A stretch of DNA of 64,000 nt from Minisyncoccota bacterium (GTDB taxonomy: Bacteria > Patescibacteriota > Minisyncoccia > Phycocordibacterales > UBA9973). Each line of letters starts with the position of its first letter. Within the stretch, counting starts at the first letter, position 1. Position numbers and translations under genes: made by a program. The notes under the pieces were generated by a model. The model searched no databases. It worked only from the letters and a program-made list of their open reading frames with translations, and was not told the DNA's origin. Below, in pieces: positions 1 to 64,000 of this stretch. The stretch is taken from NCBI GenBank assembly GCA_041675085.1, contig JBAYUN010000001.1, positions 9,829 through 73,828 on the forward strand, given 5' to 3'.

Positions 1-683
1 TCTTCGCCTAAAATACCGTCCTTGATTTTGGTTAATAAGTGCTTATAGTCACTGTTAATTTCTGCCGTAATTTCTTTGACACTTTTACCACTTAATTTTA
101 ATTGCCAAAGTAGTTTCAAAAGCTCATCACCAACATCAATTTCCAAGGTTTTGTCATTTTCTTTTTTTCTAATCTCACTCCAGTTTTCTTGAATGTCTTT
201 TAAAGTTGTCCAATCGAAAATCTGAACATAACGACCCTCAGAAGAAATCAGGTGTGCGTTAATGTCTTTATTTTCGTCCGTGTCGACAATCATCAAACTT
301 GGTACGTTCTCTCTAGGCATATTTTTAGACCTAGGCGGGCAGATGATGTGTTCGTACGTAAATAGCTCCATATCTCCTCGATAGACCACATTAAAATCAA
401 ACTCTGATATAAGCTTCTTGACCTGACCCCTCAGTACCTCCACTTTTTTGGAATTGTTATGTTCCCATAAAAATGCTTCCTGCTTATCGTCAGTTGGCAC
501 ATCATCACTTTCAAGATTCTTTTTTAGCGTAGCAACCTGCTCAATGTAGTAGGGGTGGTCAAGAAATAAAGATATGAGCTTCGAGCGATTTTCTATGTAC
601 GGATTTTCTCCGTAATTTCGTTTCAGAATAATCTTTATTTCACCCAAGCGCTGTATTAATTTTTTAATAAATTGGTTAACCAT
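1..683 (-). CDS. hypothetical protein, 5'-complete, 3' end beyond window start (partial)
   Basis: Manual frame check: open minus-strand frame from ATG (complement of 681-683) to position 3 with no stop; 9 nt downstream of the DUF488 gene on the same strand. No recognisable motifs. Confidence 0.5.
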   Translation of the reverse strand, partial: MVNQFIKKLIQRLGEIKIILKRNYGENPYIENRSKLISLFLDHPYYIEQVATLKKNLESDDVPTDDKQEAFLWEHNNSKKVEVLRGQVKKLISEFDFNVVYRGDMELFTYEHIICPPRSKNMPRENVPSLMIVDTDENKDINAHLISSEGRYVQIFDWTTLKDIQENWSEIRKKENDKTLEIDVGDELLKLLWQLKLSGKSVKEITAEINSDYKHLLTKIKDGILGE

Positions 684-692
684 ATTTTAATA

Positions 693-1073
693 TTACTCTA
701 TATGCTCCACACTTACACCTCTAGCTTCAAATGAGGGGGTAAGAACTGAAAACCTGTGGCATTTTTTGAAATCACCCTCCGAGCACATCACACAAACTTT
801 TTTGCCAGTATTAACTGTTTCAACAAGCTCGTCTATTGTCTCCTCATACGCCGTGTTTTCGCCTAAGCCACCAAGATTAGACCCTTTGAATAGATAAGTT
901 ATATCTGCCTTAGCAAGCTCCTCTGAGAGGGCTTTTTGATTGAACTGAGGGCAGAACCTACTCCTTGGAAAACTCCTCACATCAACCAATATATCAATTT
1001 GATTATCTCGGAGTTTTTGTAAAAACTCCGAATACGCTCGACGACTATGACCGAAAGAAAAAATTTTTATCAT
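693..1073 (-). CDS. DUF488 family protein
   Basis: 126 aa; N-terminal 'IFSFGHS' and 'ILVDVRSFPRSR' match the DUF488 pattern (xIYTIGHS ... LVDVRxxPxSR). Confidence 0.7.
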   Translation of the reverse strand: MIKIFSFGHSRRAYSEFLQKLRDNQIDILVDVRSFPRSRFCPQFNQKALSEELAKADITYLFKGSNLGGLGENTAYEETIDELVETVNTGKKVCVMCSEGDFKKCHRFSVLTPSFEARGVSVEHIE

Positions 1074-1081
1074 TTTATTTT

Positions 1082-1654
1082 TTAATTTAATTCAAAAACT
1101 AAAGTATCCTTAGTTTCAGCTTTTTCAATCTCTAATGCATACGGAATAAAATCTTTAGGAACTTCATAGACAATTACTCCTTTTTCTTCAATACCTCTTC
1201 CTAAGTCTCGTCCGTCAATTGCACGCTTTTCTGCTCCAATAGCACCACTGCTTGTTGTTTGAAAAATATCGTAACTTACTCCATTACGATCAGAAAGTAG
1301 AATTCCATTAGGATATAATGTAAAAGTGCTATTTGTAGTATTTATAATTGATACATCAACCAGTATAAAAACTGTTGTGTCTTTTGAATATGTTGTGCCA
1401 AACAAAGCACCATTTATCGTGTTTACAACCTCAAAACCATTCACTCTTAATGATAGGGTGGCAAGTTGACCATCATCCCCGAATGGTACGATTGTTTGAC
1501 CCCTTGTTTCAGATGTCTTTGGTTTCGTATCCCAAGCATTATTTGTGGGCTTAAAAGCCACAAAAACACCACTCAGGGCGATTAAAAAAAGCAAGACGAT
1601 AATACTAAATTGGAAAGATTTTTGAGACATAGAATTATTGCAATCTACAATCAC
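1082..1654 (-). CDS. secreted/membrane-anchored hypothetical protein, possibly beta-sandwich (DUF4352-like)
   Basis: 190 aa; N-terminal hydrophobic signal/anchor (IIVLLFLIALSGVFVAF); rest is Thr/Asn-rich and beta-rich. Confidence 0.55.
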   Translation of the reverse strand: MIVDCNNSMSQKSFQFSIIVLLFLIALSGVFVAFKPTNNAWDTKPKTSETRGQTIVPFGDDGQLATLSLRVNGFEVVNTINGALFGTTYSKDTTVFILVDVSIINTTNSTFTLYPNGILLSDRNGVSYDIFQTTSSGAIGAEKRAIDGRDLGRGIEEKGVIVYEVPKDFIPYALEIEKAETKDTLVFELN

Positions 1655-2021
1655 GGGCTAGCTCATTTAGACTTGTTATTAACCCTTGTGCATTGGAAGT
1701 CTTACTCTGCGACAAAGCACGATTAGCGGTCGCTTCAAATCGTGTGCCTCGTGCTTTGTCCGCTATCACTTCAAGTCCAGCGACCACCATCTTATCTGTT
1801 ACTGAAACTTGATCTCCATTTACTATCTCTAGATATTGCTTGACCATAGCACAAAACGCTACGTCGTTACCCGATTGTGCCTGCTGTGTTGTCACAGGTG
1901 TAGGTGAAATAGTTTTCGTATTTGAGGCATTTGAAGCAATCACTACGAATAAGATAGTAATGATAATGACCAGAAACACAACTATATTGTTTACTTTAAC
2001 TTTTGCTTCTTTTTGTTCCAT
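1635..2021 (-). CDS. membrane-anchored hypothetical protein
   Basis: 128 aa; single N-terminal TM (VVFLVIIITILFVVIA); start codon directly follows the U-tract of the upstream terminator. Confidence 0.55.
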   Translation of the reverse strand: MEQKEAKVKVNNIVVFLVIIITILFVVIASNASNTKTISPTPVTTQQAQSGNDVAFCAMVKQYLEIVNGDQVSVTDKMVVAGLEVIADKARGTRFEATANRALSQSKTSNAQGLITSLNELARDCRLQ

Positions 2022-2053
2022 AAAAAATAAAAAGCTAGCTGATAATTGCTAGC
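2022..2053 (-). terminator. intrinsic terminator/attenuator abutting the start codon of the 1635..2021 gene
   Basis: Perfect palindrome GCTAGC-tgataatt-GCTAGC (2034-2053) followed on the minus strand by TTTTTATTTTTT, then ATG. Confidence 0.6.
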
Positions 2054-2228
2054 GTGGGTAAAACGCACAGAACCCTACGCCAGCTAGGACTTTCGTCCAC
2101 ATACCAGTTTCCCGATATGACCCACTCAAGAGTTGCTGAACGTAGGGTTCAGTATTCTTGAGTGGGTTTTGCAACCATATCCTAAAGTTTCGACGCTCTG
2201 AGGGGTTAGGTTGACTTTATTCAATTGT
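2054..2228 (-). ncRNA. structured ~200-nt 5' leader, riboswitch-like cis-regulatory RNA of unknown class
   Basis: GC-enriched relative to flanks. Minus sense contains an 11-bp perfect hairpin CCCACUCAAGA...UCUUGAGUGGG enclosing CUGAAC-CCUAC-GUUCAG, a GGAC-GAAA-GUCC tetraloop hairpin, and a downstream CGUAGGGUUC complementary to the first hairpin's interior (pseudoknot/antiterminator potential). Confidence 0.5.
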
Positions 2229-2229
2229 G

Positions 2230-2265
2230 ATTAAATTATAGCAAAAATACCCACTAAAGCAAAGA
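2230..2265 (-). promoter_or_regulatory. sigma70-type promoter for the leader and downstream operon
   Basis: Minus sense TTGCTT-16 nt-TATAAT (plus coordinates 2257-2262 and 2235-2240). Confidence 0.5.
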
Positions 2266-2331
2266 TATATTAGTAGGTTATACCAATCGAATATAATTTA
2301 AGTATAAATAAGAAAAAGTAAGTAACTTGAT

Positions 2332-4107
2332 TTAATCAAGTTGCTTGTAGTCAACCTTAAGGAATCGTTTTCTACGATTAAACCTCGCTCTAATGTGATC
2401 TTCGATGTTTAATTTTATTTGATTCTTTCGTTCTTCATTTTCAATTTTGTCTCTATTAAGAGTAAGAATATACTGAAAAGATTCACCCTTTTCCTCTTGT
2501 TCGGCTAGATAATTGAGGCTCTGTACTAATGTGTCTTGATCAACGTCAAATATATTATCGTGCACAAGAAACATTGGATGTCGGGTACTTGTATAAGCAT
2601 TAAGCATTAGAGCGATATCGTAAATAAAAACTTTGGTTCTGTCTACGCTGTGACTTCCATCATCTGGTATTCTGAAATCTAGTTTAACAATCTGTTTACT
2701 TGTAGCAGATTTCACTGTCTCAATGTCAAAAACAATTTCAGCATTACCCATAATATATTCGTGAATGCTGGTCAGAGTTTTATTAAAGTCACGAATAATT
2801 TTTTGTGTGTCAAAAATTTTGTCATCTAATTCTGAAAACAAGTTGTCTTTTTGTCGTTTAAGCGTATCAATCTCTCGGTCTATCCTTTCGTATTCATCGA
2901 GATTGGATGTTGTTGCGGAATACTGATCTTTTCTTCTTGAATATGTATAGAAACTTTCCTTTAAGCTACTTAAAACATCATTTTTATCCACATTAGTTAA
3001 GATCGCAGATCTCTTGTCATCTAATATGTTGAGTTCTTCTTGTATGCTTTTAATTTCTGATTTAATTTCTTCTGCTCTTTCATTAATTAGTAGATTCTGA
3101 TACTTTTCTATCTTCTTTTTGAAATTAACGACTTTTTCTATTGATTCAGAAACAACAGAACCTAATCCTGACTTAAACTTGTCGTATATTAACTGAACTT
3201 CAGAAATATTAATAGACTCAACTTTTGGCATTGATTCAATTCTTTTAATTTCGTATTTTAATGCTAGTTGTCTTGTACGTAGCTTATCTATTGATGCATT
3301 AATACTGACCAAATCATCTTGATTCTGCTGAAACAGTGGTTCTGTTTTGAACTTATCGAGTGCTTCCTCTACTCGTGATAAATCTAAATCTAAGGCATTT
3401 AATTCTGCCTTAACATCAGATATTTTTTTTGCACCAGAATCAGTTAGTCGATTTTTAATATGAGAGTACGTTTGGCTTTTTCCTTCAATAGTTTTAAGTA
3501 TTTTTTTTATTTCCGTTATTAAAATAGCATTTATATTGAAAAAATATAGGTGCGTTTTTGCTAGATTTGAGTAAGGAATCTTATCTCTGAGATCGTGACA
3601 ATTAACAATATCCTTAAACTCAGAATCCTCATCTCTTATTAGAGGACTTATCAGCTGTCTAAAGGTTGGGCGTTCAATATCAGCATCTATCTTGCCACCA
3701 TAAAATAGGTTCGTTAAATAGAGGAGTGCTTCATCCACACTCTTGTATATATTTACTTCATCCTCAGTCTCAATAATGGGTTTCGATGATTCAGCTTTTG
3801 TTCTTTCAATTGTTATGTCCTTACCATTAACTGATAAGTCTAGGCGTATTCTTACATCATCTTTAAATTTATCTAAAGGGATTTTAATTACACGACTTGA
3901 ATCCTCATCTTTTAATAAACAAAAATTGATAAATTCAACGCACATTGATTTCCCAACACCATTGGTTTTTTTATCTTTCCTTGTTTTTTCATTTGAGACT
4001 GTTTCTTTATCTGACACTTTTTCACCCAAAATAAGATTAATACCATCCTCAAAAATGATAGGCTCAAAAGTTTCTGGTATTGAATAAAGTTTTTTTAATT
4101 TAATCAT
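2332..4107 (-). CDS. ABC-3C-like ABC ATPase with long coiled-coil insert (SMC/RecF-like head)
   Basis: 591 aa; Walker A 'NGVGKSM' with an unusual ~20-aa insert (GEKVSDKETVSNEKTRKDKKT) in the P-loop region; ~350-aa coiled-coil region; C-terminal 'DDGSHS' signature-like motif, Walker B/D-loop 'MFLVHDNIFDVD'; 4-nt overlap with the upstream small ORF. Confidence 0.6.
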   Translation of the reverse strand: MIKLKKLYSIPETFEPIIFEDGINLILGEKVSDKETVSNEKTRKDKKTNGVGKSMCVEFINFCLLKDEDSSRVIKIPLDKFKDDVRIRLDLSVNGKDITIERTKAESSKPIIETEDEVNIYKSVDEALLYLTNLFYGGKIDADIERPTFRQLISPLIRDEDSEFKDIVNCHDLRDKIPYSNLAKTHLYFFNINAILITEIKKILKTIEGKSQTYSHIKNRLTDSGAKKISDVKAELNALDLDLSRVEEALDKFKTEPLFQQNQDDLVSINASIDKLRTRQLALKYEIKRIESMPKVESINISEVQLIYDKFKSGLGSVVSESIEKVVNFKKKIEKYQNLLINERAEEIKSEIKSIQEELNILDDKRSAILTNVDKNDVLSSLKESFYTYSRRKDQYSATTSNLDEYERIDREIDTLKRQKDNLFSELDDKIFDTQKIIRDFNKTLTSIHEYIMGNAEIVFDIETVKSATSKQIVKLDFRIPDDGSHSVDRTKVFIYDIALMLNAYTSTRHPMFLVHDNIFDVDQDTLVQSLNYLAEQEEKGESFQYILTLNRDKIENEERKNQIKLNIEDHIRARFNRRKRFLKVDYKQLD

Positions 4108-4349
4108 CGTTTATATATATATGGTTCAGCAAAATCAATAATTCCTGATTGATAAAGGAAAATAAGAGTAAACATAAACTGTCGATAGTTTAACGATCCA
4201 ATTTCTGCTTTTAGCTTTAAAAAAATATCGTCTAGCATAACTTTTTTTTCTTCTGTCTTGCTTATTTTTTTTAAAATTAAATAACCAAGATAAGGAGGTG
4301 AAGTTTTTAGTTTTTCATCTTTATTAATCATATTAATTAGGGAAAACAT
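4104..4349 (-). CDS. small alpha-helical protein, candidate ABC-3C middle component
   Basis: 81 aa; overlaps both neighbours (4104-4107 and 4333-4349), indicating translational coupling. Confidence 0.5.
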   Translation of the reverse strand: MFSLINMINKDEKLKTSPPYLGYLILKKISKTEEKKVMLDDIFLKLKAEIGSLNYRQFMFTLIFLYQSGIIDFAEPYIYKR

Positions 4350-5289
4350 TACACTTAATTAATTCGTCTAAGACATAAAATCGAATCGCTTGGTAGTCAT
4401 ATTTCTTACCTGATTTATTTAAACATTCTGAAAAGTATTCAGTTAGCATATCGATTGCTTTTTTGGGATCTCCGTTTGTTTGTGTAAGAAAAATATCGCT
4501 TTTTATTCTTAGAAAATTTCTAATGAAATTAATCTTTACTGAATCCAAACCAAGAGTATTGTCTACCTCGCTCCTCGCAAGTGAATACCTTGGCAATAGA
4601 TCTACTATTTGATCTCTTAGGAATTGAGAATACTCAGAAAACCTATGCTCAATTTTATTCTCAGGATCTGGTTCTTCCAGCCATTGTTTTGTTTCGTTAC
4701 TTTTATTCGTGCTAAGGAAAACCACTAGATCAGCTATAGTCTCAATTTCATTCGCTAATGTCGCTTCAGGAGCACGGTCTTTTTGACTATCAAACTCTTT
4801 TCTTAGAAAACTACATATCTCCTTTATTTTATCAATATCATCTAATGATCTAATTATGGTTGTCAGTCTAGATAAATCATATATATCTCTGTCTTGGTCG
4901 AAATCAATATTGTCAGGAGAAGTAAATTTTGATTTTGACGCAGTTCTCCTAGAGACAATTAACATAAATCTTAGCGAATCAAATCTTTCTGATAATTTAT
5001 GGTCATTAAATTTTTTAATCGTTTTATCAATTTTTGCTTTCTTTTTTTCAGAAGTAACCTGAAAAGATACTCTAGCGTCACTATCTCCAAGGTCGATTGC
5101 AGGGAAATTTAAATCGAGTTCATTTAAATTTATTAAGTTTAGTTTGAATACAAGATTAAGAAGTTTACAAAAAAAATCTTCTGAAAGACCATTGATATCA
5201 TTCAAACCATTCGTGTTGTGTATTTTAACCAGAGACTCTAAACGACTAAAATAACTTATGATTTCATTGATAAGATTTTGTCGTTCCAT
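4333..5289 (-). CDS. SMEK-like N-terminal domain protein, candidate ABC-3C effector component
   Basis: 318 aa; N-terminal motifs 'NGLNDINGLSEDFFCKLLNLVF', 'NFPAIDLGD', 'RVSFQVTS' match, from memory, the SMEK domain NCBI annotates on ABC-3C effector proteins; C-terminal region helical; no recognisable nuclease/HEPN motif. Confidence 0.5.
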   Translation of the reverse strand: MERQNLINEIISYFSRLESLVKIHNTNGLNDINGLSEDFFCKLLNLVFKLNLINLNELDLNFPAIDLGDSDARVSFQVTSEKKKAKIDKTIKKFNDHKLSERFDSLRFMLIVSRRTASKSKFTSPDNIDFDQDRDIYDLSRLTTIIRSLDDIDKIKEICSFLRKEFDSQKDRAPEATLANEIETIADLVVFLSTNKSNETKQWLEEPDPENKIEHRFSEYSQFLRDQIVDLLPRYSLARSEVDNTLGLDSVKINFIRNFLRIKSDIFLTQTNGDPKKAIDMLTEYFSECLNKSGKKYDYQAIRFYVLDELIKCNVFPN

Positions 5290-5430
5290 AATTCACTTAT
5301 TATAATATATTTTAAATTTAAAATATATAGTAACTTATTCCATAAAGCACAGAAAATAGTCGAAAACTCTATGTACTTCAACTCCAAAAAAGCTCCTCCC
5401 AATGCTGAGCAGACGGTTTCAAAAGGTTAT

Positions 5431-5922
5431 TTAATAATTAACTTTATGTTGCTTCAAAATGTTTTCCAAATACTCAATTCGTTGAGTTTTTTGTTGTAAT
5501 TGATACTTTAATACTCCATTAATCGAAAATTCCTCAGGGCATTTTCTTTCAAGAAACCAACGTACCATTTTCAAATCTCCGTTTACTATAGCGTTGTAAA
5601 TTGCAACTCTAGCAAGAAAAATTGGCGTGGTCTGCAAAAGTTCAATTTTGTTGCGAAACTCAGGATATTTATTGCAGTAACGATAAAAAGAATCTGTTGA
5701 AATATCCGCAAAACAACAAGCTTCTTTAGCTGTTGCACCAATTGAAAAAGCGTATTGTAGTTTCGCAATAACTACATCAACGTTTTTACCATCAAAAAGG
5801 GGTCTCCCTGTCTTAATGTTTGGATTCGACACGACCTTATAATAAGCAGATGGTTGAAGCAAAAAATCTTTCACGTTCAACTCCTCAACATCAATCTTCA
5901 TTTTGTAGCTTGTAATACTCAT
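5431..5922 (-). CDS. phage terminase small subunit-like HTH protein
   Basis: 163 aa; 'ATAKEACCFADISTDSFYRYC' HTH followed by 'MVRWFLERKCPEEF', resembling the TerS WxLERxxPExF motif. Confidence 0.4.
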   Translation of the reverse strand: MSITSYKMKIDVEELNVKDFLLQPSAYYKVVSNPNIKTGRPLFDGKNVDVVIAKLQYAFSIGATAKEACCFADISTDSFYRYCNKYPEFRNKIELLQTTPIFLARVAIYNAIVNGDLKMVRWFLERKCPEEFSINGVLKYQLQQKTQRIEYLENILKQHKVNY

Positions 5923-6052
5923 AGTGTTCTATATCCTAGTGGGTAATCTTTATTTATAAAAAATGTCATATTATAACGCTTATACTGCATAGCTTGGAAT
6001 GATTTGATAAAATCCAAATACTTCATTCCATCGTTTTACTTCACCTTGTAAG

Positions 6053-6313
6053 GTGTTCCATTCTATGCACAATGGGGTCACAAATTTAAATATGTACATA
6101 AAAGTCAGAGTTAAAGCCGGAGCTAAGAGGGACGAGATAGAGAAGGTGAATGAGAATACCTTTAATGTTGCGGTTAAAGCTGACGCTCGGCAGAATATGG
6201 CCAATAAAAGCGTAGTTCGGCTTGTAGCTAAATACCTAGAAATTGAGGAAAATAAAGTACGAATTATCAACGGACATCAAAGTCCTAGTAAGTTGATTTC
6301 TATTTTGGATTAA
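6053..6313 (+). CDS. yggU: DUF167 (YggU) family protein
   Basis: 'VRVKAGAKRDEI...FNVAVKADARQNMANKSVVRLVAKYLEI..NKVRIINGHQSPSK' fits DUF167; true start may be the internal Met at 6092. Confidence 0.7.
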   Translation: MFHSMHNGVTNLNMYIKVRVKAGAKRDEIEKVNENTFNVAVKADARQNMANKSVVRLVAKYLEIEENKVRIINGHQSPSKLISILD

Positions 6314-6322
6314 TGCGTAGAA

Positions 6323-7270
6323 TTATTTAGTATGCAGATGCAGATAAATATCTTCTAGAGCTTTGACTCCGTCGCCTGAGGCTATGTTGTTCTGATGATA
6401 CAGGACGTTGGTGCAGTCTCCCGCAGCCCAGACGCCTTCGGTAGTAGTCTTGTTTGTCCAAGGATCTATCTTGATACGGCCTATCTCGTCTAATTCTACG
6501 ACTTCTGAAGCAAAAGAAGTATTTGGTATCTGACCTATTTCTACGAAAATCCCAGAGACTTTTAGAGTCACTTCTTCATTAGTATTTTTATCACGATAGA
6601 CTATGCCGTCTACGAATTTGTCGCCTTCTACTCTCAAAATATCGACATTTTTAATGCCTTTGAATTTTGGATTTTTGGAAAGTTTCTCGACAGTGATTTC
6701 TTCGGCGCGGTATTCAGGGCTACGATGAAGTAAGGTGACAGAATTACAATAAGCGAGTAATTGAGAAGCAGATTCAAAACCAGCGTTACCTCCGCCGATA
6801 ACTACAACGTCCATACCTGAGAATACAGGTCCGTCGCAACTCGCACAATAGGTGAGACCTTTGTGTTCTAGTCGGTCAGCATTTTCAGCCACTAATTTCC
6901 TACGGCCACTACCGGACGATATTAAAATAGTTTTAGAAATAAATTCTGTACCGCTCTCGGTTTGTATAGTAAAAGTATTGTCTTGGTTTTTAGAGAGTTT
7001 GACGACTTTTTCACCTTCTTTGATTTCTAGAGTAGCCTCAGGATTAGTTTCACTTTTAGCATTCGCTAAAACATGACTTTTAAAGCTATTCGCTAAGTCA
7101 TTTCCAGTAATACTTGGTGAGCCTATCCAATTGTAAATATACTCAGATACAATACTCTGACCGCCCCATTCAGCGAGAACTAATAAAGTTTTCATTCTTT
7201 TACGAGCTGCATAAACACTAGCCGAAACACCCGCCGGACCACCTCCAATTATTATTAAATCGTATATCAT
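6323..7270 (-). CDS. trxB: thioredoxin-disulfide reductase
   Basis: 315 aa; N-terminal FAD motif 'IIIGGGPAG', redox 'CASCDG', second Rossmann 'VVVIGGGNAG'. Confidence 0.85.
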   Translation of the reverse strand: MIYDLIIIGGGPAGVSASVYAARKRMKTLLVLAEWGGQSIVSEYIYNWIGSPSITGNDLANSFKSHVLANAKSETNPEATLEIKEGEKVVKLSKNQDNTFTIQTESGTEFISKTILISSGSGRRKLVAENADRLEHKGLTYCASCDGPVFSGMDVVVIGGGNAGFESASQLLAYCNSVTLLHRSPEYRAEEITVEKLSKNPKFKGIKNVDILRVEGDKFVDGIVYRDKNTNEEVTLKVSGIFVEIGQIPNTSFASEVVELDEIGRIKIDPWTNKTTTEGVWAAGDCTNVLYHQNNIASGDGVKALEDIYLHLHTK

Positions 7271-7446
7271 ATGGATATTATATCATATTGGTATAAAAAA
7301 ATATCCAGAATTAGATCTTTGATTACTAAATAGAAAAAAACTAATATTATGTTTTTTCGGTACAGATTTTTTGAAGCTTAAAAAATCCTGAAGTTTGCTC
7401 GCCGTCGCTCGCAAAACCCCTCAAAACATAGTATTAGTTTTTTTTG

Positions 7447-8733
7447 CTATTTCTTATTTCTGCGTAAGAAAGCTGGTACTGCAGACCAATCATCACCTTC
7501 GTCGTCGATGATTATTTCTTCTATGACTTCAGGCTTTTTTTCTATCTTTTTTATAAAATCATTATTTTGAATATTATTTACAGGGATAGAGTTAGTAGTA
7601 GAACTGGGAGTGTTTGTATTGTTGTTTGCATTATTTGCATTCAAGATAGAATTATTTGAGCTTGAAGAATTGTTTTGGATACTGTTGTGAATTTCTCTTT
7701 TTGCTACGACTACGTTCTCTTCTTTTAATACAGGTTGATTTAGGATAGCTGTACTGAAAAGAGTTTTTCTTGGCATATCAGTAGGGAAGTTGGTAGCTAT
7801 GACTGTAACTTTCAATTCTCCTTTTTTGAGTTTTTGATCATTGATAGTTCCGAAAATAACTTTTGCGTCTTTGTCTATAGATTCGGTGATTATCTTTGCA
7901 GCTTCTTGGATTTCGTGGATAGTAACGTCGTCACCTCCAGAGATAGCAAAGAGTACTCCTTTAGCTCCATGAATAGAGACTTCGAGTAATGGAGAATTGA
8001 TAGCTTGTACAGCAGCTTTCTCTGCGCGGTTTTCGCCAGATGCAGATCCGATACCCATAAGAGCACTACCAGCGTCAGACATGATAGCTTTGATATCTGC
8101 AAAGTCTACGTTGATGATACCTGGAGTAGTGATAAGGTCTGAGATACCTTCGACAGCTTGGCGCAAGACATCGTCACAAGTAGAGAAAGCATCTTTAAAG
8201 TTAGTATTCTTTTCAGAGATTTGTAGTAGTTTGTCGTTCGGAATGATAATGATAGCGTCGACTTCTTTTGCTAATTCTTCGATACCTTTTTCTGCGAGTT
8301 TAGTGCGGTGATTTCCTTCAAAGAAGAAAGGCTTGGTGACTACACCAACAGTGAGGATACCTTGTTCTTTTGCACATCTTGCAATGATAGGAGCAGCACC
8401 TGTACCTGTACCTCCGCCCATACCACAAGCGATAAATATCATGTCAGCTCCTTTGATAACATCTTGGATTTCGGCTTTAGTTTCTTCGGCTGCTTTTTTA
8501 CCAATTTCAGGATTCATTCCAGCACCGAGACCTTTGGTTAGATTTTTACCAATGTGAATTTTCTTCTCTGCGAGAGAATTGTGTAAGTCTTGAGTATCTG
8601 TGTTCATCGCAATAAAAGTCACTCCTTTAACTTTGGAATTTATCATGTGATTGACTGCGTTCTTGCCAGAGCCTCCAACTCCGATGACTACGATACGAGC
8701 AAAACTTTCTATTTCTGGGTTTACTTTAGGCAT
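7447..8733 (-). CDS. ftsZ: cell division protein FtsZ
   Basis: 'GVGGSGKNAVNHM', 'GGGTGTGAAP' tubulin signature; Asn/Ser-rich low-complexity C-terminal linker. Confidence 0.95.
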   Translation of the reverse strand: MPKVNPEIESFARIVVIGVGGSGKNAVNHMINSKVKGVTFIAMNTDTQDLHNSLAEKKIHIGKNLTKGLGAGMNPEIGKKAAEETKAEIQDVIKGADMIFIACGMGGGTGTGAAPIIARCAKEQGILTVGVVTKPFFFEGNHRTKLAEKGIEELAKEVDAIIIIPNDKLLQISEKNTNFKDAFSTCDDVLRQAVEGISDLITTPGIINVDFADIKAIMSDAGSALMGIGSASGENRAEKAAVQAINSPLLEVSIHGAKGVLFAISGGDDVTIHEIQEAAKIITESIDKDAKVIFGTINDQKLKKGELKVTVIATNFPTDMPRKTLFSTAILNQPVLKEENVVVAKREIHNSIQNNSSSSNNSILNANNANNNTNTPSSTTNSIPVNNIQNNDFIKKIEKKPEVIEEIIIDDEGDDWSAVPAFLRRNKK

Positions 8734-8850
8734 GTTATTTTGAATTTTAAGTTAATAATTATAATACTTTATATGGAATATAATAGCAGAAAACAAAAAA
8801 AAGCAAAAGCTTACGTTTTTTGAAAAAAAGGGTATAAAAATCCTGTAAAT

Positions 8851-10011
8851 TTAAGGCATAAACTGCTTTAGGGCAGATTTGATAGTATTTTTGAAATCAT
8901 TGAAAAATAAGGCTAGAGATCCTTCTTCATATACCTTCTCTTTGCCTACGAGCAATAGTCCGATAGCAGGGAACCAAGAACTTTCTTTTAATTTGGTTTT
9001 GATAGTGCCGAACATCTCAGTAGTACCGATACGACTCGGTAATTTTAAAATCATTTTTGATAGTTCGATGATAGACTCAGTATTGGCTCCACCTCCAGTC
9101 CAGATCACACCTCCAGGTAGAAGTTCATTTCTTTTAATTTTCTTTAAATGATTTTCTATTAATTCAAATACATCAGAGAGACGAGCTTCAACTATCTCAT
9201 CTACTTTTTTCTTGGAAATATTTTCTGGGATTTTTCCCATCTTGATATTCTCAGCTTCTTCGAGAGTTATTTTTAATCCGAGAGCTATGTCGTTTGTGAT
9301 GTCTGTACCTCCGATACTAAAAGTATGCAAAGCTACGAGAGCTTCGTTTTCAAAGATGGCGATATTTGTAGTTTCAGAACCGAGGTCGACAAGTAATGAA
9401 CCTACGATTTTTTGTTTTTTGTTTAGAGCGATATTGCTAGTAGCTATGATACCGACTACGATATCTATGACTTCGACTCCAGCTCCTGTGACTACGGATA
9501 CGAGATCTTCAAAATGTTGATTGGAACAAGTCGCAAATAAGGCTTTGATTTCTAGTTTGTTACCGATATTGCCTTCAATTCTACCGACAATTTCTTTACC
9601 GTCTAATTTGTAGGCAATAGGGAAGACTTGGACTACTTTTTTGTTGCCGAGGTTTAGATTGTCTTCACAGTCTTCTAATGCTTTTTCGATATCTAGATGA
9701 GTGACTTCATTGTCGGCTTTAGATACTATAGTCGTACCTGTAGAGGTCTCGCCTTTGAGTGTGACTCCTCCAATAGATAAGAAAGCGCGTTTGATTTTGA
9801 TACCTGAGGATTTCTCGGCGAGAGTTAGAGCTTTTTTGAGTGAACGTATAGCGTCTGTAGTAGATATCACATACCCATGACGCAGTCCTTCGGTAGGACT
9901 CTCACCAATACCAATAATACTAGGATTTGTTTCTCCTTTTAGAAATTCACCTACAACCACTCTCGTAGTCGTAGTACCTATATCTATTCCTACAGAAATA
10001 TTTCTAATCAT
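8851..10011 (-). CDS. ftsA: cell division protein FtsA
   Basis: 386 aa actin-like; 'VGIDIGTTTTRVVVGE' phosphate-1 motif; immediately upstream of ftsZ on the same strand. Confidence 0.9.
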   Translation of the reverse strand: MIRNISVGIDIGTTTTRVVVGEFLKGETNPSIIGIGESPTEGLRHGYVISTTDAIRSLKKALTLAEKSSGIKIKRAFLSIGGVTLKGETSTGTTIVSKADNEVTHLDIEKALEDCEDNLNLGNKKVVQVFPIAYKLDGKEIVGRIEGNIGNKLEIKALFATCSNQHFEDLVSVVTGAGVEVIDIVVGIIATSNIALNKKQKIVGSLLVDLGSETTNIAIFENEALVALHTFSIGGTDITNDIALGLKITLEEAENIKMGKIPENISKKKVDEIVEARLSDVFELIENHLKKIKRNELLPGGVIWTGGGANTESIIELSKMILKLPSRIGTTEMFGTIKTKLKESSWFPAIGLLLVGKEKVYEEGSLALFFNDFKNTIKSALKQFMP

Positions 10012-10059
10012 TAAAATATTAAAATTTTAAATTCTAATATTTTTATTATATCACTTAAT

Positions 10060-10464
10060 TTAAAATTTAGTATGGGATAAATATTTTTTTTCAAAAATCT
10101 CTTCCAATTTTTCCATTTTATCTCCGTGGTCCAAACCTTTGAGATGAAGCATTCCGTGAATTATTAAAAATCCTAAAAAGTTTGGTAGCTTGCGGTCAAA
10201 GTTTTTCCTCTCGCGAATTACAACTTTGGGACAGATAACAAGCTCGCCTTCTTTTTTAGAAAGAGAGAAAGATAGTACATTTGTAGATTTATTTTTATTG
10301 CGATAGAGAGTATTTAATTCTTTTGAAGTTTTCTCACTGACGTAGGCGATAGATAGGATATAATTTTTACCCAAGATCTCATCTTTCATCATAGACAACA
10401 GAGAAAAAGGCAAGCCAAAAGCTTTCTCTCTTGTTTTGTTTATGATTTCAAGTTTTTCCTCCAC
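10060..10464 (-). CDS. ybeY: rRNA maturation RNase YbeY
   Basis: 134 aa; 'HGMLHLKGLDH' metal-binding motif. Confidence 0.85.
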   Translation of the reverse strand: MEEKLEIINKTREKAFGLPFSLLSMMKDEILGKNYILSIAYVSEKTSKELNTLYRNKNKSTNVLSFSLSKKEGELVICPKVVIRERKNFDRKLPNFLGFLIIHGMLHLKGLDHGDKMEKLEEIFEKKYLSHTKF

Positions 10465-10472
10465 GAGTAGAA

Positions 10473-10700
10473 TTATCTAATTTTACCAAGTTTGCGAAGT
10501 TTGTCGATTTCTTTTCTGCGAGTTAGTCTCTTTAGAGTACCTTTCTTTACTTTAAGTTTAGATTCTGTTCTTTCGTTGTAGCGGTTCTTCTTAACTTTTT
10601 GGATAATACTAGATTCTTGAACTCTACGAGAAAAGCGACGCAATATACTTGCATTGTTTTCGTTTGGGTTTTTTTGTACCTCTATTACTGTGTTTGCCAT
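10473..10700 (-). CDS. rpsU: 30S ribosomal protein S21
   Basis: 75 aa basic protein; 'ILRRFSRRVQESSII...RYNERTESKLKVKKG' fits bS21. Confidence 0.8.
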   Translation of the reverse strand: MANTVIEVQKNPNENNASILRRFSRRVQESSIIQKVKKNRYNERTESKLKVKKGTLKRLTRRKEIDKLRKLGKIR

Positions 10701-10810
10701 ATAGAGTATAGATTATCATAAATAAAATATATCGCAAGTATTTTGTCGTTTTTATGAGATATATGTGTTCTGGTGATGGACTTTGAAATAAAAAAGTGTA
10801 ATATTGATAT

Positions 10811-11278
10811 ATGGATAAGAAAATAGTTTATATTACAGAAGAAAAGAAAAAGGAGCTTGAAGCAGAGCTTTTAGAGCTATCAGGTCCAAAAAGAAAAGAA
10901 ATTATTGATGCCTTGGAGTATGCGAAATCCTTGGGTGATTTGTCTGAAAATGCTGAATATCACCAAGCTCGCGAAGATCAAGGTAAATTAGAAGAAAGAA
11001 TTAAAAAAGTAGAACAAATTTTAAAATCTTCAGAAGTCGTTAAAAAATCTGGAGGGGACACTGTGGAGATAGGTTCGGATGTTGTCGTCGAAAAAGAAGG
11101 CACTAAAGAACAAAAGAATTACATAATAGTAGGTGGAGAAGAAGCCGACATGCTTCAAAACAAAATCTCAAACAATTCACCTATAGGTCAAGCTCTCTTT
11201 GGCAAGAAAAAAGGCGACACTGTTTCTTTTCGCACTCCAAAAGGTTTGGTCAATTACAAAATAATCAAAGTTTCATAA
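10811..11278 (+). CDS. greA: transcription elongation factor GreA
   Basis: 155 aa; 'GDLSENAEYHQAREDQ' signature. Confidence 0.9.
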   Translation: MDKKIVYITEEKKKELEAELLELSGPKRKEIIDALEYAKSLGDLSENAEYHQAREDQGKLEERIKKVEQILKSSEVVKKSGGDTVEIGSDVVVEKEGTKEQKNYIIVGGEEADMLQNKISNNSPIGQALFGKKKGDTVSFRTPKGLVNYKIIKVS

Positions 11279-11287
11279 AATAAAAAT

Positions 11288-12751
11288 ATGTCTTCAATTG
11301 ACGAGATTCGAGACGTGCGTCTAGCAAAATTAAAAATCCTGAAAGACCGAGGTATCAATCCTTACCCTGCAGAAACAAAAAGAGAATTATCCCTCCTAGA
11401 GGCGATAAGTTCTTTTTATATGTTAGAAATAGAGAAATCTACTAAATGGGTCTCTGGTCGTATTATGTCTATCCGAGGCCAAGGGGCAATTTTGTTTATT
11501 ACTCTTTTTGACGGTACAGCGAACTTCCAAGGAGTTTTAAAACTCGACGTACTTGGCGAAGAGAAATTGAATCTATTCAATGAAGTTATTGATATTGGAG
11601 ATTTTATCGAAATCTCTGGAACTTTTTTTACTACTAAAAGAGGTGAGAAAAGTATCGAAGTTTTAGATTGGAATATATTGACCAAGACTTTATTACCGCT
11701 TCCTGAGAAATGGCACGGACTGACTGATATCGAAGAAAGATTCCGCAAGAGATATTTAGATATTTTAATGAATGAAGAAATCCGGGACATCTTGTCTAAG
11801 AAAATGAAATTCTGGGAAGTGACTCGTAACTTTATGAAAGAGAGAGGATTCTTAGAAGTCGAGACTCCTACACTCGAGGTGACTACTGGAGGCGCAGAAG
11901 CTACACCTTTTAAAACATATAACGAAGATTTTAAACTGCCTTTATATATGCGTATCTCTATCGGTGAGTTATGGCAGAAGAGACTTATGGCGGCTGGATT
12001 TCCAAAGACTTTTGAAATAGGTAGAGCTTATCGTAATGAAGGTTCTGATGCGAACCATTTGCAAGAATTCGTAAATATGGAATTCTATTGGGCTTATGCC
12101 AGTTATAAAGACGGTATGATTCTAGTAGAAGAATTATATAAAAAGATAGCCCATGATGTTTTCGGCAAGACGGATTTTGAAACTCGCGGTCATTCTTTTG
12201 ACCTTGGTGGGAATTGGGAGAAGATAGACTATACTGAGACTGTTAAAAAGGAGACTGGAGTAGACCTAAATAATACAACTTATGAAGAAGTAAAAAAGAC
12301 TCTAGAGAGACTCGAAGTGAAATACGACGGGGACACTATGGAGCGCCTCGTAGATACTCTTTGGAAATATTGCCGTAGAAAAATATCTGGACCGGTGTTC
12401 CTAACTGGGCATCCAAAGCTCGTCTCACCACTTTCAAAATCTATGCCTAACGATACAGATAAGACTGAGAGATTCCAAGTCATTATCGCAGGCTCTGAAG
12501 TCGGGAACGGCTTTTCTGAGCTCAACGATCCGATAGATCAAGCTGAGAGATTCCAAGTCCAACAAGATTTACTAAATGCAGGGGACAAAGAAGCTATGAT
12601 GCCAGATATGGAATTCGTAGAAATGCTCGAATACGGTATGCCTCCGACTTGTGGGTTCGGATTTGGAGAAATGTTCTTCGCCTTCCTAGCCGACAAACCA
12701 ATCCGCGAAACTCAATTCTTCCCACTAATGAAGCCAAAACGAGAGGAGTAA
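11288..12751 (+). CDS. lysS: lysine--tRNA ligase (class II)
   Basis: 487 aa; OB-fold N-terminus; 'FEIGRAYRNEGSDANHLQEFVNMEFYWAY' motif 2; 'GFGFGEMFFAF' motif 3. Confidence 0.95.
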   Translation: MSSIDEIRDVRLAKLKILKDRGINPYPAETKRELSLLEAISSFYMLEIEKSTKWVSGRIMSIRGQGAILFITLFDGTANFQGVLKLDVLGEEKLNLFNEVIDIGDFIEISGTFFTTKRGEKSIEVLDWNILTKTLLPLPEKWHGLTDIEERFRKRYLDILMNEEIRDILSKKMKFWEVTRNFMKERGFLEVETPTLEVTTGGAEATPFKTYNEDFKLPLYMRISIGELWQKRLMAAGFPKTFEIGRAYRNEGSDANHLQEFVNMEFYWAYASYKDGMILVEELYKKIAHDVFGKTDFETRGHSFDLGGNWEKIDYTETVKKETGVDLNNTTYEEVKKTLERLEVKYDGDTMERLVDTLWKYCRRKISGPVFLTGHPKLVSPLSKSMPNDTDKTERFQVIIAGSEVGNGFSELNDPIDQAERFQVQQDLLNAGDKEAMMPDMEFVEMLEYGMPPTCGFGFGEMFFAFLADKPIRETQFFPLMKPKREE

Positions 12752-12830
12752 TAAAACTTGCTTTTAATAAGTTTTGTGTTTATATTTAGTAAGAGTATAA
12801 TTTTGTACTTGCAAATTTAAATAACAAAAA

Positions 12831-13193
12831 ATGTTAACACATAATCAAATCCTAGAATCTTCTGTGATTTTTATTGAGTTCGAAGATTCCAATCAAGATG
12901 AACCTTATCTTGTTGTAAAAAAGAGCATAGGGACTATTTCAGAAGCTATGATGCTTCTTGGGTTTAAATTTTCTGATTTATTCAAGTATTTGAAAAGCAA
13001 TATTGAATTTAATCCTTTTACTGATACTAGCTTGTTAGATCGTTTTTATATTAAATATGAAAAAGACGGATCTCATAAAGGAGTAAAATGTTATAGAAAA
13101 ATTACAGAATCAGAAAAAGTTAAAATTTCAAATGAATTAGATTCATTTGAATTATTCGACAAAAAATTACAGGAAGTAATATTTAACTCTTAA
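12831..13193 (+). CDS. hypothetical protein
   Basis: 120-aa ORF; no recognisable motifs; followed by a hairpin plus T-run. Confidence 0.5.
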   Translation: MLTHNQILESSVIFIEFEDSNQDEPYLVVKKSIGTISEAMMLLGFKFSDLFKYLKSNIEFNPFTDTSLLDRFYIKYEKDGSHKGVKCYRKITESEKVKISNELDSFELFDKKLQEVIFNS

Positions 13194-13326
13194 AAAGGAT
13201 ACTTTCTGCAAACAAAAAGCTTTGAGCATTATGTTCGAAGCTTTTTTTTATTTGCTTTAAATACTTTTTCTATTTATATTTATAACGAAAGGCAATTTTG
13301 CAGTAGTACTTTTAAAATAATAAATA

Positions 13327-13812
13327 ATGAAAGCATTATACGATAAGAGTGATAGAGATTATTATATTCTTTTTGAGGAAGGTGAAATATCTAAAATCCT
13401 AGCAGGTGCTAAACTCATTTGTCTGCTTTATATGAGATCAAGTGGTCAAGCTAGATTCATAGAATACATGAGGCCAAATTTTGAAATCCATATTTTGGAA
13501 ACAAACCTCGATCTTTTTACAAGGCAAAAGAGTTTATTTGAAAATAAATCATATACATTTTCTTACAGTGACGTTTTGCTGGAATATCCTTTGCAAGGTA
13601 CTATCCGTTTATTTTTATCAAAAGAATGGATTGAGATAGGTTTGAATGAAGAATTGTTGAACCGTTGCGGTATGAATGAACAGAGGTATTGCACCTCAGG
13701 GAGTAAGGTCCATTTTTATTCAAAGGATAGTAAACATATGATGACTAGTCAGCAGAACATGATATTTGAATCAGAAGAAATAGCTTGGACTAAGGAATAT
13801 GGTAACTCGTAA
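13327..13812 (+). CDS. hypothetical protein
   Basis: 161-aa ORF; no recognisable motifs. Confidence 0.5.
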   Translation: MKALYDKSDRDYYILFEEGEISKILAGAKLICLLYMRSSGQARFIEYMRPNFEIHILETNLDLFTRQKSLFENKSYTFSYSDVLLEYPLQGTIRLFLSKEWIEIGLNEELLNRCGMNEQRYCTSGSKVHFYSKDSKHMMTSQQNMIFESEEIAWTKEYGNS

Positions 13813-13833
13813 AATAGCTCATAAAAAATTAGA

Positions 13834-13971
13834 TTGAAAGAGTTTTGAATTTAATATTCAAGACTCTTTTTTATTATTAACCTTGCTAAATACTAAGAAT
13901 TGTGTTATTCTATTTTTGATATAGTCCTTTGATAAAGATAAGGATATTTTTAAATCTTAAAATTTTAAACA
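13834..13971 (+). repeat. intergenic terminator-promoter module, copy A
   Basis: About 85-90% identical over ~140 bp to 14443..14579; hairpin AAAGAGTTTTGAA...TTCAAGACTCTTT plus T-run, then TTGCTA-17 nt-TATTCT promoter-like motif, ending at the ATG. Confidence 0.7.
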
Positions 13972-14430
13972 ATGAACAAGAGTGTTGGCTTAGGTTCTTT
14001 TTTTATTGGGGCTGGAGTAGCCTTAATTTTTACTTTAAATTTAAATGATAATTCTGTTGAGCTTATCATTAAATTTTGTATTGGAGGACTTTTTGTTGTA
14101 TTACCTTATTTTTTAATTATTTCATCTTATGATATCAGTCAAATAAGATACATTGATGATTTGAGCGATGGCAAAAAATTTACAGTGATTTGTAAGTTTG
14201 AAAATATGTTCAAAGACAATACTGCTAATTATTCTCGCTTGTTATTTATTGTTAATGAGGTAAAAGATTATGATTTTTTTTTAATAAGCATGTCGGTAAA
14301 AGATTATAACAGTACAGGAACAAAAGAAGAATTTTTCTTTTGTTCTCTTAACCGAAGTATTTCTTTAAATTTAGAAGACTATAAAACTTATTTTAAAAAA
14401 GAGGGTAAATTTTTTCTTTTAGAAGAATAG
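13972..14430 (+). CDS. hypothetical membrane protein
   Basis: 152 aa; two N-terminal TM helices. Confidence 0.5.
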   Translation: MNKSVGLGSFFIGAGVALIFTLNLNDNSVELIIKFCIGGLFVVLPYFLIISSYDISQIRYIDDLSDGKKFTVICKFENMFKDNTANYSRLLFIVNEVKDYDFFLISMSVKDYNSTGTKEEFFFCSLNRSISLNLEDYKTYFKKEGKFFLLEE

Positions 14431-14442
14431 AAATTTATTTTA

Positions 14443-14579
14443 AATTGAAAGAGTTTTGGATATTATATTCAAGACTCTTTTTAATTTCATGACTTGCTAA
14501 ATACTAAGAATTGTGTTATTGTATTTTTGACATAGTCCTTTAACATAGGATATTTTTAAATCTTAAAAATTTTTAAATT
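14443..14579 (+). repeat. intergenic terminator-promoter module, copy B
   Basis: Near-identical to 13834..13971, ending at the ATG of the next gene. Confidence 0.7.
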
Positions 14580-14840
14580 ATGAATACTAAGAGTTTTAAT
14601 TCTATTGAGCCAGTTGATGGCATGTTAGGATTTCTTGCTTTGTGGCTATTTTTAATATACCTAACGGTATTTAAAATAGTAGGTACAGAAACAATAAATA
14701 CCTTACCTCCAATTGGAGGAGTAGCATTTGCTTTGTTGTTAATTTTACTTATGTTTCCATCAATGTGGGTGGTGTCTAAAGTTGTATTTTTTTTGACACA
14801 TAAAAAATATAAACATGAAAGCAGATTTCAAAACTATTAA
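14580..14840 (+). CDS. hypothetical small membrane protein
   Basis: 86 aa; two TM helices. Confidence 0.45.
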   Translation: MNTKSFNSIEPVDGMLGFLALWLFLIYLTVFKIVGTETINTLPPIGGVAFALLLILLMFPSMWVVSKVVFFLTHKKYKHESRFQNY

Positions 14841-15066
14841 AAAATCAGTAGCATTACCAGAAGGTTTCACTTCAGTTGAAACGGGGCTACCAATCTTAAA
14901 GTTGAGAGTTACGTGCTTCATGAGTAACGGTACTTCTTTCATTGGTTGGAGATATCATAATGTGATGAGAAGTGGATGGTATATTTATTATGATCCTGAC
15001 CTCCGTGCTAACTTAGATTGGGGTGGTGTTCACTTATTGGGTTGGAAATTCATAGAACATGAATAA
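14815..15066 (+). CDS. hypothetical protein
   Basis: 83-aa ORF overlapping the previous gene by 26 nt in another frame; followed by a terminator-like hairpin at ~15080-15117. Confidence 0.4.
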   Translation: MKADFKTIKKSVALPEGFTSVETGLPILKLRVTCFMSNGTSFIGWRYHNVMRSGWYIYYDPDLRANLDWGGVHLLGWKFIEHE

Positions 15067-15140
15067 TTACATTTAAAGTATAAGAGTTTTGCGTATTTGT
15101 TATGCAAAGCTCTTTTTTATTTGTGTTATAATATAAGTAT

Positions 15141-15241
15141 GAATCCCGTTAAAAATTTTAAAGAACGGGAGTTATAATGTATTTTATTTAGAACTTATAA
15201 CGTGTAGTTTAATTATAAATTAATCAAAAATATTTAACGGG
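15141..15241 (+). promoter_or_regulatory. conserved 5' leader module (palindrome TCCCGTT-N13-AACGGGA plus 34-nt block ending AAATATTTAACGGG-ATG), copy 1
   Basis: Shares a 34-nt identical block and the same palindrome-to-ATG spacing (~71-73 nt) with the minus-strand region 20945..21045. Confidence 0.6.
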
Positions 15242-15589
15242 ATGAAAATAATTTTACAATGGTTGATCGTCGCAGGAGCGGTTTTGGCTACTTCTTATAT
15301 CGTACCGGGGATATCTGTGGCGAGTTTTTATATTGCTCTTATTGTGGCTTTAGTCTGGGGAGTATTTAGTTTGTCTATTAAGCCAATATTGCATATTTTA
15401 ACCCTACCTATCACTATCTTAACTCTAGGACTTTTCTCCCTCGTGATTAATGGATTATTGTTCTGGTTTATCTCTACTTTTATCAAAGGTTTTCAAGTAG
15501 AGAGTTTTGTTTCAGCGATACTGGGTGCTTTTGCAGTCTCTATTATTACTTGGTTTTTGGGTATCATCCTTTTACCAAAAGAAGATTAG
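15242..15589 (+). CDS. DUF360/YvlD-type 'phage holin family' small membrane protein
   Basis: 115 aa; four TM segments; 'LSIKPILHILTLPITILTLGLFSLVINGLLF' pattern typical of this family. Confidence 0.6.
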   Translation: MKIILQWLIVAGAVLATSYIVPGISVASFYIALIVALVWGVFSLSIKPILHILTLPITILTLGLFSLVINGLLFWFISTFIKGFQVESFVSAILGAFAVSIITWFLGIILLPKED

Positions 15590-15615
15590 TATGAATACAT
15601 AGGGTAACCCTATGT

Positions 15616-15652
15616 AAAAAGCCCTCAGCCGTCAGGCTGAGGGCTTTTTTGT
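15616..15652 (+). terminator. rho-independent terminator
   Basis: GCCCTCAGCC-gtca-GGCTGAGGGC followed by TTTTTT. Confidence 0.85.
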
Positions 15653-15707
15653 TGTTTTCATTTTTACTATTAGTTATCCACATTTTTCTTTGATTTATTG
15701 TTTGTGT

Positions 15708-15755
15708 AGTGGGGTAGAGTGGTGTACAATATATATGAAGTGGGAAAAAGTGGGA
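15708..15755 (+). promoter_or_regulatory. mraZ promoter with candidate MraZ-box direct repeats
   Basis: AGTGG(G/T) repeats at 15708, 15718, 15739, 15749 (about 10-bp periodicity) flanking a TACAAT -10 hexamer (15725-15730), ~25 nt upstream of the mraZ ATG. Confidence 0.45.
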
Positions 15756-15778
15756 TGAGAATTTAAGTAGAATAATTT

Positions 15779-16216
15779 ATGCTAATAGGAGAATATACAC
15801 ACAAAATAGATGAAAAAGGACGTGTTTCTTTACCTGCAAAATGGAGGAAAGAAATGGGTAACAAAATCATCATAACAAGAGGACTCGACAATTGTTTGTT
15901 TGTATTTACTTCGAAAGAGTGGATTAAATTATCAGCTGAATTATCTTCTTCATCATGGTTGAAGTCTGATACCCGTGCTTTTAATAGAAGAATATTTGGA
16001 GGAGCAACAGAAGTCGAGATAGATACAGTCGGTAGAATGCTCTTACCAGAATTCTTGAAAAAAGAAGCTAGTTTGGTAGATATGGACAAAGCCGTATTGA
16101 TAGGAGTCGATAATAGAATAGAAGTTTGGAATGAAGTCGTTTGGTCGGATTATAAAAACATTACTGATAAACAAGCCGATGAGATAGCAGAGAAAATCGG
16201 TAATACAATTCGATAA
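15779..16216 (+). CDS. mraZ: transcriptional regulator MraZ
   Basis: 145 aa; two 'KGRVSLP'/'GRMLLP'-type half-domains. Confidence 0.9.
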   Translation: MLIGEYTHKIDEKGRVSLPAKWRKEMGNKIIITRGLDNCLFVFTSKEWIKLSAELSSSSWLKSDTRAFNRRIFGGATEVEIDTVGRMLLPEFLKKEASLVDMDKAVLIGVDNRIEVWNEVVWSDYKNITDKQADEIAEKIGNTIR

Positions 16217-17115
16217 TGACTACAGTCCATAAAAGCGTTCTTTTAAAAGAAACTATAGAAGGTCTAAATCTGTCTAATGCATCTGTCGTTATCGACGGGA
16301 CTTTCGGTGGAGGAGGGCATACCAAAGAGATATTGACTCAATACCCGAACACAAAAGTTATCGCTATCGATAGGGATATCGGAGCTTTTGATAGAGCTAT
16401 GAGTAAACTCGTAGGTTTAGAAGATAGGATATCTTTCCATAATTTAAATTTTAAAGATTTAAATTATGCATTAGAGAGAGAAGATATCGAGCAAGTTGAT
16501 GCTATTTTACTCGACTTGGGACTTTCTTCAGATCAGCTCGATAATTCTAAAAGAGGATTTTCATTTCTAAGAGATGAAGACTTGCTTATGACTATGAAAG
16601 AGTCACCAGACGGAGACGACGTCACAGCCAAAGATATAGTCAATACTTGGAGTGAAGAATCTATCGCAGATATTATCTACGGGTACGGAGAAGAGACTTT
16701 TGCTCGAGTTATCGCTCGCAATATTGTCCTGGCTCGTAAGGATAAAGAAATAAATACTACTTTTGATCTAGTAAAGATTATCGAGAGTAGTGTCAATAAA
16801 TCTTACCGTAACAAAAAGACTCATTGCGCTACAAAGACTTTCCAAGCTTTACGTATAGCTACCAACGACGAATTGCAAAGCATAGAACAAGCTTTAGAAA
16901 AAAGTTTAGAAGCTTTAAAAGTAGGAGGACGTCTAGCAGTGATTAGTTTCCATAGTCTCGAAGACAGGATAGTAAAGAATTTCTATAAAACAAAATCCCA
17001 AAACAAAGAAGTTATTTTGATAAATAAGAAACCAATAATCCCAGGTGAAGAAGAATTAAAAGAAAATAAAAGATCTCGTAGTGCCAAACTAAGAATTTTA
17101 GAAAAAATATTATAA
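16216..17115 (+). CDS. rsmH: 16S rRNA (cytosine1402-N4)-methyltransferase RsmH
   Basis: 299 aa; 'HKSVLLKETIEGL', 'DGTFGGGGH' SAM motif. Confidence 0.9.
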   Translation: MTTVHKSVLLKETIEGLNLSNASVVIDGTFGGGGHTKEILTQYPNTKVIAIDRDIGAFDRAMSKLVGLEDRISFHNLNFKDLNYALEREDIEQVDAILLDLGLSSDQLDNSKRGFSFLRDEDLLMTMKESPDGDDVTAKDIVNTWSEESIADIIYGYGEETFARVIARNIVLARKDKEINTTFDLVKIIESSVNKSYRNKKTHCATKTFQALRIATNDELQSIEQALEKSLEALKVGGRLAVISFHSLEDRIVKNFYKTKSQNKEVILINKKPIIPGEEELKENKRSRSAKLRILEKIL

Positions 17116-17136
17116 ATTAATTAAAACAAAAACAAA

Positions 17137-17511
17137 ATGAAACAAGCAAGTATAAAAGTGAAAAATTATAAAGACGCAATAGATACTATAGATAGCAGAA
17201 TAGGTCTACGTAGTAAGGTTCTGTATTTTATTGTGGTAGCTTTCGGTATTTTTTCTTTTTTGTATGTTCTTGTTTTAGGCAATATGATTTTTAATATCAT
17301 CGAACGCAAAACCGTCGAATTAGATATCCGCAATTTGGCAAATGAAGTCGGCAATTTGGAATCAGACTATATAGCGCTCGCGAATACTATAGACAAGAAT
17401 TCCTCGGTCAGTTTTGGCTTCAATGAGATAAGTCCAGTTTTTGCTACTAGAACCGCTATTGGTTTTATTCCAGAAGGTAATAATACAAGATTAGCAGCAA
17501 ATGAAATCTAA
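17137..17511 (+). CDS. ftsL: cell division protein FtsL-like (single TM plus coiled coil)
   Basis: 124 aa; TM at ~aa 28-50; position between rsmH and ftsI. Confidence 0.55.
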   Translation: MKQASIKVKNYKDAIDTIDSRIGLRSKVLYFIVVAFGIFSFLYVLVLGNMIFNIIERKTVELDIRNLANEVGNLESDYIALANTIDKNSSVSFGFNEISPVFATRTAIGFIPEGNNTRLAANEI

Positions 17512-19213
17512 TTTTAGTTTTCGAATCAAAATAATATCTTTCTTAATAATCCTTACTTCTTTTGTTTTTGTTGTGAGGATTTTTATGTTGCAGGTAGTGC
17601 AAAAAGAAGTTTTTGCGGAACGTGCTGATAGACAATACGTCACTCCGTCTTCAAATATCTATGAGCGTGGAAGTATTTTGTTTACTCGCAAAGACGGCGA
17701 ATTAGTATCTGGAGCAATGCAGATATCAGGTTTTAAGCTGGCTATAAATCCTAATCTTATTAAAGACAAAGAGGCTTTATACAAAAAACTATCTAGTATC
17801 GTAGAGATTGACTATAACGATTTTATTCTAAAAGCGAGTAAAAGCTCTGACCCTTATGAAGACATAAAGGGGCAACTACCGAAAGACGTAGCCGACAAGA
17901 TATCAGCTTTAAAATTAACAGGAGTTGAAGTCCATAAAGAAAAATGGCGTTTTTATCCAGGAGGGAATTTCGCTTCGCACTCTTTAGGTTTCGTCGGCTA
18001 TAATGGTAATTCCTTAGAAGGGCGGTACGGACTCGAGAGACAATACAACGGAGTCCTCTCGAGAGATAAAGATAACCCATACGTAAACTTTTTCGCAGAA
18101 GTCTTTTCGGATTTGAAAGAGAATCTTTTTGTAAATAATACTAAAAAAGGAGATATCATAACGACTATCGAACCCAACGTCGAGAGTTTCCTAGAGAAAG
18201 AAATAAACTTAGTTCGAGATAAATACAATGCCGACGCTATCGGCGGTATTATCATGAATCCAAAAGATGGATCTATCTATGCTATTTCTTCAAAGCCTGA
18301 TTTTGATTTGAACAATTTCTCTAAAGTAAAAGACGTATCTCTCTTTCGTAATCCTCTAGTCGAGAACGTTTTGGAATTCGGTTCTATTGTAAAGCCTCTT
18401 GTTATCGCTTCGGCTCTCGACGCAAAAGTTATTACAGCCGAGACTTTTTACAATGACTTGGGCTCGGTCACAGTTGAGAAAAAACAAATATACAACTTCG
18501 ACAAAAAAGGTCGCGGCCCAAATACTACAATGCAAGACGTGCTTAATCAATCTCTAAACACAGGTATGGTATACGCTTATCAAAAGCTTGGCAAAGACCG
18601 CATGAGAGACTATATGTTGGCTTATGGATTGAAAGACAAAACAGGTATTGATTTACCGAATGAGACATCTGGACTTGTATCAAACTTAAATAGTCCTCGC
18701 GAATTAGAATACGCCAACGCTTCTTTCGGGCAAGGTATCGCTATGACTCCGGTCAATATGATACGAGCATTAGCTGCACTCGGTAATGGAGGTAACCTAG
18801 TCACTCCGCATTTCGTACAGAAAATAAAATACGATGACGGTACATTTAAAGAGATGACTTATCCGACCAAGCCTACAAAGATAACTAAAGAGACGAGTGC
18901 TGAGATAAGTCGCATGCTAGTCACCGTGATGGACAAATCTCTAAAAGGTGGTACTGCTAAATTCGACCGCCACAGCGTCGCAGTAAAGACGGGTACAGCT
19001 CAAGTGGCTCGCCCTGACGGCAAAGGATATTATGATGATAGAAATACGCATTCTTTCTTTGGTTATTTCCCAGCTTATGATCCGCAATTCATAGTCTTGC
19101 TCTATGCAGTGAATCCAAAAGGTACGCCTTTTGCTTCCGTGACTTGGTCAGATCCTTTTTTGAATATTACTAAATTTTTGCTAAACTACTATGAAGTTCC
19201 GCCAGACAGATAG
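17501..19213 (+). CDS. ftsI: peptidoglycan D,D-transpeptidase (PBP, FtsI-like)
   Basis: 570 aa; N-terminal TM; SxxK 'SIVKP', SxN 'SLNTG', KTG 'KTGTA'. Confidence 0.9.
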   Translation: MKSNFSFRIKIISFLIILTSFVFVVRIFMLQVVQKEVFAERADRQYVTPSSNIYERGSILFTRKDGELVSGAMQISGFKLAINPNLIKDKEALYKKLSSIVEIDYNDFILKASKSSDPYEDIKGQLPKDVADKISALKLTGVEVHKEKWRFYPGGNFASHSLGFVGYNGNSLEGRYGLERQYNGVLSRDKDNPYVNFFAEVFSDLKENLFVNNTKKGDIITTIEPNVESFLEKEINLVRDKYNADAIGGIIMNPKDGSIYAISSKPDFDLNNFSKVKDVSLFRNPLVENVLEFGSIVKPLVIASALDAKVITAETFYNDLGSVTVEKKQIYNFDKKGRGPNTTMQDVLNQSLNTGMVYAYQKLGKDRMRDYMLAYGLKDKTGIDLPNETSGLVSNLNSPRELEYANASFGQGIAMTPVNMIRALAALGNGGNLVTPHFVQKIKYDDGTFKEMTYPTKPTKITKETSAEISRMLVTVMDKSLKGGTAKFDRHSVAVKTGTAQVARPDGKGYYDDRNTHSFFGYFPAYDPQFIVLLYAVNPKGTPFASVTWSDPFLNITKFLLNYYEVPPDR

Positions 19214-19248
19214 TAAAATACATAAATTTTAAATTAAAATAAATTCCC

Positions 19249-20601
19249 ATGAAACAAACTTTCAAAAAAATAATCTTAAATATCCTTAAAATAGAAGCTC
19301 AATTAGTTATTAAAAAATACAAACCCAAGATAATAACTATCACCGGTTCTCTCGGCAAGACTTCTACCAAAGACGCTATCTATGCAGTCTTGTCAGACGT
19401 ATATCATGTACGCATGAGCGAGAAGAGTTATAACAGTCAGATAGGTTTGCCTCTGACTATACTTGGATTGCCGAATGGTTGGAATGACCCTATGGTCTGG
19501 ATATTGAATATCTTGAAAGGTTTAAAATTGATAATCTTTAAAACTAAGTATCCTGAATATTTAGTCCTCGAAGTTGGAGTCGGTAAGCCGGGCGATATGA
19601 AAGAGACTGCTATGTGGCTACAGAGTGACGTCGTCGTTATGACGGCTATCGGCGACGTGCCAGCACATGTAGAATTCTTTAAATCCCGCGAGCATCTAAT
19701 AGAAGAAAAAAGTGGACTTATCAAAACTCTTAAAAAAGAGGGGACGCTAGTCTTGAATACAGACGACGCTGATATCCTCGCTATGAAGACCAAGACAAAA
19801 TCCCGTATTACGACTTATGGTTTTAATGAGCGTGCAGACCTTGTTTGTAGTAATGAAAATATTTTCTATATTCATCCTGATCATGATAATCAAGAAAAAA
19901 ATAAAGAACTGAATATTGAAAAAATCCTAAAAGAAACTATACCTGAAGGTATTACTTTTAGAGTCGACGTCGAAGGCGCTAGCTTCCCTGTAATCATCGA
20001 AGGAGTTTTCGGTAAGAATCATATCTATGCATCTCTAGCTTCGCTCGCTGTAGCTCATAGCTTAAAATTAAGCTTACTCGAATCTATCAATGCACTCAAG
20101 AATTATGAAGTCCCAGCTGGACGTATGAGATTGTTGCTAGGGGAGAATAATACTATCATCATCGACGATACTTATAACTCTTCACCCTTTGCTGTAGAGT
20201 CGGCTTTAAAGACTTTGAGTAGTATTGATTCATCTCCGAGAAAGATAGCTGTGCTTGGCGATATGCTCGAATTAGGACGTCATACCGAAGAGGCTCACAA
20301 TCATATCGGTAAAATAGCTAAAGAAACTATAGATATATTAGTAGTAGTCGGGCCGAGGGCTCAATCTATCAAAACTGGTGCTCTAGCGTCAGGTATGAAA
20401 GAAGAGAATATTTTTGAATTCCCGACAGCAATACTAGCAGGAGAATTCTTGAAAACATTTATTAAAAGGGGAGATATTATTTTGATTAAAGGTTCGCAAG
20501 GAGTACGCATGGAGCGCACAGTAGAGAAGATCTTAAAAGACAAACACAAAAAAGAAAAACTTCTCGTCAGACAAGAAAAGGAATGGATAGATAAAGAATA
20601 A
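19249..20601 (+). CDS. murF: UDP-N-acetylmuramoyl-tripeptide--D-alanyl-D-alanine ligase
   Basis: 450 aa; Mur ligase P-loop 'ITGSLGKTSTKD'; MurF-type C-terminus 'ILIKGSQGVRMERTVEKIL'. Confidence 0.8.
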   Translation: MKQTFKKIILNILKIEAQLVIKKYKPKIITITGSLGKTSTKDAIYAVLSDVYHVRMSEKSYNSQIGLPLTILGLPNGWNDPMVWILNILKGLKLIIFKTKYPEYLVLEVGVGKPGDMKETAMWLQSDVVVMTAIGDVPAHVEFFKSREHLIEEKSGLIKTLKKEGTLVLNTDDADILAMKTKTKSRITTYGFNERADLVCSNENIFYIHPDHDNQEKNKELNIEKILKETIPEGITFRVDVEGASFPVIIEGVFGKNHIYASLASLAVAHSLKLSLLESINALKNYEVPAGRMRLLLGENNTIIIDDTYNSSPFAVESALKTLSSIDSSPRKIAVLGDMLELGRHTEEAHNHIGKIAKETIDILVVVGPRAQSIKTGALASGMKEENIFEFPTAILAGEFLKTFIKRGDIILIKGSQGVRMERTVEKILKDKHKKEKLLVRQEKEWIDKE

Positions 20602-20605
20602 TAAA

Positions 20606-20944
20606 TTATTTTCTATTGTATTTATCTTCGAGTCTGACTATATCATGCTCGTCGAATTCTCCGAGAGCTATCTCTAAGAATGAAATATCGGTAATACCTT
20701 GCATCCTGTGATTGGTATTTTCAGGGATAAATATTTCTTCGCCTTCTTTAGTCTCGCGAGTCTCGTCGCCTATAGTGACCAAGCCTTGACCTTTGAGTAT
20801 TTTCCAGAATTCAGCTCTATTGTTATGATACTGCAAACTAAAAGCTTCGTCTTTTTTGACGGTTATTATTTTGACTGTACTCTTTTGATTTAAAGTAAAA
20901 CGTTCAAATTCTCCCCAAGGTCTTTGTTCTGTGTATTTTTCCAT
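20606..20944 (-). CDS. cupin domain protein
   Basis: 112 aa; 'PWGEFERFTLNQKSTVKIITVKKDEAFSLQYHNNRAEFWKILKGQG' matches the small cupin/mannose-6-phosphate-isomerase-like fold. Confidence 0.7.
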   Translation of the reverse strand: MEKYTEQRPWGEFERFTLNQKSTVKIITVKKDEAFSLQYHNNRAEFWKILKGQGLVTIGDETRETKEGEEIFIPENTNHRMQGITDISFLEIALGEFDEHDIVRLEDKYNRK

Positions 20945-21045
20945 CCCGTTAAATATTTTTGATTAATTTATAATTATACTGCACGTTTTGTTTTTTTGTA
21001 GATTAAATTTGTGAATACCCGTTATTTAAAATATTTAACGGGATC
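20945..21045 (-). promoter_or_regulatory. conserved 5' leader module, copy 2 (upstream of the cupin gene)
   Basis: Minus sense: ATCCCGTTAAATATTTTAAATAACGGG palindrome, ~73 nt, then ...AATTATAAATTAATCAAAAATATTTAACGGG-ATG; 34-nt block identical to copy 1. Confidence 0.6.
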
Positions 21046-21302
21046 CATATTCTTATTATACATATTGTTTTTTTATTTGTATATTATGCATATTTATCAT
21101 TTGACTTTGTCTTTCTAAAGTAGTATTTTAAAGGAGAGTAGATCTTTTTATTAATTTTTAAATCTTATCAGATGAATGATTCAATGAGATACCAGATTAA
21201 GTATCTGGCGCTAATATTGATTGAAGCTTTAGCTCTACCTTTAATTTTTGGATAAAATTATCTAATTTTGGGTTTTTTTGTAAAGGAGCCCTATTATTAC
21301 TG

Positions 21303-21336
21303 ATGTGTTGACGCCGGTCAACACATTTTTATTTTG
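21303..21336 (+). terminator. rho-independent terminator
   Basis: GTGTTGAC-gccg-GTCAACAC followed by ATTTTTATTTT. Confidence 0.7.
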
Positions 21337-21418
21337 CAAAAAAGAAGATTTCTGGTAAGATTTCAATATTGGCCCTATTCCTTCTTCGCTATTGCTACGA
21401 AGGACAAGCGTCTAATTT

Positions 21419-21493
21419 GGCTCTATCGTCTAACGGTTAGGACACATCCTTCTCAAGGATGGAATCAGAGTTCGATTCTCTGTAGAGTCACCA
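21419..21493 (+). tRNA. tRNA-Glu (anticodon CTC)
   Basis: Manual fold: 7-bp acceptor GGCTCTA/TAGAGTC (one G-U), anticodon stem CATCC/GGATG, loop TTCTCAA, T-arm CAGAG-TTCGATT-CTCTG, encoded CCA. Confidence 0.85.
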
Positions 21494-21592
21494 CTTCGCT
21501 CTTGTTTACAAGAGCTACGCGGTGCACGCACTTTCGTTCGAGTAATTGTAGTATTTTGCTTGTTATAATTTGTGTTATAATAAATATAAACC

Positions 21593-22663
21593 ATGACAAA
21601 TGCTTTGAAAGTAAAAAAAAATATAATAGATGATGACGAGCATGTAAATTTTAGTTTTAAAAATTCTCAAATAAAAATAGAGAATAATTTTAAATTTATT
21701 GATTTTTGTGCAGGTATTGGAGCAGGCAGATTGGGTCTTGAAAAAAATGGACTTACTTGTGTTGGTTTTTCTGAGATAGACAAGCAAGCTGAAAAAACTT
21801 ACAGAAAATTTTTTGGTGCAGATGAAATAAATTATGGTGATTTAATGAAAATTGACACAAGTCAATTACCAGATTTTGATATTATGATAGCTGGATTTCC
21901 TTGCCAGACTTTTTCTGTTATTGGACAAAGAAAAGGAATGCAAGATGAACGCGGCCAAATTATTTATGGGCTTATCAAGATAATGCGTGATAAAAATCTA
22001 AAATACTTCATATTAGAAAATGTAAAAGGACTAACAAATCATGATAATGGAAATTCTTTAAAAGTCATTCTCAGTGAACTTGATAAGGCAGGTTATAAAG
22101 TATTTTCGGAAGTGTTAAATAGTATTGATTATGGAGTACCTCAAATGCGTGAAAGAATTTATTTTGTTGGGGTAAGAAAAGATTTAATTCCTGAAAATTT
22201 TACTTTCTCTTTTCCTGTTAAACAACCAAGGGTAAATGTGAAAGATTATCTTGTAGATGATGTAGATTTACATTTTGATAAAAAAAAAGAAGTTTATTCT
22301 ACTTTTTTAAAATATTTAAACAATAAATACAATATAGATAAGTTTTCTGTAAAAGATCTTTTGAAGAGAGATTTTTTAGTTTTAGACACTAGACAATCAG
22401 ACCTAAGATTGTATGATAATAGGGTACCTACATTAAGGACAGGGCGTCATGGTATTTTGTACGTTAGAAATGGAAAGTTTAGACAGCTTTCTGGTTATGA
22501 ATCTTTGTTGCTTCAAGGTTTTCCTGAAGAATTAGCCAAAAAAGTTAAAGGTAGCGTTGAAGAAATTCATCTTTTAAGGCAAACAGGAAATGCTATGACT
22601 GTAAGTACAATTTATTTTATTGTAAAAGAATTATTTAATAGCTTGAAAAAATATGAAAAATAA
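21593..22663 (+). CDS. DNA (cytosine-5)-methyltransferase (Type II R-M methylase)
   Basis: 356 aa; motif I 'FIDFCAGIGAGRLG', motif IV 'GFPCQTFS', motif VI 'ILENVKGL'. Confidence 0.9.
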   Translation: MTNALKVKKNIIDDDEHVNFSFKNSQIKIENNFKFIDFCAGIGAGRLGLEKNGLTCVGFSEIDKQAEKTYRKFFGADEINYGDLMKIDTSQLPDFDIMIAGFPCQTFSVIGQRKGMQDERGQIIYGLIKIMRDKNLKYFILENVKGLTNHDNGNSLKVILSELDKAGYKVFSEVLNSIDYGVPQMRERIYFVGVRKDLIPENFTFSFPVKQPRVNVKDYLVDDVDLHFDKKKEVYSTFLKYLNNKYNIDKFSVKDLLKRDFLVLDTRQSDLRLYDNRVPTLRTGRHGILYVRNGKFRQLSGYESLLLQGFPEELAKKVKGSVEEIHLLRQTGNAMTVSTIYFIVKELFNSLKKYEK

Positions 22664-23423
22664 AAAAAGAAACTCTGAAGAGATGGTTGTTCTTGGTTCT
22701 AAAACTGCTAAAGCTGGTTTTCGTAATGAGAATGATGTCATAGAGCGCTTTAATAATTGGGAAAAAGATAGTATTGCTAAGGAATGGTTAGCTGGAATGA
22801 ATTATAATATTGATGATATTGAATTTGTGAAAGCATCAAAGGTTAAAGGGCAGTACAAAGCAGATATTCAAGTAAGAATTACTGTATTAATTAAGTTAAA
22901 ATCTCAAGAAGATATACAAAATTTACAAATAAAGCTCGTTAGTAATCCTCAAGGCTTTAATCAAATAGATAAAAGGTGGGTAGATAGATATGTAGAACTT
23001 TGGAATATCCCAAATGATATTGTTAAGATTCTAAAACTTTTTACAGGAGAAATAATTTCCAAAAGAAAGAATCTGAGAGATTCTCGTAGAATGTTTTTAG
23101 ATGAAATGCCTAAGTCTGATCAATATAAATTGGTTAATTTTTTTAATACGCAGAAAATTTTGATTATTTCTGATTTATTGAAGGGTAGAGGAGAATTTTC
23201 AGCAGATTGGACTTTGGTAATTTTAAAAAATGGCGAAGAAAGTAGATGGGTTTTACGCTCTATTAATCACGTTATGAATGTTTTTGGTAACGGGGAAGTA
23301 AGAATAACAAAAGAAGGTAGTTTAAAGATTGGTAAAATTGGTATGCAACGAAAAGGTGGGGATGCTGGTCGTAAAACAGCACAAATGTTACAGTTTAAGA
23401 TTAATCCAGTTGAATTATTTTAA
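22653..23423 (+). CDS. putative Type II restriction endonuclease, partner of the C5-methyltransferase
   Basis: 256 aa; overlaps the methylase stop (real start may be Met at 22683); no housekeeping similarity; call based on context. Confidence 0.45.
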   Translation: MKNKKRNSEEMVVLGSKTAKAGFRNENDVIERFNNWEKDSIAKEWLAGMNYNIDDIEFVKASKVKGQYKADIQVRITVLIKLKSQEDIQNLQIKLVSNPQGFNQIDKRWVDRYVELWNIPNDIVKILKLFTGEIISKRKNLRDSRRMFLDEMPKSDQYKLVNFFNTQKILIISDLLKGRGEFSADWTLVILKNGEESRWVLRSINHVMNVFGNGEVRITKEGSLKIGKIGMQRKGGDAGRKTAQMLQFKINPVELF

Positions 23424-23461
23424 AAAAGCATATAAATCACTTTTTGTTATAATTACCTTAA

Positions 23462-23697
23462 TGCTTAAACGTGATAAATATAAAATGCCGATAGATATAA
23501 AGAATGCTCTCGTCAGTAGCAATCTTTTGGCTGATTATAAAGCTCGTCCTTCTTATCAACAAAATGATTATATCGGTTGGATTACTAGGGCAAAACTAAA
23601 TGCAACAAGGATAAAGAGATTGGATCAAATGCTCCAAGAATTAAAAGTAGGGGGAGTATATATGAAAATGAAACACCCTGCTTCTGCTAAAAAATAA
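23462..23697 (+). CDS. YdeI/OmpD-associated family protein
   Basis: 'YKARPSYQQNDYIGWITRAKLNATRIKRLDQMLQELKVGGVY' matches the YdeI family; the track ORF 23329..23697 overlaps the REase, so an internal start was chosen. Confidence 0.6.
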
Positions 23698-23745
23698 AAT
23701 AAAAAAACCTACTAAAAGTAGGCTTGTGTAGTTTTAAAAATAAAA

Positions 23746-24087
23746 TTAATTCTTTTTAAGTACCATTACCTTTTCGACTCTGAGATCTACCTTAGTTCTT
23801 TCTAAGTTGCAGATTTTTTGGATCATGTATTTGATTTGTTCGATGATCCTCTCTTTGTTTTCTTCTTTTTCTATTCCTGAAATCTGTATTGTAATACTTG
23901 CTTTATTTTGATTAGATTTTGTTTTCTGTATAGATAAGTTAGCACTTCTTTCTTCCTCTAAGAGAATCCCGAGGTGCATGACTCTACCTTTACTGTCTGC
24001 TGAAACTATATTATTGCACGAACGCAACATTATTTCAGAAGCATTTAGAACGCCTGAAATGGTTTTGATTGAAATTAAAATTTTCAT
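23746..24087 (-). CDS. hypothetical protein, possibly HPF/YfiA-like beta-alpha-beta-beta-alpha fold
   Basis: 113 aa; predicted secondary-structure order and C-terminal helix 'IIEQIKYMIQKICNLERTK' vaguely resemble ribosome hibernation factors. Confidence 0.3.
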   Translation of the reverse strand: MKILISIKTISGVLNASEIMLRSCNNIVSADSKGRVMHLGILLEEERSANLSIQKTKSNQNKASITIQISGIEKEENKERIIEQIKYMIQKICNLERTKVDLRVEKVMVLKKN

Positions 24088-24390
24088 TTTTATTTTTTTT
24101 ATTGTTTAAAAGAATGTATTTCAGTTTTATACTATTACTTTTAAGGATTAAAGTCAAAAATTATCTCTTGTAATATAATCCGATCTACAACGGCATTAGT
24201 AGTAGTACAAGTTGATGTTTTGCTAGAAGTTTATTTTCGGCATATTGATATTTATACTTTTTGAATAAGGTTAATTGTCCAAGAAACAATAGAGGAATAC
24301 TGGTTTCTAATTAAATACATACTGGTATTTTCTTGAAAAGCGCTCATATTTTAATCTGAGGGCTTTTTGTTTTTGTGTTAGAATAAATAT

Positions 24391-24843
24391 ATGCAACTAC
24401 AGATCGAAACAGTAGAGATGTTGAAAAAAGCAGGCAAGCTAGAACGCAAACTCGTTTATCGTATTATCATGCTATTTTTTATAACCCTTATAACTTTTGT
24501 TATGCTGGTTTATGATTTGTTTTTGAATAATTTAAATTTGTTTGGTGTTGTGTTTTTCTCTATTTTTGGTTTTGTTTTGGGATTTTATATTTTTACTCGT
24601 ATGAACAAGGTAGTCTGGGATCAAAAAAGAGAGATAGTAGCTATGGGTAAATTTGATCTAACTAGTTTTGTATTGGTGCTCATTTATATAGCATATCGGA
24701 TAGAAGTAGGACTTTTGTTGAAAGATTATTATGGTGATGGTTTTGAGGTGTATGGGTTCTCTTTGGCTACTATATTTGGTGGAATGTTGGGGCGTTTTAT
24801 TGGTACATTTTACTCTATACATAAAGCTCATATTGAGAAGTAG
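24391..24843 (+). CDS. hypothetical membrane protein
   Basis: 150 aa; 3-4 TM helices. Confidence 0.5.
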   Translation: MQLQIETVEMLKKAGKLERKLVYRIIMLFFITLITFVMLVYDLFLNNLNLFGVVFFSIFGFVLGFYIFTRMNKVVWDQKREIVAMGKFDLTSFVLVLIYIAYRIEVGLLLKDYYGDGFEVYGFSLATIFGGMLGRFIGTFYSIHKAHIEK

Positions 24844-24893
24844 AAAATAAAAAAAGGTCTCGATAATTCGAAACCTTTTTATCTTTTAAAAAA

Positions 24894-26222
24894 TTATAAC
24901 AATTCACTTGCCAATTCAGCTAAAGGAGACCTTTCGCTTTTTGTTAAATGAATATGAGCAAAACAATCTTGTCCTTGAAATTTCTGAATTAAATAACTCA
25001 ATCCATTAGACCTCTGGTCTAGATAAGGGTGATCTATTTGTTTAGTGTCTCCAAGAAATACAATCTTTGTACCTTCTCCTGCTCTTGTTGTAATAGCTTT
25101 AATTTCTTTTGGTGTTAGATTTTGAGCTTCATCTATTATAAAAAATAAGTTAGATAAAGTTCTACCTCTGATGAGGCTTAAAGGCTCAATACTTAGTTTG
25201 TTTTTTGATTCAAAGTCACTTATCATGTTATGGTTTTCTGTATGTAGCGCTCTTAAAACATCTAAGTTGTCGTACATACCTTTCATGTAAGGGGATATTT
25301 TTGCATCAATATCACCAGGTAAAAATCCTTCATCATGATTACCCATAGATATGGTTTGCCTTGTAAACAAAGCTTGTTCATATTTGTCGGTTTTTAACAT
25401 TTGTAGAGCACAGGCTAAAGCAAGTATTGTTTTACCAGTTCCAGCTTTTCCTTCAAGTACGACTAAAGATATCCCTGAATCAAGTAAAGCATCAGCGCTA
25501 AAAGTCTGTTCGCTATTTTTGGTATTCAAGCCAAATGGTTTTACTTTTTTCTTATCTTCTAGTAAGAAGATTTTACCATCTTTGTACTTCGCAAGAGCTG
25601 TTTTGTTTTCACCTTTGTTGATTATGAAATACTCGTTAGGTAAAGCGTGTTTAAGTTCGCGTGTAATTGATTTTTTAGAAAACAGGTTGTCTACGACGGA
25701 CGCTTCCATTTTGATGTTTTTAGTTTCTTTAAATAAAATATTCAAATTTTCAACTGTTTCATGTAAAAAATCTTGAGCAATAATTCCAATAGCTTTTGCT
25801 TTTAGCCTTAAATTAACGTCTTTAGTTACAAGAATAATATCTCTCTCTTTGTTTTGTTCTTGTAATAAATAAGTTGTGTTTAGAATCTTAGCGTCAGTAT
25901 TTTTTTCACTTAAATTTTTTTCGATATTTGGGTGCCATTCGTTGGAAAGTTCTATTTTTAATACACCCAAATTCTCTCCAATCATAATACCACCATTGAA
26001 TATTTTTTTATGAGCCATTTCATCAACTAGTCGACAAAACTCTCTAGCATTATAATTAATTTCCTCAAAACCTTTTTTAAAGGTATCAAGTTCTTCAATT
26101 ACTTGTATCGGTATGACTACATCATGCTCTTCAAACTTGTAGATGCATGAATAATCATGAAGTATGACATTTGTATCTAGAACAAACATCTTTTTTTCGA
26201 GAGGACTTTTACTTTGCGTCAT
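24894..26222 (-). CDS. PhoH-like ATPase with N-terminal PIN domain (YlaK family)
   Basis: 442 aa; PIN 'MFVLDTNVILHD'; P-loop 'VLEGKAGTGKTILALA'; PhoH C-terminus. Confidence 0.85.
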   Translation of the reverse strand: MTQSKSPLEKKMFVLDTNVILHDYSCIYKFEEHDVVIPIQVIEELDTFKKGFEEINYNAREFCRLVDEMAHKKIFNGGIMIGENLGVLKIELSNEWHPNIEKNLSEKNTDAKILNTTYLLQEQNKERDIILVTKDVNLRLKAKAIGIIAQDFLHETVENLNILFKETKNIKMEASVVDNLFSKKSITRELKHALPNEYFIINKGENKTALAKYKDGKIFLLEDKKKVKPFGLNTKNSEQTFSADALLDSGISLVVLEGKAGTGKTILALACALQMLKTDKYEQALFTRQTISMGNHDEGFLPGDIDAKISPYMKGMYDNLDVLRALHTENHNMISDFESKNKLSIEPLSLIRGRTLSNLFFIIDEAQNLTPKEIKAITTRAGEGTKIVFLGDTKQIDHPYLDQRSNGLSYLIQKFQGQDCFAHIHLTKSERSPLAELASELL

Positions 26223-26439
26223 CTTAAAATATTTAAAGGGTTTAAAAAATTATTTAGTTCAGTCTACACTCACTAAAAATGCAGGCTGAGCTAAATAATC
26301 TATTTTGCCTTTATTTTGTCGAAGACCTAATTTATGTTTACAATAAGGTATTCTGTGTACTTTGTCAAACTTTAGATGCTTTAAAATGTTCATATATATT
26401 GGATTAAATAAAATGATTGCTTTGTGCTAAAATGTACTT

Positions 26440-27918
26440 ATGCAAAAGAAAAAAGCGATTGTTATTGGGGCCGGTTTTGGAGGTTTGGCTACGGCTACGG
26501 ACTTGGCGTCTATGGGTTTTGAAGTCACTCTGCTCGAGAAGAACGAGATGGCAGGCGGACGGGCGCGAGTCTTTAAAGAAAAAGGTTTTACTTTTGATAT
26601 GGGGCCTTCTTGGTATATGATGCTTGAATATTTTGAAAGATTTTTTGCTAAGCATGGTCACAAATCTAGCGACTTCTACGAGACAGTATTGCTCGATCCA
26701 TCTTATCGTATCACTTACGAAGACGGCACTCGTGTAGAAATATCTTCAGAGCTAGAGAAAAATATAGCTTTATTTGAAAGTATTGAAAAAGGAGCAGGGG
26801 ATAAGTTGCGTGAATATCTAAAAGAAGCTGAGAGAAAATATCACCTATCGACAGATTTGGTTTTACAAAAAAGTGTCAATAACTTTTTTGATTTTTTCTC
26901 ATTTGAATTATTGACTAAAGCTTCTGGGTTAAATGTTTTCCAAAATCTAGATTCTTATGTAAGGAAATTTTTTAAAGATGAGAAATTGGTACAAATTATA
27001 GAATATATAACTCTATTTTTAGGTAGTAGTCCAAAGCAATTGCCAGCAGTATATTCTCTGATGAACTATGCGGATTTTGTCGGCCGAGTTTGGTACCCTG
27101 TAGGCGGTATGGGGCGCGTAGTAGAAGCTTTTGTAAAAATCGCTCGCGAGCGTGGAGTGAATTTTGTTTTTAATGCTGACGTTACTAAGATAGAAGTTGT
27201 CGATGGTACAGCTCGCGGAGTGTATGTGGGTGATGTATTTCACGAGGCGGATGTTGTAGTCTCGAATGCGGACTATCCTTTTACAGAGACGGTTTTGCTC
27301 GATAAGAAATGGCAGACTTATGATGTGTCATATTGGGATAAGAAAAAGATTTCACCTTCTGCTTTTATCCTTTATATTGGATTGAATAAAAAATTGAAAA
27401 ATGCTCTGCATCACAATTATTTCTTTAGAGAAAATTGGACCAAGCATTTTAAATCTGTTTTCGAAGAACCAGCTTGGGAAGAAAAGCCTTCTTATTATCT
27501 ATGTGTGCCTTCTGTGACCGATACTACGGTCGCTCCGCCTGATTGCGAGAATTTATTCTTCTTAGTACCCGCTGCTCCAGGTTTGGCTGACTCTAGTGAA
27601 TTTAGACAACAATACAGAGATAAAATGATCAAAGAGATAGAGAGTCTAGTAGGTGAGTCTATCGCGGATAATATAATATACGAACGTATCTACGCTCAGT
27701 CTGATTTTGAGAGAGATTATCATGCTCATAAAGGTACTGCACTCGGTATGGCTTTGAATTTAATGCAAACTGGATTCTTCCGTCCTCATAATAAAAGTAA
27801 AAAAGTAAAGAATTTATTCTATGCAGGTCAATATACGCATCCTGGTTGTGGTATGGCTCCTTGTATTATTTCTGGCGAGAATGTAGCGAGAGATATATCA
27901 AAAAAATATGGAAAGTAA
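26440..27918 (+). CDS. crtI: phytoene desaturase family FAD-dependent oxidoreductase (CrtI/CrtN-like)
   Basis: 492 aa; N-terminal 'AIVIGAGFGGLATATDLASMGFEVTLLEKNEMAGGRA' dinucleotide-binding motif. Confidence 0.8.
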   Translation: MQKKKAIVIGAGFGGLATATDLASMGFEVTLLEKNEMAGGRARVFKEKGFTFDMGPSWYMMLEYFERFFAKHGHKSSDFYETVLLDPSYRITYEDGTRVEISSELEKNIALFESIEKGAGDKLREYLKEAERKYHLSTDLVLQKSVNNFFDFFSFELLTKASGLNVFQNLDSYVRKFFKDEKLVQIIEYITLFLGSSPKQLPAVYSLMNYADFVGRVWYPVGGMGRVVEAFVKIARERGVNFVFNADVTKIEVVDGTARGVYVGDVFHEADVVVSNADYPFTETVLLDKKWQTYDVSYWDKKKISPSAFILYIGLNKKLKNALHHNYFFRENWTKHFKSVFEEPAWEEKPSYYLCVPSVTDTTVAPPDCENLFFLVPAAPGLADSSEFRQQYRDKMIKEIESLVGESIADNIIYERIYAQSDFERDYHAHKGTALGMALNLMQTGFFRPHNKSKKVKNLFYAGQYTHPGCGMAPCIISGENVARDISKKYGK

Positions 27919-28729
27919 TCAAGAAAAAATATTTAAAAACGGCAGTAAAACATTTTTTTATTCTACTTTTTTCTTTCCTGAAACAGCAAAAAAAGATATT
28001 ACTACACTCTATGCTTTCGTGCGTATTGCTGATGATTTCGTAGACGCTACACCTTCTGATAGTGTTGGTTTTTATGATTTTAAAAATAAATATATCAGAG
28101 CTCTTGGTGGCGAGAAGGCAGACTATGAAGTTATTGATGACTTTGTAGTCTTACAAAAAAAATATAATTTTGAACAAGAATGGATAGATGCTTTTTTCTC
28201 GGCTATGGAGTCGGATTTGTATCCTCAGTTTTGTAAAAATGCGACAGATACAGCAAAATATATGTATGGTTCAGCCGAAGTAGTTGGGCTTATGATGTGC
28301 AAGATCTTGAATATTAAAGAGGAGGCTTATGTTTATGCTCGCAAATTAGGCCAGGCTTTTCAGTATATTAATTTTATTCGAGATCTATATGAAGATGAGA
28401 AATTGGGCAGATTGTATTTGCCAGAAGAAAATATTTTGAAATCTGGTATATCAAAACTCTCTATAGAGACAGCTGAAAAAAATAAAATATCCTTTGAGAA
28501 TTTTATGAAAAAAGAGATTAAATATTTTTATCATTTAGTAGATGAAGCTCGTCCAGGTTTTGATTTTATACCTAGACGATATCGTATCCCGATAGTTATC
28601 GCTACCAATCTATACCTGTATACTGCAAAGATTATCGAGAATAATCCGTACATAGTCTACCAACAAAAAGTAAAACCAAATACAAAGAGGATTTTTTATG
28701 AAGCTTTAAAAGTAATAATTACAATTTAA
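27908..28729 (+). CDS. crtB: phytoene/squalene synthase family protein (CrtB/CrtM-like)
   Basis: 273 aa; 'YAFVRIADDFVD' Asp-rich motif; 4-nt-scale overlap with crtI. Confidence 0.8.
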   Translation: MESNQEKIFKNGSKTFFYSTFFFPETAKKDITTLYAFVRIADDFVDATPSDSVGFYDFKNKYIRALGGEKADYEVIDDFVVLQKKYNFEQEWIDAFFSAMESDLYPQFCKNATDTAKYMYGSAEVVGLMMCKILNIKEEAYVYARKLGQAFQYINFIRDLYEDEKLGRLYLPEENILKSGISKLSIETAEKNKISFENFMKKEIKYFYHLVDEARPGFDFIPRRYRIPIVIATNLYLYTAKIIENNPYIVYQQKVKPNTKRIFYEALKVIITI

Positions 28730-28730
28730 A

Positions 28731-29762
28731 ATGCAAGAAAAAGATATAAAAAATAAAATAAATAAATTACAAGTTTTTTTAAAAAAGTTTTTAATCTCAA
28801 CTAAGGTTAAAAATAAAAATATAAACATTTGGCATAAAGATATTGAGACTAAAATATTACCTTTTGCGGTATCTGGTAAAAGTATGAGAGGTTTATTGGT
28901 CATACTTTCTAGTGGTAAAGAAGACTCTAATTCTTTAAAATTAGCTAGTGCTTTAGAGTTGCTCCATACTGCTTTCTTGATTCATGATGATATTATGGAT
29001 CAAGATGAAAAAAGAAGAGGGCTAGACTCTATTTATAATCAATATGCAAAAGAAATTCCTAAGAAAGATTTACATTATGGTATCAGTCAGGCTATTTCTA
29101 TGGGGGATATTCTTTTTTTCTTAACTTTTACTTTGTTGAATAAAATTGAGCATAAGAATAAAGAAAAGTTGGTTAGCTTTTTTGTGAATGAAGTTGTGCG
29201 AGTAGGTTTTGGGCAAATGCAGGATGTTTTTATTGGTTCTTATGCAAAAAACCCAGATTTAGATACTATTATAGATATACATAGATATAAGACTGCTAGA
29301 TATAGTATTAGTTTGCCTTTGGTTTTAGGTTATTATCTTAACGATAAGGATTTTGATCAAAAGATTTTGAATCAGATAATTTTAGCAGGAGAATATCTAG
29401 GTATAGCTTTTCAAATGAAAGATGATGACTTAGGTATTTGGGGTCAAACAGAAAGTACTGGTAAAGGAGTATTGAAAGACGTAAATAAAAATAAAAAAAC
29501 TGCTATTAAATTCTTACTCCTTAAAGAAGTAAATAAAAAAGAGAAAGTTTTTATAGATAATATTTTTGGAAAAGAGAATTTATCTAAGAATGATATATAT
29601 AATCTATTTCAATTATTAGAAAAATACAATATTCAAAAGAAACATAATGAGATTATATCAGAGTATAATAAAAAAGCAGCACAGATAACAAAGAAGCTAC
29701 CAAAACATTATCAAGAAATTTTATTTTTTATTCAAAATTTTAATGATAAAAGAGTTAAATAA
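28731..29762 (+). CDS. polyprenyl (isoprenyl diphosphate) synthase
   Basis: 343 aa; first DDxxD 'LIHDDIMDQD', second 'FQMKDDDLG'. Confidence 0.85.
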   Translation: MQEKDIKNKINKLQVFLKKFLISTKVKNKNINIWHKDIETKILPFAVSGKSMRGLLVILSSGKEDSNSLKLASALELLHTAFLIHDDIMDQDEKRRGLDSIYNQYAKEIPKKDLHYGISQAISMGDILFFLTFTLLNKIEHKNKEKLVSFFVNEVVRVGFGQMQDVFIGSYAKNPDLDTIIDIHRYKTARYSISLPLVLGYYLNDKDFDQKILNQIILAGEYLGIAFQMKDDDLGIWGQTESTGKGVLKDVNKNKKTAIKFLLLKEVNKKEKVFIDNIFGKENLSKNDIYNLFQLLEKYNIQKKHNEIISEYNKKAAQITKKLPKHYQEILFFIQNFNDKRVK

Positions 29763-30610
29763 TGAATAAATATATCTCACAATTCAATCAGATTTTAAAA
29801 TTATCCCGACCGAGTTTTTGGTTTTATTTAGCTGGGCCGTTTTTTGTGGGTTTTACTTTTGGCAGTGATACTTTGGTCGACTTTAATACTGGATTCTTTT
29901 TGTTATTATTTTATTTTCTCGTCCCATCTAATATTTTGGTTTATAGTATCAATGATCTAGCTGATGAGAAAATAGATATTTTGAATGCTAAAAAAGAAAA
30001 TAAAGAGATACGAGTGGACGGCTCAAATAAAAATCAGGTCAAAATAGCTTTTTATTTTAGTTTACTATGTAGCGCCTTAGTACTTTTTGTTCTCAAAGAC
30101 AATACTAGTATAATGTTGTTTCTAGCTTTTATTTTCCTTAGCATATTCTACAGTTTGCCACCATTACGTTTTAAGACAAAGATTTTTTTAGATTTTATCT
30201 CAAATATTTTATATATTATTCCTGGTATTTTAGGTTTCTATCAAGCGACTTCTGCACTACCTCTAGGGATATTTATTCTGGCTTCAATGTTTTGGGCTTT
30301 CGCTATGCATTTATTCTCAGCTGTAGTAGATATCGAACCAGACACAAAGGCCAACATCCAAACCTCGGCTGTGTATTTAGGCTTTAAGAAAAGTTTGTGG
30401 CTATGCTTTTTGTTTTGGTCTATGTCTTGGTTTTTGATTTTTTATAGTGGAGTATTCAATAATTTTATTTATCTGTTCCTTGTTTATCCATTATTACCTC
30501 TTTATGTTTTACGGAAAAAGAATGTTGATTTAGAGCGGGTGTATTGGTGGTATCCGGTGATAAATATAGTTTTAGGTTTTGTGTTATTTTTATTGGCTTA
30601 TTTTAATTAA
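29762..30610 (+). CDS. UbiA-family prenyltransferase (lycopene elongase-like candidate)
   Basis: 282 aa; polytopic membrane protein with 'NDLADEKID' Asp-rich motif. Confidence 0.7.
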   Translation: MNKYISQFNQILKLSRPSFWFYLAGPFFVGFTFGSDTLVDFNTGFFLLLFYFLVPSNILVYSINDLADEKIDILNAKKENKEIRVDGSNKNQVKIAFYFSLLCSALVLFVLKDNTSIMLFLAFIFLSIFYSLPPLRFKTKIFLDFISNILYIIPGILGFYQATSALPLGIFILASMFWAFAMHLFSAVVDIEPDTKANIQTSAVYLGFKKSLWLCFLFWSMSWFLIFYSGVFNNFIYLFLVYPLLPLYVLRKKNVDLERVYWWYPVINIVLGFVLFLLAYFN

Positions 30611-30612
30611 TT

Positions 30613-31350
30613 ATGAAAATTTCAATTGTTATACCTTGTTTAAATGAAGAAGATTTTATACCTTATCTTATTGAAGATCTTAGGAATCAAAGTGTTTTGC
30701 CTTTTGAGATTATCGTAGTCGACGCAGGCTCTACCGATAAAACTTTAGAAAGGGTAAAGAACGATACTTTAGTCAAAGTCTACAATAGACCTCCCAATAT
30801 CGGCGCTCAGAGACAATACGGAGGCGAGCAAGCAACTGGAGACTATTTATTTTTTCTTGATGCTGACGTGAGATTACCGATAGACTTCTTGGAAAAAAGT
30901 ATCATGGAGGTCAAACAAAGAAATTTAGGTATAGCTGCATTTAGGTATGTACCATATGCAAAAGATGAGAATGGAGTTTTGAAACAATCTTCATTACCTA
31001 TTAGTTTTTGTTACAAGTTTTTAGATGTTTTGTTTTTTATATTTCAGAAAATTTCTCCTTCTGGGGCAGGTTCGGGTATTTTCGTTAAAAAAGAAATTTT
31101 TGATAGTAGTCTAGGTTTTAGTAAAAATTTAAAATTTGATGATATTGAGTTTATTAGAAGAGTTGCTCGTTATATAAAATTTGGACAACTTAAAGTACAA
31201 TTATTCGTATCAGATAGAAGATTTGTGAGATATGGAGTTGTTAAAATATTTGTGTCATATTTGGTTTTATCTATATTTTTTATGTTTAATTTGTTTAAAG
31301 CTGCTGAAGTGGTAGAATATAAGTTCTCGGATTATTATAAAAAGAAATAA
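30613..31350 (+). CDS. family 2 glycosyltransferase
   Basis: 245 aa; 'ISIVIPCLNEE', 'IIVVDAGSTDKT', 'FLDADV'. Confidence 0.8.
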   Translation: MKISIVIPCLNEEDFIPYLIEDLRNQSVLPFEIIVVDAGSTDKTLERVKNDTLVKVYNRPPNIGAQRQYGGEQATGDYLFFLDADVRLPIDFLEKSIMEVKQRNLGIAAFRYVPYAKDENGVLKQSSLPISFCYKFLDVLFFIFQKISPSGAGSGIFVKKEIFDSSLGFSKNLKFDDIEFIRRVARYIKFGQLKVQLFVSDRRFVRYGVVKIFVSYLVLSIFFMFNLFKAAEVVEYKFSDYYKKK

Positions 31351-31354
31351 ATTT

Positions 31355-33097
31355 ATGAAAATATTATATACATATTTAAGAAAATACTGGAAACTTTGTT
31401 TGGGAGTTTTAATACTGGCTTTAGTGAATCAAGTCTTTTCTTTGATTGACCCTTTGATATTTAGATATATCATCGATGATTATGCTAGCCGACCACTCGA
31501 CTATTCTAGTGTGGAATTTTTTAATGGTGTTGTTAGGCTCTTATTGATTGCTATTGGAGTAGTCTTTGTATCTCGCGTAGCCAAGAATTTTCAAGATTAT
31601 TATTTGAATAAAGTTAGTCAAAAAATAGGTTCTGATATGTATCAAGCGGGAGTCAGGCATTCTTTGTTATTGCCTTATGAAGTTTTTGAAGATCAAAAGA
31701 GTGGAGAGACTTTAGGGATATTACAAAAAGCTCGTACTGATGCTGAAAAATATTTAAATTCAATTATTAATATTGTTTTCGTTTCTTTGATTGGATTTAT
31801 TTTCGTTTCTGTTTATGCTTGGATTGTCTATCCGCCGATAGCTTTGGTTTATATCATGATTCTACCAGTGATAGGTGGGACTAGTTATTTTCTTACTCGA
31901 AAATTAAAACAAGTTCAAAAAAATATCGTGAACGAGACGACACAGCTTGCAGGTTCGACTACTGAATCTTTGCGTAATATTGAGCTTGTAAAAAGCTTGG
32001 GACTTGCTGACCAGGAGATAAATAGATTAAATAAAACTACAGAAAAGATTCTAAATTTAGAATTAAAAAAATTACGTTATGTTCGTAGTATTAGTTTTAT
32101 TCAAGGCACATTAATTAATTTGATTCGTAATGCGATTTTATTATTTTTGCTTTATTTGGTTTTCAAGCAGACTATAACTTTCGGGGAATTTTTCTCTTTG
32201 TACATTTATTCATTCTTTATTTTTGCGCCACTGCAGGAAATAGGAACTGTCATTACCGTATATAGAGAAGCTGAAGTTTCTATGAACAAAATGGGAGATA
32301 TTTTAAACATAGAAAAAGAAGCTATTCCTCAAAGTCCAATTCACTTAGATCGTGTAGACAATATTAAACTTAGTGACGTCTCCTTTAAGTACAAAAATGC
32401 AGTAAATGATGCTCTTGAGAATATATCTTTTGATATTAATAAAGGAGAGACTATTGCTTTTGTAGGACCTTCTGGTTCAGGTAAGACCAGTTTAGTAAAA
32501 TTATTAGTTGGACTTTATCAGCCGAACCAAGGCAAATTGTCTTACAACAATATTCTTAGTACAGATATAGATTTAAATGATTTACGTTCTCAGATAGGTT
32601 TCGTTACTCAAGATACTCAGCTTTTCTCTGGTACTATAAAAGAGAATTTACTTTTCGTAAATCCGAAGGCAACAGATGAAGAAATGTTAGAAGTCTTGCA
32701 TAAAAGTGCTTGTGATGCATTGCTCGCTCGTGCAGAAAAGGGTATCGATACTACTATAGGTGAAGGTGGAGTTAAGATTTCTGGAGGAGAACGTCAGAGA
32801 CTTTCTATTGCTCGGGCTCTATTACGTAAACCTTCGATTTTAGTTTTTGATGAAGCGACCTCGTCACTAGACTCTATTACCGAAGAAGAGATAACCAACA
32901 CAATGAAAACTTTAGATAAAGAAAAAGCTCATCTAACTATTCTTGTTGCCCATAGACTGTCTACTATTATGCACGCAGACAAGATTTATGTTTTAGAAAA
33001 AGGGCGTATTAGTGAGATGGGGCGGCATGAAGATTTGTTAAATCAAAAAGGATTGTACTATGCTATGTGGCGTCAGCAGATAGGAGAGAGGACCTAG
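31355..33097 (+). CDS. ABC transporter permease/ATP-binding protein (type I exporter)
   Basis: 580 aa; 6-TM N-domain; Walker A 'GPSGSGKTS', signature 'LSGGERQR', Walker B 'ILVFDEATS'. Confidence 0.9.
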   Translation: MKILYTYLRKYWKLCLGVLILALVNQVFSLIDPLIFRYIIDDYASRPLDYSSVEFFNGVVRLLLIAIGVVFVSRVAKNFQDYYLNKVSQKIGSDMYQAGVRHSLLLPYEVFEDQKSGETLGILQKARTDAEKYLNSIINIVFVSLIGFIFVSVYAWIVYPPIALVYIMILPVIGGTSYFLTRKLKQVQKNIVNETTQLAGSTTESLRNIELVKSLGLADQEINRLNKTTEKILNLELKKLRYVRSISFIQGTLINLIRNAILLFLLYLVFKQTITFGEFFSLYIYSFFIFAPLQEIGTVITVYREAEVSMNKMGDILNIEKEAIPQSPIHLDRVDNIKLSDVSFKYKNAVNDALENISFDINKGETIAFVGPSGSGKTSLVKLLVGLYQPNQGKLSYNNILSTDIDLNDLRSQIGFVTQDTQLFSGTIKENLLFVNPKATDEEMLEVLHKSACDALLARAEKGIDTTIGEGGVKISGGERQRLSIARALLRKPSILVFDEATSSLDSITEEEITNTMKTLDKEKAHLTILVAHRLSTIMHADKIYVLEKGRISEMGRHEDLLNQKGLYYAMWRQQIGERT

Positions 33098-33146
33098 ATA
33101 TATTTTCTTTCAAAATACAAGCTTTTATGTTAAGCTCTATCGGTAT

Positions 33147-34055
33147 ATGAATAAAATAGATAAAATTTTATTAGGTATGATTTCTATACTTTCTGTATTG
33201 ATTTTAGTATTTTCATTTTATAAATTTGATTTTTCTGTTTTAGGTAATACTCAATATGCAAATATTTTCACATCTGAGAAAGAAGAAGTATTAACACCAA
33301 AGGTGATAAGTATATTAGGTAAAGCCGAGTTGAGTTATCTCGGTAGTACTAGTGAGCGGATTCAGAATATTAAACTTGGGGTAGCGCGTATCAACGGTAC
33401 GATAGTTAAACCCGGAGAAGAATTTTCTTTTAATAAAACTATGGGCCCTGTTTTATCGGCCGACGGATTTCAAGAAGCCAAGTCTTTCTTGAATGGGGAA
33501 GTCGTACTCGGTATCGGAGGAGGAATTTGCCAAGTTTCTACTATTTTGTTTGAAAGTCTTGTGAATGCAGGTTTACCTATATCAGAGCGTCATAACCATA
33601 CTTTTTCTGTATCGTATTATACTACTGGGCTCGACGCGACGGTCTCCCAATCTGGACCTGATTTAAAATTTATAAATGATACAGGTTATGATATTGAAAT
33701 TAAAGGCTACATAACGGAGAATAATACAGCTTTATTTGAAATATATGGAGTCTCAGATGAACGTGTGGTATCTCTTAGTAAAGCTGTCGTGACTAATAAG
33801 ACCAATACTCCACTCACTCAATACGAAGAAACTTCTGATATTAAAAAAGACGGGCAATGCCACAATACTCCACAAGGAGGCTATACTGCACGAGTTCTTT
33901 ATAATGTATTGTATAAAAACGGCATAAATAAAGAGCAAGTATTTGATTCTGTTTATAAGCCTCTGGGGCGTACTTGTTATATTTATACTGATCCATTAAC
34001 TGGCTGTAATTCTACTACTTTGTATAGTCCAAAGACTGGTATGAAATGCGAATAG
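33147..34055 (+). CDS. VanW family protein
   Basis: 302 aa; N-terminal TM; 'GGGICQVSTILFESLVNAGLPISERHNHTFSVSYY'. Confidence 0.75.
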   Translation: MNKIDKILLGMISILSVLILVFSFYKFDFSVLGNTQYANIFTSEKEEVLTPKVISILGKAELSYLGSTSERIQNIKLGVARINGTIVKPGEEFSFNKTMGPVLSADGFQEAKSFLNGEVVLGIGGGICQVSTILFESLVNAGLPISERHNHTFSVSYYTTGLDATVSQSGPDLKFINDTGYDIEIKGYITENNTALFEIYGVSDERVVSLSKAVVTNKTNTPLTQYEETSDIKKDGQCHNTPQGGYTARVLYNVLYKNGINKEQVFDSVYKPLGRTCYIYTDPLTGCNSTTLYSPKTGMKCE

Positions 34056-34073
34056 GGGATTTAAAATAAAAAA

Positions 34074-34106
34074 GTCGCTTTTTGTAAAAAAGCGACATTT
34101 TTTTTT
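34074..34106 (+). terminator. rho-independent terminator
   Basis: GTCGCTTTTT-gta-AAAAAGCGAC followed by ATTTTTTTTT. Confidence 0.8.
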
Positions 34107-34370
34107 AATGAACAAAGTTTTTATATTATATCGTGTAAGATAATATTAAGAAATACTTTGTTTAAATTTGTAAAATACTCAGGATTTTCTACTGCTTCCA
34201 GATATGATTTGAATACTTCTTCTTTAGTCATGATTTTTTTATTTAAATGGTGATCAATCTTTTTATAGAATACATCTTGTTACTAAATAAGTCAAATACT
34301 TTACTTTTATACCTATCCATGTTATAAATATTTTGATATGTATATTCACAAATAAATTAAATTCAATCAA

Positions 34371-34775
34371 ATGACAAAAATAACTAAAATTATTGAAGCA
34401 AAAAAAATTACAGATTTTTTTAGTTTTGCTTCAGATAACGAAGAGGGTGGTTTCTATTTTTCAAAACTTAAAATAGATAAAAAGACTAAAACATTTAAAT
34501 CCATGGAAGAAGGATTAGTGGCTTTAATCGAATGGAAAAAAATAAAATTAATTAATGAAAATGAAAAATTAGACTTGATTACATTACTAATGAGGTCAAG
34601 TTTGCCGCTTATTTGTACTTCTGAAATAGAGACTAGGGAACAGATTATGGAGAGGTGGAATAATGTTTCTAATAATTTTTTAATTAATTTAAGAATTAAT
34701 AAAAATATATTAAAAAGTACTAAATTAGTTCATGTTCAAGCTAATAAAATTTCTGATAAGAATTTTGCACTATAA
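34371..34775 (+). CDS. hypothetical protein
   Basis: 134-aa ORF; no recognisable motifs. Confidence 0.5.
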   Translation: MTKITKIIEAKKITDFFSFASDNEEGGFYFSKLKIDKKTKTFKSMEEGLVALIEWKKIKLINENEKLDLITLLMRSSLPLICTSEIETREQIMERWNNVSNNFLINLRINKNILKSTKLVHVQANKISDKNFAL

Positions 34776-34861
34776 AAATACTCAAGAGATGCCCCTAAAG
34801 GTATCTCTTTTTTTTATTGTGCTATAATGACTATATTAGTATTAAATAATTATATAAATAT

Positions 34862-35128
34862 ATGATAGACCCAACAAAAGTAGATATCAACGACTTACCA
34901 AAGAAATTCTGTGACGGAGCCCTAGGTACATATAGTAAAGAATCTTTTGCTTTCGTGATGACTTCAGGCAATAACCTAGACGCCTATGCGACTACTCCTC
35001 AAATCATGAAAAGCATAGCTATGTGGATGACTGCGCAAGTAGAGGCTTATGAAAAGCAATTTGGACCGATAGATATGAATCCTCCTCAAATCCAAAGTCC
35101 GCTACAAATGGCAGATTTGAATAACTAG
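34862..35128 (+). CDS. hypothetical protein (possibly DUF3467-like)
   Basis: 88 aa; 'GTYSKESFAFVMTSGNNLDAYATTPQIMKSIAMWMTAQVEAYEKQFGPI' loosely fits DUF3467. Confidence 0.45.
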   Translation: MIDPTKVDINDLPKKFCDGALGTYSKESFAFVMTSGNNLDAYATTPQIMKSIAMWMTAQVEAYEKQFGPIDMNPPQIQSPLQMADLNN

Positions 35129-35136
35129 TTTTTACT

Positions 35137-35724
35137 ATGGAATCTTTATCGGTTTATATAATAGAAAATCTAAATAATATCGCACCTGTTTTCCAGATAT
35201 TCTGGATGTCTCTTTTTGCATACCTCGAAGGACTACCTGTAGTGGGTTCTATTTTACCAGGAGGTACTATCGCATTACTCGCTGGTAGTATATCTTCGAC
35301 TGGGTCTTTCTCTCCACTTGTTGCTTTTTTATTTATTGGAATTAGTAATTTCTTGGGAGACATGACTGGATTTTTACTCGGCAAGAAATTCAAGAATAAT
35401 AGTTTTATTAAAAAGTTGGTCGAGAAGGAAAGTCATCAAAAGAATTGGGATCTATTCGATAGGCATATCGCTCTCATTAGTATCTTTGGGAAATTGATTC
35501 CTCTAGTTCGTTCAGTTCCTTCGATATTCGCAGCATTCAGGGGTATCAAGACTCGCCGATATATAACCTATAGTTTTATTGGTTCGTTCTTGTGGTCTTT
35601 TGCTGGAGTGTATTTCGGGAATTTCTTGGCACAAATTTTCGGCAGTAGCGCGATACTGATAATCTTTGGTATCTTACTAATATCTATAGCTTTAGTTGTC
35701 TTTAATTATTTAAAGAAGAAATAA
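35137..35724 (+). CDS. DedA/SNARE-associated (TVP38/TMEM64) family membrane protein
   Basis: 195 aa; 'FGKLIPLVRSVPSIFAAFRGI...FIGSFLWSF'. Confidence 0.75.
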   Translation: MESLSVYIIENLNNIAPVFQIFWMSLFAYLEGLPVVGSILPGGTIALLAGSISSTGSFSPLVAFLFIGISNFLGDMTGFLLGKKFKNNSFIKKLVEKESHQKNWDLFDRHIALISIFGKLIPLVRSVPSIFAAFRGIKTRRYITYSFIGSFLWSFAGVYFGNFLAQIFGSSAILIIFGILLISIALVVFNYLKKK

Positions 35725-35725
35725 A

Positions 35726-35754
35726 AACCCCATTAATTTTTAATTAATGGGGTT
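35726..35754. terminator. bidirectional terminator (perfect palindrome)
   Basis: AACCCCATTAATTTTTAATTAATGGGGTT between convergent genes. Confidence 0.75.
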
Positions 35755-35772
35755 AAATTTTGAAAATCAAAA

Positions 35773-35970
35773 TTACGAACCTAGCCCAGCACCATCGGGG
35801 TGCTTGCTTTTAATTTTCAATGGTTCTATTTCTTTTTTTAATCTCTCTACTTCTAATTTTTTTTTCTTTTTGTCTTGAAGTTTAAAATCTCCTGAACGAA
35901 TTTCTTTTTTTAATTGGATAATTGTCGCACAAGCAGGTTGTGCTTCTAGGTCATAATGACTAGTATTCAT
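35773..35970 (-). CDS. small hypothetical protein
   Basis: 65-aa Lys-rich ORF. Confidence 0.3.
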   Translation of the reverse strand: MNTSHYDLEAQPACATIIQLKKEIRSGDFKLQDKKKKKLEVERLKKEIEPLKIKSKHPDGAGLGS

Positions 35971-36134
35971 ATTCTAAAAAATTTAAAAATTAAAAAAATA
36001 AATTAAATAAAAATCGGTCTGAGAAAAAATAAAAATTAAGGTGGTAAGACCATACTTTTTTGTTTTTAAAGTTAAAAAATTTTGATAAGAACTATATGAG
36101 AATATTATCTACTTTTTTAGAATTTTGTCAAATT

Positions 36135-37181
36135 TTAATCCGTCTCAGGCTTGCTAATTTCAAGCAATGAAAGTTCTGGAGAAGATCCTGCGATACGCAA
36201 GACGTCTTTGTCTATTTTCTTCAGTTCTTTGTTAGAAGCGTTATAGTGATTCACTACAGTGCCTAGGGCGTTACCAAGCTTGTTGTGATATTCATCATAG
36301 CTTTTTAAATGCTTGCCGAGGTCTTCTACTTTTTTAATTATCTCTTTTGCGGACTCTTCTATTTGCATAGCTTTTAATCCTTGTAAGACTGTTTGGAGAT
36401 AGGCAAGGAAAGAAGTAGGGGAAGTGATGATGACTTTATATTTACCGCTCGCTCTTTGGATAAGATTGTCGCCGTCTTCACTAGCTCCGACTTTGTTGGT
36501 TATTAAATCATAATAGATAGCTTCGTGAGGAATAAACATGAATGCAAAGTCAGTAGTACTCTTTGAAGGTTGAATATATTTTGAAGTTTCTACTATTCTA
36601 TTTTTGAGGTCATTTACGAAAACTGTCTCTAGTCTTTTCTTTTCTGTTGTTTCTTGTTCTTCTATCATTCTATTGTAATTCTCGAGAGAGAATTTAGAGT
36701 CTATTGGTATTATCTTGTCTTTGACGAATACAACAGCGTCGACAATAGTCCCGTCAGGGAAAGGGTATTGCATTTGATAGCTACCAGGAGGTAGTACGTT
36801 TTTCAAAACGGTCTCGAGATAGTATTCTCCTAGTATTCCGCGTTGCTTTGGATTACGTAAAATATTTTCCAAGCTTTGGAGTTGATCGGCAAAAGATACG
36901 ACTTGTTTATTGGTTTCGTCTAATTTGGTTAATTTTTCGGTGACGTCGCGGATTATTTTATTGGATTCGGTGGAATGGAATTGTAAACTCTCGCGGACTT
37001 GTTTGTGGCTTTCACCTATCTTCATATCGACTACACGGCCGAGTTCGTTGAGCTGAGTCAGTATTAATTGCAAGCCAGTATTATCTTCGGGATTGTTTTT
37101 CTTAAAAACTTTTTCTAATAGAAAATAAACTATGATTCCTCCAGCTACTATCCCTACAACTATTGTGATTATAAATTCCAT
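36135..37181 (-). CDS. rmuC: DNA recombination protein RmuC
   Basis: 348 aa; N-terminal TM, coiled coil, C-terminal 'VIITSPTSFLAYLQTV'. Confidence 0.8.
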   Translation of the reverse strand: MEFIITIVVGIVAGGIIVYFLLEKVFKKNNPEDNTGLQLILTQLNELGRVVDMKIGESHKQVRESLQFHSTESNKIIRDVTEKLTKLDETNKQVVSFADQLQSLENILRNPKQRGILGEYYLETVLKNVLPPGSYQMQYPFPDGTIVDAVVFVKDKIIPIDSKFSLENYNRMIEEQETTEKKRLETVFVNDLKNRIVETSKYIQPSKSTTDFAFMFIPHEAIYYDLITNKVGASEDGDNLIQRASGKYKVIITSPTSFLAYLQTVLQGLKAMQIEESAKEIIKKVEDLGKHLKSYDEYHNKLGNALGTVVNHYNASNKELKKIDKDVLRIAGSSPELSLLEISKPETD

Positions 37182-37191
37182 ATTTTTTTAA

Positions 37192-37908
37192 TTATTTATT
37201 TAAGTAATGTTTGAGTGTATAAATCCAGTCTTCTTCATTCTGATCGCTTTTCATTTTCTCGCCCAAGAGCCATTCGAGCCATCCGCGGTCAGTAGAGACT
37301 ACTTCTTCTATAGTTTTACCTTTATGCTTACCAAAATTTAATCTCTTGAAGATTGAAGGGTGAGAGGATATCTCTATCATTCTAGCTATTGCTTCTTCGT
37401 CATTTATATTTTCTGTAGTCTTGATTTTATTCTTAAGTCTATCGAAAAGTTTCTCTAAGACTAACACATCTCCAAATGCATCATGAGCAATAGCTTCTAT
37501 CTCTATATCGAGTGCATAACGCAAAAATTGCAGACGATAAGAAGAGAGTGACTCTTCGGGGTCGAGAGCTCGAGCAACGCGAAGGGTACAGATGAATTTC
37601 GCCACAGAGATATCTTCATTTTTGAGTATGCCGATGTCAAAAGGTGCATTGTGAGCTACAGAAATAGTCTCATTGCTCTCAAAAAGGTCTTTGAGATTTT
37701 TATAATCCTCACTTTCTTTAAAGAGAGGCTTGTCTTCTACCATTTTGTTAGAAATATGATGCACTGCCGAAGCCTCAGCAGGTATGCGTACAGGAGGTTT
37801 GTAGAGTTTATTAAATTCCAAATCATTATCTTTATAAGCTATTTGGCAAAGGTAGTCTTTATCGGTATTGCCAGTAGTCTCTGTATCAAAAAATATTATT
37901 TTATTCAT
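37192..37908 (-). CDS. DnaQ-like 3'-5' exonuclease with C-terminal KGK/WL (DUF3820-like) tail
   Basis: 238 aa; 'IFFDTETTGN' Exo I, 'VAHNAPFDIGIL' Exo II; C-terminal 'FGKHKGKTIEEV...WLEWL'. Confidence 0.75.
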   Translation of the reverse strand: MNKIIFFDTETTGNTDKDYLCQIAYKDNDLEFNKLYKPPVRIPAEASAVHHISNKMVEDKPLFKESEDYKNLKDLFESNETISVAHNAPFDIGILKNEDISVAKFICTLRVARALDPEESLSSYRLQFLRYALDIEIEAIAHDAFGDVLVLEKLFDRLKNKIKTTENINDEEAIARMIEISSHPSIFKRLNFGKHKGKTIEEVVSTDRGWLEWLLGEKMKSDQNEEDWIYTLKHYLNK

Positions 37909-37943
37909 TTCGTAATTATAACATATTTTGCTATAATTGATTT

Positions 37944-38393
37944 ATGTTACATGAACAAATAAAAAATGGAATAAAAGAAGCTATGATGGCCAAAGATACT
38001 GTTCGCCTCGAAGTTATGAGAGGTATGGTTACGGCTTTTATGAATGAACTCGTAGCTAAAAATCGCAAGCCAAATGAAATGCTAAATGATGAAGAAGTGA
38101 TAGCTGTTATAACTCGCTTAGCAAAACAAAGAAAAGATTCTATAGAGCAATTTAAACTCGGAGGTAGAGAAGACTTGGTGGTAGAAGAAGAAGCCCAACT
38201 CGCTATAATCTCGACTTATCTTCCAAAGATGATGGATGATGAAGAAGTAATCAAAATAATAAAAGCCAAGAAAGAAGAAATGAATATTACCGATCCGAAA
38301 GAAAAAGGTAAATTCGTGGGCGAGATAATGAAAGATTTAAAAGGTAAAGCAGATGGAGCTTTTATTAAAAAAGTTGTCGACTCTTTATTTTAA
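37944..38393 (+). CDS. yqeY: GatB/YqeY domain protein
   Basis: 149 aa; 'IKEAMMAKDTVRLEVMRGM...QRKDSIEQFKLGGREDL...GKADGAFIKKVV'. Confidence 0.85.
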   Translation: MLHEQIKNGIKEAMMAKDTVRLEVMRGMVTAFMNELVAKNRKPNEMLNDEEVIAVITRLAKQRKDSIEQFKLGGREDLVVEEEAQLAIISTYLPKMMDDEEVIKIIKAKKEEMNITDPKEKGKFVGEIMKDLKGKADGAFIKKVVDSLF

Positions 38394-38396
38394 TTT

Positions 38397-39347
38397 ATGA
38401 AAAATACTAAAAAACGTCTCGTAACACATAACGGAGCTTTTCATGCAGATGATCTTTTTGCTGCTGCGACTTTGATATTGATCATGGAAAAAGAAGGGTA
38501 TGAATACGAAATAGTCCGTACTCGCGATATGGAAGTTATTAATAAGGCGGATTATGTGTTTGACGTTGGAGGTATTTACAATAGAGAGACAAATAGGTAT
38601 GATCATCACCAGAAGGATAGTCCAGAAGGTAGAACTAGTGGTATACCTTATGCTTCTTTTGGTTTGGTCTGGAAAGATTTCGGTATGGCTCTATGTGGGG
38701 ACAATAAAGAAGTCTGGGAGATTATCGATAATGAGATAGCTTCTCCGATAGATGCGAATGATAACGGTATAGATGTAGTGAGTTTAAAATTCAAAAACGT
38801 AAAGCCTTACGCTGGTTCTCGAGTTTTTACTATCTATGAACCTACTTGGAAAGAGACCGAAAACCATATCGACCAAATATTCATCGACCAAGCCGTCAAA
38901 GTATCTTTGTTATTAAAAAGAGAAATACAAGTAGCCGAGCAAGACGTCGAAGGTATGAATCTTATCAAAAAGTCTTATGAGATTGCAGAAGATAAAAGAG
39001 TTGTAGTTCTAGATACTTCTTTACCGAGATATTTGTATCAGCAAGTCTTATCTTCATTTAGCGAACCTGTATATCTGATCTCTCCTAGCAGTCATGGTAC
39101 AAGTTATAAAGTTGAAGCTATTACTAAAAGTCCTGAGACTATGCAAAGTCGCAAACCTTTCCCTTTATCTTGGAGAGGAATTCTAGGAGGAGCGAATGCT
39201 TTAGAGATTACAGGAATAGCAGGAGTCTTGTTTGTGCACAATAGTGGATTCTTGGCCAACTTAGATACAAAAGAAAACGCATTAAAATTCGCATACAAAT
39301 CATTATCAATAAAAGAAAAGTTTTCTTTTAAAAATTTATTTAAATAA
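38397..39347 (+). CDS. MYG1 (UPF0160) family metal-dependent hydrolase
   Basis: 316 aa; 'VTHNGAFHADDLFAAATL', 'DHHQ'. Confidence 0.8.
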   Translation: MKNTKKRLVTHNGAFHADDLFAAATLILIMEKEGYEYEIVRTRDMEVINKADYVFDVGGIYNRETNRYDHHQKDSPEGRTSGIPYASFGLVWKDFGMALCGDNKEVWEIIDNEIASPIDANDNGIDVVSLKFKNVKPYAGSRVFTIYEPTWKETENHIDQIFIDQAVKVSLLLKREIQVAEQDVEGMNLIKKSYEIAEDKRVVVLDTSLPRYLYQQVLSSFSEPVYLISPSSHGTSYKVEAITKSPETMQSRKPFPLSWRGILGGANALEITGIAGVLFVHNSGFLANLDTKENALKFAYKSLSIKEKFSFKNLFK

Positions 39348-39467
39348 AAAAAATATACTTGTCCCGTACTAAATTTTTGATTATTGTAAATTATGAAAAA
39401 ATAAGGTTTTGTGCAATAATGAAAGAGTTGAAAACTATTAATAACAAATTAAAATTATAGTACTGGG

Positions 39468-40472
39468 ATGGCATTCATTGATGAAATTAAAATACATGGA
39501 GAAGCGGGTAAGGGTGGTAACGGAGTTGTTCGTTGGCGTCAAGAGAAATTCATAGAGAAGGGAGGACCGGCGGGAGGCGACGGTGGACGCGGAGGTGACT
39601 TTTTCGTCCTAGCTGTGAGAGACATAAATATTCTTCATAAATATAAAGCCAAGAAAATATTCAAAGCGGAAGACGGAGGTAACGGTGGAGGTAAAAGTCT
39701 CCACGGTGCTAACGGGAAAGATATGGTTCTCGAGCTTCCTATCGGGACTGTGGTTACCAATACTGGTACTGGTGAGCGTTGGCAGCTACTTCATGAAGGG
39801 GAGAAGTTTTTGATATTGAAAGGCGGATATGGCGGATATGGCAATGAGCATTTTAAAAGTTCTACAAATACAACACCCGAAGAATCTAACGACGGAGGCC
39901 CAGGAGAAGTAGGGGATTTTCATATTGAACTCGAACTTATCGCTGATATTGGACTTGTCGGATATCCTAATGCTGGCAAATCTTCACTTTTGAATTCTAT
40001 TACTCGCGCGGATGCAAAAGTTGGTGACTATGCTTTTACTACACTCGACCCAAATTTGGGAGAATTTTATGGATACATCATAGCCGATATTCCAGGTATT
40101 ATCGAAGGCGCTAGTGAAGGTAAAGGTCTCGGTATTAAATTCCTAAGACACGTAAAGCGTACTAAAATCTTAGCGCATCTAGTATCTTTCGAGAATACAA
40201 ATATGCTAAAAAGCTACAAAGAGATTCGTAAAGAATTAGAAGCTTTCGATAAGAAGAATCAAAATATAGATATCGATGATGAGACTGACCTAGCAGATAA
40301 AGAAGAAATAATTATTCTGACTAAAAGCGACGTAGTAGATAATCCGAAAATTATAGATAAAGCCTTGAAGGATTTTGAAAAATTAGGCAAGAAAGTTTTT
40401 GTTTTGTCTCTCTATGATGATAAGTCTGTAAAGAAATTTATGGATGAATTAATAAAAATATTAAAGAAATAA
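39468..40472 (+). CDS. obg: GTPase Obg
   Basis: 334 aa; Gly-rich Obg fold 'GGNGVVRWRQEKF...GGDGGRGGD'; G1 'GYPNAGKSS'. Confidence 0.95.
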   Translation: MAFIDEIKIHGEAGKGGNGVVRWRQEKFIEKGGPAGGDGGRGGDFFVLAVRDINILHKYKAKKIFKAEDGGNGGGKSLHGANGKDMVLELPIGTVVTNTGTGERWQLLHEGEKFLILKGGYGGYGNEHFKSSTNTTPEESNDGGPGEVGDFHIELELIADIGLVGYPNAGKSSLLNSITRADAKVGDYAFTTLDPNLGEFYGYIIADIPGIIEGASEGKGLGIKFLRHVKRTKILAHLVSFENTNMLKSYKEIRKELEAFDKKNQNIDIDDETDLADKEEIIILTKSDVVDNPKIIDKALKDFEKLGKKVFVLSLYDDKSVKKFMDELIKILKK

Positions 40473-40479
40473 AAATAAT

Positions 40480-41910
40480 ATGGAGAAAAAATATTATGTA
40501 ACAATCGGACTTGAAATACATGCAGAGTTAAATACAAAGACCAAGATGTTTTGCTCTTGTGCGAATGACCCCGAAGAGACCGAACCCAATAAGAATATCT
40601 GCCCGGTTTGTATGGCTCATCCGGGAGCTTTACCTGTACCTAACAAAAAAGCTATTGAGAACGTAGTCAAAGTCGGTCTCGCTATTGGAGCCGATATCGC
40701 TGACTTTTCAGAATTCGACCGCAAGAATTATTTTTATCCTGATATACCGAAAGGTTATCAGATTTCTCAACTTAAATATCCTATAGTCAAAGGTGGGGCG
40801 CTAGCGGACATGACTATCACTCGTATTCATTTAGAAGAAGATACAGCCAACAACAAACATGACCGTGGAGATTTCTCTTTGATAGATTTCAATCGTGCTG
40901 GTGTGCCTCTTATGGAACTCGTGACTGATTCACATACTTTTGATACTGCACTCGAGGCTTCTCAGGTAGCGAGTAATTTTGCTCGTGAATATCAATTACT
41001 TTTGCAATACCTTGGAGTATCCGATGCCAATATGGAAAAAGGTGAGATGCGTGTCGAGGCGAACGTATCTATTTCTCCGGTGCGTGACGAACTCTGGAAA
41101 GGTTACGTAGAGGTTAAAAACTTGAACTCTTTCAAGACTGTAGAGCGCGCTATTTTATACGAAGTAGAACGCATGACTGAACTCTGGGAAAAGGGAATGC
41201 AGGACGAGATAGTCAAAGAGACTCGAGGTTGGGACGAAGCAAAACAAAAGACAATAAGTCAGAGAAAGAAAGAGTCTAGCGAAGACTATAGATATTTCCC
41301 TGATCCTGATTTAGCTAAAATGGAATTACATAAAGTTTTTGATTTAGAAAAAATGAAGAGCGAGCTTCCAGAATTGCCAGTAGGCAAAAGAGCGAGATAC
41401 AAAGCTGATTATGGAATCAAAGACGAAGATATTGAGATATATATCAACAATAAAGACCTAGCTCTGTACTTTGAAGAAGTTGCAAAGATTTTGAATAACT
41501 TAGAGAAGATTAAAACTGCTTCAAACTATATCCTGACTGACTATATTGGTATCAAGAAAGCGAACACAGAAGCCAAGCTTCCTAGTCAAAAGAATTTCGC
41601 CGAACTTATAACTTTAGCCGTAGAAGGTCAGATTTCTTCTCGTGTAGCTAAAGATATCCTCGCTATGATTGTAGTAGAGGACGCTTCACCTTTAAAAATA
41701 GCCGAAGAGAAAAACTTGATTCAAAAGAATGACGAAAGCGAAATAAAAGGAATAGTAGAGAAAATAATCTCCGAGAATCCTGAAGTCGTAGCGACGTATA
41801 AATCTGGAAAAGAAAACGCAATTATGTCTCTAGTAGGTAAAGTGATAAAAGAATCAAATGGCTCCGCAAATCCTCAGATGGTTATCAAGCTTTTGAAGGA
41901 GTTGATATAA
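40480..41910 (+). CDS. gatB: Asp-tRNA(Asn)/Glu-tRNA(Gln) amidotransferase subunit B
   Basis: 476 aa; 'IGLEIHAELNTKTKMFCSC'; C-terminal YqeY-like tail. Confidence 0.95.
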   Translation: MEKKYYVTIGLEIHAELNTKTKMFCSCANDPEETEPNKNICPVCMAHPGALPVPNKKAIENVVKVGLAIGADIADFSEFDRKNYFYPDIPKGYQISQLKYPIVKGGALADMTITRIHLEEDTANNKHDRGDFSLIDFNRAGVPLMELVTDSHTFDTALEASQVASNFAREYQLLLQYLGVSDANMEKGEMRVEANVSISPVRDELWKGYVEVKNLNSFKTVERAILYEVERMTELWEKGMQDEIVKETRGWDEAKQKTISQRKKESSEDYRYFPDPDLAKMELHKVFDLEKMKSELPELPVGKRARYKADYGIKDEDIEIYINNKDLALYFEEVAKILNNLEKIKTASNYILTDYIGIKKANTEAKLPSQKNFAELITLAVEGQISSRVAKDILAMIVVEDASPLKIAEEKNLIQKNDESEIKGIVEKIISENPEVVATYKSGKENAIMSLVGKVIKESNGSANPQMVIKLLKELI

Positions 41911-41933
41911 GAATTGACTTAACTCTATAAGTT

Positions 41934-42677
41934 TTGTATAGTTTTAGTGATAAAATTTGTTCACAACACAATTTAAATTCTTTTACAATGAAATACAGTG
42001 ATAATCCCATTGAAGACGAACTTTTTCATAGAACACATCGTTTAATGGAGGAGTATGAACATTTCTTATGCTCAAATAACGGTGTTTATAGTTTAAATGC
42101 TCATCAGTGTTTAATGTATGCTCACTTTCCTTATTTGGGTGATAAAAAAAGACAAATTATCTTACCTATGCCTAGAGAAAAATGGTATCCATCTAATGCA
42201 TGTTTAGATCTAGAAAATTTTCATGCTGAAAATGGAACTTTGTGGCCAAGCATGTCTCATTATAATTATTCTATGGATTCATGTATAAATGAATTTCCAG
42301 GATTACTTTGTTTTGGGTATGCTGTTTGTGCTGAGGAATTATTTCCATGTGCATTTTTTGTAAATTTTTTACTTACAGGAGAAATTCCAGGTTCTGACGA
42401 TAAATTTCCTGAAGAATGGGCTATAGATCCTATGGGTATTGCATCAGGTAAAAAACCTGAATGTTACATAGGAGTTAGTCCTAAAATTGAAGATGTTCAA
42501 GATTGGATTTTAAGCAAAACAGTGCATCCACTCGAAGCTTGGGCTAAAGATAGAAATTCTGATATTTTAGAGAGTAGAAATATTGAAAAGGAGATTTATC
42601 TATATCACCAAAGTGTTGTAAACAATCTTGAACCAGGAACGCAAGAACAGTATATTAAATGGTTAGATTTTTCTTAA
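41934..42677 (+). CDS. hypothetical Cys/His/aromatic-rich protein
   Basis: 247 aa (or 229 aa from Met at 41988); 12 Cys and many His/Trp/Tyr/Phe; no recognisable family. Confidence 0.5.
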   Translation: MYSFSDKICSQHNLNSFTMKYSDNPIEDELFHRTHRLMEEYEHFLCSNNGVYSLNAHQCLMYAHFPYLGDKKRQIILPMPREKWYPSNACLDLENFHAENGTLWPSMSHYNYSMDSCINEFPGLLCFGYAVCAEELFPCAFFVNFLLTGEIPGSDDKFPEEWAIDPMGIASGKKPECYIGVSPKIEDVQDWILSKTVHPLEAWAKDRNSDILESRNIEKEIYLYHQSVVNNLEPGTQEQYIKWLDFS

Positions 42678-42773
42678 AGAACAGATAATGGAAGCAAATT
42701 AAAAATTTTGTTTAGAATATAAGAAAGAAGAAGTTCTACCTTTCTAGGCAAGTCTTTCGAAGACATACATGTT

Positions 42774-42806
42774 AAAAACCTCTATTGATTTAGAGGTTTT
42801 TTATTT
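42774..42806 (+). terminator. rho-independent terminator
   Basis: AAACCTCTA-ttgatt-TAGAGGTTT followed by TTTATTT. Confidence 0.8.
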
Positions 42807-42835
42807 GCCTAATAGATTTATGTTATAATATCTCT

Positions 42836-43702
42836 ATGAAATCATTACGTGAATATATAAAAGAAGCAGGGGAAAAGGGAGTTGCTATTGGGCATTTTAA
42901 TATTTCAAATTTAGAAGGTTTGCATGGGATTTATAATGCTGCAAAGAAATTAAACTTACCGGTTATTATCGGAGTTTCAGAAGGTGAAGAATCTTTCGTT
43001 GGGCTCAATCAAGTTGTGGCTCTGGTGCGCTCTATAAGAGAGCAAGATAATTATCCAATATTCTTAAATGCTGATCATCATGCTAGTTTTGAGAGAGTGA
43101 AGGCCTGTATTGATGCGGGTTTTGATATGGTTATTATCGACGGAGCACATTTGCCTTATGAAGAGAATGTCGCTCTGACTAAGCAATGCGTAGAATATGC
43201 ACGCGAAGTTTTTACTAATTCTGGACGTGAGGTCCTCGTAGAAGCCGAGCTTGGTTATATCGGTTCAGGATCAAATATCAAAGAGACTATTCCCGAAGGT
43301 GCAGGGATTCTAACTAGTCCTGAAGAAGCAAAGAGATTTGCCGACGATACAGGTATAGATTTACTAGCTCCGTCTATTGGGTCTGTGCACGGACTTATCA
43401 AAAGCGGCAAGCCTCATATCGACGCCGAACGTACAAAAGAAATTAAAGCGATAACAAATCTACCTTTAGTTCTTCACGGAGGATCAGGTCTTCGCGACGA
43501 AGATTTTGTAAACGCTATAAAAGCCGGTGTAAATATTGTGCATATCAATAGTGAGATACGTCTAGGTTGGAAAGAGGCTGTAGAAGAATTCATAAAAAAT
43601 AATCCAAACGAAATCAATCCGTCTAAAATCTTAGAGCCAGCAAAAAATGCTATAGAAAAAATAGTAGAAGAAAGATTAAGACTTTTTAATATGATTAAAT
43701 AA
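42836..43702 (+). CDS. fba: class II fructose-bisphosphate aldolase
   Basis: 288 aa; 'LNADHHASFE', 'GFDMVIIDGAHLP', 'LVLHGGSG'. Confidence 0.85.
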   Translation: MKSLREYIKEAGEKGVAIGHFNISNLEGLHGIYNAAKKLNLPVIIGVSEGEESFVGLNQVVALVRSIREQDNYPIFLNADHHASFERVKACIDAGFDMVIIDGAHLPYEENVALTKQCVEYAREVFTNSGREVLVEAELGYIGSGSNIKETIPEGAGILTSPEEAKRFADDTGIDLLAPSIGSVHGLIKSGKPHIDAERTKEIKAITNLPLVLHGGSGLRDEDFVNAIKAGVNIVHINSEIRLGWKEAVEEFIKNNPNEINPSKILEPAKNAIEKIVEERLRLFNMIK

Positions 43703-43707
43703 AAATT

Positions 43708-45474
43708 ATGCAAGAAGAAATAAAAAAGTTTTTTAAGGGAGATATTGAAAATAGTGATGAAGTCCTGACCAAGTATTCTCACGATGCTTCTGTTTTGGAA
43801 GTACGTCCGGAGTTAGTTTTATTTCCAAAAGATTCTGAAGATGTAAAGAACTTGGTAAAATGGGTGAATGAAAACAAGTCTATTTATCCAAATCTAGCGA
43901 TAACTCCTCGTTCTGCGGGGACTTGTATGTCGGGAGGTTCAATAGGAGAATCTATTATTTTAGATTTTACTCGCTACATGAATCAGCTCGTAAAAGAACC
44001 TGAGAAGATAAAAAATTCTCTCGGTCCTCGGGTCGCTTTGCTCAACCAGACACTCGAGAATTCTTCATCTTCTCAGGCAGAAGGTGTTATTACAGTACAA
44101 CCTGGCATGTATTATAGAGACTTTGAAAAAATAACTCTTGAAAAAGGTATGATACTGCCTTGTTTTACTGCTTCTAAAAATTTGAATGCCGTCGGGGGAA
44201 TGTATGGTAATAATTCTGCTGGAGAGCGTACTTTGTCTTATGGTAAGACTGAGAATTTTGTAAATCAAGCTAAAGTAATTTTTACTGATGGTAATGAATA
44301 CGTAGTGCGTCCTCTTTCTAAAAAAGAATTAGAAGCTAAAATTGCTCAAGGCGATTTTGAAGGAAATGTTTACAAGAATGTTTATGAATTAATTTTAAAT
44401 AATAAAGAAGAGATAGTAAAAGCTAAACCAAATGTTAGCAAGAACTCAGCGGGTTACTATCTTTGGAATGTGGTGGATTTTATGGGTACGCGTGGAGAGG
44501 ATAATTATTTTGATCTCAATAGACTTCTGGTTGGTTCTCAAGGTACTCTCGGTATAACTACAGAGATAACTTTTAGACTGGTGAGTGAAGCAAAATACAG
44601 AAAATTATTGGTTATTTTCTTGCGTGATATAAAAATCTTGCCTGGCTTAGTGAATAAAATCTTAAAACACAAACCAGAGACTTTAGAATCCTATGATGAC
44701 AAGACTTTCTTCCTTGTATTAAAGTACATAGTAGATTTTATAAAAATGCTTGGCTTTAAAAATTTATTCAAACTTATCTTATCTTTTGGTCCTGAGACTT
44801 TGATGACTTTGCGTCACGGTTTCCCAAAATTAATATTACTTGTAGAATTTGCAGGCGATGATGAGAAGTTGGTAAATGAGCAAGCAATGAATGCATATCA
44901 AGAATTGAAACATGTGAATAAAATAGGTATTCATCTAACTCGCAATGATTTTGAAGCCAAAAAATATTGGACTATTCGTCACGAAGCTTTCAATCTAATT
45001 CGTTATCATTTGAAAAAAGTAAAATCCAAACCTTTCATAGATGACGTTGTGGTTCGTCCTGAAAAATTACCAGAATTCTTCCCTCGACTTTATGAGATTT
45101 TAAATCATTATAAAAAAGATATGACTTTTGCTATCGGCGGGCATGCAGGAGACGGCAATCTTCATATTTACACTTTACTTAATCCAAAAGACCCAAAGAT
45201 CAAGTTGGTAATAGAAGAAGTCTCGGAGAAAGTTTATTCTCTGGTCAACGAACTCGGAGGTTCCAATACTGCCGAGCATAATGATGGATTAGTGCGTAGT
45301 GCTTTTTTGCCGAAAATGTATAATGAAAATATTATCAATTTATTTAAAGAAGCAAAAGAGATTTTTGACCCGAAATACTTCTTGAATCCAGGTAAAAAAG
45401 TACCTCTAAAAGACGGAGGATTGGGAACTAGAGAATACTTAGACGCTCATATAAGCATAGATAAGTCATACTAG
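43708..45474 (+). CDS. FAD-binding (FAD-linked oxidase/GlcD-like) oxidoreductase
   Basis: 588 aa; FAD_binding_4-type N-domain 'AITPRSAGTCMSGGSIGESIILDF'. Confidence 0.7.
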   Translation: MQEEIKKFFKGDIENSDEVLTKYSHDASVLEVRPELVLFPKDSEDVKNLVKWVNENKSIYPNLAITPRSAGTCMSGGSIGESIILDFTRYMNQLVKEPEKIKNSLGPRVALLNQTLENSSSSQAEGVITVQPGMYYRDFEKITLEKGMILPCFTASKNLNAVGGMYGNNSAGERTLSYGKTENFVNQAKVIFTDGNEYVVRPLSKKELEAKIAQGDFEGNVYKNVYELILNNKEEIVKAKPNVSKNSAGYYLWNVVDFMGTRGEDNYFDLNRLLVGSQGTLGITTEITFRLVSEAKYRKLLVIFLRDIKILPGLVNKILKHKPETLESYDDKTFFLVLKYIVDFIKMLGFKNLFKLILSFGPETLMTLRHGFPKLILLVEFAGDDEKLVNEQAMNAYQELKHVNKIGIHLTRNDFEAKKYWTIRHEAFNLIRYHLKKVKSKPFIDDVVVRPEKLPEFFPRLYEILNHYKKDMTFAIGGHAGDGNLHIYTLLNPKDPKIKLVIEEVSEKVYSLVNELGGSNTAEHNDGLVRSAFLPKMYNENIINLFKEAKEIFDPKYFLNPGKKVPLKDGGLGTREYLDAHISIDKSY

Positions 45475-45518
45475 GGATTTATTTGCTTTCTTTATAATTT
45501 TAATATATAATCATACCC

Positions 45519-46142
45519 ATGTTTGAAATAAAAGCGAAAAAAAGAAATTTAAAAGATATTTTACCAAAAGAAGACATAATGGCTGTTTACTACGGAGCCG
45601 GAGTAAATAGTACTTCTATCAGTATTAACCTAAACGAATTCAAAAAAGTTTGGGAAAAAGCTGGTGAATCTACTGCTATTAAATTGTCAGTAGAAGGAAC
45701 TGTTGTGAACGTTTTGATTCATGATATTCAATTAAATCCTATCACTAACTTTCCTACACACGTAGATTTTCTAGTTATTGATATGAACAAGACAGTTGTC
45801 GTATCTGTACCTCTAGAATTCGTTGGTGTTTCTCCTGCTGTTAAATCAGGCCTTGGTATTTTGGTAAAAGTGCTTCACGAAGTTGAAGTTGAAGCTTTAC
45901 CGAAAGATTTACCTCAAGTTATCGAAGTTGATATTTCTCCACTTGTAGATCTAGATAGTTCTATCTTAGTTTCAAATCTAGTATTTCCAAAAGGTGTTAC
46001 TGCTGTAGCCGAAATGGAAGAAGTAGTAGCAGCTATTACTCCACAAAAAGAAGAAGTTGAGACAAACACTCCAATAGACTTATCTGCTATCGAAGTTGAA
46101 AAGAAAGGCAAGAAAGAAGAGGATGTGGATAATGCCGGCTAA
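45519..46142 (+). CDS. rplY: 50S ribosomal protein L25/general stress protein Ctc
   Basis: 207 aa; L25 beta-barrel region plus Ctc-type C-terminal extension. Confidence 0.75.
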   Translation: MFEIKAKKRNLKDILPKEDIMAVYYGAGVNSTSISINLNEFKKVWEKAGESTAIKLSVEGTVVNVLIHDIQLNPITNFPTHVDFLVIDMNKTVVVSVPLEFVGVSPAVKSGLGILVKVLHEVEVEALPKDLPQVIEVDISPLVDLDSSILVSNLVFPKGVTAVAEMEEVVAAITPQKEEVETNTPIDLSAIEVEKKGKKEEDVDNAG

Positions 46143-46172
46143 ATAATCTCAAAATATGTTATAATAAGAACT

Positions 46173-47543
46173 ATGACCATGAAAAAATTCGTCATAGTTT
46201 TTATTTTTATACTTAGTTTTATATTTCCTAGTAGTAATGCAAATGCGGCTATTGATTGTCTCACTATTAACGCTAATTCTCCTGCAGCAGACAAAGCTGT
46301 GTGTCAAAAAGAGTTGGCTAATATCGAGGCTGAACTAGCTGAATTGTTGAAACAACAAGAAGCTCAAAAGAAAAATACAGGTACCCTCACAGGTGATGTA
46401 AAATTTTTGAATTCACAAATCACAGCTTTGAAGACTAAAGTCAAAGCCCGAGCTTTGGCTATCGCTCAACTCAAAGCTTCTATCTCTGAGAAAGTTTCTA
46501 CTATTGGTACTCTGTCTGAAAAGATAGAATCCCAACACCAATCCTTGAGTCAACTCTTGAAAAAGACTAGTGAATTTGATAATGGGAATCTTGTGCATTT
46601 GATTTTTTCTACAAAAAGTTTATCTGCTTTTTATGATGATTTAGAGTCTTATTCTTCTTTAAAAGAAGCTATTAAAGTCTCAGTAGATCAAATAAAAGGA
46701 GTTAAAACTCTTACTGAATCTGAGAAAAAAGAACTTGAGAAAAAACAAGACGCCGAGACAGATGCCAAAGTAGAACTCGAAACCGCTCAAAAGAAAACAA
46801 GCCAAGCTGAAGCAGAGAAAAAGAAATTATTATCTATTAGTCAAAACAAAGAAGCTGAATATAAGAAATTAGCTGCCGAGAAAAAAGCGAAAGCGGATCG
46901 TATCCGTGCAGCTCTGTTTACTCTAGCAGGTACAAGTCAAAAAATAGAATTCGGTACAGCTTTGAAATACGCTAATGAAGCTAAAACTTTACTTGGTATA
47001 GATCCAGCTTTCTTGTTGGCTATTTTTAGACAAGAGAGTAACTTGGGTTCTAATGTTGGTCAATGTTATATGACTGACCCAGCTACAGGAAGTGGTGTAG
47101 GAGCTAATACCGGTAGTGCTCAGATTAGAGTGATGAAGCCTGATAGAGATGTAGCTCCATTCTTAGCTATTACCGAGAGATTAGGACTCGACTACAAGAC
47201 TACACGTGTGTCTTGTTGGATTAAGGATATCCGTAACGGTTCTCCTTATGGTTGGGGAGGCGCTATGGGTCCGGCTCAGTTTATACCTTCTACTTGGAAA
47301 GGTTTTGAGACTAGACTAAGAAAGCTTCTCGGTTATGAGGCTAACCCTTGGGCAGCTCATGATGCTTTTATGGCTTCTGCTATGTATCTGACAGACCTTG
47401 GGGCAGTAGGTTCGAGTACAGCAGCTCAACATAAGGCAGCTTGTAGGTATTACGGTTCTGGAGGGGCTACTTGTGCTTATAGTAATAGTGTTATGAAGTT
47501 TAAAAACGCTTATCAGGCTGACATAGATTTGCTTTCAGAATAA
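46173..47543 (+). CDS. secreted coiled-coil protein with C-terminal lytic-transglycosylase-like (SLT_2/MltB-like) domain
   Basis: 456 aa; signal peptide; long coiled coil; 'LLAIFRQESNLGSNVGQCYM' and 'GGAMGPAQFIPSTW'. Confidence 0.55.
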   Translation: MTMKKFVIVFIFILSFIFPSSNANAAIDCLTINANSPAADKAVCQKELANIEAELAELLKQQEAQKKNTGTLTGDVKFLNSQITALKTKVKARALAIAQLKASISEKVSTIGTLSEKIESQHQSLSQLLKKTSEFDNGNLVHLIFSTKSLSAFYDDLESYSSLKEAIKVSVDQIKGVKTLTESEKKELEKKQDAETDAKVELETAQKKTSQAEAEKKKLLSISQNKEAEYKKLAAEKKAKADRIRAALFTLAGTSQKIEFGTALKYANEAKTLLGIDPAFLLAIFRQESNLGSNVGQCYMTDPATGSGVGANTGSAQIRVMKPDRDVAPFLAITERLGLDYKTTRVSCWIKDIRNGSPYGWGGAMGPAQFIPSTWKGFETRLRKLLGYEANPWAAHDAFMASAMYLTDLGAVGSSTAAQHKAACRYYGSGGATCAYSNSVMKFKNAYQADIDLLSE

Positions 47544-47566
47544 AGCTATGCTAATATAAAAAAACA

Positions 47567-47782
47567 ATGAAAAAAGATATACACCCAAAATATAATACTC
47601 AAATGCAAGCTATCTGTGCTTGTGGCGCTATTTTTATAGTAGGCTCTACTATGAATGAAATAAACAGTGAAATCTGTAGTCACTGTCATCCTTTCTATAC
47701 AGGAAATGAAAAAATCATGGACACTGCTGGACGTGTAGATAGATTCAACAAACGTAAAGCTGCTACTTTAAAAGCTAAATAA
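47567..47782 (+). CDS. rpmE: 50S ribosomal protein L31
   Basis: 71 aa; 'MKKDIHPKY...CxC...CSHCHPFYTG' Zn-ribbon form. Confidence 0.9.
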   Translation: MKKDIHPKYNTQMQAICACGAIFIVGSTMNEINSEICSHCHPFYTGNEKIMDTAGRVDRFNKRKAATLKAK

Positions 47783-47791
47783 ATAACAATA

Positions 47792-47882
47792 CGCTTGTAT
47801 TTTTAGGGTCGCATATTTTTTTGCTAAAAAATTGCTCATTCTCGGCTCGTCAGCCTGTGAAAGTCCCTAAAAACACAAGCGT
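47792..47882 (+). promoter_or_regulatory. large hairpin element (18-bp stem, ~55-nt loop) between rpmE and prfA
   Basis: ACGCTTGTATTTTTAGGG ... CCCTAAAAACACAAGCGT (one mismatch) followed by ATTTTTTT; the loop contains a GGCT-cgtc-AGCC hairpin. Confidence 0.5.
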
Positions 47883-47905
47883 ATTTTTTTAATTAATTCA
47901 ATTTT

Positions 47906-48874
47906 ATGAGTTACGATATAGAAGAACTAAAGAAGAACCATAATACTAATTATTTAGCTACTGTTTTAGAGCGTCTCAATAGGCAAGAAGCTGAAGTGCG
48001 ATTGATGCTAGAATCTGATGACTCCTTGCATGAATTAGCTGGAGAAGAATTAAAGAGTATCCAACTAGAGAGAGAAAGTGCCGAAAAGCAACTTGCAGAT
48101 ATTCTCGCTAAAGAGAAAGAAGAAGATGAATTTCCTAATGAAATTATTTTAGAAGTTAGAGCTGGAGCTGGAGGAGACGAAGCTTCTCTTTTTGCTTGGG
48201 AGCTAGCGCATATGTACGAGAGATTTGCTGAAATGCAAAATTGGCAATGGAAGACCAACTATGAATCCAAGAGTGAACTAGCTGGATACAAAGAAGCCAG
48301 TTTTGAAATCAAAGGTAAAGACGTTTACAAAATGATGCGTTATGAGACTGGAGTGCATAGAGTCCAACGTGTTCCAGCGACTGAAAAGAACGGACGCGTG
48401 CATACTTCGACTGCATCAGTAGCGGTTTTGCCAATTAAAAAGAAAGTTACTTTTGAGATTAACCCTGCGGAATTCGAGATGGAATATTCTCGCTCAGGAG
48501 GAAAAGGCGGACAAAACGTCAACAAGGTTGAAACTGCTGTGAGAATTATTCACGTACCGACAGGCCTTGATGTACGTTCTACGAATGAACGCAGTCAGCT
48601 CGCTAACCGCGAGAAAGCTATGATGATCCTAACTGCTAAACTCCAAGCTCTAAAAGAAGAAGAAGAAGCAAAGAAATACGCAGGTGAACGCAAGAACCAA
48701 ATAGGTACAGGAGACAGAAGTGAGAAGATACGTACTTATAATTTCTCTCAAGACCGGATCACTGATCACCGTATAAAAAAATCTTGGCATAATCTACCAA
48801 AAATGATGGAAGGAGAAATAGATGATATAATTAAGTCTCTAGAATCTGGCGAAGAAGGCACTGAAGAGGAATAA
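47906..48874 (+). CDS. prfA: peptide chain release factor 1
   Basis: 322 aa; 'RVPATEKNGRVHTS' PxT tripeptide and 'SGGKGGQNVNKVETAVRIIH'. Confidence 0.9.
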   Translation: MSYDIEELKKNHNTNYLATVLERLNRQEAEVRLMLESDDSLHELAGEELKSIQLERESAEKQLADILAKEKEEDEFPNEIILEVRAGAGGDEASLFAWELAHMYERFAEMQNWQWKTNYESKSELAGYKEASFEIKGKDVYKMMRYETGVHRVQRVPATEKNGRVHTSTASVAVLPIKKKVTFEINPAEFEMEYSRSGGKGGQNVNKVETAVRIIHVPTGLDVRSTNERSQLANREKAMMILTAKLQALKEEEEAKKYAGERKNQIGTGDRSEKIRTYNFSQDRITDHRIKKSWHNLPKMMEGEIDDIIKSLESGEEGTEEE

Positions 48875-48919
48875 GAATAAAATAGTTTTCTCGAGCTGTT
48901 TTTATTGTATCAAAATTAA

Positions 48920-50695
48920 TTGAGTGAATTACCTATGAATTATAAAAGAATTTTTTATTATTATTGGCGTATTGCTAAAAAATATAATTTAGCAATATTT
49001 TTCATTTTATTTTTAGGTATAGGTAGAATTGCCTTTTCTTTTATTGCAGGAGGTTATATTTATAAATTAATTATAGATACTTTAAATAATGATTTACTTG
49101 ATATAGAAATAAAGTACGACATAATCTTAATCTTATTAGTTGCTATAGCTTTTTCATTCTTAATTTCTTTATTTACATCTAGAATGCTTGATTATACAAA
49201 ATTTCGATTTACGACTCGAGTTGTTAAAGAATTATATGATTTTACTTTTATTAAGATTTTGAATCATTCATATGGTTTTTTTTCTAATAATTTTTCTGGT
49301 AGTTTAGTTACAAAAACAAAAAGATTTATACAATCTTTTGAAACATTTGCTAATGTTTTAATTGATGGTTTTTGGCCTATATTTCTTTCCATTTTATTTA
49401 CTTTTGGTGCTTTGTATTTACAATCAAAAGTTTTAGCTTTTTATCTTTTAATCTGGTCTGTTCTTTATTTTGGATTGGTCTTATTTTTTCTTAAAAAGAA
49501 AATTCAAATCGATTTAAAATGGGCAGAATCAGATTCTAAAATCACTGGATATTTATCAGATTCTATTACTAATATATTTAATATTAAAATATTTTCTGCG
49601 TTAACTAATCAAAAAAAAGAGTTTTCCGAATTTAGTACAGATTTAAAAAAAACAAGTTTTATGTCTCTTAAATTTTGGACTATAAGGGCTACAGTCCAAG
49701 CTTTTTTTATGGTTTGTTTTCATGTTTTTATTCTATATACAATGATTAATCTTTGGAAAGACGGAGAAATTACGATTGGAGTTTTTGTGATGGCTTATAT
49801 TTATTTAGTTGGATTATTTGATCGTATTTGGGACTTGGCAACTAATATAAACACCTTCGTAAAAGCCACCACTGACGCTAAAGAAATGGTAGATATTTTT
49901 GATAAACCGATAGATATAATGGATCCTGAAATCCCAGAAAAATTAAATATTAAAAACGGTGAGATAGAATTTAAAAATGTTTTCTTTGAATATAATAATG
50001 ACAATGAAGTCTTTACTAATTTTAATTTAAAGATAACACCTGGAGAAAAAATTGGGCTCGTTGGACATTCAGGATCTGGCAAGACAACCATTACTAAAAT
50101 GCTTTTGCGTTTCGTTGATATTAAATCGGGTGATATTTTAATAGACGGGCAGAATATCAAAAATATTACTCAAGATGATTTGCGTAGTGTTATTTCGTAT
50201 GTGCCTCAAGATCCAATTTTATTTCACAGGAGCATAGGGGAGAATATAGGTTATTCTAAGGAAAATGCGACACAAGAAGAAATTGTAGCGTCTTCAAAGA
50301 AAGCTCATGCAGATGAATTTATCGCTAAATTACCTAAAGGTTATGATACTCTTGTAGGCGAGAGGGGTATCAAGCTTTCAGGTGGAGAACGTCAACGGGT
50401 CGCTATCGCTCGAGCTATGCTTAAAAATTCACCTATACTAGTACTCGACGAAGCGACTTCATCACTCGACAGTATCAGTGAGGTTTATATTCAAGAGTCT
50501 TTAAACGAACTAATGAAAGGTAAGACCGCTATTGTTATTGCTCATAGACTTTCTACAATTGCCAAAATGGATAGGATTATAGTTTTAGATAAAGGTATGA
50601 TTTTAGAACAAGGTACTCATCAAGAGCTACTAGATAAAGGTGGCATGTATACTAAGCTTTGGGATCATCAAACAGGTTTTCTGAATGAAGAATAA
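48920..50695 (+). CDS. ABC transporter permease/ATP-binding protein (type I exporter)
   Basis: 591 aa; Walker A 'GHSGSGKTT', signature 'LSGGERQRVAIARAM', Walker B 'ILVLDEATS'. Confidence 0.9.
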   Translation: MSELPMNYKRIFYYYWRIAKKYNLAIFFILFLGIGRIAFSFIAGGYIYKLIIDTLNNDLLDIEIKYDIILILLVAIAFSFLISLFTSRMLDYTKFRFTTRVVKELYDFTFIKILNHSYGFFSNNFSGSLVTKTKRFIQSFETFANVLIDGFWPIFLSILFTFGALYLQSKVLAFYLLIWSVLYFGLVLFFLKKKIQIDLKWAESDSKITGYLSDSITNIFNIKIFSALTNQKKEFSEFSTDLKKTSFMSLKFWTIRATVQAFFMVCFHVFILYTMINLWKDGEITIGVFVMAYIYLVGLFDRIWDLATNINTFVKATTDAKEMVDIFDKPIDIMDPEIPEKLNIKNGEIEFKNVFFEYNNDNEVFTNFNLKITPGEKIGLVGHSGSGKTTITKMLLRFVDIKSGDILIDGQNIKNITQDDLRSVISYVPQDPILFHRSIGENIGYSKENATQEEIVASSKKAHADEFIAKLPKGYDTLVGERGIKLSGGERQRVAIARAMLKNSPILVLDEATSSLDSISEVYIQESLNELMKGKTAIVIAHRLSTIAKMDRIIVLDKGMILEQGTHQELLDKGGMYTKLWDHQTGFLNEE

Positions 50696-50698
50696 AAG

Positions 50699-50740
50699 AT
50701 TTGCGGAAGTTGGACTTCCGCAAATATGTACTTTTTATTC
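50699..50740 (+). terminator. rho-independent terminator
   Basis: ATTTGCGGAAGT-tgg-ACTTCCGCAAAT followed by a T-rich tract. Confidence 0.75.
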
Positions 50741-51032
50741 TTTTTATGTTTATATAAATATGAAAGTCTTATTTTTAATTTAAAATTTAAAAAAATGGGA
50801 ACCTTTGTTTTTTCTTATCTTGGAATTATTTTGTTAATTCATCTAATAGTATTATTACTAATTGCAAAATTTTCCGAAAATAAAAATATACTTTAAGATT
50901 ACTTTATGACTGAAGTAGTCTATCCCCGTAAGGCCCTGTATCGTGTATTCGAGCAGGGCTTTTTATTTACTTTCAAATTACTTTATGATTCAATGTATAT
51001 GAATATATTTTTGAACCTTAAAATTTAATATA

Positions 51033-51332
51033 ATGGATTATAATAAAGCATTATCATATTACAAAGCTCTAATTGAGGAAATTAATCAAGATAATAAAGA
51101 AGTAGATTTAACTTCTGAAAACTATCAGAAATACCTCGAGGATTATTATTCAGCTCTAGATTTCAGAGAACAATTAGAGCAATTGGAAAGGCACAAACAA
51201 GAATATTTAGATAATCTTCAAGAATATCAAGAAATTATTGTTTATATGAATTCTTATTTAGCTAAGCGTACTAGGTTTAAATATGAATCTTCAGGGTATT
51301 TGGAAAAAGTATATATCTACCCAGAATTTTAA
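51033..51332 (+). CDS. hypothetical protein
   Basis: 99 aa acidic helical ORF flanked by two related GCCCTG...CAGGGC-TTTTTATTT terminators (50933-50970 and 51359-51396). Confidence 0.45.
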   Translation: MDYNKALSYYKALIEEINQDNKEVDLTSENYQKYLEDYYSALDFREQLEQLERHKQEYLDNLQEYQEIIVYMNSYLAKRTRFKYESSGYLEKVYIYPEF

Positions 51333-51594
51333 GATATCATAATCAGTTTTTAAATTATGCCCTGCTGGTATTAATGCAAGCAGGGCTTTTTATTTGTTTG
51401 CTTTCTTTTTAAGCATGTGTCATACTTATAGGGTAGTTTATTCATAGCCTTTTTGTGTTAATTTGTGAGCTATGATTTTAGGGCAGAGATAAGCCTTAAA
51501 AGTGCAATGAGTTTCTACGTCTGACCTATCGGTAGGCAGGCATTATAATTAGTTTTTTGTCTCTTTTTACTAAAAAAGGGAAGAAGTTAATATT

Positions 51595-51942
51595 ATGGCT
51601 ACAAAGCTATACGTAGGGGGATTACCTTACTCAACAAGTGACGAAGCTCTTAAAGAGTATTTCTCACAAGCTGGTGCAGTAACATCAGCAGTTATCATTA
51701 TGGACAAGATGTCTGGTCGTTCTAAAGGTTTCGGTTTCGTTGAAATGACAACAGATGAAGAAGCACAAAATGCTGTTTCTATGTTTAATGACAAAGAATT
51801 CGAAGGCCGCAGACTAACTGTTAACGAAGCTCGTCCAATGGAAGCTCGTCCTCCAAGAACTGGTGGATCAGGTGGTGGATACGGTGGAGGAAATGGTGGT
51901 GGATACGGAGCAAATCGCTCAGGTGGACGCCGTGAATACTAA
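51595..51942 (+). CDS. RNA-binding protein (RRM domain, Gly-rich C-terminus)
   Basis: 115 aa; RNP2 'KLYVGGL', RNP1 'KGFGFVEM'; C-terminal GGSGGGYGGGNGGGYG tail. Confidence 0.9.
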   Translation: MATKLYVGGLPYSTSDEALKEYFSQAGAVTSAVIIMDKMSGRSKGFGFVEMTTDEEAQNAVSMFNDKEFEGRRLTVNEARPMEARPPRTGGSGGGYGGGNGGGYGANRSGGRREY

Positions 51943-51967
51943 TTCTTTTTAAATTAAATTTTGAACA

Positions 51968-51996
51968 AAAAAACTACTTGCAAAAGTAGTTTTTTT
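51968..51996 (+). terminator. rho-independent terminator
   Basis: AAAAACTACTT-gcaa-AAGTAGTTTTTT. Confidence 0.8.
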
Positions 51997-52083
51997 GTTT
52001 CTGTTTTTTATTTACATTTATTTAGGTTTGCTTAAAATTAAAATTTCTGTTATATTTTTTAAGTGGTTTTAATTGTTTTTAAA

Positions 52084-52155
52084 TGAGTTTGTAGTTGTTG
52101 GTAATGTTCCCAAATTCTTGAGTTTGTAGTTGTTGGTAATGTCCCCGTAGTTCAT
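52084..52155 (+). repeat. two tandem degenerate copies of the tRNA-Ile 5' half
   Basis: Units begin GAGTTTGTAGTTGTTGGTAATGT at 52084 and 52119 (35/37-nt period); the third unit at 52156 is the intact tRNA (GAGTGTGTAGTTCAGTGGTAGAAC). Confidence 0.7.
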
Positions 52156-52229
52156 GAGTGTGTAGTTCAGTGGTAGAACGCTGTCCTGATAAGACAGAGG
52201 TCGATGGTCCGATTCCATCCACACTCACC
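52156..52229 (+). tRNA. tRNA-Ile (anticodon GAT)
   Basis: Manual fold: acceptor GAGTGTG/CACACTC perfect; D-arm GTTC-AGTGGTA-GAAC; anticodon stem CTGTC/GACAG, loop CTGATAA; variable AGGTC; T-arm GATGG-TCCGATT-CCATC; discriminator A; 3' CCG encoded (CCA not encoded). Confidence 0.8.
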
Positions 52230-52313
52230 GCGTTGCTTTTAGCAACATTTCTAATATCTAGGTATAGATTTGCATTATTTCTTAGAAGGGAATATAATAT
52301 CGCTTGAATTGTT

Positions 52314-52655
52314 TTGGGGTATTTAAAGTTATATTTAAAAACACAAATGGAATTAGATAAATTAAAAAAACAAAAAGACGAATACATAAATAAGATATTT
52401 TATTTAGGTCTAAAAATTGCTTTAATTTTTGGTATTCCTGCGGTCGCAGGCGCTCTAATAGGGAAAAGGATAGATGCTAAATATGATTCAGGAAATAAGT
52501 TTACAATGATTATATTGGTTTGTACTTTTATTTTGTCTTGGATTATTACGATTGTTATGTATAACAATTTAGCCAAAAAAATAAAAAAAGTAGAACGTGA
52601 TATTAAGATAGAAAAAGAAAAAACAGAAGTAGTAGATACTGATAAACAAAATTAA
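52314..52655 (+). CDS. AtpZ/AtpI-like small membrane protein preceding atpB
   Basis: 113 aa; two TM helices ('IFGIPAVAGALIG', 'MIILVCTFILSWIITIV'); position upstream of atpB. Confidence 0.45.
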   Translation: MGYLKLYLKTQMELDKLKKQKDEYINKIFYLGLKIALIFGIPAVAGALIGKRIDAKYDSGNKFTMIILVCTFILSWIITIVMYNNLAKKIKKVERDIKIEKEKTEVVDTDKQN

Positions 52656-52670
52656 TTAAATTATAATTAT

Positions 52671-53471
52671 ATGAATTTTTTACAAATCGAAAGAGGAATA
52701 AGTGGAATTCAACCAGACGTAGTTTTTCGTATTATGGGTTTCCCTATATCAAATACAACCTTGTTGTTGAGTTTTATCGCTTTGGTTATATTCCTTTTTT
52801 CTTATTTTAAAATTAGAAAATTTGTTTGGAATCCTTCAAAAACTCAAGCTATATTTGAAATGATATACGAAGGTATATTTGGTTTAGTAAATCAAATCAC
52901 TGGTAGTCGTAAACTAACCGAAACTATATTGCCTTTGATTGGTACTCTTATGGTTTTCATTGGTCTTTCTAATCTTATTGGTCTTATCGTACCGGGACTA
53001 ACTAGTATTACTTATGATGGACTATCTATTTTTCGAACCCCAACTTCAGACTTTAATACTACTTTAGGTCTGGCTGTGGCTTGTATTGCGATTACTCATG
53101 TCGCAAGTATAAAAGATTGGGGTTTATTGGGTCACTTGGGTAAATTCTTCCAAGTCAAAGAAATTTACTTGGGTTTTAAGCAAAGTCCAGGTGCAGGTGC
53201 GATGGCTATCGTAGGCTTCTTGATAGGTCTCCTTGACGTTATAGGTGAATTTGCTAAGATTATAGCGTTATCTTTGAGATTATTCGGTAATATGTATGCC
53301 GGAGAAGTTTTGATGGTGATTATTTTCGGAGGATTGGCGTATGCATTGCCAGCCCTTTGGATGGTAATGAGTCTACTTTCTGCTGTGGTGCAAACTGTTG
53401 TATTTAGTTCGCTAATTACAGCATATTACGCACTGTCGGTAAAACCGTCAGGGGAAGTAGTAAGTGGTTAA
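52671..53471 (+). CDS. atpB: F0F1 ATP synthase subunit a
   Basis: 266 aa; 'LSLRLFGNMYAGEV' with the essential Arg. Confidence 0.9.
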   Translation: MNFLQIERGISGIQPDVVFRIMGFPISNTTLLLSFIALVIFLFSYFKIRKFVWNPSKTQAIFEMIYEGIFGLVNQITGSRKLTETILPLIGTLMVFIGLSNLIGLIVPGLTSITYDGLSIFRTPTSDFNTTLGLAVACIAITHVASIKDWGLLGHLGKFFQVKEIYLGFKQSPGAGAMAIVGFLIGLLDVIGEFAKIIALSLRLFGNMYAGEVLMVIIFGGLAYALPALWMVMSLLSAVVQTVVFSSLITAYYALSVKPSGEVVSG

Positions 53472-53526
53472 AAGTCGTTTTATTATTAATTTAATTTTCT
53501 TGTTTTAAAAACAAGGCAAAATATTT

Positions 53527-53745
53527 ATGGAATTAGAATCAGCACGTTTGTTCGCAAAGGCTATCGTTATGACTATAGCTATGGCAGGATCTGCAGTCGC
53601 AGAAGGTTATCTTATTGGTAAGGCTTTTGAAGCAATGGGACGCAATCCAGAAATTGCAGATTCATTGTTTACAAAAATGATCATCGGAGTTGCGATGGCT
53701 GAATCAACAGCTATTTATGCTTTCGTTGCATTCTTCCTTCTTTAA
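53527..53745 (+). CDS. atpE: F0F1 ATP synthase subunit c
   Basis: 72 aa; helical hairpin with 'GRNPE' loop and 'AMAES' carboxylate. Confidence 0.9.
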   Translation: MELESARLFAKAIVMTIAMAGSAVAEGYLIGKAFEAMGRNPEIADSLFTKMIIGVAMAESTAIYAFVAFFLL

Positions 53746-53782
53746 TTAAAAATTTATTAACTTATCTATAATCTAAAAACAA

Positions 53783-54292
53783 ATGGAAAATTTATTGGAA
53801 ATACTGGGAAAAGTTGGGTTTGACTGGCAAGTAGCATTAGCCAATCTTTTTAACTTTTTAATTATTTTCTTACTTTTAAAGAAATTTGCTTTTGGACCTA
53901 TAGGTAAGTTGATTAAAGAAAGGCAAGATAAAATAAATGAAGGTATTTCAAATGCGGAAGTTAGTACAAAGCTTTTAGAAAATACTAAAACAGAGTACGA
54001 AGCTGTATTATTAGATGCACGCACTAAAGCAAATGAAATCATTGAGCAAGCAAAAAAAGAAGCAGTAGTAAGAAAAGATCAATTGGTAGACCAAACCAAA
54101 ATTGAAATAGCCTCTATGCTTGAGAATAGTAAAAAAACTCTAGAAACAGAGAAAAATAAAATGCTATCTGAAACCAAAAAAGAGATAGTAGGTATGGTGT
54201 TACAAGTCACAGAAAAGGTTATTGGTATCAAAGTAGACCAAGCTTATTCTGACAAAATCACCAAAGAATTAAATAATTTATCAAATGGCTAA
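53783..54292 (+). CDS. atpF: F0F1 ATP synthase subunit b
   Basis: 169 aa; N-terminal TM then long charged helix. Confidence 0.8.
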   Translation: MENLLEILGKVGFDWQVALANLFNFLIIFLLLKKFAFGPIGKLIKERQDKINEGISNAEVSTKLLENTKTEYEAVLLDARTKANEIIEQAKKEAVVRKDQLVDQTKIEIASMLENSKKTLETEKNKMLSETKKEIVGMVLQVTEKVIGIKVDQAYSDKITKELNNLSNG

Positions 54293-54689
54293 TCTTTCTT
54301 ATAATGATATAGCGAGAGCTATATATATGGGTTTTAAAAACAAAGACAATCAAGAAATGTCTTTATTTGTAGATAATACCGTCAAATTTTTGACGCGCAA
54401 AAAATTATTGTCTAAAAGTAAAAATATTTTAGATAAATTAGAAGCTCTCATGAATAAAGATAAAGGTTTAATCAAAGCAAGAGTATCGACCGCAGAGAAA
54501 ATGACTGATATTTTTAAAAAAGATTTAAATTTATTTTTATTAAAAAAGTATAATGCAAAAGAGGTAGAGATGATAGAGATAGTAGATAGTCAACACATAG
54601 GCGGAGTTAAAATAGAAGTAGATGATGAAGTAATAGACATGACGATTGCTAATAAATTAAAAAAATTACAAACACATTTAACAAGATAG
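54285..54689 (+). CDS. atpH: F0F1 ATP synthase subunit delta (short OSCP form)
   Basis: 134 aa; position between b and alpha; C-terminal 'IGGVKIEVDDEVIDMTIANKL'. Confidence 0.7.
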   Translation: MANLSYNDIARAIYMGFKNKDNQEMSLFVDNTVKFLTRKKLLSKSKNILDKLEALMNKDKGLIKARVSTAEKMTDIFKKDLNLFLLKKYNAKEVEMIEIVDSQHIGGVKIEVDDEVIDMTIANKLKKLQTHLTR

Positions 54690-54692
54690 AAT

Positions 54693-56210
54693 ATGAATAA
54701 TAATACAAACAACACAATAGTAGATAACTTAAAAAAAGAAATAGAAAATTTTTCTTTGAAAGTTAAGGGAGAAAAGACAGGTCGCGTTACGGAAGTTTTC
54801 GACGGTATTGCCAAAGTATCTGGATTAAGAGATGTTAAGTCTTCTGAAATGGTTACTTTTTCTGGAGGTGAAGTAGGTGTTGTGTTAAACCTCGAAGAGG
54901 ATACTGTTGGTATTATTATTCTTGGAGATTTCTCTAAGATTAAAGAAGGTGATACTGTATCTCCAACCGAACGTATTCTAGAAGTTCCTGTGTCTGAAAT
55001 GCAAATCGGACGTGTTTTGAACGCACTTGGTAATCCTATCGACGGCAAAGGGGAAATCAAAACTGACAAGACTTACCCAGTTGAAAAAGTTGCTCCTGGA
55101 GTTGTGACTAGAGAGAGTGTGAACCAACCTGTATCTACTGGTATTAAAGCTATCGACGCTCTTATCCCGGTAGGACGTGGACAACGTGAGCTTATTATCG
55201 GTGATCGTCAAACAGGTAAAACTGCTATTGCTATAGATACTATCTTGAATCAAAAAGGTCAAGATATGATTTGTGTCTATGTATCTATCGGTCAAAAAGA
55301 TTCAAAACTACGCAAAATCCAAACTCGTCTCGAAGAAGGTGGAGCTATGGATTATACTATTATCGTCTCTGCAGGTAGTTCTGAACCAGCAGCTCTCTCA
55401 TACATCGCGCCTTATACTGGAGTAGCTATCGCTGAATCTTTCATGGATCAAGGTAAAGACGTTCTGATTATTTATGACGATTTATCAAAACACGCTGTAG
55501 CATATCGTGAAATCTCACTCTTGCTTCGTCGTCCACCAGGTCGTGAAGCTTACCCTGGAGACGTTTTCTATTTACACTCAAGACTTCTAGAACGTGCTTG
55601 CCGAAGAAATAAAGAATATGGAGGAGGAAGTATTACAGCTTTACCTATCATCGAAACTCAAGCTGGAGACTTGTCTGCATATATTCCCACAAACGTTATC
55701 TCTATCACAGACGGACAAATTTTCTTGGAGACAGATCTCTTCTACAAAGGAGTCCGTCCTGCAGTAAACGTAGGATTCTCTGTGTCTCGTGTGGGAGGAA
55801 GTGCTCAAATCAAAGCTATGAAAAAAGTGGCTGGAACTTTGAAACTCGACCTTGCTCAATACCGCGAACTTGAAGCTTTTGCTCAATTCGGTTCTGACCT
55901 AGACGAAGGTACTAAACAACAATTGGAACGTGGAAAGCGTGCTGTTGAAATGTTGAAACAACCTCAATACGCTCCAGTTCTAACTGAACATCAGATAGTG
56001 TCTCTGTATGCATTGGTTAAAGGATATATGGATAATGTTGAAGTTGCAAAAATCAAGATGTTTGAATCTGGGCTTATCGAATACACAGAAAATAATTCAA
56101 AACTTTTCTTGAAACAAGTTAGAGAAAAGAAAATGTGGGAAGATGATGGCGAAGAAGAATTAAAGGGATTGATTACAGACTTTAAGACGAATTTTTTAGC
56201 TACTAACTAA
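54693..56210 (+). CDS. atpA: F0F1 ATP synthase subunit alpha
   Basis: 505 aa; '[11 protein letters not shown]' P-loop. Confidence 0.95.
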
Positions 56211-56237
56211 CATCTAAAAACTATAACCTAATTTATT

Positions 56238-57149
56238 ATGGCTGGAACAAAAGAAATTAAAAGAAGAATAAAGAGTGTTAAAAGCACAAAGAAAATCACG
56301 AAAGCGATGGAACTTGTGGCGGCTAGTAAAATGAAGAAAGCAGTCTCTAAGGCTGTGGCTTCTAGAGCCTATGCAAATTATTCTTGGGATTTACTTTCTG
56401 GAGTTTCAGAAAATATTCAAGATTTAAAACATCCTTTCTTTACAGAAAATAAAAAAACTGACAAGGTCTTGTATGTTATCGTGACTTCAAATAGAGGCCT
56501 CTGTGGAGGATATAATTCTCAAGTTTTAAAGAGAGCTATCACTGCTTTCAAAAAAGTTGATGATAAATCTCAAATAGACATTTTGGTTATAGGTAAAAAA
56601 GGAGATAATTCTATGCGCAGACTAGGTATGAAAGTAGCTGCCTCTTTTACAGAATTGCCTGATATTATCGATCTATCAGATATCACTCCTATCTCAACTT
56701 TGATCACATCAGAATACAAATTAGGTAATTATAAAGAAGTCTTTGCAGTCTATACAGAGTACATCTCGGCTTTGTCTCAAAGACCAAAGAGAAAAAAGCT
56801 CTTACCGGTATCGAGATTTGAACTCAAAGAGTCCATAGAATCAGTCGGAGATGCGAAATCAAAAGAAATCTTAAGTTTGAAAATTAAAAAGAATCAGTAT
56901 ATTTTTGAAGGAGATATGAATAGTCTAGTAGAGAGTCTCGCCGAGAAATTAATCAGAATGCAGATTTATCAAACATTACTAGAATCAAATGCCTCAGAAC
57001 AATCCTCTCGTATGATAGCCATGAAAAACGCTGGAGACGCTGCAAGTGAAATGATAGATGACTTGACCCTAGTATTCAACAAAGCCAGACAAGCAAATAT
57101 TACCAGAGAGATAAGTGAGATTAGTGCCGGTATGGCAAGTGTGAGCTAA
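56238..57149 (+). CDS. atpG: F0F1 ATP synthase subunit gamma
   Basis: 303 aa; 'IKRRIKSVKSTKKITKAMELVAASKM' N-terminus; 'ITREISEI' C-terminus. Confidence 0.9.
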   Translation: MAGTKEIKRRIKSVKSTKKITKAMELVAASKMKKAVSKAVASRAYANYSWDLLSGVSENIQDLKHPFFTENKKTDKVLYVIVTSNRGLCGGYNSQVLKRAITAFKKVDDKSQIDILVIGKKGDNSMRRLGMKVAASFTELPDIIDLSDITPISTLITSEYKLGNYKEVFAVYTEYISALSQRPKRKKLLPVSRFELKESIESVGDAKSKEILSLKIKKNQYIFEGDMNSLVESLAEKLIRMQIYQTLLESNASEQSSRMIAMKNAGDAASEMIDDLTLVFNKARQANITREISEISAGMASVS

Positions 57150-57171
57150 AATATTATCAAAACATTATTAA

Positions 57172-58545
<1,374 letters not shown>

Positions 58546-58556
58546 TTATTTCTTAA

Positions 58557-59006
58557 ATGAATTCAAAAAAAATAAAATTAAAAGTTGTGACTCCAGAAAA
58601 AATCATTCTCGATGAGGAGGTTTTGCATGTGAGTGTGCCTACTAAAGAAGGTGAGATAGGTATATTGCCTATGCATATCCCTCTTGTTGCAGACTTGAAG
58701 TCTGGCGATGTGGTAGCTACTAATGAAGAAGGTGATATTCCTGTCGCTATTGTTGGAGGTTTCGTAGAAGTAAAGAATGATGATGAGGGTAATACTGTAG
58801 TTGTTGTCTTGGCTGATTTTGCCGAACATGTCTCTCTACTGACAGACGAAGTTATCGAACGTGCTCGTGCTCGTGCAGAAGAATTAAAGCTCCAAATGGA
58901 GAACAAAGATCATGTGGATTTCGAACATTTTGCAACAGAACTCGAACGCTCAATCACTCGTATTAAAATCGCTGATAAATGGAGAACTAAAAAATATCGT
59001 AAATAA
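58557..59006 (+). CDS. atpC: F0F1 ATP synthase subunit epsilon
   Basis: 149 aa; beta-sandwich plus C-terminal helical hairpin; last gene of the atp operon. Confidence 0.85.
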   Translation: MNSKKIKLKVVTPEKIILDEEVLHVSVPTKEGEIGILPMHIPLVADLKSGDVVATNEEGDIPVAIVGGFVEVKNDDEGNTVVVVLADFAEHVSLLTDEVIERARARAEELKLQMENKDHVDFEHFATELERSITRIKIADKWRTKKYRK

Positions 59007-59046
59007 TTGATTGACAAATTTTATCCATTTGTATATACTTTAGGAT

Positions 59047-59274
59047 ATGGATACAACAATTTTAATTAAAACTAAAAAAGATTTGAAAAATAAAGCTCAA
59101 GAACTGGCAAGTGATTTAGGACTTTCTTTGACTGATGTTGTTAATGCTTCTCTAAGGCAATTTGTTATTAATCAAGGTATTACTATTTCCAAAATTCCCA
59201 CAGAGTCTATAGATACCTATATTAATAAAAAAGAAATTTTATCTGCTTATAAAGAATCTTTGAAAGAGTTTTAA
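59047..59274 (+). CDS. dinJ: type II antitoxin, RelB/DinJ family
   Basis: 75 aa; 'TILIKTKKDLKNKAQELASDLGLSLTDVVNASLRQFV' ribbon-helix-helix pattern. Confidence 0.7.
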   Translation: MDTTILIKTKKDLKNKAQELASDLGLSLTDVVNASLRQFVINQGITISKIPTESIDTYINKKEILSAYKESLKEF

Positions 59275-59280
59275 AATTAT

Positions 59281-59550
59281 ATGATGCTTTTAAAGACAAA
59301 GAATTATAAAAAAAGCATCTCTTCCTTGTATAAAAAAGATATAGTTTTACTTTCCCAACAAGAAAATTTATTAATAAAAGATATCTTTAATTCGAAATTA
59401 CACACAAAGAAATTAAAAGGTTTTGGAAATGATTTAGTTTATTCTTTCAGGATTACTAGAGAATATAGAGGAATATTTCGTTTGTCTGATAATAATATTA
59501 TTTTATTTGCGATAGGTCATCGTAAAGATATTTATCAATCATTAAATTAA
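59281..59550 (+). CDS. yafQ: type II toxin, YafQ/RelE family mRNA interferase
   Basis: 89 aa; 'LKGFGNDLVYSFRITREYRGIFRLSDNNIILFAIGHRKDIY'. Confidence 0.7.
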   Translation: MMLLKTKNYKKSISSLYKKDIVLLSQQENLLIKDIFNSKLHTKKLKGFGNDLVYSFRITREYRGIFRLSDNNIILFAIGHRKDIYQSLN

Positions 59551-59556
59551 AAATAA

Positions 59557-60234
59557 ATGTCTAACTTATACATAGTGGCGACTCCAATAGGCAACATGCA
59601 AGATATAACTTTTCGGGCAGTTGAGACTTTGAAGAGTGTAGATTTGATATTGTGTGAAGATACTCGCGTCACCAAAAATCTTTTAAATAAATACGAGATA
59701 AGTAAGCCGACCATGAGTTATCACGCTCAGAGCAAAATATCTAAATTAGATAAGATTTTAGAATTGTTAGAAGAAGGGAAAGATATAGCCTTGGTCTCTG
59801 ACGCGGGTACACCTGGGATCTCAGACCCTGGTAGTCAGCTTGTAAAAGCCGTATTAGAGCGTTTTCCTAATGAAGTGAGAGTAATTCCTATTCCGGGTGC
59901 AACAGCTCTTATAACGGCTTTATCTGGCTCTGGGCTTGATACTCACGAATTCACTTTTCTAGGATTTTTGCCTCACAAAAAAGGTAGAGAGACTTTGTTC
60001 AAAGAGATGAGTACTGCTAAAAGAACGGTAGTTTTTTATGAATCTCCTCACCGAATAATGAAGACGTTAGAATCCTTGGTAAAATTCTGCCCAGACAAAA
60101 AGGTCTGTGTAGCTAGAGAGTTAACTAAAATCTACGAACAATTTGTGACCAATACGCCAGAAGAAGTTTTAAAATATTTTGAAGAAAACAAAGATAAAGT
60201 CCGAGGAGAATTTGTGGTCTTGGTAGGGAATTAA
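59557..60234 (+). CDS. rsmI: 16S rRNA (cytidine1402-2'-O)-methyltransferase RsmI
   Basis: 225 aa; 'LYIVATPIGNMQDITFRA...LILCEDTRVT'. Confidence 0.9.
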   Translation: MSNLYIVATPIGNMQDITFRAVETLKSVDLILCEDTRVTKNLLNKYEISKPTMSYHAQSKISKLDKILELLEEGKDIALVSDAGTPGISDPGSQLVKAVLERFPNEVRVIPIPGATALITALSGSGLDTHEFTFLGFLPHKKGRETLFKEMSTAKRTVVFYESPHRIMKTLESLVKFCPDKKVCVARELTKIYEQFVTNTPEEVLKYFEENKDKVRGEFVVLVGN

Positions 60235-60269
60235 AAAAGGGCTTCTGAATTTATTCAGAAGCCCTTTTA
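60233..60269. terminator. bidirectional terminator
   Basis: AAAAAAGGGCTTCTGAA-ttta-TTCAGAAGCCCTTTT between convergent genes. Confidence 0.8.
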
Positions 60270-60270
60270 C

Positions 60271-60987
60271 TTAATTTATGCTTTCCAGAGCTTTAATTAT
60301 TTTATTTTCATTCATTCTAAAAGTGTTTCCAGATTCAACACATTTTTTTGAAAAATAATTGATAATTTCATGTATTGGATATAAATAATAGTTATTACAT
60401 TTTGAAATTGACTTTCTTATTGAAACCCAATTACCATAAAAATTTACTTCTTCTAAATCTAACAAGTATTTAAATTTAGATTTTAAAAAAATTTTATTTG
60501 AAAAATAATTCGGAAATGGTGTATTAACATCTACTAATAACTCATTCACCATTCTGTAACAAAATTGATCAGACAAATCAAACAGTACATTTTTTTCTTG
60601 TTCACAAAGGGTGCCATAAAAGTTTTTTATTTCTTTTAAAGAAGCAAGTTTTTCTTTTAAATTTACTGGATTAAGCTCCTTAACATATTCTAAAGATTCT
60701 ATGTTGTATAAAGTCCCTAGTTTAACAAAATTATGAAAAAGATTACTCAAGTTTTTTAAAATTTCCTTATGCAATGTGCCATTTTCGTAAACTCTTTTTA
60801 AGAAATATAAATAAACTATAGCAAATTCAATGGTGTGATTATGAAATCTTTTATTTTCTTCAGAAAATTTTAAAATCTTTATTAAATTTACTTCTAGCAA
60901 TCCAGTGGTTAGAATAGGTAGGTCTTGAAGAGTATTTATTATAATCTCTTCTCCATTTTCGTTTAAAATAGGAAAATTAAAACTCAT
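60271..60987 (-). CDS. hypothetical protein (very AT-rich)
   Basis: 238-aa ORF; Asn/Lys/Phe/Tyr-rich; no motifs. Confidence 0.45.
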   Translation of the reverse strand: MSFNFPILNENGEEIIINTLQDLPILTTGLLEVNLIKILKFSEENKRFHNHTIEFAIVYLYFLKRVYENGTLHKEILKNLSNLFHNFVKLGTLYNIESLEYVKELNPVNLKEKLASLKEIKNFYGTLCEQEKNVLFDLSDQFCYRMVNELLVDVNTPFPNYFSNKIFLKSKFKYLLDLEEVNFYGNWVSIRKSISKCNNYYLYPIHEIINYFSKKCVESGNTFRMNENKIIKALESIN

Positions 60988-61062
60988 TTTTATTTGTTTT
61001 TAAAGGTCAATTAATATTTTATTCATTTTGAATTTAACATTAAATACTGCTTCTGTCAATTA

Positions 61063-63036
61063 TTATAATAAATCTTCAGGGTCTATTTGGATATTGAAAG
61101 TCTCAGGTAGATCCGATAGCTTTTTTGATAATTTTTCATTGAGATTACCTTCGAGTGACAAGCTCGGTAATGACCAGTCTTTTTTCTCTAATTTTAGTAG
61201 AGTATTGGTAATATATTGATTCTTAGATTTTGAGATAAACCCGCCGAAGATCGTCGGATTGTATTCTTTTAAATATTCGGTTAAGAAATCTTTAACCTTT
61301 TTTGTTTCTTCTTTATCTCCGTTATAACTAATTTTAATAAATCTTTTATAGGGTGGATATTCTAATATTTTTCTATCTTGCAATTCTTCTCGTACATAAG
61401 ATAGTAGATTTTTATTCTGGACAGATCGGATGATATCATCTTGTACATTTTTAGTCTCAATGATAAATGTATTTTCAGTTTTATTTATAACGCCGAGTAT
61501 TATCTGAAGTATTTTTTCGCTCATTTTAAAATGCGGTATAGTCCAAAGTCCGTCAAAAGAAGCTATAAGTGATAGATCTACTTTTTCTTTTAAATAAAAT
61601 AAAGCCATCTCCGTACCGACTAGAATAGAACCTTCTCCGCCAGAGGCGGATCCGCCTTTGGCGGAAAATTCTTTAATTATTTTTTCTGCACCAGAGTTAG
61701 TCTTGGCACTTTCTTTATCTAACTTTAATATTTTAGTAGTAGGGAATAGGGAGGTTAATTCTTCGACTACTGTGTCTGTGCCTATGCCGAGCGGAGTCAG
61801 ATCCCAACTACCACAATAGCTACAAGTCATGAGCGGGTTTTTCTCAACTTTGCATTTATTGCAACTAAATATTCTTTTTTGACTTTTCAGAGATGTATAC
61901 AAAACCAAAGGAGCAGAACAAGAGTCGCAAGTGACTTCTGTCTGACAATTGCGACAGACTGTATAAGTAGCGAGCCCTTTTCGGAGTGAAAAAGCAAAAA
62001 CATTTTTCTTTTGAGATAAAGTCTGCTCGATTTCTCTAATGCTTTCTTCATTCAAGATACGCCATTTTTTGCTAGATACTTCTTTTTGAGTATTGTCTTT
62101 TTTTCTTTCTATAATTTTTATATTGCCGTTAAAATTAATTCTAAAAGATAGAGGTTCTAATTCGTTCATATTCTCGAGTTCGCGTCTAGCTACTGTTTCA
62201 AAACGCAAAAAGGTATCGGCAAATATTATTCTGGATTGGATTTTTGATGCATATATTTCAGCATAAACTCTTAGGTCGAAGAATGGTTTGAATATTGTTT
62301 TATAAGCATTACTACTCTCTTTCTCTATGATTATCGTGCCTATGTCATACCTCGGTATAGATAAATACTGAGCTGTGCCTAGGATAAGTATCGGATGATC
62401 TGTATTTAAAGCCTCGTCTATTTTTTTAAGGAGCTTTTTTGGATTGAGTCCGCCGTAGAAAGAGAATATAAAATTCTCAATACCTTTCTGTAAATTTATT
62501 TCAAACTCTTTAATATCTTGCATTGTAGGCAAGACTATAAAGATAGACTTCTTGTTTGCAAAAGAAGCCCTTATGAGAGTTTTATAAGAAGAGAGTCTGT
62601 CTTCGTATGGTGCTTGGAACAATAACTTTTCTGTCTGGATATTTTTATGATTATTATTACTTTCTTTTTTTTCTTTGGTGTAGGTTTTTGTTATGAGATC
62701 ATAATTTTCTTTTATGATTTGAGGAATCAGGTATGAGATAGTCGAGCTTTTATTGTTGGCAAAATACTTGCTAGTCAATAAAGCTGACTCTATGAATTCA
62801 TCTCGAAAGATTGAGAACTCTTTTGCTTCGACAATTTTTTTAATATTAAAATCCATATTCTTAATTTCGGATTTCATGGTGTTGGCGTCAACAGTATAAA
62901 CTACGAGACCAAGCATTTTTTTATTTCTGATAGTAATAGTGACGATACTACCTAGAGGCATGTCTGTAGATGAGAAATATGTTAATTCTTCGGTGAAAGT
63001 ATTCTTTTGTAACGGTATGACCGTCAATATTTGCAT
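61063..63036 (-). CDS. priA: primosomal protein N' (PriA) homologue with degenerate helicase motifs
   Basis: 657 aa; C-terminal Cys4-Cys4 region 'CRNCQTEVTCDSC...CNKCKVEKNPLMTCSYCGS'; canonical Walker A/DExH are replaced ('APYEDRLSSYKT', 'IIIEKESS'). Confidence 0.75.
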   Translation of the reverse strand: MQILTVIPLQKNTFTEELTYFSSTDMPLGSIVTITIRNKKMLGLVVYTVDANTMKSEIKNMDFNIKKIVEAKEFSIFRDEFIESALLTSKYFANNKSSTISYLIPQIIKENYDLITKTYTKEKKESNNNHKNIQTEKLLFQAPYEDRLSSYKTLIRASFANKKSIFIVLPTMQDIKEFEINLQKGIENFIFSFYGGLNPKKLLKKIDEALNTDHPILILGTAQYLSIPRYDIGTIIIEKESSNAYKTIFKPFFDLRVYAEIYASKIQSRIIFADTFLRFETVARRELENMNELEPLSFRINFNGNIKIIERKKDNTQKEVSSKKWRILNEESIREIEQTLSQKKNVFAFSLRKGLATYTVCRNCQTEVTCDSCSAPLVLYTSLKSQKRIFSCNKCKVEKNPLMTCSYCGSWDLTPLGIGTDTVVEELTSLFPTTKILKLDKESAKTNSGAEKIIKEFSAKGGSASGGEGSILVGTEMALFYLKEKVDLSLIASFDGLWTIPHFKMSEKILQIILGVINKTENTFIIETKNVQDDIIRSVQNKNLLSYVREELQDRKILEYPPYKRFIKISYNGDKEETKKVKDFLTEYLKEYNPTIFGGFISKSKNQYITNTLLKLEKKDWSLPSLSLEGNLNEKLSKKLSDLPETFNIQIDPEDLL

Positions 63037-63116
63037 AAAGCTATTATATCATTTTGACCTTAAATTCATCATATCGTCCATTTTTTATTATTAGTTATAT
63101 GTGATATATTAGGTTT

Positions 63117-64000
63117 ATGGGTATTTTTTCAAAAAAGATAGGTATAGATCTCGGTACTGCTAATACGCTGGTTTTTGTGCCTGGGCGTGGTATCGTTTTG
63201 AGTGAGCCTTCTGTTGTATCTGTGTCTCTTCAAGACAATAAAATCTTAGCTATAGGTAAAGAAGCGAAAGACATGATAGGTAAGACTCCTGAAGAAATAA
63301 TAACTTATTGTCCTATGAAAGATGGTGTTATTGCTGACTATCGAGTCACCGAAGCCATGCTCCGATATTTTATAGGTAAAGCTCTCGGTAAATGGAATTT
63401 ATTTAAACCTGATGTTATGGTCTCTGTACCTGCAGGTGTGACTTCGACTGAACGCCGTGCTGTCGTCGAAGCTGCTATCAAAGCTGGTGCTCGCAATGCA
63501 TACGTAGTCAAAGAACCTATTCTCGCTGCTATCGGCGCCGGGATTCCTATTTATGAATCCAAGGGTTATATGGTGGTAGATATTGGCGGAGGGACTACTG
63601 ACGTGGCTGTTATTTCTCTGGGAGGAATAGTGGCTTGTACTTCTGTGAAATGCGCTGGCAATAAGATAGACCTCGCTATAGCCGAATATATCAAGAAAAC
63701 TTTCAATCTAGCGATAGGTGACAAAACTGCTGAAGAAGTCAAAATCAAAATCGGTGCTGCTGTACCACTCGAAGAAGAACTCCGTGTGACTATCAAAGGG
63801 CGCGACTATATCCAAGGACTTCCTCGTAGCGCTCAAGTCGGTACCAACGAAATAGTAAAAGCTATAGACAATGAATTGAAACAAATAATAAAAGCTATCA
63901 AGGACGTCTTGCAAGAAATTCCTCCAGAACTCGCTTCCGACATCATCGACCACGGTATTATTATGACTGGAGGATCTTCATTGCTTCGCAATTTGCCGGA
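63117..64000 (+). CDS. mreB: rod shape-determining protein MreB (3' partial)
   Basis: 'KKIGIDLGTANTLVFV', 'VVDIGGGTTDVAVISLGG', 'GIIMTGGSS'; runs off the window end. Confidence 0.9.
   Translation, partial: MGIFSKKIGIDLGTANTLVFVPGRGIVLSEPSVVSVSLQDNKILAIGKEAKDMIGKTPEEIITYCPMKDGVIADYRVTEAMLRYFIGKALGKWNLFKPDVMVSVPAGVTSTERRAVVEAAIKAGARNAYVVKEPILAAIGAGIPIYESKGYMVVDIGGGTTDVAVISLGGIVACTSVKCAGNKIDLAIAEYIKKTFNLAIGDKTAEEVKIKIGAAVPLEEELRVTIKGRDYIQGLPRSAQVGTNEIVKAIDNELKQIIKAIKDVLQEIPPELASDIIDHGIIMTGGSSLLRNLP

Follow-up and report, generated by a model that had tools for sequence, protein, structure and literature searches.

A LOOT-family RNA with two competing helices as a likely cis-acting switch in mobile-element cargo of Patescibacteria

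The structured leader ahead of a 128-aa gene on the minus strand of the window (the whole 64-kb stretch of DNA that was analysed) belongs to LOOT, an orphan family of RNAs. A comparison with about 130 relatives points to a two-state 5' leader of the variable cargo gene of an integrating, phage-like element, and not to a free-standing sRNA. We consider it likely that the LOOT leader is a cis-acting switch with two states that controls the downstream operon, and that both are carried as mobile-element cargo.

Identity and layout of the leader

The minus strand of positions 2086..2212 was matched by cmscan to the Rfam family RF03000 (LOOT) with 75.4 bits, against a gathering score of 46.4. The match is complete (model positions 1-121 of 121, E = 2.3e-12), and alignment to the consensus recovered the hairpin series of the model in the window: P1 interrupted by an internal loop, a long P2, then P3 and P4, both capped by GAAA-type loops. 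In a permissive Rfam scan of 1990..2290 LOOT was the sole match, with every other family at E > 3, and c-di-GMP-I and the other curated riboswitch classes gave no covariance-model match in this interval. Since gathering and permissive scans both returned LOOT alone, a known riboswitch or housekeeping RNA was ruled out. A reading of the DNA made earlier from the letters alone (the sequence-only reading) had compared the leader by eye with common riboswitch classes and found no match. This agrees with the scans, which led to an orphan motif of no assigned function and not to a housekeeping RNA; the existing Rfam entry of the motif had been overlooked.

The LOOT RNA motif was described by Weinberg et al. 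2017 (PMC5737381; Rfam RF03000). Its Rfam type is 'Gene; sRNA', and it has stood there as an orphan 'sRNA' of metagenomic origin since 2017-2020. A literature search on LOOT found no assigned organism, partner gene or tested function. The leader of the window is G+C-enriched, as had been stated (0.435 vs 0.337 window-wide), and its 218 nt fold with -73.6 kcal/mol compared to -48.0 +/- 4.2 kcal/mol for shuffles (z = -6.1, 0/200 as good). Its features, all on the minus strand, are as follows in the direction of transcription:

2235..2262, minus: promoter, -35 TTGCTT at 2257..2262, 16-nt spacer, extended -10 TGcTATAAT at 2235..2243
A2228, minus: transcription start predicted from sequence (ACAAUUG...)
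2086..2212, minus: LOOT core, P1 to P4 (cmscan, RF03000)
2173..2212, minus: P1 hairpin, internal loop CCUAA (2206..2210) / UAUGG (2175..2179) like the 11-nt GAAA-tetraloop receptor
2156..2167, minus: A, 5' arm of the P2 basal stem, ACCCACUCAAGA, from covariation in 129 sequences
2132..2155, minus: B, entire top of P2, forming either the small CUGAAC/GUUCAG hairpin or a long helix with B'
2120..2131, minus: A', 3' arm of the P2 basal stem, UCUUGAGUGGGU, from covariation
2100..2119, minus: P3, 8-bp hairpin with GAAA tetraloop, likely partner of the P1 receptor
2087..2098, minus: P4, hairpin GGAC-GAAA-GUCC; most relatives have GAAA, GCAA or GUAA as loop
2065..2085, minus: B', switching segment beyond the Rfam model, AGCUGGCGUAGGGUUCUGUGC, pairs with B or with B2
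2048..2060, minus: B2, UACCCACGCUAGC, antiterminator hairpin with B' (-18 kcal/mol); the terminator takes its 5' arm from the 3' end of B2
2022..2053, minus: intrinsic terminator, GCUAGC-N8-GCUAGC at 2034..2053 (-8.3 kcal/mol), U tract UUUUUAUUUUUU at 2022..2033 abutting the AUG
1635..2021, minus: D1, predicted first regulated gene, 128 aa, N-terminal hydrophobic segment, without Pfam or PHROG family and without Shine-Dalgarno sequence
1082..1630, minus: DUF4352 protein, in a probable operon (1..1630)
693..1073, minus: DUF488 protein, probable operon
from 683, minus: 247-aa ORF that leaves the window, probable operon

The promoter that the sequence-only reading had proposed (TTGCTT, 16-nt spacer, TATAAT) is indeed present on the minus strand. 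It was overlooked by the promoter scanner because its -35 hexamer matches only 3/6 positions. Among 127 loci a -10 hexamer matching at at least 5/6 positions is found in 104, and in 73 ACAA lies 6-8 nt past it. The downstream genes, read from the letters as a small membrane protein, a secreted protein and DUF488, encode a 128-aa protein with an N-terminal hydrophobic segment, a DUF4352 and a DUF488 protein.

For comparison, 129 non-identical homologues were assembled from genomes and metagenomes. All were retrieved by one strict pattern, and LOOT variants beyond this pattern lie outside the sample. As the pattern demanded CCUAA, AUGG, AAAACC and GAAA, the invariance of these letters in the alignments is circular. 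In alignment A4 the window row was not used as column reference, as MAFFT places arm A one column off. The letters of the P1 internal loop and the GAAA loop of P3 are upper-case in the Rfam consensus, which denotes high conservation, and the residue names given for the GAAA-tetraloop receptor in PMC11571812 fit CCUAAG/UAUGG. Compared with the 11-nt receptor, CCUAA, AUGG and the GAAA of P3 are present, these being letters that the search pattern demanded, and positions 6 and 7 are C..U or A..C, not G..U. P3 itself shows compensatory changes at 8/8 pairs and is 99% paired.

Competing helices, output elements and proposed switch

The long perfect hairpin of the sequence-only reading exists with CUGAAC/GUUCAG at its top, and its basal stem has 12 bp (ACCCACUCAAGA / UCUUGAGUGGGU) and not 11. 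The GGAC-GAAA-GUCC hairpin was likewise found. CGUAGGGUUC, described as complementary to the interior of the first hairpin, turned out to be part of a conserved helix of about 19 bp, B:B'. In the window B:B' comprises 18 bp with -28.2 kcal/mol, and it forms in 129/129 unique sequences (13-25 bp, -17 to -36 kcal/mol). In the alignment of the 129 sequences B:B' has 19 pairs, 16 of them changed on both sides and 90-96% paired, and A:A' has 11 pairs, of which 8 are changed on both sides (93% paired). The covariation check that had been suggested gave a strong result, with compensatory changes at 38/46 pairs across the helices; 93.5% of cells are paired vs 37-46% in slid controls, and the observed values were matched in 0/500 shuffles.

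Helix B:B' begins right after A and stops 3-7 nt short of A'. From these positions and A-form geometry it follows that a complete A:A' and a complete B:B' are mutually exclusive. By nearest-neighbour energies the fold with A:A' (State 1) is favoured over the one with B:B' (State 2) by about 7 kcal/mol, both in the window and on average, the energies of the second state being rough because its pseudoknot is outside the model. State 2 would therefore need help or a kinetic route.

Downstream of the helices B' has an alternative partner. The B':B2 duplex of the window has -21.1 kcal/mol, and 0/100 shuffles were as good. The terminator GCTAGC-N8-GCTAGC lies at 2053..2034 and is followed by TTTTTATTTTTT, which runs straight into the ATG at 2021, as had been read from the sequence. 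It is a hairpin followed by a U tract, with a weak 6-bp stem (4 G-C) and an 8-nt loop. Taken alone the call is not significant (1 found vs 0.8 expected); it gains weight solely from relatives with the same arrangement (L045, L080, L010, L023, L079, L118 and L151). About 9 loci including the window belong to this class, and a terminator stands between RNA and ORF in about 7% of loci. Overlap of B2 with the terminator arm was seen in two distinct sequence types, and in constrained folds of the window and L045 the antiterminator is formed in State 1 and the terminator in State 2. The reported ACCCAC duplication is real (two occurrences) and belongs to B2, the competitor of the terminator. A cis leader with terminator/antiterminator alternatives, the core of the sequence-only reading, is supported by the conserved B:B' and by the overlap of B2 and terminator.

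A different expression platform was found in 41 loci, in which a copy of arm A, termed A2, matches A' and ends a few nucleotides from the AUG (0-3 nt in the listed cases). A matching A2 accompanies each of at least 11 different A' sequences, and the own pairing is stronger than cross pairing (-19.9 vs -12.2 kcal/mol). In constrained folds of A2 loci, State 2 lowers the unpaired probability of the start region to about 0.25, compared with about 0.5 otherwise. In about 60% of loci a clear terminator and an A2 are both absent; these loci have just B2 and then an A/U-rich tail, and their constrained folds show no consistent change of start-site accessibility.

The RNA occupies the 5'-leader position across the sampled loci. 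A same-strand ATG ORF follows B' in 125 of 126 usable unique loci, at a median distance of 39 nt (IQR 32-47). An ORF of at least 60 aa beginning 20-60 nt away is present in 73% of loci vs 11% in divergent-upstream and 8% in random controls, and the orientation of the upstream gene is random (59 vs 46). The 126 downstream proteins were scanned with Pfam, which yielded zinc-ribbon membrane proteins, SNase, NucS_C, VRR_NUC, Mrr_cat, DNA methylases, DUF4352, DUF5067 and Pmp3, most proteins being without family. No coherent pathway pointing to a ligand emerged among them. As the downstream genes indicate no single metabolite, the RNA is at most a candidate for a 'riboswitch' in the strict sense. 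Since the downstream proteins are mutually unrelated, their autoregulation was ruled out as an explanation.

From these pairings we infer switching in the cell as follows. In State 1, the LOOT fold, P1 to P4 would be formed and A:A' would close P2; P3 probably contacts P1 by docking of its GAAA loop in the receptor-like internal loop, which would clamp P2 shut. The free B' would pair with B2 and mask the 5' arm of the terminator, so that RNA polymerase would read into the 128-aa gene; this is the presumed ON state. In State 2, B' would pair along all of the P2 top, and the resulting helix (18-19 bp) is sterically incompatible with a complete A:A'. B2 would be freed, the GCUAGC/GCUAGC terminator could form, and transcription would stop at the U tract before the AUG (OFF). 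In relatives with A2 and no terminator, the freed A' may pair with A2 abutting the start codon, giving the same ON/OFF logic. The state may be selected by a small ligand, by an ion or temperature, or by a factor that the element or the host supplies.

Genomic context and alternative explanations

Upstream of the leader the window carries the upstream part of the same island (2332..5922) with the following genes:

5431..5922, minus: terminase-small-subunit-like protein (E = 5e-13), upstream part of the island
4333..5289, minus: SMEK_N protein of an ABC-3C system
4104..4349, minus: MC6 protein of the ABC-3C system
2332..4107, minus: DUF2326 ATPase of the ABC-3C system

On the source contig beyond the window, the genes of the probable operon are followed by a 60-aa ORF and a 570-aa large serine recombinase that carries a Resolvase domain. 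Judged on gene content, integrase and packaging genes of a mobile element flank the locus. A gene for a large serine recombinase, a terminase or a ParB-methylase was found in 67% of loci of at least 5 kb; among the 84 loci of this size, large serine recombinases were counted in 45, terminase-small-subunit-like proteins in 26, terminase large subunits in 18 and ParB-methylases in 27. PHROG scans assigned neighbours of 478-553 aa to terminase large subunits, not recombinases, and those of 426-445 aa to ParB-methyltransferases, not terminases. The position and orientation of the integrase vary between loci; in 25 loci the end or start of a large serine recombinase gene lies at most 350 nt upstream. 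Among closely related loci the body of the downstream gene is swapped, with homology stopping about 27 nt into the ORF. Judging from these neighbours, the LOOT unit most likely belongs to the cargo of a mobile element with large serine recombinase and terminase-like genes.

A Patescibacteria/CPR label is attached to 31 of 43 genome hits, and the copy of the window is closest to two Saccharibacteria-labelled MAGs (80% and 77%). Deposited phage genomes in INPHARED gave no LOOT match, and IMG/VR gave one match to the strict pattern (L003). A literature search found no paper on regulatory RNAs of candidate-phyla-radiation bacteria. The custom covariance model R1 detected one copy in the 64-kb window and exactly one per locus of 8-14 kb, which rules out arrays of LOOT units. 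Two copies occur in one MAG (L006, L043); together with the variable integrase-flanked sites this rules out a single-copy housekeeping RNA of Patescibacteria.

Those two copies would also suit a trans-acting sRNA with other transcripts as pairing partners or a protein as binding partner, the downstream ORF being incidental, as would the Rfam type, the promoter of its own and the terminated RNA of about 205 nt that the terminator class would yield. Such an sRNA is quite improbable given the same-strand ORF at a tightly fixed short distance in 125/126 loci and a terminator before the ORF in just about 7%; moreover, A2 adjoins the start codon and covaries with A', and each B' covaries in cis with the B of its own copy. 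A DNA-level site of the serine recombinase, i.e. an attachment site or cassette boundary with A, A' and A2 as protein-binding half-sites, could account for the recombinase genes close upstream in 25 loci, for the exchanged gene body with homology ending about 27 nt into the ORF and for A2 lying roughly where conservation ends. This is scarcely credible for a structure that is strand-specific, lies behind a promoter and contains GNRA loops and a putative RNA tetraloop-receptor motif. In addition, its many G-U pairs would read as A-C mismatches at the DNA level or on the opposite strand, with U-G in 95/129 and 79/129 sequences at two positions of B:B'.

That the leader is a constitutive structured 5' UTR without switching, serving as mRNA stabiliser, as ribosome-loading element for messages without Shine-Dalgarno sequence or through B:B' as RNase III site, is in our view unlikely. 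State 1 is computed as the stabler fold and forms first, the downstream ORFs mostly are without Shine-Dalgarno sequence and have A/U-rich start regions, about 60% of loci are without an obvious output element, and a duplex of about 19 bp is near RNase III substrate size. However, two exclusive helices are both maintained by compensatory changes, and the overlap of B2 with the terminator and a covarying A2 at the AUG are hard to explain without alternative folds. If the leader does switch, the signal may be of several kinds. The same two-state leader may be set by a macromolecule, i.e. a protein or RNA of element or host as in phage-style antitermination or lysogeny control, or by physical conditions (Mg2+, K+ or temperature, for example) that act on the tetraloop-receptor clamp. 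For this possibility, which we would not call probable, speak the integrase and terminase-like genes around the unit, the heterogeneous regulated genes, as expected of a global or element-state signal, and the explanation, in this model, of most conserved unpaired letters by the receptor motif and not by a ligand pocket. On the other hand, no conserved neighbouring regulator gene was found across loci, and the present data equally fit a small-molecule ligand. We propose only tentatively that LOOT represents a riboswitch class not described before, or some other RNA switch that senses a ligand or ion, and that it is specific to integrating phage-like elements of Patescibacteria: an ON switch in which the signal would stabilise the clamped fold against invasion by B', with cargo expressed only in a particular state of host or infection. 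Variable cargo such as membrane proteins, nucleases and methylases would then be under state-dependent expression.

Significance and relation to known systems

If the cis-acting two-state reading holds, LOOT becomes a testable cis-regulatory switch whose 3' extension is defined and whose ON and OFF structures are spelled out, and its Rfam model and type annotation need extension. Its host range would be largely candidate-phyla-radiation bacteria and its niche the cargo slot beside the integrase of phage-like elements, which would make it a sequence marker for Patescibacteria mobile elements and their cargo genes. It would also represent a compact natural switch built on a tetraloop-receptor clamp and a candidate for a new ligand class.

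With LOOT as defined in RF03000 the window shares the four hairpins, the CCUAA/AUGG loop, the AAAA linker and the GAAA loops. The Rfam model stops at P4, whereas the conserved unit described here runs on via B', B2 and an output element to the start codon. The original description reportedly took the family from marine metagenomes with organisms not assigned; here it was found in Patescibacteria-labelled genomes as well as on contigs from groundwater, lakes and sediment.

The context of variable single genes beside an integrase, with their own promoter and an exchanged gene body, resembles prophage 'morons' and integron cassettes, neither of which is known to carry a structured RNA leader in common. 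In integrons, attC is a DNA structure and the integrase a tyrosine recombinase. Phage antitermination RNAs such as HK022 put resemble LOOT in their phage context; put RNAs exert their effect on RNA polymerase itself and are not known to form alternative pairings of this kind.

Like riboswitches, LOOT is a structured, covarying 5' mRNA domain in which one strand would switch between pairing with the sensor domain and pairing in an antiterminator, and different relatives would use a terminator or start-site masking. It differs from them in lacking a coherent gene set, in conserved unpaired letters that resemble a tertiary-contact motif and not an obvious pocket, and in a switching helix that is unusually long (about 19 bp) and consumes the entire top of a hairpin. 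The genes under c-di-GMP-I riboswitches are very heterogeneous and often encode surface or secreted proteins; these riboswitches occur in phages too. The c-di-GMP-I (GEMM-I) class contains a tetraloop-receptor contact like the one proposed here, between neighbouring hairpins (the Vc2 receptor is discussed in PMC11571812), but its helix order is unlike that of LOOT, and the Rfam scan gave no match. A formal parallel may be drawn to trp-type attenuators: B, B', B2 and the 3' arm of the terminator in the window would behave as segments 1, 2, 3 and 4, with the difference that the leader has no leader peptide and that segment 1 is buried in a tertiary-structured domain.

Identity of the leader and its homologues

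The whole window was scanned against Rfam 15, and the single match other than tRNA genes was LOOT RNA; a permissive scan of the region returned no other family.

2086..2212, minus strand: LOOT RNA (RF03000), full model, 75.4 bits against a gathering score of 46.4, E = 2.3e-12

The leader adds a member to a known, functionally orphan family, which stems from Weinberg et al. 2017 (PMC5737381) and has the type 'Gene; sRNA' in Rfam. Mentions of LOOT in the literature were found only in lists (the Rfam 14, Rfam 15 and CaCoFold papers), and our literature search turned up none that deals with its function or its host. In the CaCoFold paper (10.1101/2020.02.04.933952) its helices show 28 'cross-covariations', an extreme unexplained case. 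Two tRNA genes in the same scan (21419..21490 and 52156..52227, both plus strand) are unrelated to LOOT.

The sequence-only reading had described a riboswitch-like leader with a terminator fused to a start codon, and its elements were recovered. The promoter (TTGCTT, a 16-nt spacer and TGcTATAAT) is present on the minus strand in the 2262..2015 region and was missed by the scanner because only 3/6 positions of the -35 hexamer match. The leader, proposed to be ~200 nt long and GC-enriched, measures ~207 nt with a G+C content of 0.435 (window: 0.337), and folds at -73.6 kcal/mol as compared to -48.0 ± 4.2 kcal/mol for shuffled versions (z = -6.1). The terminator, GCUAGC-N8-GCUAGC at 2053..2034 with a U tract running into the ATG at 2021, was also called by the scanner. 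The first gene downstream specifies 128 aa, with a hydrophobic N-terminal segment and no Pfam family found, and is followed by genes for a DUF4352 protein and a DUF488 protein.

Homologues were searched for with a pattern consisting of the upper-case letters of the Rfam LOOT consensus. In the genome collection 46 stretches matched, 43 of them true; 31 of the 43 are labelled Patescibacteria/CPR (Saccharibacteria, Paceibacterota, Parcubacteria and others), seven are unclassified 'bacterium', four are small MAGs labelled Gammaproteobacteria and one is labelled Bathyarchaeia, all by record title. Among the homologous loci (numbered with the prefix L), L016, L020, L026, L036 (GTDB records) and L023 comprise four labelled 'uncultured Gammaproteobacteria' and one Bathyarchaeia; one Gammaproteobacteria-labelled MAG has an 886-kb chromosome, and the LOOT of L026 is almost identical to a Roizmanbacteria-type copy. 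IMG/VR yielded one matching stretch and the metagenome collection at least 119, chiefly on groundwater, lake and sediment contigs. Once filtered and deduplicated, the matches listed left 129 different cores. As the pattern demanded CCUAA, AUGG, AAAACC, GGGU and GAAA, the invariance of these letters in alignments is circular and their conservation rests on the Rfam consensus, while features outside the pattern are unbiased observations. The labels point to Patescibacteria as the host range of LOOT, and those of the Gammaproteobacteria and Bathyarchaeia MAGs may be wrong or their bins contaminated.

Covarying helices and two predicted, exclusive folds

LOOT comprises the hairpins P1 to P4, in which P2 consists of a basal stem (arms A and A') and a top (B). 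Downstream of P4, a segment with the consensus GCUGGCGGGGAGCUUUGUGUU, termed B', complements the P2 top in full; the conserved unit thereby extends beyond the Rfam model, as it does upstream. B:B' can be formed in all 129 sequences (13-25 bp, -17 to -36 kcal/mol), with 18 bp and -28.2 kcal/mol in the window.

Covariation in the MAFFT alignment of 129 sequences
B:B': 19 pairs, 16 changed on both sides, 90-96% of cells paired
A:A' (P2 basal stem): 11 pairs, 8 changed on both sides, 93% of cells paired
P3: 8 pairs, 8 changed on both sides, 99% of cells paired

The helices, whose covariation the sequence-only reading had left to comparison with relatives, are thus conserved: pairing reaches 93.5% of cells for the structure as a whole, as compared to 37-46% with partners slid by 1-3 columns, and 0/500 shuffles reached any observed measure. 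An alignment of 44 sequences gave the same picture. Weaker support was obtained for the small apical hairpin of the Rfam model (70% paired, 3/6 pairs changed on both sides). Being outside the Rfam alignment, B' might add to the reported 'cross-covariations'.

B:B' starts at the nucleotide after A and stops 3-7 nt short of A'. An A-form helix of 18-19 bp is ~50 Å long, and with linkers this short the geometry implies that complete A:A' and complete B:B' are mutually exclusive, though a few distal A:A' pairs could persist. Since compensatory change maintains both helices, each must form at some time. The LOOT fold with A:A' closed is referred to as State 1 and the B:B' fold as State 2.

Folding energies in the window
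P2 hairpin: -26.3 kcal/mol
B':B2 hairpin (B2, the segment after B'): -18.1 kcal/mol
Terminator hairpin: -8.3 kcal/mol
Explicit State 1: -59.4 kcal/mol
Explicit State 2: -52.0 kcal/mol

Over 44 leaders, rough means were -88 kcal/mol for State 1 and -81 kcal/mol for State 2. State 1 is favoured by ~7 kcal/mol and is the first to form during transcription, so that reaching State 2 requires a trigger or some kinetic route.

The canonical 11-nt GAAA-tetraloop receptor is CCUAAG/UAUGG. The receptor residue names C2, U3, G6, U7, A8 and U9 (PMC11571812) agree with this sequence. In LOOT, the P1 internal loop CCUAA(C/A)...(U/C)AUGG agrees with the receptor at 9/11 positions, and P3 carries a GAAA loop. 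Docking of this loop in P1 would link the two hairpins over the P2 base and thereby stabilise State 1. The receptor motif would also explain most of the conserved unpaired letters, with no need for a ligand pocket.

Output elements

In nearly all sequences B2 lies directly 3' of B' and is complementary to its 5' half, typically as CCGCCAG with CUGGCGG. In the window, B2 is UACCCACGCUAGC (2048..2060); its pairing with B' amounts to -21 kcal/mol, with 0/100 shuffled tails as good, and its final six nucleotides double as the terminator's 5' arm. When A:A' was forced, the B':B2 hairpin and no terminator was obtained, and when A, B and B' were blocked the terminator formed, in the window as well as in L045. 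The overlap of B2 with the terminator arm occurs in two sequence types, GCUAGC (window, L045, L080) and CCAGC (L010, L023, L079, L118, L151).

A different design was found in 41/125 loci, which have no terminator and carry A2, a second copy of A, ending a few nt from the start codon (0-3 nt in the listed cases). At least 11 different A' sequences have a matching A2, with a mean pairing of -19.9 kcal/mol for their own and -12.2 kcal/mol for cross combinations, and the unpaired probability of the start region drops from ~0.5 to ~0.25 when A' is free to pair with A2. In both classes the LOOT fold would leave the gene expressible and the B:B' fold would shut it off; the same predicted ON/OFF logic in two independent output designs is the strongest argument for a switch.

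In ~60% of loci no output mechanism was found, and B2 there is followed by an A/U-rich tail without a Shine-Dalgarno sequence. In a subset of leaders the short motif AAAGGUCG recurs in the A/U-rich tail between B2 and the AUG (L049, L063, L065, L067, L085, L093, L095, L116, L119, L146, L167, L168); it is similar to the P4 5' arm of these RNAs and could be a third 'copy' element. By eye, B2 of L015 and L026 could pair instead with a G-rich Shine-Dalgarno sequence. Most LOOT-led ORFs, including that of the window (start region 2022..2033), lack a Shine-Dalgarno sequence and have their AUG in an A/U-rich stretch, often followed by GAA/AAA codons, which suggests Shine-Dalgarno-independent initiation.

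Putatively regulated genes, genomic context and comparison with known systems

The proteins encoded first downstream of LOOT (126) are mutually unrelated, and 82/125 have a hydrophobic segment within the first 90 residues. Most gave no family in the Pfam scan; the families found were zinc-ribbon membrane proteins, nucleases (SNase, NucS_C, VRR_NUC, Mrr_cat, HNH and YhcG), DNA methylases, DUF4352, DUF5067 and Pmp3. Comparison of two closely related loci, L022 and L047 (-76..+2600 from CCUAA), showed 93% identity over the promoter, LOOT and the first ~27 nt of the ORF, an unrelated ORF body, and homology resuming exactly after the ORF (83% identity), indicating that the cargo gene body was exchanged inside a conserved frame.

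Neighbours of LOOT include large serine recombinase integrases (phrog_95, E ~1e-60), terminase large subunits (TerL; phrog_38, E ~1e-66 to 1e-81), terminase-small-subunit-like proteins (TerS) and ParB-DNA-methyltransferase fusions (ParB-MTase).

Gene classes in loci of 5 kb or longer (n = 84)
Large serine recombinase: 45/84
ParB-methylase: 27/84
Terminase-small-subunit-like: 26/84
Terminase large subunit: 18/84
Any of these four: 56/84 (67%)

A recombinase gene ends or starts at most 350 nt upstream of LOOT in 25/129 unique loci. Recurrent orders are integrase(-) / LOOT>gene / TerL(-) TerS(-) ParB-MTase(-); TerL(+) integrase(+) / LOOT>gene; and, as in the window, ParB-MTase(+) TerS(+) / LOOT>... 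/ integrase(+). In L085, L160, L028, L034 and others, the TerL gene immediately precedes the integrase gene on the same strand, an order unusual for a prophage, and LOOT begins ~40 nt past the stop codon of the integrase, which means that the LOOT promoter has to overlap the end of that gene. Taken with the gene-body exchange, the integrase and terminase neighbours indicate that LOOT and its gene form a 'moron'-like cargo cassette carried by an integrating element of phage-like or satellite-like type.

5431..5922, minus strand: terminase-small-subunit-like protein, 163 aa (phrog_4102, E = 5e-13)
2332..5289, minus strand: complete three-gene ABC-3C system directly upstream of LOOT, same strand (SMEK_N-domain protein, 318 aa; middle component MC6, 81 aa; DUF2326 ABC ATPase, 591 aa)

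The window order is TerS-like, ABC-3C (probably defence cargo of the island), LOOT, the 128-aa gene, DUF4352, DUF488 and a 247-aa ORF, followed, past the window start on the source contig, by an ORF of 60 aa and then by a large serine recombinase of 570 aa (L001 8294..10006). The TerS-like gene and the recombinase bracket an ~8-kb island adjoining thioredoxin reductase and FtsZ, which looks like a small integrating, satellite-like element with as yet putative ends.

A free-standing sRNA, as in the Rfam label, would not be expected to keep a gene at a fixed distance. A same-strand ORF (ATG, at least 30 aa, start within 260 nt after B') was found in 125/126 usable unique loci at a median distance of 39 nt (IQR 32-47). 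In 73% of loci the start of an ORF of at least 60 aa falls 20-60 nt 3' of B'; the corresponding values are 11% for the divergent direction upstream and 8% for randomly chosen positions. The upstream gene lies on either strand (59 vs 46), which together with the fixed-distance ORF is characteristic of a 5' leader that has its own promoter rather than of a free-standing sRNA. A -10 hexamer with at least 5/6 matches is present in 104/127 homologous loci and ACAA 6-8 nt downstream of it in 73, placing the transcript start ~10-18 nt upstream of CCUAA (A2228 in the window). The reading as a DNA site, for instance one where the recombinase attaches, conflicts with the abundance of G-U pairs in the helices. 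U-G pairs predominate at many B:B' positions, which makes the structure one of RNA, of the LOOT strand, and not of DNA. LOOT units are not arrayed: a custom covariance model detected a single copy in each locus and a single copy in the window.

The reading as a cis-acting switch leader is supported as far as sequence analysis reaches, by the LOOT match, the covarying helices and the 5'-leader position. Beyond the LOOT record found in the literature are the 3' extension, the two exclusive covarying helices, the proposed ON/OFF logic common to two output designs, the apparent Patescibacteria host range and the mobile-element cargo context. In working terms LOOT resembles a riboswitch or attenuator. 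Five of seven riboswitch criteria hold or are testable by sequence analysis, and no coherent regulon was found among the downstream proteins. The c-di-GMP-I riboswitch model was not matched in the permissive Rfam scan of the region; in spirit, this riboswitch, with its tetraloop-receptor and heterogeneous gene set, is the nearest analogue.

Follow-up and report, generated by a model that had tools for sequence, protein, structure and literature searches.

A probable type II short Lamassu (ABC-3C) operon with a SMEK effector head on a mobile island of a Paceibacterota bacterium

Three consecutive minus-strand genes lie within a 64,000-nucleotide stretch of DNA from a Paceibacterota bacterium (herein the window). 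A sequence-only reading had proposed that they form an ABC-three-component (ABC-3C) system, a class treated in the literature as equal to type II Lamassu (ABC-3C; Krishnan et al. 2020); we refer to them as lmuA, lmuC and lmuB (Table 1). The three ORFs are real, with products of 318, 81 (longest ORF) and 591 residues, and the motifs quoted from them (NGVGKSM, DDGSHS, MFLVHDNIFDVD, the insert SDKETVSNEKTRKDKKT, GLNDINGLSEDFF, NFPAIDLGD and SFQVTS) are all found.

Table 1. Features of the lmuA-lmuC-lmuB locus, in window coordinates
Feature	Coordinates	Strand	Description
Intergenic, 5' of lmuA	5290..5430	(-)	141 nt, AT-rich; probable own promoter, as an inference only
lmuA	4333..5289	(-)	318-aa effector: SMEK_N nuclease head (predicted) and C-terminal adaptor domain
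SMEK_N domain of LmuA	4780..5289	(-)	aa ~1-170; predicted PD-(D/E)xK (Mrr-like) nuclease head; invariant E37, D66, Q77, K86
LmuA C-terminal domain	4336..4767	(-)	aa 175-318; helical adaptor/oligomerisation domain; invariant tail CNVFPN
lmuC	4104..4331	(-)	middle component, most likely 75 aa from M7; longest ORF extends to 4349, 81 aa
lmuB	2332..4107	(-)	591-aa short SMC/Rad50-like ABC ATPase, DUF2326/YydD family

The gene boundaries were refined at one of the two junctions. The overlap of 4 nt between lmuC and lmuB (ATGA) holds, but the 17-nt overlap between lmuA and lmuC probably arises only because the longest ORF was chosen: its ATG sits within AAT-GTT, two conserved codons in the LmuA tail CNVFPN, lmuC homologues begin ~2-4 residues ahead of an L(I/V)SKDE motif, and the M7 start is chosen by both public gene calls. 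With lmuC beginning at M7, the junction becomes TAA-T-ATG with a spacer of 1 nt, and the genes are still tightly packed. Upstream of lmuA, the AT-rich intergenic DNA reads as a TATAAT ~11 nt ahead of the lmuA ATG plus an AT-rich palindrome, with a weak hairpin and T-run past the neighbouring TerS-like gene. A consensus scan reported no minus-strand promoter-like site in this interval; from the sequence features, lmuA is probably driven from its own promoter there.

The structure model of LmuA (pLDDT 84.5) comprises two domains. Assignment of the first to the SMEK type is borne out by Pfam (SMEK_N, E 2.6e-41) and NCBIfam (SMEK_N, E 2.7e-29), and an identical public protein is named [quoted passage not shown]. 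The head is homologous, over ~165 residues, to a solved domain whose PDB deposit names it an Mrr nuclease domain (26bh; profile E 3.8e-37), in which E37, D66, Q77, T79, S80 and K86 of LmuA are all kept. Its fold is of the restriction-endonuclease type, with structural neighbours that include MspJI, AspBHI and CdiA-CT tRNases. Against the features used here to define PD-(D/E)xK enzymes (an αβββαβ core, an acidic residue opening β2, (D/E/Q)xK on β3 and a helix-1 Glu), the active site is non-canonical: the pattern runs E37...D66...Q77-x-T79...K86, with Thr79 where the classical (D/E)xK lysine would stand and an invariant Lys86 in the next helix. This acidic/polar/Lys constellation is fully invariant across phyla.

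The earlier statement that the effector holds no recognisable nuclease is wrong, since SMEK is itself a PD-(D/E)xK-fold nuclease domain by homology and fold. Nor is there support for the suggestion that the output may be new: SMEK is homologous to a solved Mrr-type nuclease domain, has a restriction-endonuclease fold and forms an effector class in the literature, being placed among the nuclease effectors of short Argonaute systems (PMC12205087) and counted among the effector classes of LmuA in short Lamassu. The head of LmuA is thus predicted to be a restriction-endonuclease-type (SMEK/Mrr-like) nuclease. Collateral DNase activity, described as "weak", is reported for the Kordia partner protein termed SMEK-APAZ (PMC12205087); this activity of the SMEK-APAZ/Ago complex is the sole biochemistry cited for a SMEK domain. 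The literature searched yielded no experimentally characterised SMEK-type Lamassu. A tblastn search of a phage collection with LmuA gave one partial N-terminal match only, in a Klebsiella phage.

The C-terminal domain of LmuA is all-helical in the model, and none of 47 LmuA homologues matches a Pfam CTD model. An exhaustive phmmer search found it fused to SMEK, fused to HNH or alone, and genes for an MC6 protein and then a DUF2326 protein come after each of the three forms. The domain is a swappable adaptor, carrying HNH heads or none in sister operons; that HNH nucleases ride on the same adaptor suggests that SMEK is functionally equivalent to them as a nuclease. Alignment of the LmuA family with a SMEK+CTD12 protein (hhalign) is confident through the SMEK head only. 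The structural match of this domain to YydB is weak (TMq 0.32 over 148 columns).

LmuC had been taken as the middle component from its size and position, and homology now bears this out. The window protein itself scores 22.7 bits against Pfam MC6 (E 1e-4), under the 27.2 cut-off, while 23 of 27 orthologues match the model (best E 2e-9) and the gene stands between lmuA and lmuB in all 80 related loci. On this sequence evidence LmuC belongs to the MC6 middle-component family. A search of the PDB with the LmuC profile returned KaiC-type matches only, which were rejected as spurious.

LmuB matches Pfam DUF2326 (E 1.9e-22) and, over its full length, two PADLOC models (PDC-M68B, E 7.8e-53; LmuB, E 2e-8). 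Its ATPase motifs, which are invariant in homologues, comprise a Walker A (K53-S54), a signature-like segment (D482-S487) and a Walker B (F513-D517) followed by an invariant N518 (FLVHDN); there is no CxxC zinc hook. The model (pLDDT 85.6, pTM 0.72) shows a split head and long antiparallel helices. A coiled coil splitting the head had been proposed and a helical region does lie there, but it spans ~275 residues (~179-453 in the model) and not ~350. The charged insert ahead of the P-loop (SDKETVSNEKTRKDKKT), described before as unusual, is a family trait: all 119 aligned LmuB homologues have one, of differing length. That of the window protein is longer by only ~4-6 residues and forms a lower-confidence loop in the model.

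The best Foldseek match of the LmuB model is YydD (9a6c_A; E 3.6e-26, TM 0.61, 18% identity), followed by four Lamassu LmuB chains (9uxh_F, E 1.9e-12; 9hqx_B, E 5.4e-12; 9hqu_A and 9ux7_A, all within ~1e-11 to 1e-12) and then by Rad50/SMC proteins; RecN and Rad50 are weaker structural neighbours than Lamassu LmuB and YydD. Sequence searches of the PDB, with the single sequence and with a 26-member profile, returned no Lamassu chain, only coiled-coil noise and Rad50 at E 0.23, so the tie to the solved Lamassu chains is one of fold together with the PADLOC model. The RecF, RecN and SbcC families, named earlier as the placement that would speak against an ABC-3C system, gave no match at E 0.1 or better when Pfam, NCBIfam and PADLOC were scanned. 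The PADLOC partner models of PDC-M68 matched neither the 318-aa nor the 81-aa protein.

In all 80 related loci, drawn from at least eight phyla, the genes stand in A-C-B order and are separated or overlap by a few bases. This set was retrieved through the LmuA C-terminal peptide and so samples one C-terminal-domain family; the co-occurrence of the three genes in relatives, proposed as a check, is thereby confirmed. Nine full-length copies are carried by Agrobacterium, Rhizobium and Sphingomonas plasmids, where they adjoin transposases and toxin-antitoxin genes. A head-less version lies inside a phage genome, beside terminase and portal genes, and PHROG families exist for LmuA-like and LmuB-like proteins.

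In the window the operon is situated on a mobile island marked by a large serine recombinase, a TerS-like gene and a G+C content lower than that of the flanks; chromosomal neighbours include ftsZ, ftsA and trxB. A serine recombinase is found within a few kilobases of the operon in four of the five candidate-phyla-radiation (CPR) loci with usable flanks. The terminase-like gene upstream of lmuA was correctly recognised, its 163-aa product matching the PHROG small-terminase family phrog_4102 (E 5e-13), but it is not a conserved partner: a TerS-like gene accompanies 1 of the 80 loci, in another position, and it was rejected as a component of the system. The window and locus L002 both have TerS-like genes; the 247-aa ORFs beside their recombinases are equal in length yet unrelated. 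No convincing att-like repeats, direct or inverted, were found to flank the island in this AT-rich DNA.

Directly downstream of the operon lies a LOOT RNA gene (Rfam RF03000). LOOT was rejected as a dedicated Lamassu partner, as lmuB is directly upstream in only 2 of 19 LOOT loci. Two loci carry Lamassu as the cargo directly upstream on the same strand; in one locus this position is filled by a type I restriction R subunit, and in another by a 953-aa unknown gene. Tentatively, and at somewhat less than even odds, the operon may be cargo of undescribed small mobile elements of Patescibacteria-type (low-GC, uncultured) bacteria. Their marks would be orphan LOOT, accompanied by either a large serine recombinase or a ParB-N/DNA-methylase gene, and in some cases a TerS-like gene, which makes for a satellite-like layout.

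Taken together, the SMEK_N head of the 318-aa protein, MC6 in the small-protein family, the DUF2326 and PADLOC LmuB/PDC-M68B matches of the ATPase, its LmuB-like fold and the synteny in 80 of 80 loci bear out the ABC-3C assignment, as type II Lamassu. We put at about 0.82 the probability of an intact lmuA-lmuC-lmuB operon of the type II short Lamassu (ABC-3C) kind on a Paceibacterota mobile island, a reading that includes the sequester-and-release nuclease mechanism set out below. The operon is a fresh case of an already catalogued system, not a new system.

The closest parallels are the short Lamassu systems of V. cholerae (DdmABC) and Salmonella (LmuACB), which likewise have three genes in A-C-B order, an SMC/Rad50-like LmuB of ~600 aa in which a zinc hook is not obligatory, a small middle component, an LmuA built of effector head and C-terminal adaptor, a non-Glu residue after the Walker B Asp, a mobile-element or defence-island context, and the same LmuB fold (9uxh, 9hqx, 9hqu, 9ux7). 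Unlike them, the present system has a SMEK head where those of characterised Lamassu are Cap4-type, sequence searches do not link its LmuB to the solved LmuB chains, its LmuA C-terminal domain lies outside the Pfam CTD models, and its host is an uncultured Paceibacterota bacterium. The short class of Haudiquet et al. 2025 is described by an LmuB of ~600 aa, a Walker B of hhhhD followed by Q/S/T/E, zero to two CxxC hooks and effectors that include SMEK; the length of 591 aa, the lack of CxxC and the SMEK head agree with this, whereas the invariant Asn falls outside the reported D[Q/S/T/E] set.

Several further systems share parts of the architecture. The PADLOC candidate PDC-M68, whose component B is the full-length match to LmuB, is uncharacterised, and the term is absent from the literature searched. 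YydD of the B. subtilis YydB-YydD pair (9a6c, an integrative model) is, like LmuB, a DUF2326 protein, and JGI names LmuB homologues "YydD"; YydB has 481 aa in that model as against 318 aa for LmuA. To our knowledge the YydB head is not SMEK. The SMEK(Mrr)-APAZ partner of the Kordia jejudonensis short Argonaute ("SPARMA", 26bh) has an N-terminal nuclease domain homologous to the LmuA head, and in either system a separate nucleic-acid sensor releases or activates this head, which serves as the effector. The sensor in Kordia is a guide-loaded short Argonaute bound through APAZ, with activation by target recognition (related systems being activated by filament or oligomer formation), whereas here it would be an SMC-like ATPase bound through the Lamassu C-terminal domain. 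Rad50/SbcC-Mre11/SbcD resembles LmuB in that an antiparallel coiled coil divides the ABC ATPase head and, by analogy, in DNA-end sensing, and Lamassu is reported to have evolved from SbcCD; in LmuB, however, the coiled coil is much shorter and the zinc hook is absent, the Mre11/SbcD phosphoesterase partner is lacking, the ATPase is linked to an MC6 and a nuclease-adaptor protein, and the distribution is patchy and mobile.

A Lamassu A1:B2:C1 complex that sequesters LmuA, and DNA-end activation through LmuA oligomerisation, are known only for Cap4-type systems; with the structures of Vibrio, Salmonella and Bacillus Lamassu as template, the activity, trigger and stoichiometry given here are extrapolated from those systems. 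By this analogy, a sequester, release, oligomerise and cut mechanism is the most likely for the operon. Two LmuB and one LmuC would hold a single LmuA by its C-terminal domain, keeping it monomeric and inactive. The LmuB heads, together with LmuC, would detect an invading phage or plasmid by its free DNA ends or replication intermediates, and ATP binding or turnover would release LmuA; turnover by LmuB is probably slow, since an invariant Asn, not Glu, follows the Walker B Asp. [quoted passage not shown] The mobile-island and plasmid settings lend indirect support to an anti-phage or anti-plasmid activity. As CPR hosts are uncultured, phage defence is not to be assumed as the function selected on the island.

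One alternative keeps the Lamassu/ABC-3C chassis and assigns the SMEK head another, perhaps novel, output, for example RNA cleavage, nicking that depends on a site or a modification, or DNA binding with no catalysis. Thr79 in place of the canonical lysine, the only "weak collateral nuclease activity" cited for Kordia SMEK-APAZ/Ago in PMC12205087, and the modification-dependent or RNA-targeting nature of several structural neighbours (MspJI, AspBHI, the CdiA-CT tRNases) fit such an output. We consider it unlikely, given the strong homology to the deposited Mrr nuclease domain, the invariance of the acidic/polar/Lys constellation across phyla, the HNH nucleases on the same adaptor in sister operons and the literature placement of SMEK among nuclease effectors (PMC12205087). 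Less probable again, with perhaps one chance in many, is that the module serves the mobile element rather than the host. The island would then be satellite-like or a prophage remnant, and the module would act in addiction, by killing cells that lose the element, or in exclusion, by blocking competing elements. The recombinase beside four of five CPR loci, the TerS-like genes of the window and L002, the PHROG families, the head-less copy beside phage terminase and portal genes and the plasmid copies next to transposases and toxin-antitoxin genes speak for such a module; they are also compatible with a Lamassu operon acting in defence, as defence systems are commonly mobile-element cargo and the molecular mechanism would be identical, and neither an antitoxin-like partner nor att sites were identified.

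That the operon is a housekeeping SMC-like module for DNA repair or chromosome maintenance, of the RecN, RecF or SbcC/Rad50 type, is highly improbable. LmuB does have a Rad50/SMC fold with Rad50 and SMC heads among its Foldseek matches, ftsZ, ftsA and trxB are neighbours, and the reported descent of Lamassu from SbcCD points the same way; but RecF, RecN and SbcC stay below the report threshold in Pfam, NCBIfam and PADLOC, and YydD and Lamassu LmuB outrank Rad50 structurally. LmuB is, moreover, always linked to nuclease-adaptor and MC6 proteins, has an invariant Asn where Glu would follow Walker B, occurs patchily across at least eight phyla and on plasmids, and resides here on an island that has lower G+C than its flanks and carries both a serine recombinase and a TerS-like gene.

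The main value of reading the locus as type II short Lamassu is the correct annotation of a complete system whose three genes carry the public labels "SMEK domain-containing protein", "hypothetical protein" and "DUF2326 domain-containing protein" or "AAA family ATPase". The association with LOOT is the sole potentially new lead: if the proposed elements are real, LOOT would be an element-encoded RNA, acting as a regulator or leader of downstream element genes or as an integration or packaging landmark, and this would be the first biological context for the orphan motif. The SMEK head is common to Lamassu and short-Argonaute systems, a clear case of effector shuffling between unrelated sensors, and a compact, intact SMEK-type Lamassu offers a way to see whether the mechanism worked out on Cap4 heads, of sequestering, release and oligomerisation, extends to another nuclease head. 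On the evidence of this locus, reduced-genome CPR bacteria are predicted to carry SMC-based abortive defence on mobile islands.

The sequence-only reading identified three minus-strand ORFs as an ABC-3C system, and this is right and verifiable: the ORFs lie where it placed them (see table), and SMEK_N, MC6 and DUF2326/PADLOC LmuB profiles, the LmuB fold and synteny in 80 of 80 loci all agree. ABC-3C and type II Lamassu are one and the same. Haudiquet et al. (bioRxiv 2025, then PNAS 2025) split Lamassu into long and short forms, the short LmuB being about 600 aa, assign SMEK, HNH and lipase effector heads to the short form alone, and describe one Lamassu clade that lost its head. The operon in the window largely fits their short Lamassu; the one small difference is that Asn follows the Walker B Asp.

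ORFs of 318 and 591 codons are far beyond chance at the ~31% G+C of the DNA bearing the operon, and each has many homologues. Overlaps of 17 nt and 4 nt had been proposed; the latter, an ATGA shared by lmuC and lmuB, can be read directly, whereas the 17-nt lmuA/lmuC overlap is probably not real, because its ATG falls within AAT-GTT, two conserved codons for the tail of LmuA (...KCNVFPN), the middle genes of homologues start 2 to 4 residues ahead of a conserved L(I/V)SKDE motif, and two independent public gene calls use the M7 start. With this start the lmuA/lmuC junction reads TAA-T-ATG. Directly upstream of the lmuA start lies an AT-rich, perfect-register palindrome (88% complementary) that overlaps a TATAAT box; it could be an operator or may have arisen by chance in AT-rich DNA.

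Features of the operon, its surroundings and the compared loci (coordinates of the window unless a locus is named; L081 covers the window region and extends beyond its start)
Feature	Locus	Coordinates	Strand	Detail
TerS-like gene	window	5431-5922	-	phrog_4102, E 5e-13
Palindrome	window (L081)	5300-5333 (9957-9990)		TTACTATATATTTTAAA / TTTAAAATATATTATAA
lmuA	window	4333-5289	-	ORF, 318 aa
lmuC	window	4104-4349; 4104-4331 from M7	-	longest ORF, 81 aa; 75 aa from M7
lmuB	window	2332-4107	-	ORF, 591 aa
LOOT RNA, full-length	window	2086-2212	-	RF03000, 75.4 bits (threshold 46.4)
Terminator-like hairpin	window	2053-2034		followed by T-run
ORFs downstream of LOOT	window	693-2021	- (as operon)	128-aa (hydrophobic N-terminal segment), DUF4352, DUF488
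Large serine recombinase, 577 aa	L081	15541-17274		just beyond window start
LOOT	L002	10054-10182		
LOOT	L083	about 2955-3081	-	
LOOT	L087	9744-9883	-	
LOOT	L097-L162			15 metagenome loci
Conflict-gene stretches	L083	6107-7684; 13084-20922		
Head-less operon	L211 (and L212)	4001-6500		177-aa LmuA, MC6, DUF2326 ATPase

Pfam DUF2326 covers the C-terminal half of the LmuB head, and the full-length protein matches the PADLOC models PDC-M68B (7.8e-53) and LmuB (2e-8). PDB sequence searches returned no Lamassu chain. The predicted model is good (pLDDT 85.6, pTM 0.72); its closest fold is B. subtilis YydD (E 3.6e-26), followed by four solved Lamassu LmuB chains (9uxh_F, 9hqx_B, 9hqu_A and 9ux7_A, about 1e-11 to 1e-12), with Rad50, SMC and RecN ranking below these. 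A CxxC zinc hook is absent from LmuB. In the model, about 275 residues make up the helical arm, fewer than the ~350-aa coiled coil proposed earlier. Every one of the 119 aligned homologues has the charged insert before the P-loop, described as unusual, at varying length, and the model shows it as a loop of lower confidence. K53 of Walker A, the DDGSHS signature-like motif and the FLVHD of Walker B do not vary, and neither does an Asn that replaces the catalytic Glu after Walker B (residues 513 through 518), which is constant in 26 orthologues spread over many phyla and in 57 homologues from databases. Published short Lamassu carry D[Q/S/T/E] here, a set that does not include the Asn of this clade. 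This invariant residue suggests that the ATPase is adapted to bind ATP or to hydrolyse it slowly.

LmuC matches Pfam MC6 (“ABC-3C middle component 6”) at E 1e-4, under the curated cut-off, but its assignment to this family, and hence as the middle component already suspected, holds because 23 of 27 orthologues from related loci match MC6 (best E 2e-9). Loci with LmuA relatives were collected by a degenerate-pattern scan with one genome per species; in 80/80 the middle gene and the ATPase gene follow immediately downstream in the same order, these loci representing one CTD family since they were retrieved through the LmuA C-terminal peptide. Their source records include Patescibacteria, Paenibacillus, Desulfosporosinus, Flavobacteriaceae, Methylobacterium, Devosia, Pseudomonas, Halomonas, Sulfurimonas, Acidobacteriota, Cloacimonadota and Planctomicrobium, among others; nine full-length copies reside on Agrobacterium, Rhizobium and Sphingomonas plasmids.

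The SMEK-type N terminus recognized earlier in LmuA is confirmed by Pfam SMEK_N (residues 9 through 146, E 2.6e-41) and NCBIfam SMEK_N (E 2.7e-29). No catalytic motif had been seen in this effector; SMEK is itself a predicted nuclease domain, residues 1 through 171 aligning to the PADLOC Argonaute-associated “REase” model (E 1.7e-42). The sole solved structure matched by sequence is PDB 26bh, “the Mrr domain from Kordia jejudonensis Mrr-APAZ pAgo” (E 9.9e-21 for LmuA by itself, 3.8e-37 for a profile of 47 members). Four residues do not vary among homologues as distant as 28% identity: E37 in the first long helix, D66 immediately ahead of a strand, Q77 on the next strand and K86 in the helix that follows; T79 and S80 are almost as constant. 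By sequence, the site is an Mrr-like E...D...QxK with Thr at the lysine position and an invariant Lys seven residues on, non-canonical yet plausibly catalytic. In a Cell Research paper (PMC12205087) the Kordia partner goes by the name “SMEK-APAZ”, that complex is reported to have weak collateral DNase activity, and SMEK is counted as a nuclease effector domain.

LmuA residues 175 through 318 are helical, and Pfam CTD models match this half in none of 47 homologues. An exhaustive phmmer search with the CTD alone retrieved 179 proteins of three kinds: most are SMEK plus CTD (about 315 to 325 aa), a consistent set of about 170 to 190 aa is CTD only, and others bear an HNH endonuclease head on an LmuA-type CTD, the HNH-headed gene being followed by an MC6 gene. 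ABC-3C/Lamassu effectors are defined by just this design, a conserved adaptor with swappable heads, and the occurrence of HNH as another head speaks for SMEK acting as a nuclease. One head-less operon lies within a phage-like region, immediately downstream of genes for the large terminase and the portal. It may be a Lamassu that a phage carries without an effector, perhaps as a decoy or for anti-defence, or else it may represent the “clade O” described by Haudiquet et al.

Identical proteins are encoded on a 529-kb Paceibacterota MAG contig, with chromosomal trxB, ftsZ and ftsA to one side. The operon sits in a roughly 8-kb block, with G+C of 0.30 to 0.32 against 0.37 in the flanks, that runs from the TerS-like gene through lmuA-C-B, the LOOT RNA, a 128-aa membrane-like ORF, DUF4352 (also phrog_806, E 2e-12), DUF488 and ORFs of 247 and 60 aa to the large serine recombinase. 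This layout resembles a satellite or prophage remnant; no att repeats were found for the island. Among CPR loci with usable flanks, a serine recombinase lies within a few kilobases of the operon in four of five, and the independent Patescibacteria locus L002 is similarly equipped, with Lamassu, LOOT, a TerS-like gene, a serine recombinase and, after these, tRNA genes. The TerS-like gene, correctly noted earlier as lying upstream on the same strand, was rejected as a system component since it recurs in 1/80 loci, at a different position. On the related Saccharibacteria-labelled contig L083, the Lamassu operon has on one side a serine recombinase and a gene that fuses a LexA/S24 peptidase to a DNA methylase, and on the other a polymorphic-toxin gene of the RHS/SpvB/YD-shell kind (2646 aa) together with an Imm33-like immunity gene, in what looks like a dense conflict-gene neighbourhood.

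The LOOT RNA lies 120 nt past the lmuB stop, with a TGCTATAAT box (TGnTATAAT) upstream and the terminator-like hairpin downstream, and occupies the same place after lmuB in L002. The gene ahead of it is a 953-aa unknown in L083 and encodes a type I HsdR in a viral contig from IMG/VR, so that in four loci (lmuB twice, hsdR, the 953-aa unknown) a large same-strand gene ends just upstream. A metagenome pattern scan with Rfam confirmation found true LOOT in 15/15 further loci tested. Within ±5 kb, large serine recombinases occur at 8 of 19 loci, ParB-N/DNA-methylases at 7, the small partner family of the latter at 8 and TerS-like genes at 3; a recombinase or methylase is present at 11 of the 15 loci not selected through Lamassu or the viral database. 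From these neighbours, LOOT looks like a landmark of a mobile-element family in low-GC uncultured bacteria with variable defence cargo, and was rejected as a Lamassu partner.

Our literature searches found no experimental study of a SMEK-type Lamassu. Cryo-EM of Vibrio, Salmonella and Bacillus systems shows monomeric LmuA sequestered via its CTD by two LmuB and one LmuC; on sensing of DNA ends the complex lets go of LmuA, which tetramerises via the CTD; two nuclease heads then form one active site and DNA is degraded, leading to abortive infection. By analogy, two LmuB, with slow ATP turnover suggested by the invariant Asn, and one LmuC would hold the SMEK-headed LmuA as a monomer; sensing of DNA ends would release it to tetramerise via its CTD, and paired SMEK heads would form the active site and degrade DNA, causing abortive infection.

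An undefined and perhaps new effector output had been proposed. A SMEK head with a different output is the less likely reading: a non-canonical active site and the weakness of the sole cited activity leave room for it, but homology, the invariant residues and the HNH swap disfavour it, and the claim of novelty is unsupported. A housekeeping repair role is rejected, with profiles, structural ranking, distribution and context all against it. Service to a mobile element, through exclusion or addiction, could operate by the same molecular mechanism. The operon is a CPR-bacterium member of an already catalogued Lamassu subtype, and its effector is recognisable as a probable nuclease.

Follow-up and report, generated by a model that had tools for sequence, protein, structure and literature searches.

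A probable native operon for a glycosylated C50-type carotenoid

Our analysis suggests, with a probability of roughly 70%, that the DNA studied here carries a native CPR operon for an acyclic, elongated carotenoid of the bacterioruberin type, in which the pathway ends in glycosylation instead of CruF hydration. The window, that is, the whole 64-kb stretch analysed, comes from the chromosome of a "Candidatus Paceibacterota" (CPR/Minisyncoccota) MAG, and the impression of a metabolically reduced host given in the initial annotation agrees with the organism being a CPR bacterium. Positions 26440-33097 hold six intact, co-directional ORFs (Table 1), tightly packed or overlapping and with exactly the coordinates previously assigned to them; the intergenic spacings are, in order, -11, +1, -1, +2 and +4 bp. 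Families were assigned with Pfam profiles, each of the six proteins scoring above the gathering score. A LyeJ-family UbiA protein, a full-length CrtID match and a GT2 enzyme of a LyeJ-linked clade bear out the earlier proposal of a cluster for a glycosylated, possibly elongated carotenoid, and the identification of genes 1 to 5 as a bacterioruberin-type C50 carotenoid module is supported.

Table 1. Features of the operon, in positions of the window
Feature	Position	Strand	Details
Predicted promoter region, common to the divergent PhoH2 gene	26223-26439	+	Sequence read
CrtI-family desaturase, CrtID-like	26440-27918	+	492 aa; Pfam Amino_oxidase 142 bits
Phytoene-synthase-family enzyme, CrtB-like	27908-28729	+	273 aa; Pfam SQS_PSY 162.6 bits
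Short-chain trans-prenyl diphosphate synthase	28731-29762	+	343 aa; Pfam polyprenyl_synt 161 bits
UbiA-family lycopene elongase/1,2-hydratase homologue, LyeJ-like	29762-30610	+	282 aa; Pfam UbiA 88 bits
GT2 glycosyltransferase, LyeJ-linked clade	30613-31350	+	245 aa; Pfam Glycos_transf_2 90 bits
ABC exporter half-transporter, type IV, MsbA-like	31355-33097	+	580 aa; ABC_membrane 109, ABC_tran 115 bits
VanW-domain protein, N-terminal membrane anchor	33147-34055	+	Pfam VanW 152.6 bits
Bidirectional intrinsic-terminator-like hairpin	34074-34096	.	10-bp stem, 4 GC pairs, T-runs on both strands

The glycosyltransferase and its genomic context

The GT2 protein has a DAD motif (aa 83-85), which is retained with 11 invariant residues in 61 homologues, and its C-terminus carries a hydrophobic helix. 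Its AF2 model (pLDDT 91.7) adopts a GT-A fold, and a fold search with this model returned the generic GT-A fold only. The closest family model is TIGR04283 (114 bits, below the cutoff of 182). CruG of cyanobacteria, a known GT2 carotenoid glycosyltransferase, shares the GT-A fold and a DXD motif with the window protein, but its model is longer (386 against 245 aa) and matches the N-terminal 50 residues only (28 bits, cutoff 600). The acceptors of known GT2 carotenoid glycosyltransferases, which also include CruC and CrtQ, are lipophilic carotenoid hydroxyl or carboxyl groups; that of CruC is a tertiary 1'-OH, the same type of hydroxyl as is made by LyeJ.

It is possible, though improbable, that only genes 1 to 4 serve carotenoid synthesis, the pigment is unglycosylated, and the GT2, ABC exporter and VanW genes form an unrelated envelope module, in which the GT2 would load a sugar onto polyprenyl phosphate and the ABC protein would flip the product. 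Among solved proteins the GT2 is closest in sequence to a dolichol-phosphate mannose synthase (5mlz), with a match at 1.5e-8 that is restricted to the N-terminal half; its further matches include ArnC and GtrB-like enzymes, the wider GT2 family is mostly unlinked to carotenoid genes, and ABC exporters and VanW proteins are typical of the envelope. The genomic context of the GT2 gene nevertheless argues for a carotenoid role. It lies directly after the LyeJ gene in 8/8 independent loci inspected, at identities of at least 40% and with 2-bp gaps or overlaps at the junctions, and this pairing persists even without the ABC and VanW genes. Six of these loci are crt clusters (the window, L013, L016, L021, L022 and L023), while in L014 the locus ends at the contig end and in L025 there is no crtI nearby. 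One GT2 homologue, within a crtB-lyeJ cluster, is fused to IPP isomerase (GT2::Idi), and a CruF::Idi fusion was also found; both proteins are thereby linked to the supply of isoprenoids. In a neighbour-joining tree the LyeJ-linked GT2s form one clade of their own, apart from the sampled unlinked paralogues; 81 more distant paralogues without LyeJ linkage were found.

In a related low-GC locus, L017/L018, the order is crtID-crtB-ids-lyeJ-CruF, so that CruF, a carotenoid-tailoring enzyme, occupies the exact position of the window GT2. CruF is the hydratase that completes bacterioruberin. The first four genes are in identical order in this locus and in the window, with proteins 37-47% identical, but the fifth gene is CruF (PF04240; named relative in Ca. 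Roizmanbacteria) rather than GT2, the upstream gene encodes a photolyase rather than PhoH2, and neither an ABC exporter nor VanW lies downstream. A photolyase gene also adjoins the cluster in L025, and these neighbours suggest a connection with light. Searches of the 64-kb window by tblastn and with an HMM built from 48 homologues found no CruF, and the 529,268-bp source contig carries none of 53 CruF homologues. A cruF gene may lie in another part of the genome, of which the window covers 64 kb out of 529 kb or more; in a Saccharibacteria genome from Lake Baikal cruF is distant from lyeJ (PMC9948471). From the conserved linkage we predict that the GT2 glycosylates the carotenoid.

The LyeJ-like enzyme and the desaturase

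The UbiA-family protein matches the NCBIfam model PRK12875 over its full length with 267.3 bits (cutoff 205), and the second-best NCBIfam model reaches 117 bits. Haloferax lyeJ, which lies between CrtID and CruF, scores 464 bits on the same model. The top named homologues are haloarchaeal prenyltransferases (36-41% identity), two JGI-named matches are labelled 'lycopene elongase/hydratase', and the NDLADEKID motif seen in the initial annotation is present at aa 64-72, together with DIEPD at aa 190-194. In a neighbour-joining tree the window LyeJ clade stands apart from the haloarchaeal clade, not inside it. By its sequence the protein is a member of the LyeJ family, outside the quinone, haem and chlorophyll branches, and an elongase/hydratase activity may be inferred for it. 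The modest identity to the named haloarchaeal LyeJ-family proteins and the functional plasticity of UbiA enzymes would also allow that it is no elongase and that the product stops at C40, as a glycosylated hydroxylated carotenoid, for example a rhodopin-type glycoside. We consider this unlikely, given that the LyeJ-family equivalog cutoff is passed with the next model below half the score, that both Asp-rich motifs required for prenyl diphosphate binding are retained, and that the gene is accompanied by a desaturase of the CrtID type, an enzyme whose 3,4-desaturation serves elongated intermediates.

This desaturase carries the FAD motif GAGFGG (aa 10-15) and scores 637.9 bits on the NCBIfam model NF058655 (CrtID) over positions 2-478 of 478, 2 bits short of the NCBI cutoff of 640. 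Desaturases of relatives score 636-681 on this model, and the runner-up models for the window protein are TIGR02734 (452 bits) and CrtD models (257 and 219 bits). The model name matches the bifunctional C0507/D1086 enzymes of Haloarcula japonica (PMC11946383). By analogy, a single desaturase could plausibly carry out both the conversion of phytoene to lycopene and the 3,4-desaturations of C45/C50 intermediates.

The CrtB-like and prenyl diphosphate synthases

The CrtB-like enzyme has the motifs DDFVD (aa 42-46), which is the DDxxD reported previously, and RDLYED (aa 158-163), both of which are kept across eight homologues. The prenyl synthase was said to contain two DDxxD motifs; the first is present (DDIMD, aa 86-90), but the second is DDDLG (aa 231-235), no strict DDxxD, and reads DDxLG in 4/4 relatives. 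Among solved structures it is closest to GGPP synthases (3lk5, 9e-21; 1wy0, 5e-17), and it is probably a GGPP synthase with the role of IdsA/CrtE. The CrtB-like enzyme reaches no NCBIfam equivalog threshold and the prenyl synthase matches no equivalog model, and because of this C40 rather than C30 chemistry and the C20 chain length rest on context, from which we infer that the CrtB-like enzyme is C40-specific. The solved structures nearest to it are of the CrtM type (5iys, 7e-17; 8is6, 3.5e-16; S. aureus CrtM, ~1e-10), as would suit a staphyloxanthin-like C30 diapocarotenoid pathway in which the synthase, desaturase and GT2 would be CrtM-, CrtN- and CrtQ-like, CrtQ being itself a GT2 enzyme. 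Such a pathway is very unlikely here. The operon has its own prenyl synthase, closest to GGPP synthases, the C40/C50 CrtID model is matched from end to end by the desaturase, neither an oxidase of the CrtP/CrtO type nor an acyltransferase is found, and lycopene is the substrate of LyeJ-type enzymes. Least credible is a non-pigment terpenoid, be it an archaeal-type lipid, a prenylated quinone or a squalene/hopanoid precursor, the latter two corresponding to outcomes that the initial annotation had named as refuting its proposal: the best NCBIfam matches of the CrtB-like synthase are indeed HpnD and HpnC, and quinone and ether-lipid prenyltransferases are among the UbiA relatives, but HpnD (112 bits, cutoff 279), HpnC (95, cutoff 250) and HpnE (53, cutoff 283) are far below their cutoffs, UbiA/MenA/DGGGP-type models score at most 42 bits, and the window has no cyclase or quinone ring genes.

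Extent, regulation and origin of the operon

The operon probably extends one gene beyond the earlier claim, with VanW as the last gene of the transcript. VanW starts 49 bp past the ABC exporter gene, and in L013 the two genes overlap, at the ABC stop codon and the VanW start. The hairpin downstream of VanW, the sole strong terminator-like one, probably ends the operon, and no comparable hairpin occurs within 26440-34055. The ABC exporter had been counted as a cluster member. It is probably co-transcribed, but L013, the closest relative, is the only other locus in which it accompanies the cluster (73% identity), no ABC exporter following the GT2 at L014, L016, L021, L022, L023 or L025; on the MsbA equivalog it reaches 343 bits (cutoff 602). 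VanW, too, is conserved only in L013. Both genes probably share the transcript in this lineage and are not core parts, and to our knowledge VanW has no carotenoid link. Upstream, an extended -10-like TGcTAAAAT (26425-26433) lies 6 nt 5' of the ATG, promoter consensus scans gave several weak candidates, in number no higher than in shuffles, and the sole inverted repeat (26244-26304) is far upstream. The suggested check for a light regulator found neither a LitR/CarH gene nor an obvious operator beside the operon.

Horizontal acquisition had been suggested; a recent transfer is not supported. The GC content, codon usage and 4-mer composition of the operon are native, and in L013, where the proteins are 56-83% identical, all seven genes recur with the same housekeeping genes downstream.

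Comparison with known C50 systems

The haloarchaeal trios, crtD/CrtID (c0507)-lyeJ (c0506)-cruF (c0505) in Haloarcula japonica and the same in Haloferax, share with the window the desaturase family (CrtID model, 41-42% identity to the gene directly 5' of lyeJ), the LyeJ family (PRK12875; 35-37% by tblastn) and, plausibly, one enzyme for both phytoene and 3,4-desaturations. The desaturase is 5' of lyeJ in both, but immediately adjacent only in haloarchaea. Unlike the trios, the window has GT2 after lyeJ and no CruF, its operon includes crtB and the prenyl synthase, and its CPR host has a GC content of 33%, against 63-69% in haloarchaea. Closer in taxonomy, lyeJ, crtD and cruF have been reported in Candidatus Patescibacteria of Lake Baikal, with a proposed role of bacterioruberin in the membrane or in cold adaptation (Haro-Moreno et al. 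2023, PMC9948471). These belong to the same superphylum and have lyeJ and crtD homologues as the window does, but there the three genes were not found as one operon and no glycosyltransferase is mentioned, whereas the window has a compact operon with crtB, prenyl synthase and GT2, and without CruF.

Glycosylated bacterioruberins exist in Arthrobacter (PMC10991996): A. agilis and A. bussei have acyclic C50 carotenoids including mono- and di-glycosides, with a proposed role in membrane adaptation, but they use separate CrtI and CrtD, plus CruF, unlike the window. The actinobacterial cyclic C50 clusters (crtE-crtB-crtI-crtYe/Yf-crtEb, with crtX in Dietzia sp. CQ4) resemble it in having a UbiA-family lycopene elongase in an operon with crtE/B/I and, in some cases, a glycosyltransferase gene in or near the cluster; unlike it they have C50 cyclases (CrtYe/Yf, LbtA/BC) and an elongase without hydratase activity.

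Proposed pathway and implications

In the pathway that we propose, the prenyl synthase would supply GGPP, two molecules of which would be joined to phytoene by the CrtB-like enzyme, as its family and context suggest. The CrtID-like desaturase would produce lycopene and later introduce the 3,4 and 3',4' double bonds, a dual role suggested because characterised bifunctional haloarchaeal enzymes define the matching model. The LyeJ-like protein would add a DMAPP-derived C5 unit at C-2 and hydrate the 1,2 bond at one or both ends, giving isopentenyldehydrorhodopin (C45) and bisanhydrobacterioruberin (C50) with tertiary 1-OH groups. Onto these groups the GT2, anchored to the membrane by its C-terminal helix, would move sugar from a nucleotide sugar to yield a mono- or di-glycoside of a C45/C50 carotenoid similar to bisanhydrobacterioruberin. 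Two points about the supply of IPP and DMAPP weigh against this scheme: the 64-kb window contains no Idi, MEP or mevalonate genes, and freshwater Paceibacteria are reported to encode only the C10-C20 steps (PMC9166423).

Bacterioruberin genes have been known in CPR since 2023, which makes the novelty of the operon moderate. The pathway appears to be of a known kind, found here in an unusual host; its tailoring step, in which a dedicated sugar-transferase would replace the usual last enzyme, is uncharacterised. If this is correct, the organism would make a bipolar, membrane-spanning pigment for photoprotection or antioxidant defence, for membrane stiffening, or for both.

Organization of the operon and its host

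The six co-directional genes described in the initial annotation are all intact (6/6 ORFs) and lie on the + strand at the coordinates claimed for them. They are separated by only -11, +1, -1, +2 and +4 bp, and all six products score above the Pfam gathering threshold (Amino_oxidase, SQS_PSY, polyprenyl_synt, UbiA, Glycos_transf_2, and ABC_membrane with ABC_tran). The five pathway genes occupy less than 5 kb in total. A seventh gene, encoding a VanW-domain protein, follows the ABC exporter gene by 49 bp, and the sole convincing terminator-like hairpin lies beyond it. This suggests that the transcript probably spans 26440-34055 and that the ABC exporter and VanW genes are probably co-transcribed with the rest of the operon. 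An extended -10-like sequence, TGcTAAAAT, ends 6 nt 5' of the ATG of crtID; a Shine-Dalgarno sequence was not seen there and, more speculatively, the operon mRNA might be leaderless. An 85-aa ORF overlapping the crtI start on the opposite strand was taken as spurious.

The operon proteins are on record from a 529,268-bp metagenomic contig (ERZ27247358 k141_557398; GenBank proteins MFA7285265.1-MFA7285269.1), and the GenBank entries MFA7285265.1, MFA7285268.1 and MFA7285269.1 are labelled as a MAG of Candidatus Paceibacterota bacterium, a name synonymous with Minisyncoccota, a phylum of the CPR. Elsewhere the window is an unremarkable piece of CPR chromosome encoding FtsZ/FtsA, GreA, an aminoacyl-tRNA synthetase, RsmH, a PBP, a Mur ligase, GatB, Obg, a release factor, an aldolase and an F-type ATP synthase, so the earlier impression of a metabolically reduced genome was correct. 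It also contains a LOOT RNA, a small RNA motif characteristic of the OD1/OP11/TM7 (CPR) lineages. A type II restriction-modification pair a few kb 5' of the carotenoid operon has a GC3 of 0.16-0.21, below the window mean of 0.27, and may therefore be a small mobile insertion. The public record calls a further 44-aa ORF between the PhoH2-type gene and the operon.

Coordinates of features in the window and in the comparison loci (L017, L018, L023, L025)
Feature	Sequence	Position	Strand	Remarks
LOOT RNA (Rfam RF03000)	window	2086-2212	-	75.4 bits, gathering score 46.4; just 3' of the defence-like pair
Candidate defence pair	window	2332-5289	-	591-aa DUF2326 protein matching PADLOC PDC-M68B (178 bits) and, weakly, LmuB; 318-aa protein with SMEK_N domain, matching the N-terminal part of the Aga_REase-PNTD model (144 bits)
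163-aa ORF	window	5431-5922		no significant Pfam match
tRNA-Glu(CTC), then restriction-modification pair	window	21419-23423	+	C5 cytosine methyltransferase (PADLOC MTase_II, 349 bits); R.HinP1I-family endonuclease (REase_II, 307 bits)
PhoH2-type protein (PIN domain and PhoH ATPase)	window	24894-26222	-	divergent from the operon; NCBIfam RNA 5'-3' helicase PhoH2 258 bits, below cutoff 680
Inverted repeat	window	26244-26304		
85-aa ORF	window	26404-26661	-	
Extended -10-like sequence (26425-26433) and spacer to crtID	window	26425-26439		
Six-gene operon	window	26440-33097	+	
VanW-domain gene	window	33147-34055		
Terminator-like hairpin	window	34074-34096		
DedA/VTT-domain membrane protein	window	35137-35724	+	about 1 kb 3' of the operon
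247-aa ORF	window	41934-42677		no significant Pfam match
Second ABC half-transporter	window	48920-50695	+	ABC_membrane and ABC_tran
ORFs of 238 and 657 aa	window	60271-63036	-	no significant Pfam or PADLOC match
GT2::IPP isomerase fusion (P0168)	L023	2825-4090		421 aa; Idi domain above NCBIfam equivalog cutoff
CruF::IPP isomerase fusion (P0286)				429 aa; Idi domain above NCBIfam equivalog cutoff
DNA photolyase gene	L017	5275-6630		directly beside LyeJ cluster
DNA photolyase gene	L018	1614-2969		directly beside LyeJ cluster
DNA photolyase gene	L025	3923-5278		directly beside LyeJ cluster

A predicted LyeJ-type carotenoid pathway

The most diagnostic gene of the operon is the UbiA gene. Its product matches NCBIfam PRK12875 / NF009516 at 267.3 bits (cutoff 205) over profile positions 14-285 of 292, the next-best models giving 117 and 96 bits and the UbiA, MenA and ChlG models at most 42. 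In the Haloferax reference locus the gene matching PRK12875 (464 bits) lies between those for CrtID (779 bits) and CruF (445 bits). A genome scan with the UbiA protein found haloarchaeal loci only, which we took as the reference trio, and no bacterial relatives. The named best homologues are haloarchaeal prenyltransferases (36-41% identity) and one Woesearchaeota protein, and two of the homologue matches are labelled 'lycopene elongase/hydratase' by JGI. The Asp-rich motifs NDLADEKID (aa 64-72) and DIEPD (aa 190-194), which in UbiA proteins bind prenyl diphosphate and Mg2+, are kept in nine homologues. In the window and in the comparison loci L013, L015, L016, L017, L019, L021 and L022, lyeJ shares an operon with a CrtD/CrtID-type desaturase gene. 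PRK12875 represents the LyeJ (lycopene elongase/1,2-hydratase) family, to which the window protein belongs; the protein is predicted to catalyse C5 addition to lycopene and its 1,2-hydration.

The desaturase scores 637.9 bits against the model NF058655 for CrtID, a bifunctional phytoene desaturase/3,4-desaturase, 2 short of the cutoff of 640, over positions 2-478 of 478. Its relatives in L013 and L016 score 636 and 638.3, and those in L017, L019 and L021 score above the cutoff (672-681), while conventional CrtD models give the window protein 257 and 219 bits. A PDB sequence search does not separate CrtI from CrtD. The CrtID model name matches Haloarcula japonica C0507 and D1086, each of which does both jobs according to disruption and complementation (PMC11946383). 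With bifunctionality of this type, one CrtI-family gene could be enough for lycopene formation as well as for the later 3,4-desaturations. The desaturase is also much more conserved (83% identity with L013, 77% with L016) than the other pathway enzymes (42-65%), which suggests that a bifunctional desaturase may be under stronger constraint.

The remaining two enzymes are assigned more tentatively, from their context. The CrtB-like synthase has a Pfam SQS_PSY score of 162.6 bits (cutoff 26) and the motifs DDFVD and RDLYED, and stays below the cutoffs of the CrtB equivalog models (66-89 bits, cutoffs 480-550). The nearest solved structures are CrtM-type, and a PDB sequence search does not separate C30 from C40 synthases. 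With no equivalog match, C40 specificity is taken from the context, which points to a phytoene synthase. An identity with the hopanoid/squalene enzymes HpnC, HpnD and HpnE was rejected (95 vs 250, 112 vs 279 and 53 vs 283 bits, respectively, the synthase itself giving the HpnC and HpnD scores). The prenyl synthase (Pfam 161 bits) is likewise below the cutoff on all equivalog models (GGPP_syn 114.6 vs 500, IdsA 111 vs 468), among solved structures GGPP synthases come closest (3lk5, 9e-21; 1wy0, 5e-17), and the context argues for a GGPP synthase. The motifs quoted in the initial annotation are present with one correction: the first Asp-rich motif of this enzyme is DDIMD, and the second is not DDxxD; it is DDDLG, a DDxLG variant common to all four relatives (4/4).

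From the observed gene families, operon structure and conserved linkage, each catalytic step and the end product can be predicted. GGPP would be converted to phytoene, and phytoene to lycopene by CrtID. C5 addition and hydration by LyeJ and 3,4-desaturation by CrtID, at one or both ends, would then yield a C45/C50 intermediate, an isopentenyldehydrorhodopin- or bisanhydrobacterioruberin-type carotenoid, from which the GT2 would make a mono- or di-glycoside. By its core, the operon belongs among the known LyeJ systems for bacterioruberin-type carotenoids, which haloarchaea and some Actinobacteria also have. As to precursors, no Idi, MEP or mevalonate genes are present in the 64-kb window, and in a freshwater CPR survey classes such as Paceibacteria had only C10-C20 isoprenoid steps (PMC9166423). 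The IPP isomerase fusions seen in relatives highlight the requirement for DMAPP.

A search for light-regulator sites, as had been proposed, came out negative: no regulator gene adjoins the operon, and the sole upstream inverted repeat is not at the promoter. The loci of relatives have a TetR-family gene (L015, L021, L022) or a photolyase (L017, L025). The photolyase adjacency occurs in two independent lineages, divergent in L017 and L018 and co-directional in L025, which suggests a light or UV context for LyeJ carotenoid clusters and hints at co-regulation.

The glycosyltransferase in the place of CruF

Bacterioruberin arises from bisanhydrobacterioruberin by the action of the hydratase CruF. 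The 64-kb window has no CruF (PF04240): the best tblastn E is 0.81, and the best HMM E, with a profile of 48 homologues, is 0.2 (positive control, 278 bits). In a shared-word search, which is not exhaustive, of a 5.8-billion-protein collection, none of the 53 CruF homologues retrieved came from the 529,268-bp source contig. In the comparison loci L017 and L018, where LyeJ is 43% identical to that of the window, the photolyase gene is divergent from crtID-crtB-ids-lyeJ-CruF, so that the fifth slot is taken by CruF; in the lineage of the window it is taken by the GT2. The named relative of the L017/L018 CruF is Candidatus Roizmanbacteria, and those of the GT2 are Nomurabacteria and Paceibacteria.

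The linkage of this GT2 to lyeJ is conserved. The closest relative, L013, has the same seven genes as the window (protein identities 56-83%), L016 has crtID-crtB-ids-lyeJ-GT2, and L014 has lyeJ-GT2 and ends at a contig edge. In L021 and L022 a TetR gene is divergent from crtID-crtB-lyeJ-GT2 (GT2 44-46% identical), and the order in L025 is photolyase-crtB-lyeJ-GT2 (40% identical). In L023, crtI-crtB-lyeJ-GT2, the GT2 is fused to a type-1 IPP isomerase. The linkage is lost below about 40% identity. It is absent in L024 (37% identical), and in a metagenome scan with the GT2 alignment none of the 80 loci, among the matches listed (26-40% identity), was LyeJ-linked or next to crt genes; we treat these relatives among the matches listed as an unlinked outgroup and not as evidence against the linkage. 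In a rough, midpoint-rooted NJ tree without support values, read for grouping only, the linked GT2s all form one clade apart from the sampled unlinked ones. On the conserved linkage, the separate clade, the fusion and the position in the CruF slot, we judge the GT2 to be a pathway-dedicated tailoring enzyme.

The GT2 protein has a Pfam PF00535 score of 90.1 bits (cutoff 23.3), a DXD motif (D83 and D85) invariant in 61 sequences, 11 invariant residues over the 61 homologues, and a C-terminal hydrophobic helix. It is below the cutoffs of TIGR04283 (114.2 vs 182) and of the CruG carotenoid 2'-O-glycosyltransferase model (28.1 vs 600). All Foldseek matches of its AF2 model (pLDDT 91.7) are GT-A enzymes at probability 1.0; the fold is generic GT-A, with a TM of about 0.6 to many PDB enzymes, and is uninformative on the acceptor. 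As judged from sequence and gene context, the most likely acceptors of the GT2 are the tertiary 1-OH groups that LyeJ would make. Glycosylated bacterioruberins occur in Arthrobacter (PMC10991996), where they are tied to low-temperature membrane adaptation. The same paper attributes the glycosylation of bacterioruberin to 'GT-2 glucosyltransferases unique to C50 carotenoids', a statement that we did not find in the body text of the paper cited for it. In the literature on bacterioruberin producers that we examined, the glycosylation step has no assigned gene.

The ABC exporter and VanW genes

Both genes are kept in L013, where the ABC stop codon and the start of VanW overlap, and both are absent 3' of the GT2 in L014, L016, L021, L022, L023 and L025. 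With its ABC_membrane and ABC_tran domains the exporter is a generic type-IV half-transporter; against the MsbA lipid A exporter model it scores 342.7 bits, below the cutoff of 602. Flipping of a glycosylated carotenoid by this exporter is possible but unsupported. The window encodes a second such half-transporter, 31% identical to it over the full length, and the two could pair as a heterodimer. The DedA/VTT-domain protein encoded near the operon is also kept in L013; DedA proteins are implicated in polyprenyl-phosphate recycling.

Horizontal transfer

Horizontal acquisition of the cluster had been raised as a possibility. We found no sign of recent transfer and reject it on composition and on synteny with L013. 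The GC of the operon genes is 0.26-0.38 (window mean 0.343 ± 0.042), the 4-mer distance of the operon equals the window mean, and its codon-usage distance is 0.257 vs 0.218 ± 0.046 for other five-gene blocks, 22% of which are at least as distant. L013 shares the cluster together with its downstream neighbours RmuC, ExoX-like, YqeY, MYG1 and Obg. In L014 and L016 the cluster lies in other gene neighbourhoods, indicating that it has moved within the group. In a rough LyeJ tree of the same kind as for the GT2 (NJ, midpoint-rooted, without support values, grouping only), the LyeJ proteins of low-GC loci are not nested in the haloarchaeal clade.

Significance for CPR bacteria

CPR bacteria are considered host-dependent, with minimal biosynthetic capacity. 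Here the five enzymes of a pigment pathway are encoded intact in ~1% of the 529-kb source contig and the genes are kept in place in a relative, which suggests selection for carotenoids in these cells and raises the question of where their IPP and DMAPP come from. A full-text literature search linked CPR to bacterioruberin only in Haro-Moreno et al. 2023 (PMC9948471), who found lyeJ, crtD and cruF in Lake Baikal Patescibacteria, and gave no description of a LyeJ-linked GT2. The Lake Baikal genes are unclustered and no glycosyltransferase is mentioned, whereas here they form a compact operon with a GT2. Three findings are new relative to that study: the Paceibacterota operon with its compact order crtID-crtB-ids-lyeJ-GT2, the fact that CruF and GT2 apparently alternate, and the delimitation of a GT2 clade that is linked to LyeJ and includes an Idi fusion.

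For the glycosylation of acyclic C45/C50 carotenoids the GT2 clade offers a concrete candidate, and the occurrence of either CruF or GT2 in one operon slot amounts to a simple natural experiment on how the pathway is tailored. We tentatively propose, with a probability of about 0.3 for this proposal jointly with the membrane role described next, that the LyeJ-linked GT2 clade is an unrecognised carotenoid glycosyltransferase family and that CruF has been replaced by it as the terminal step. To our knowledge, some CPR bacteria cannot make their own fatty acids. If the proposal is true, some CPR bacteria would make a bipolar, doubly glycosylated C50 'membrane rivet', to be flipped or exported in this lineage by the co-transcribed ABC transporter, and they would have their own control of membrane rigidity and photoprotection while obtaining their bulk lipids from a host.
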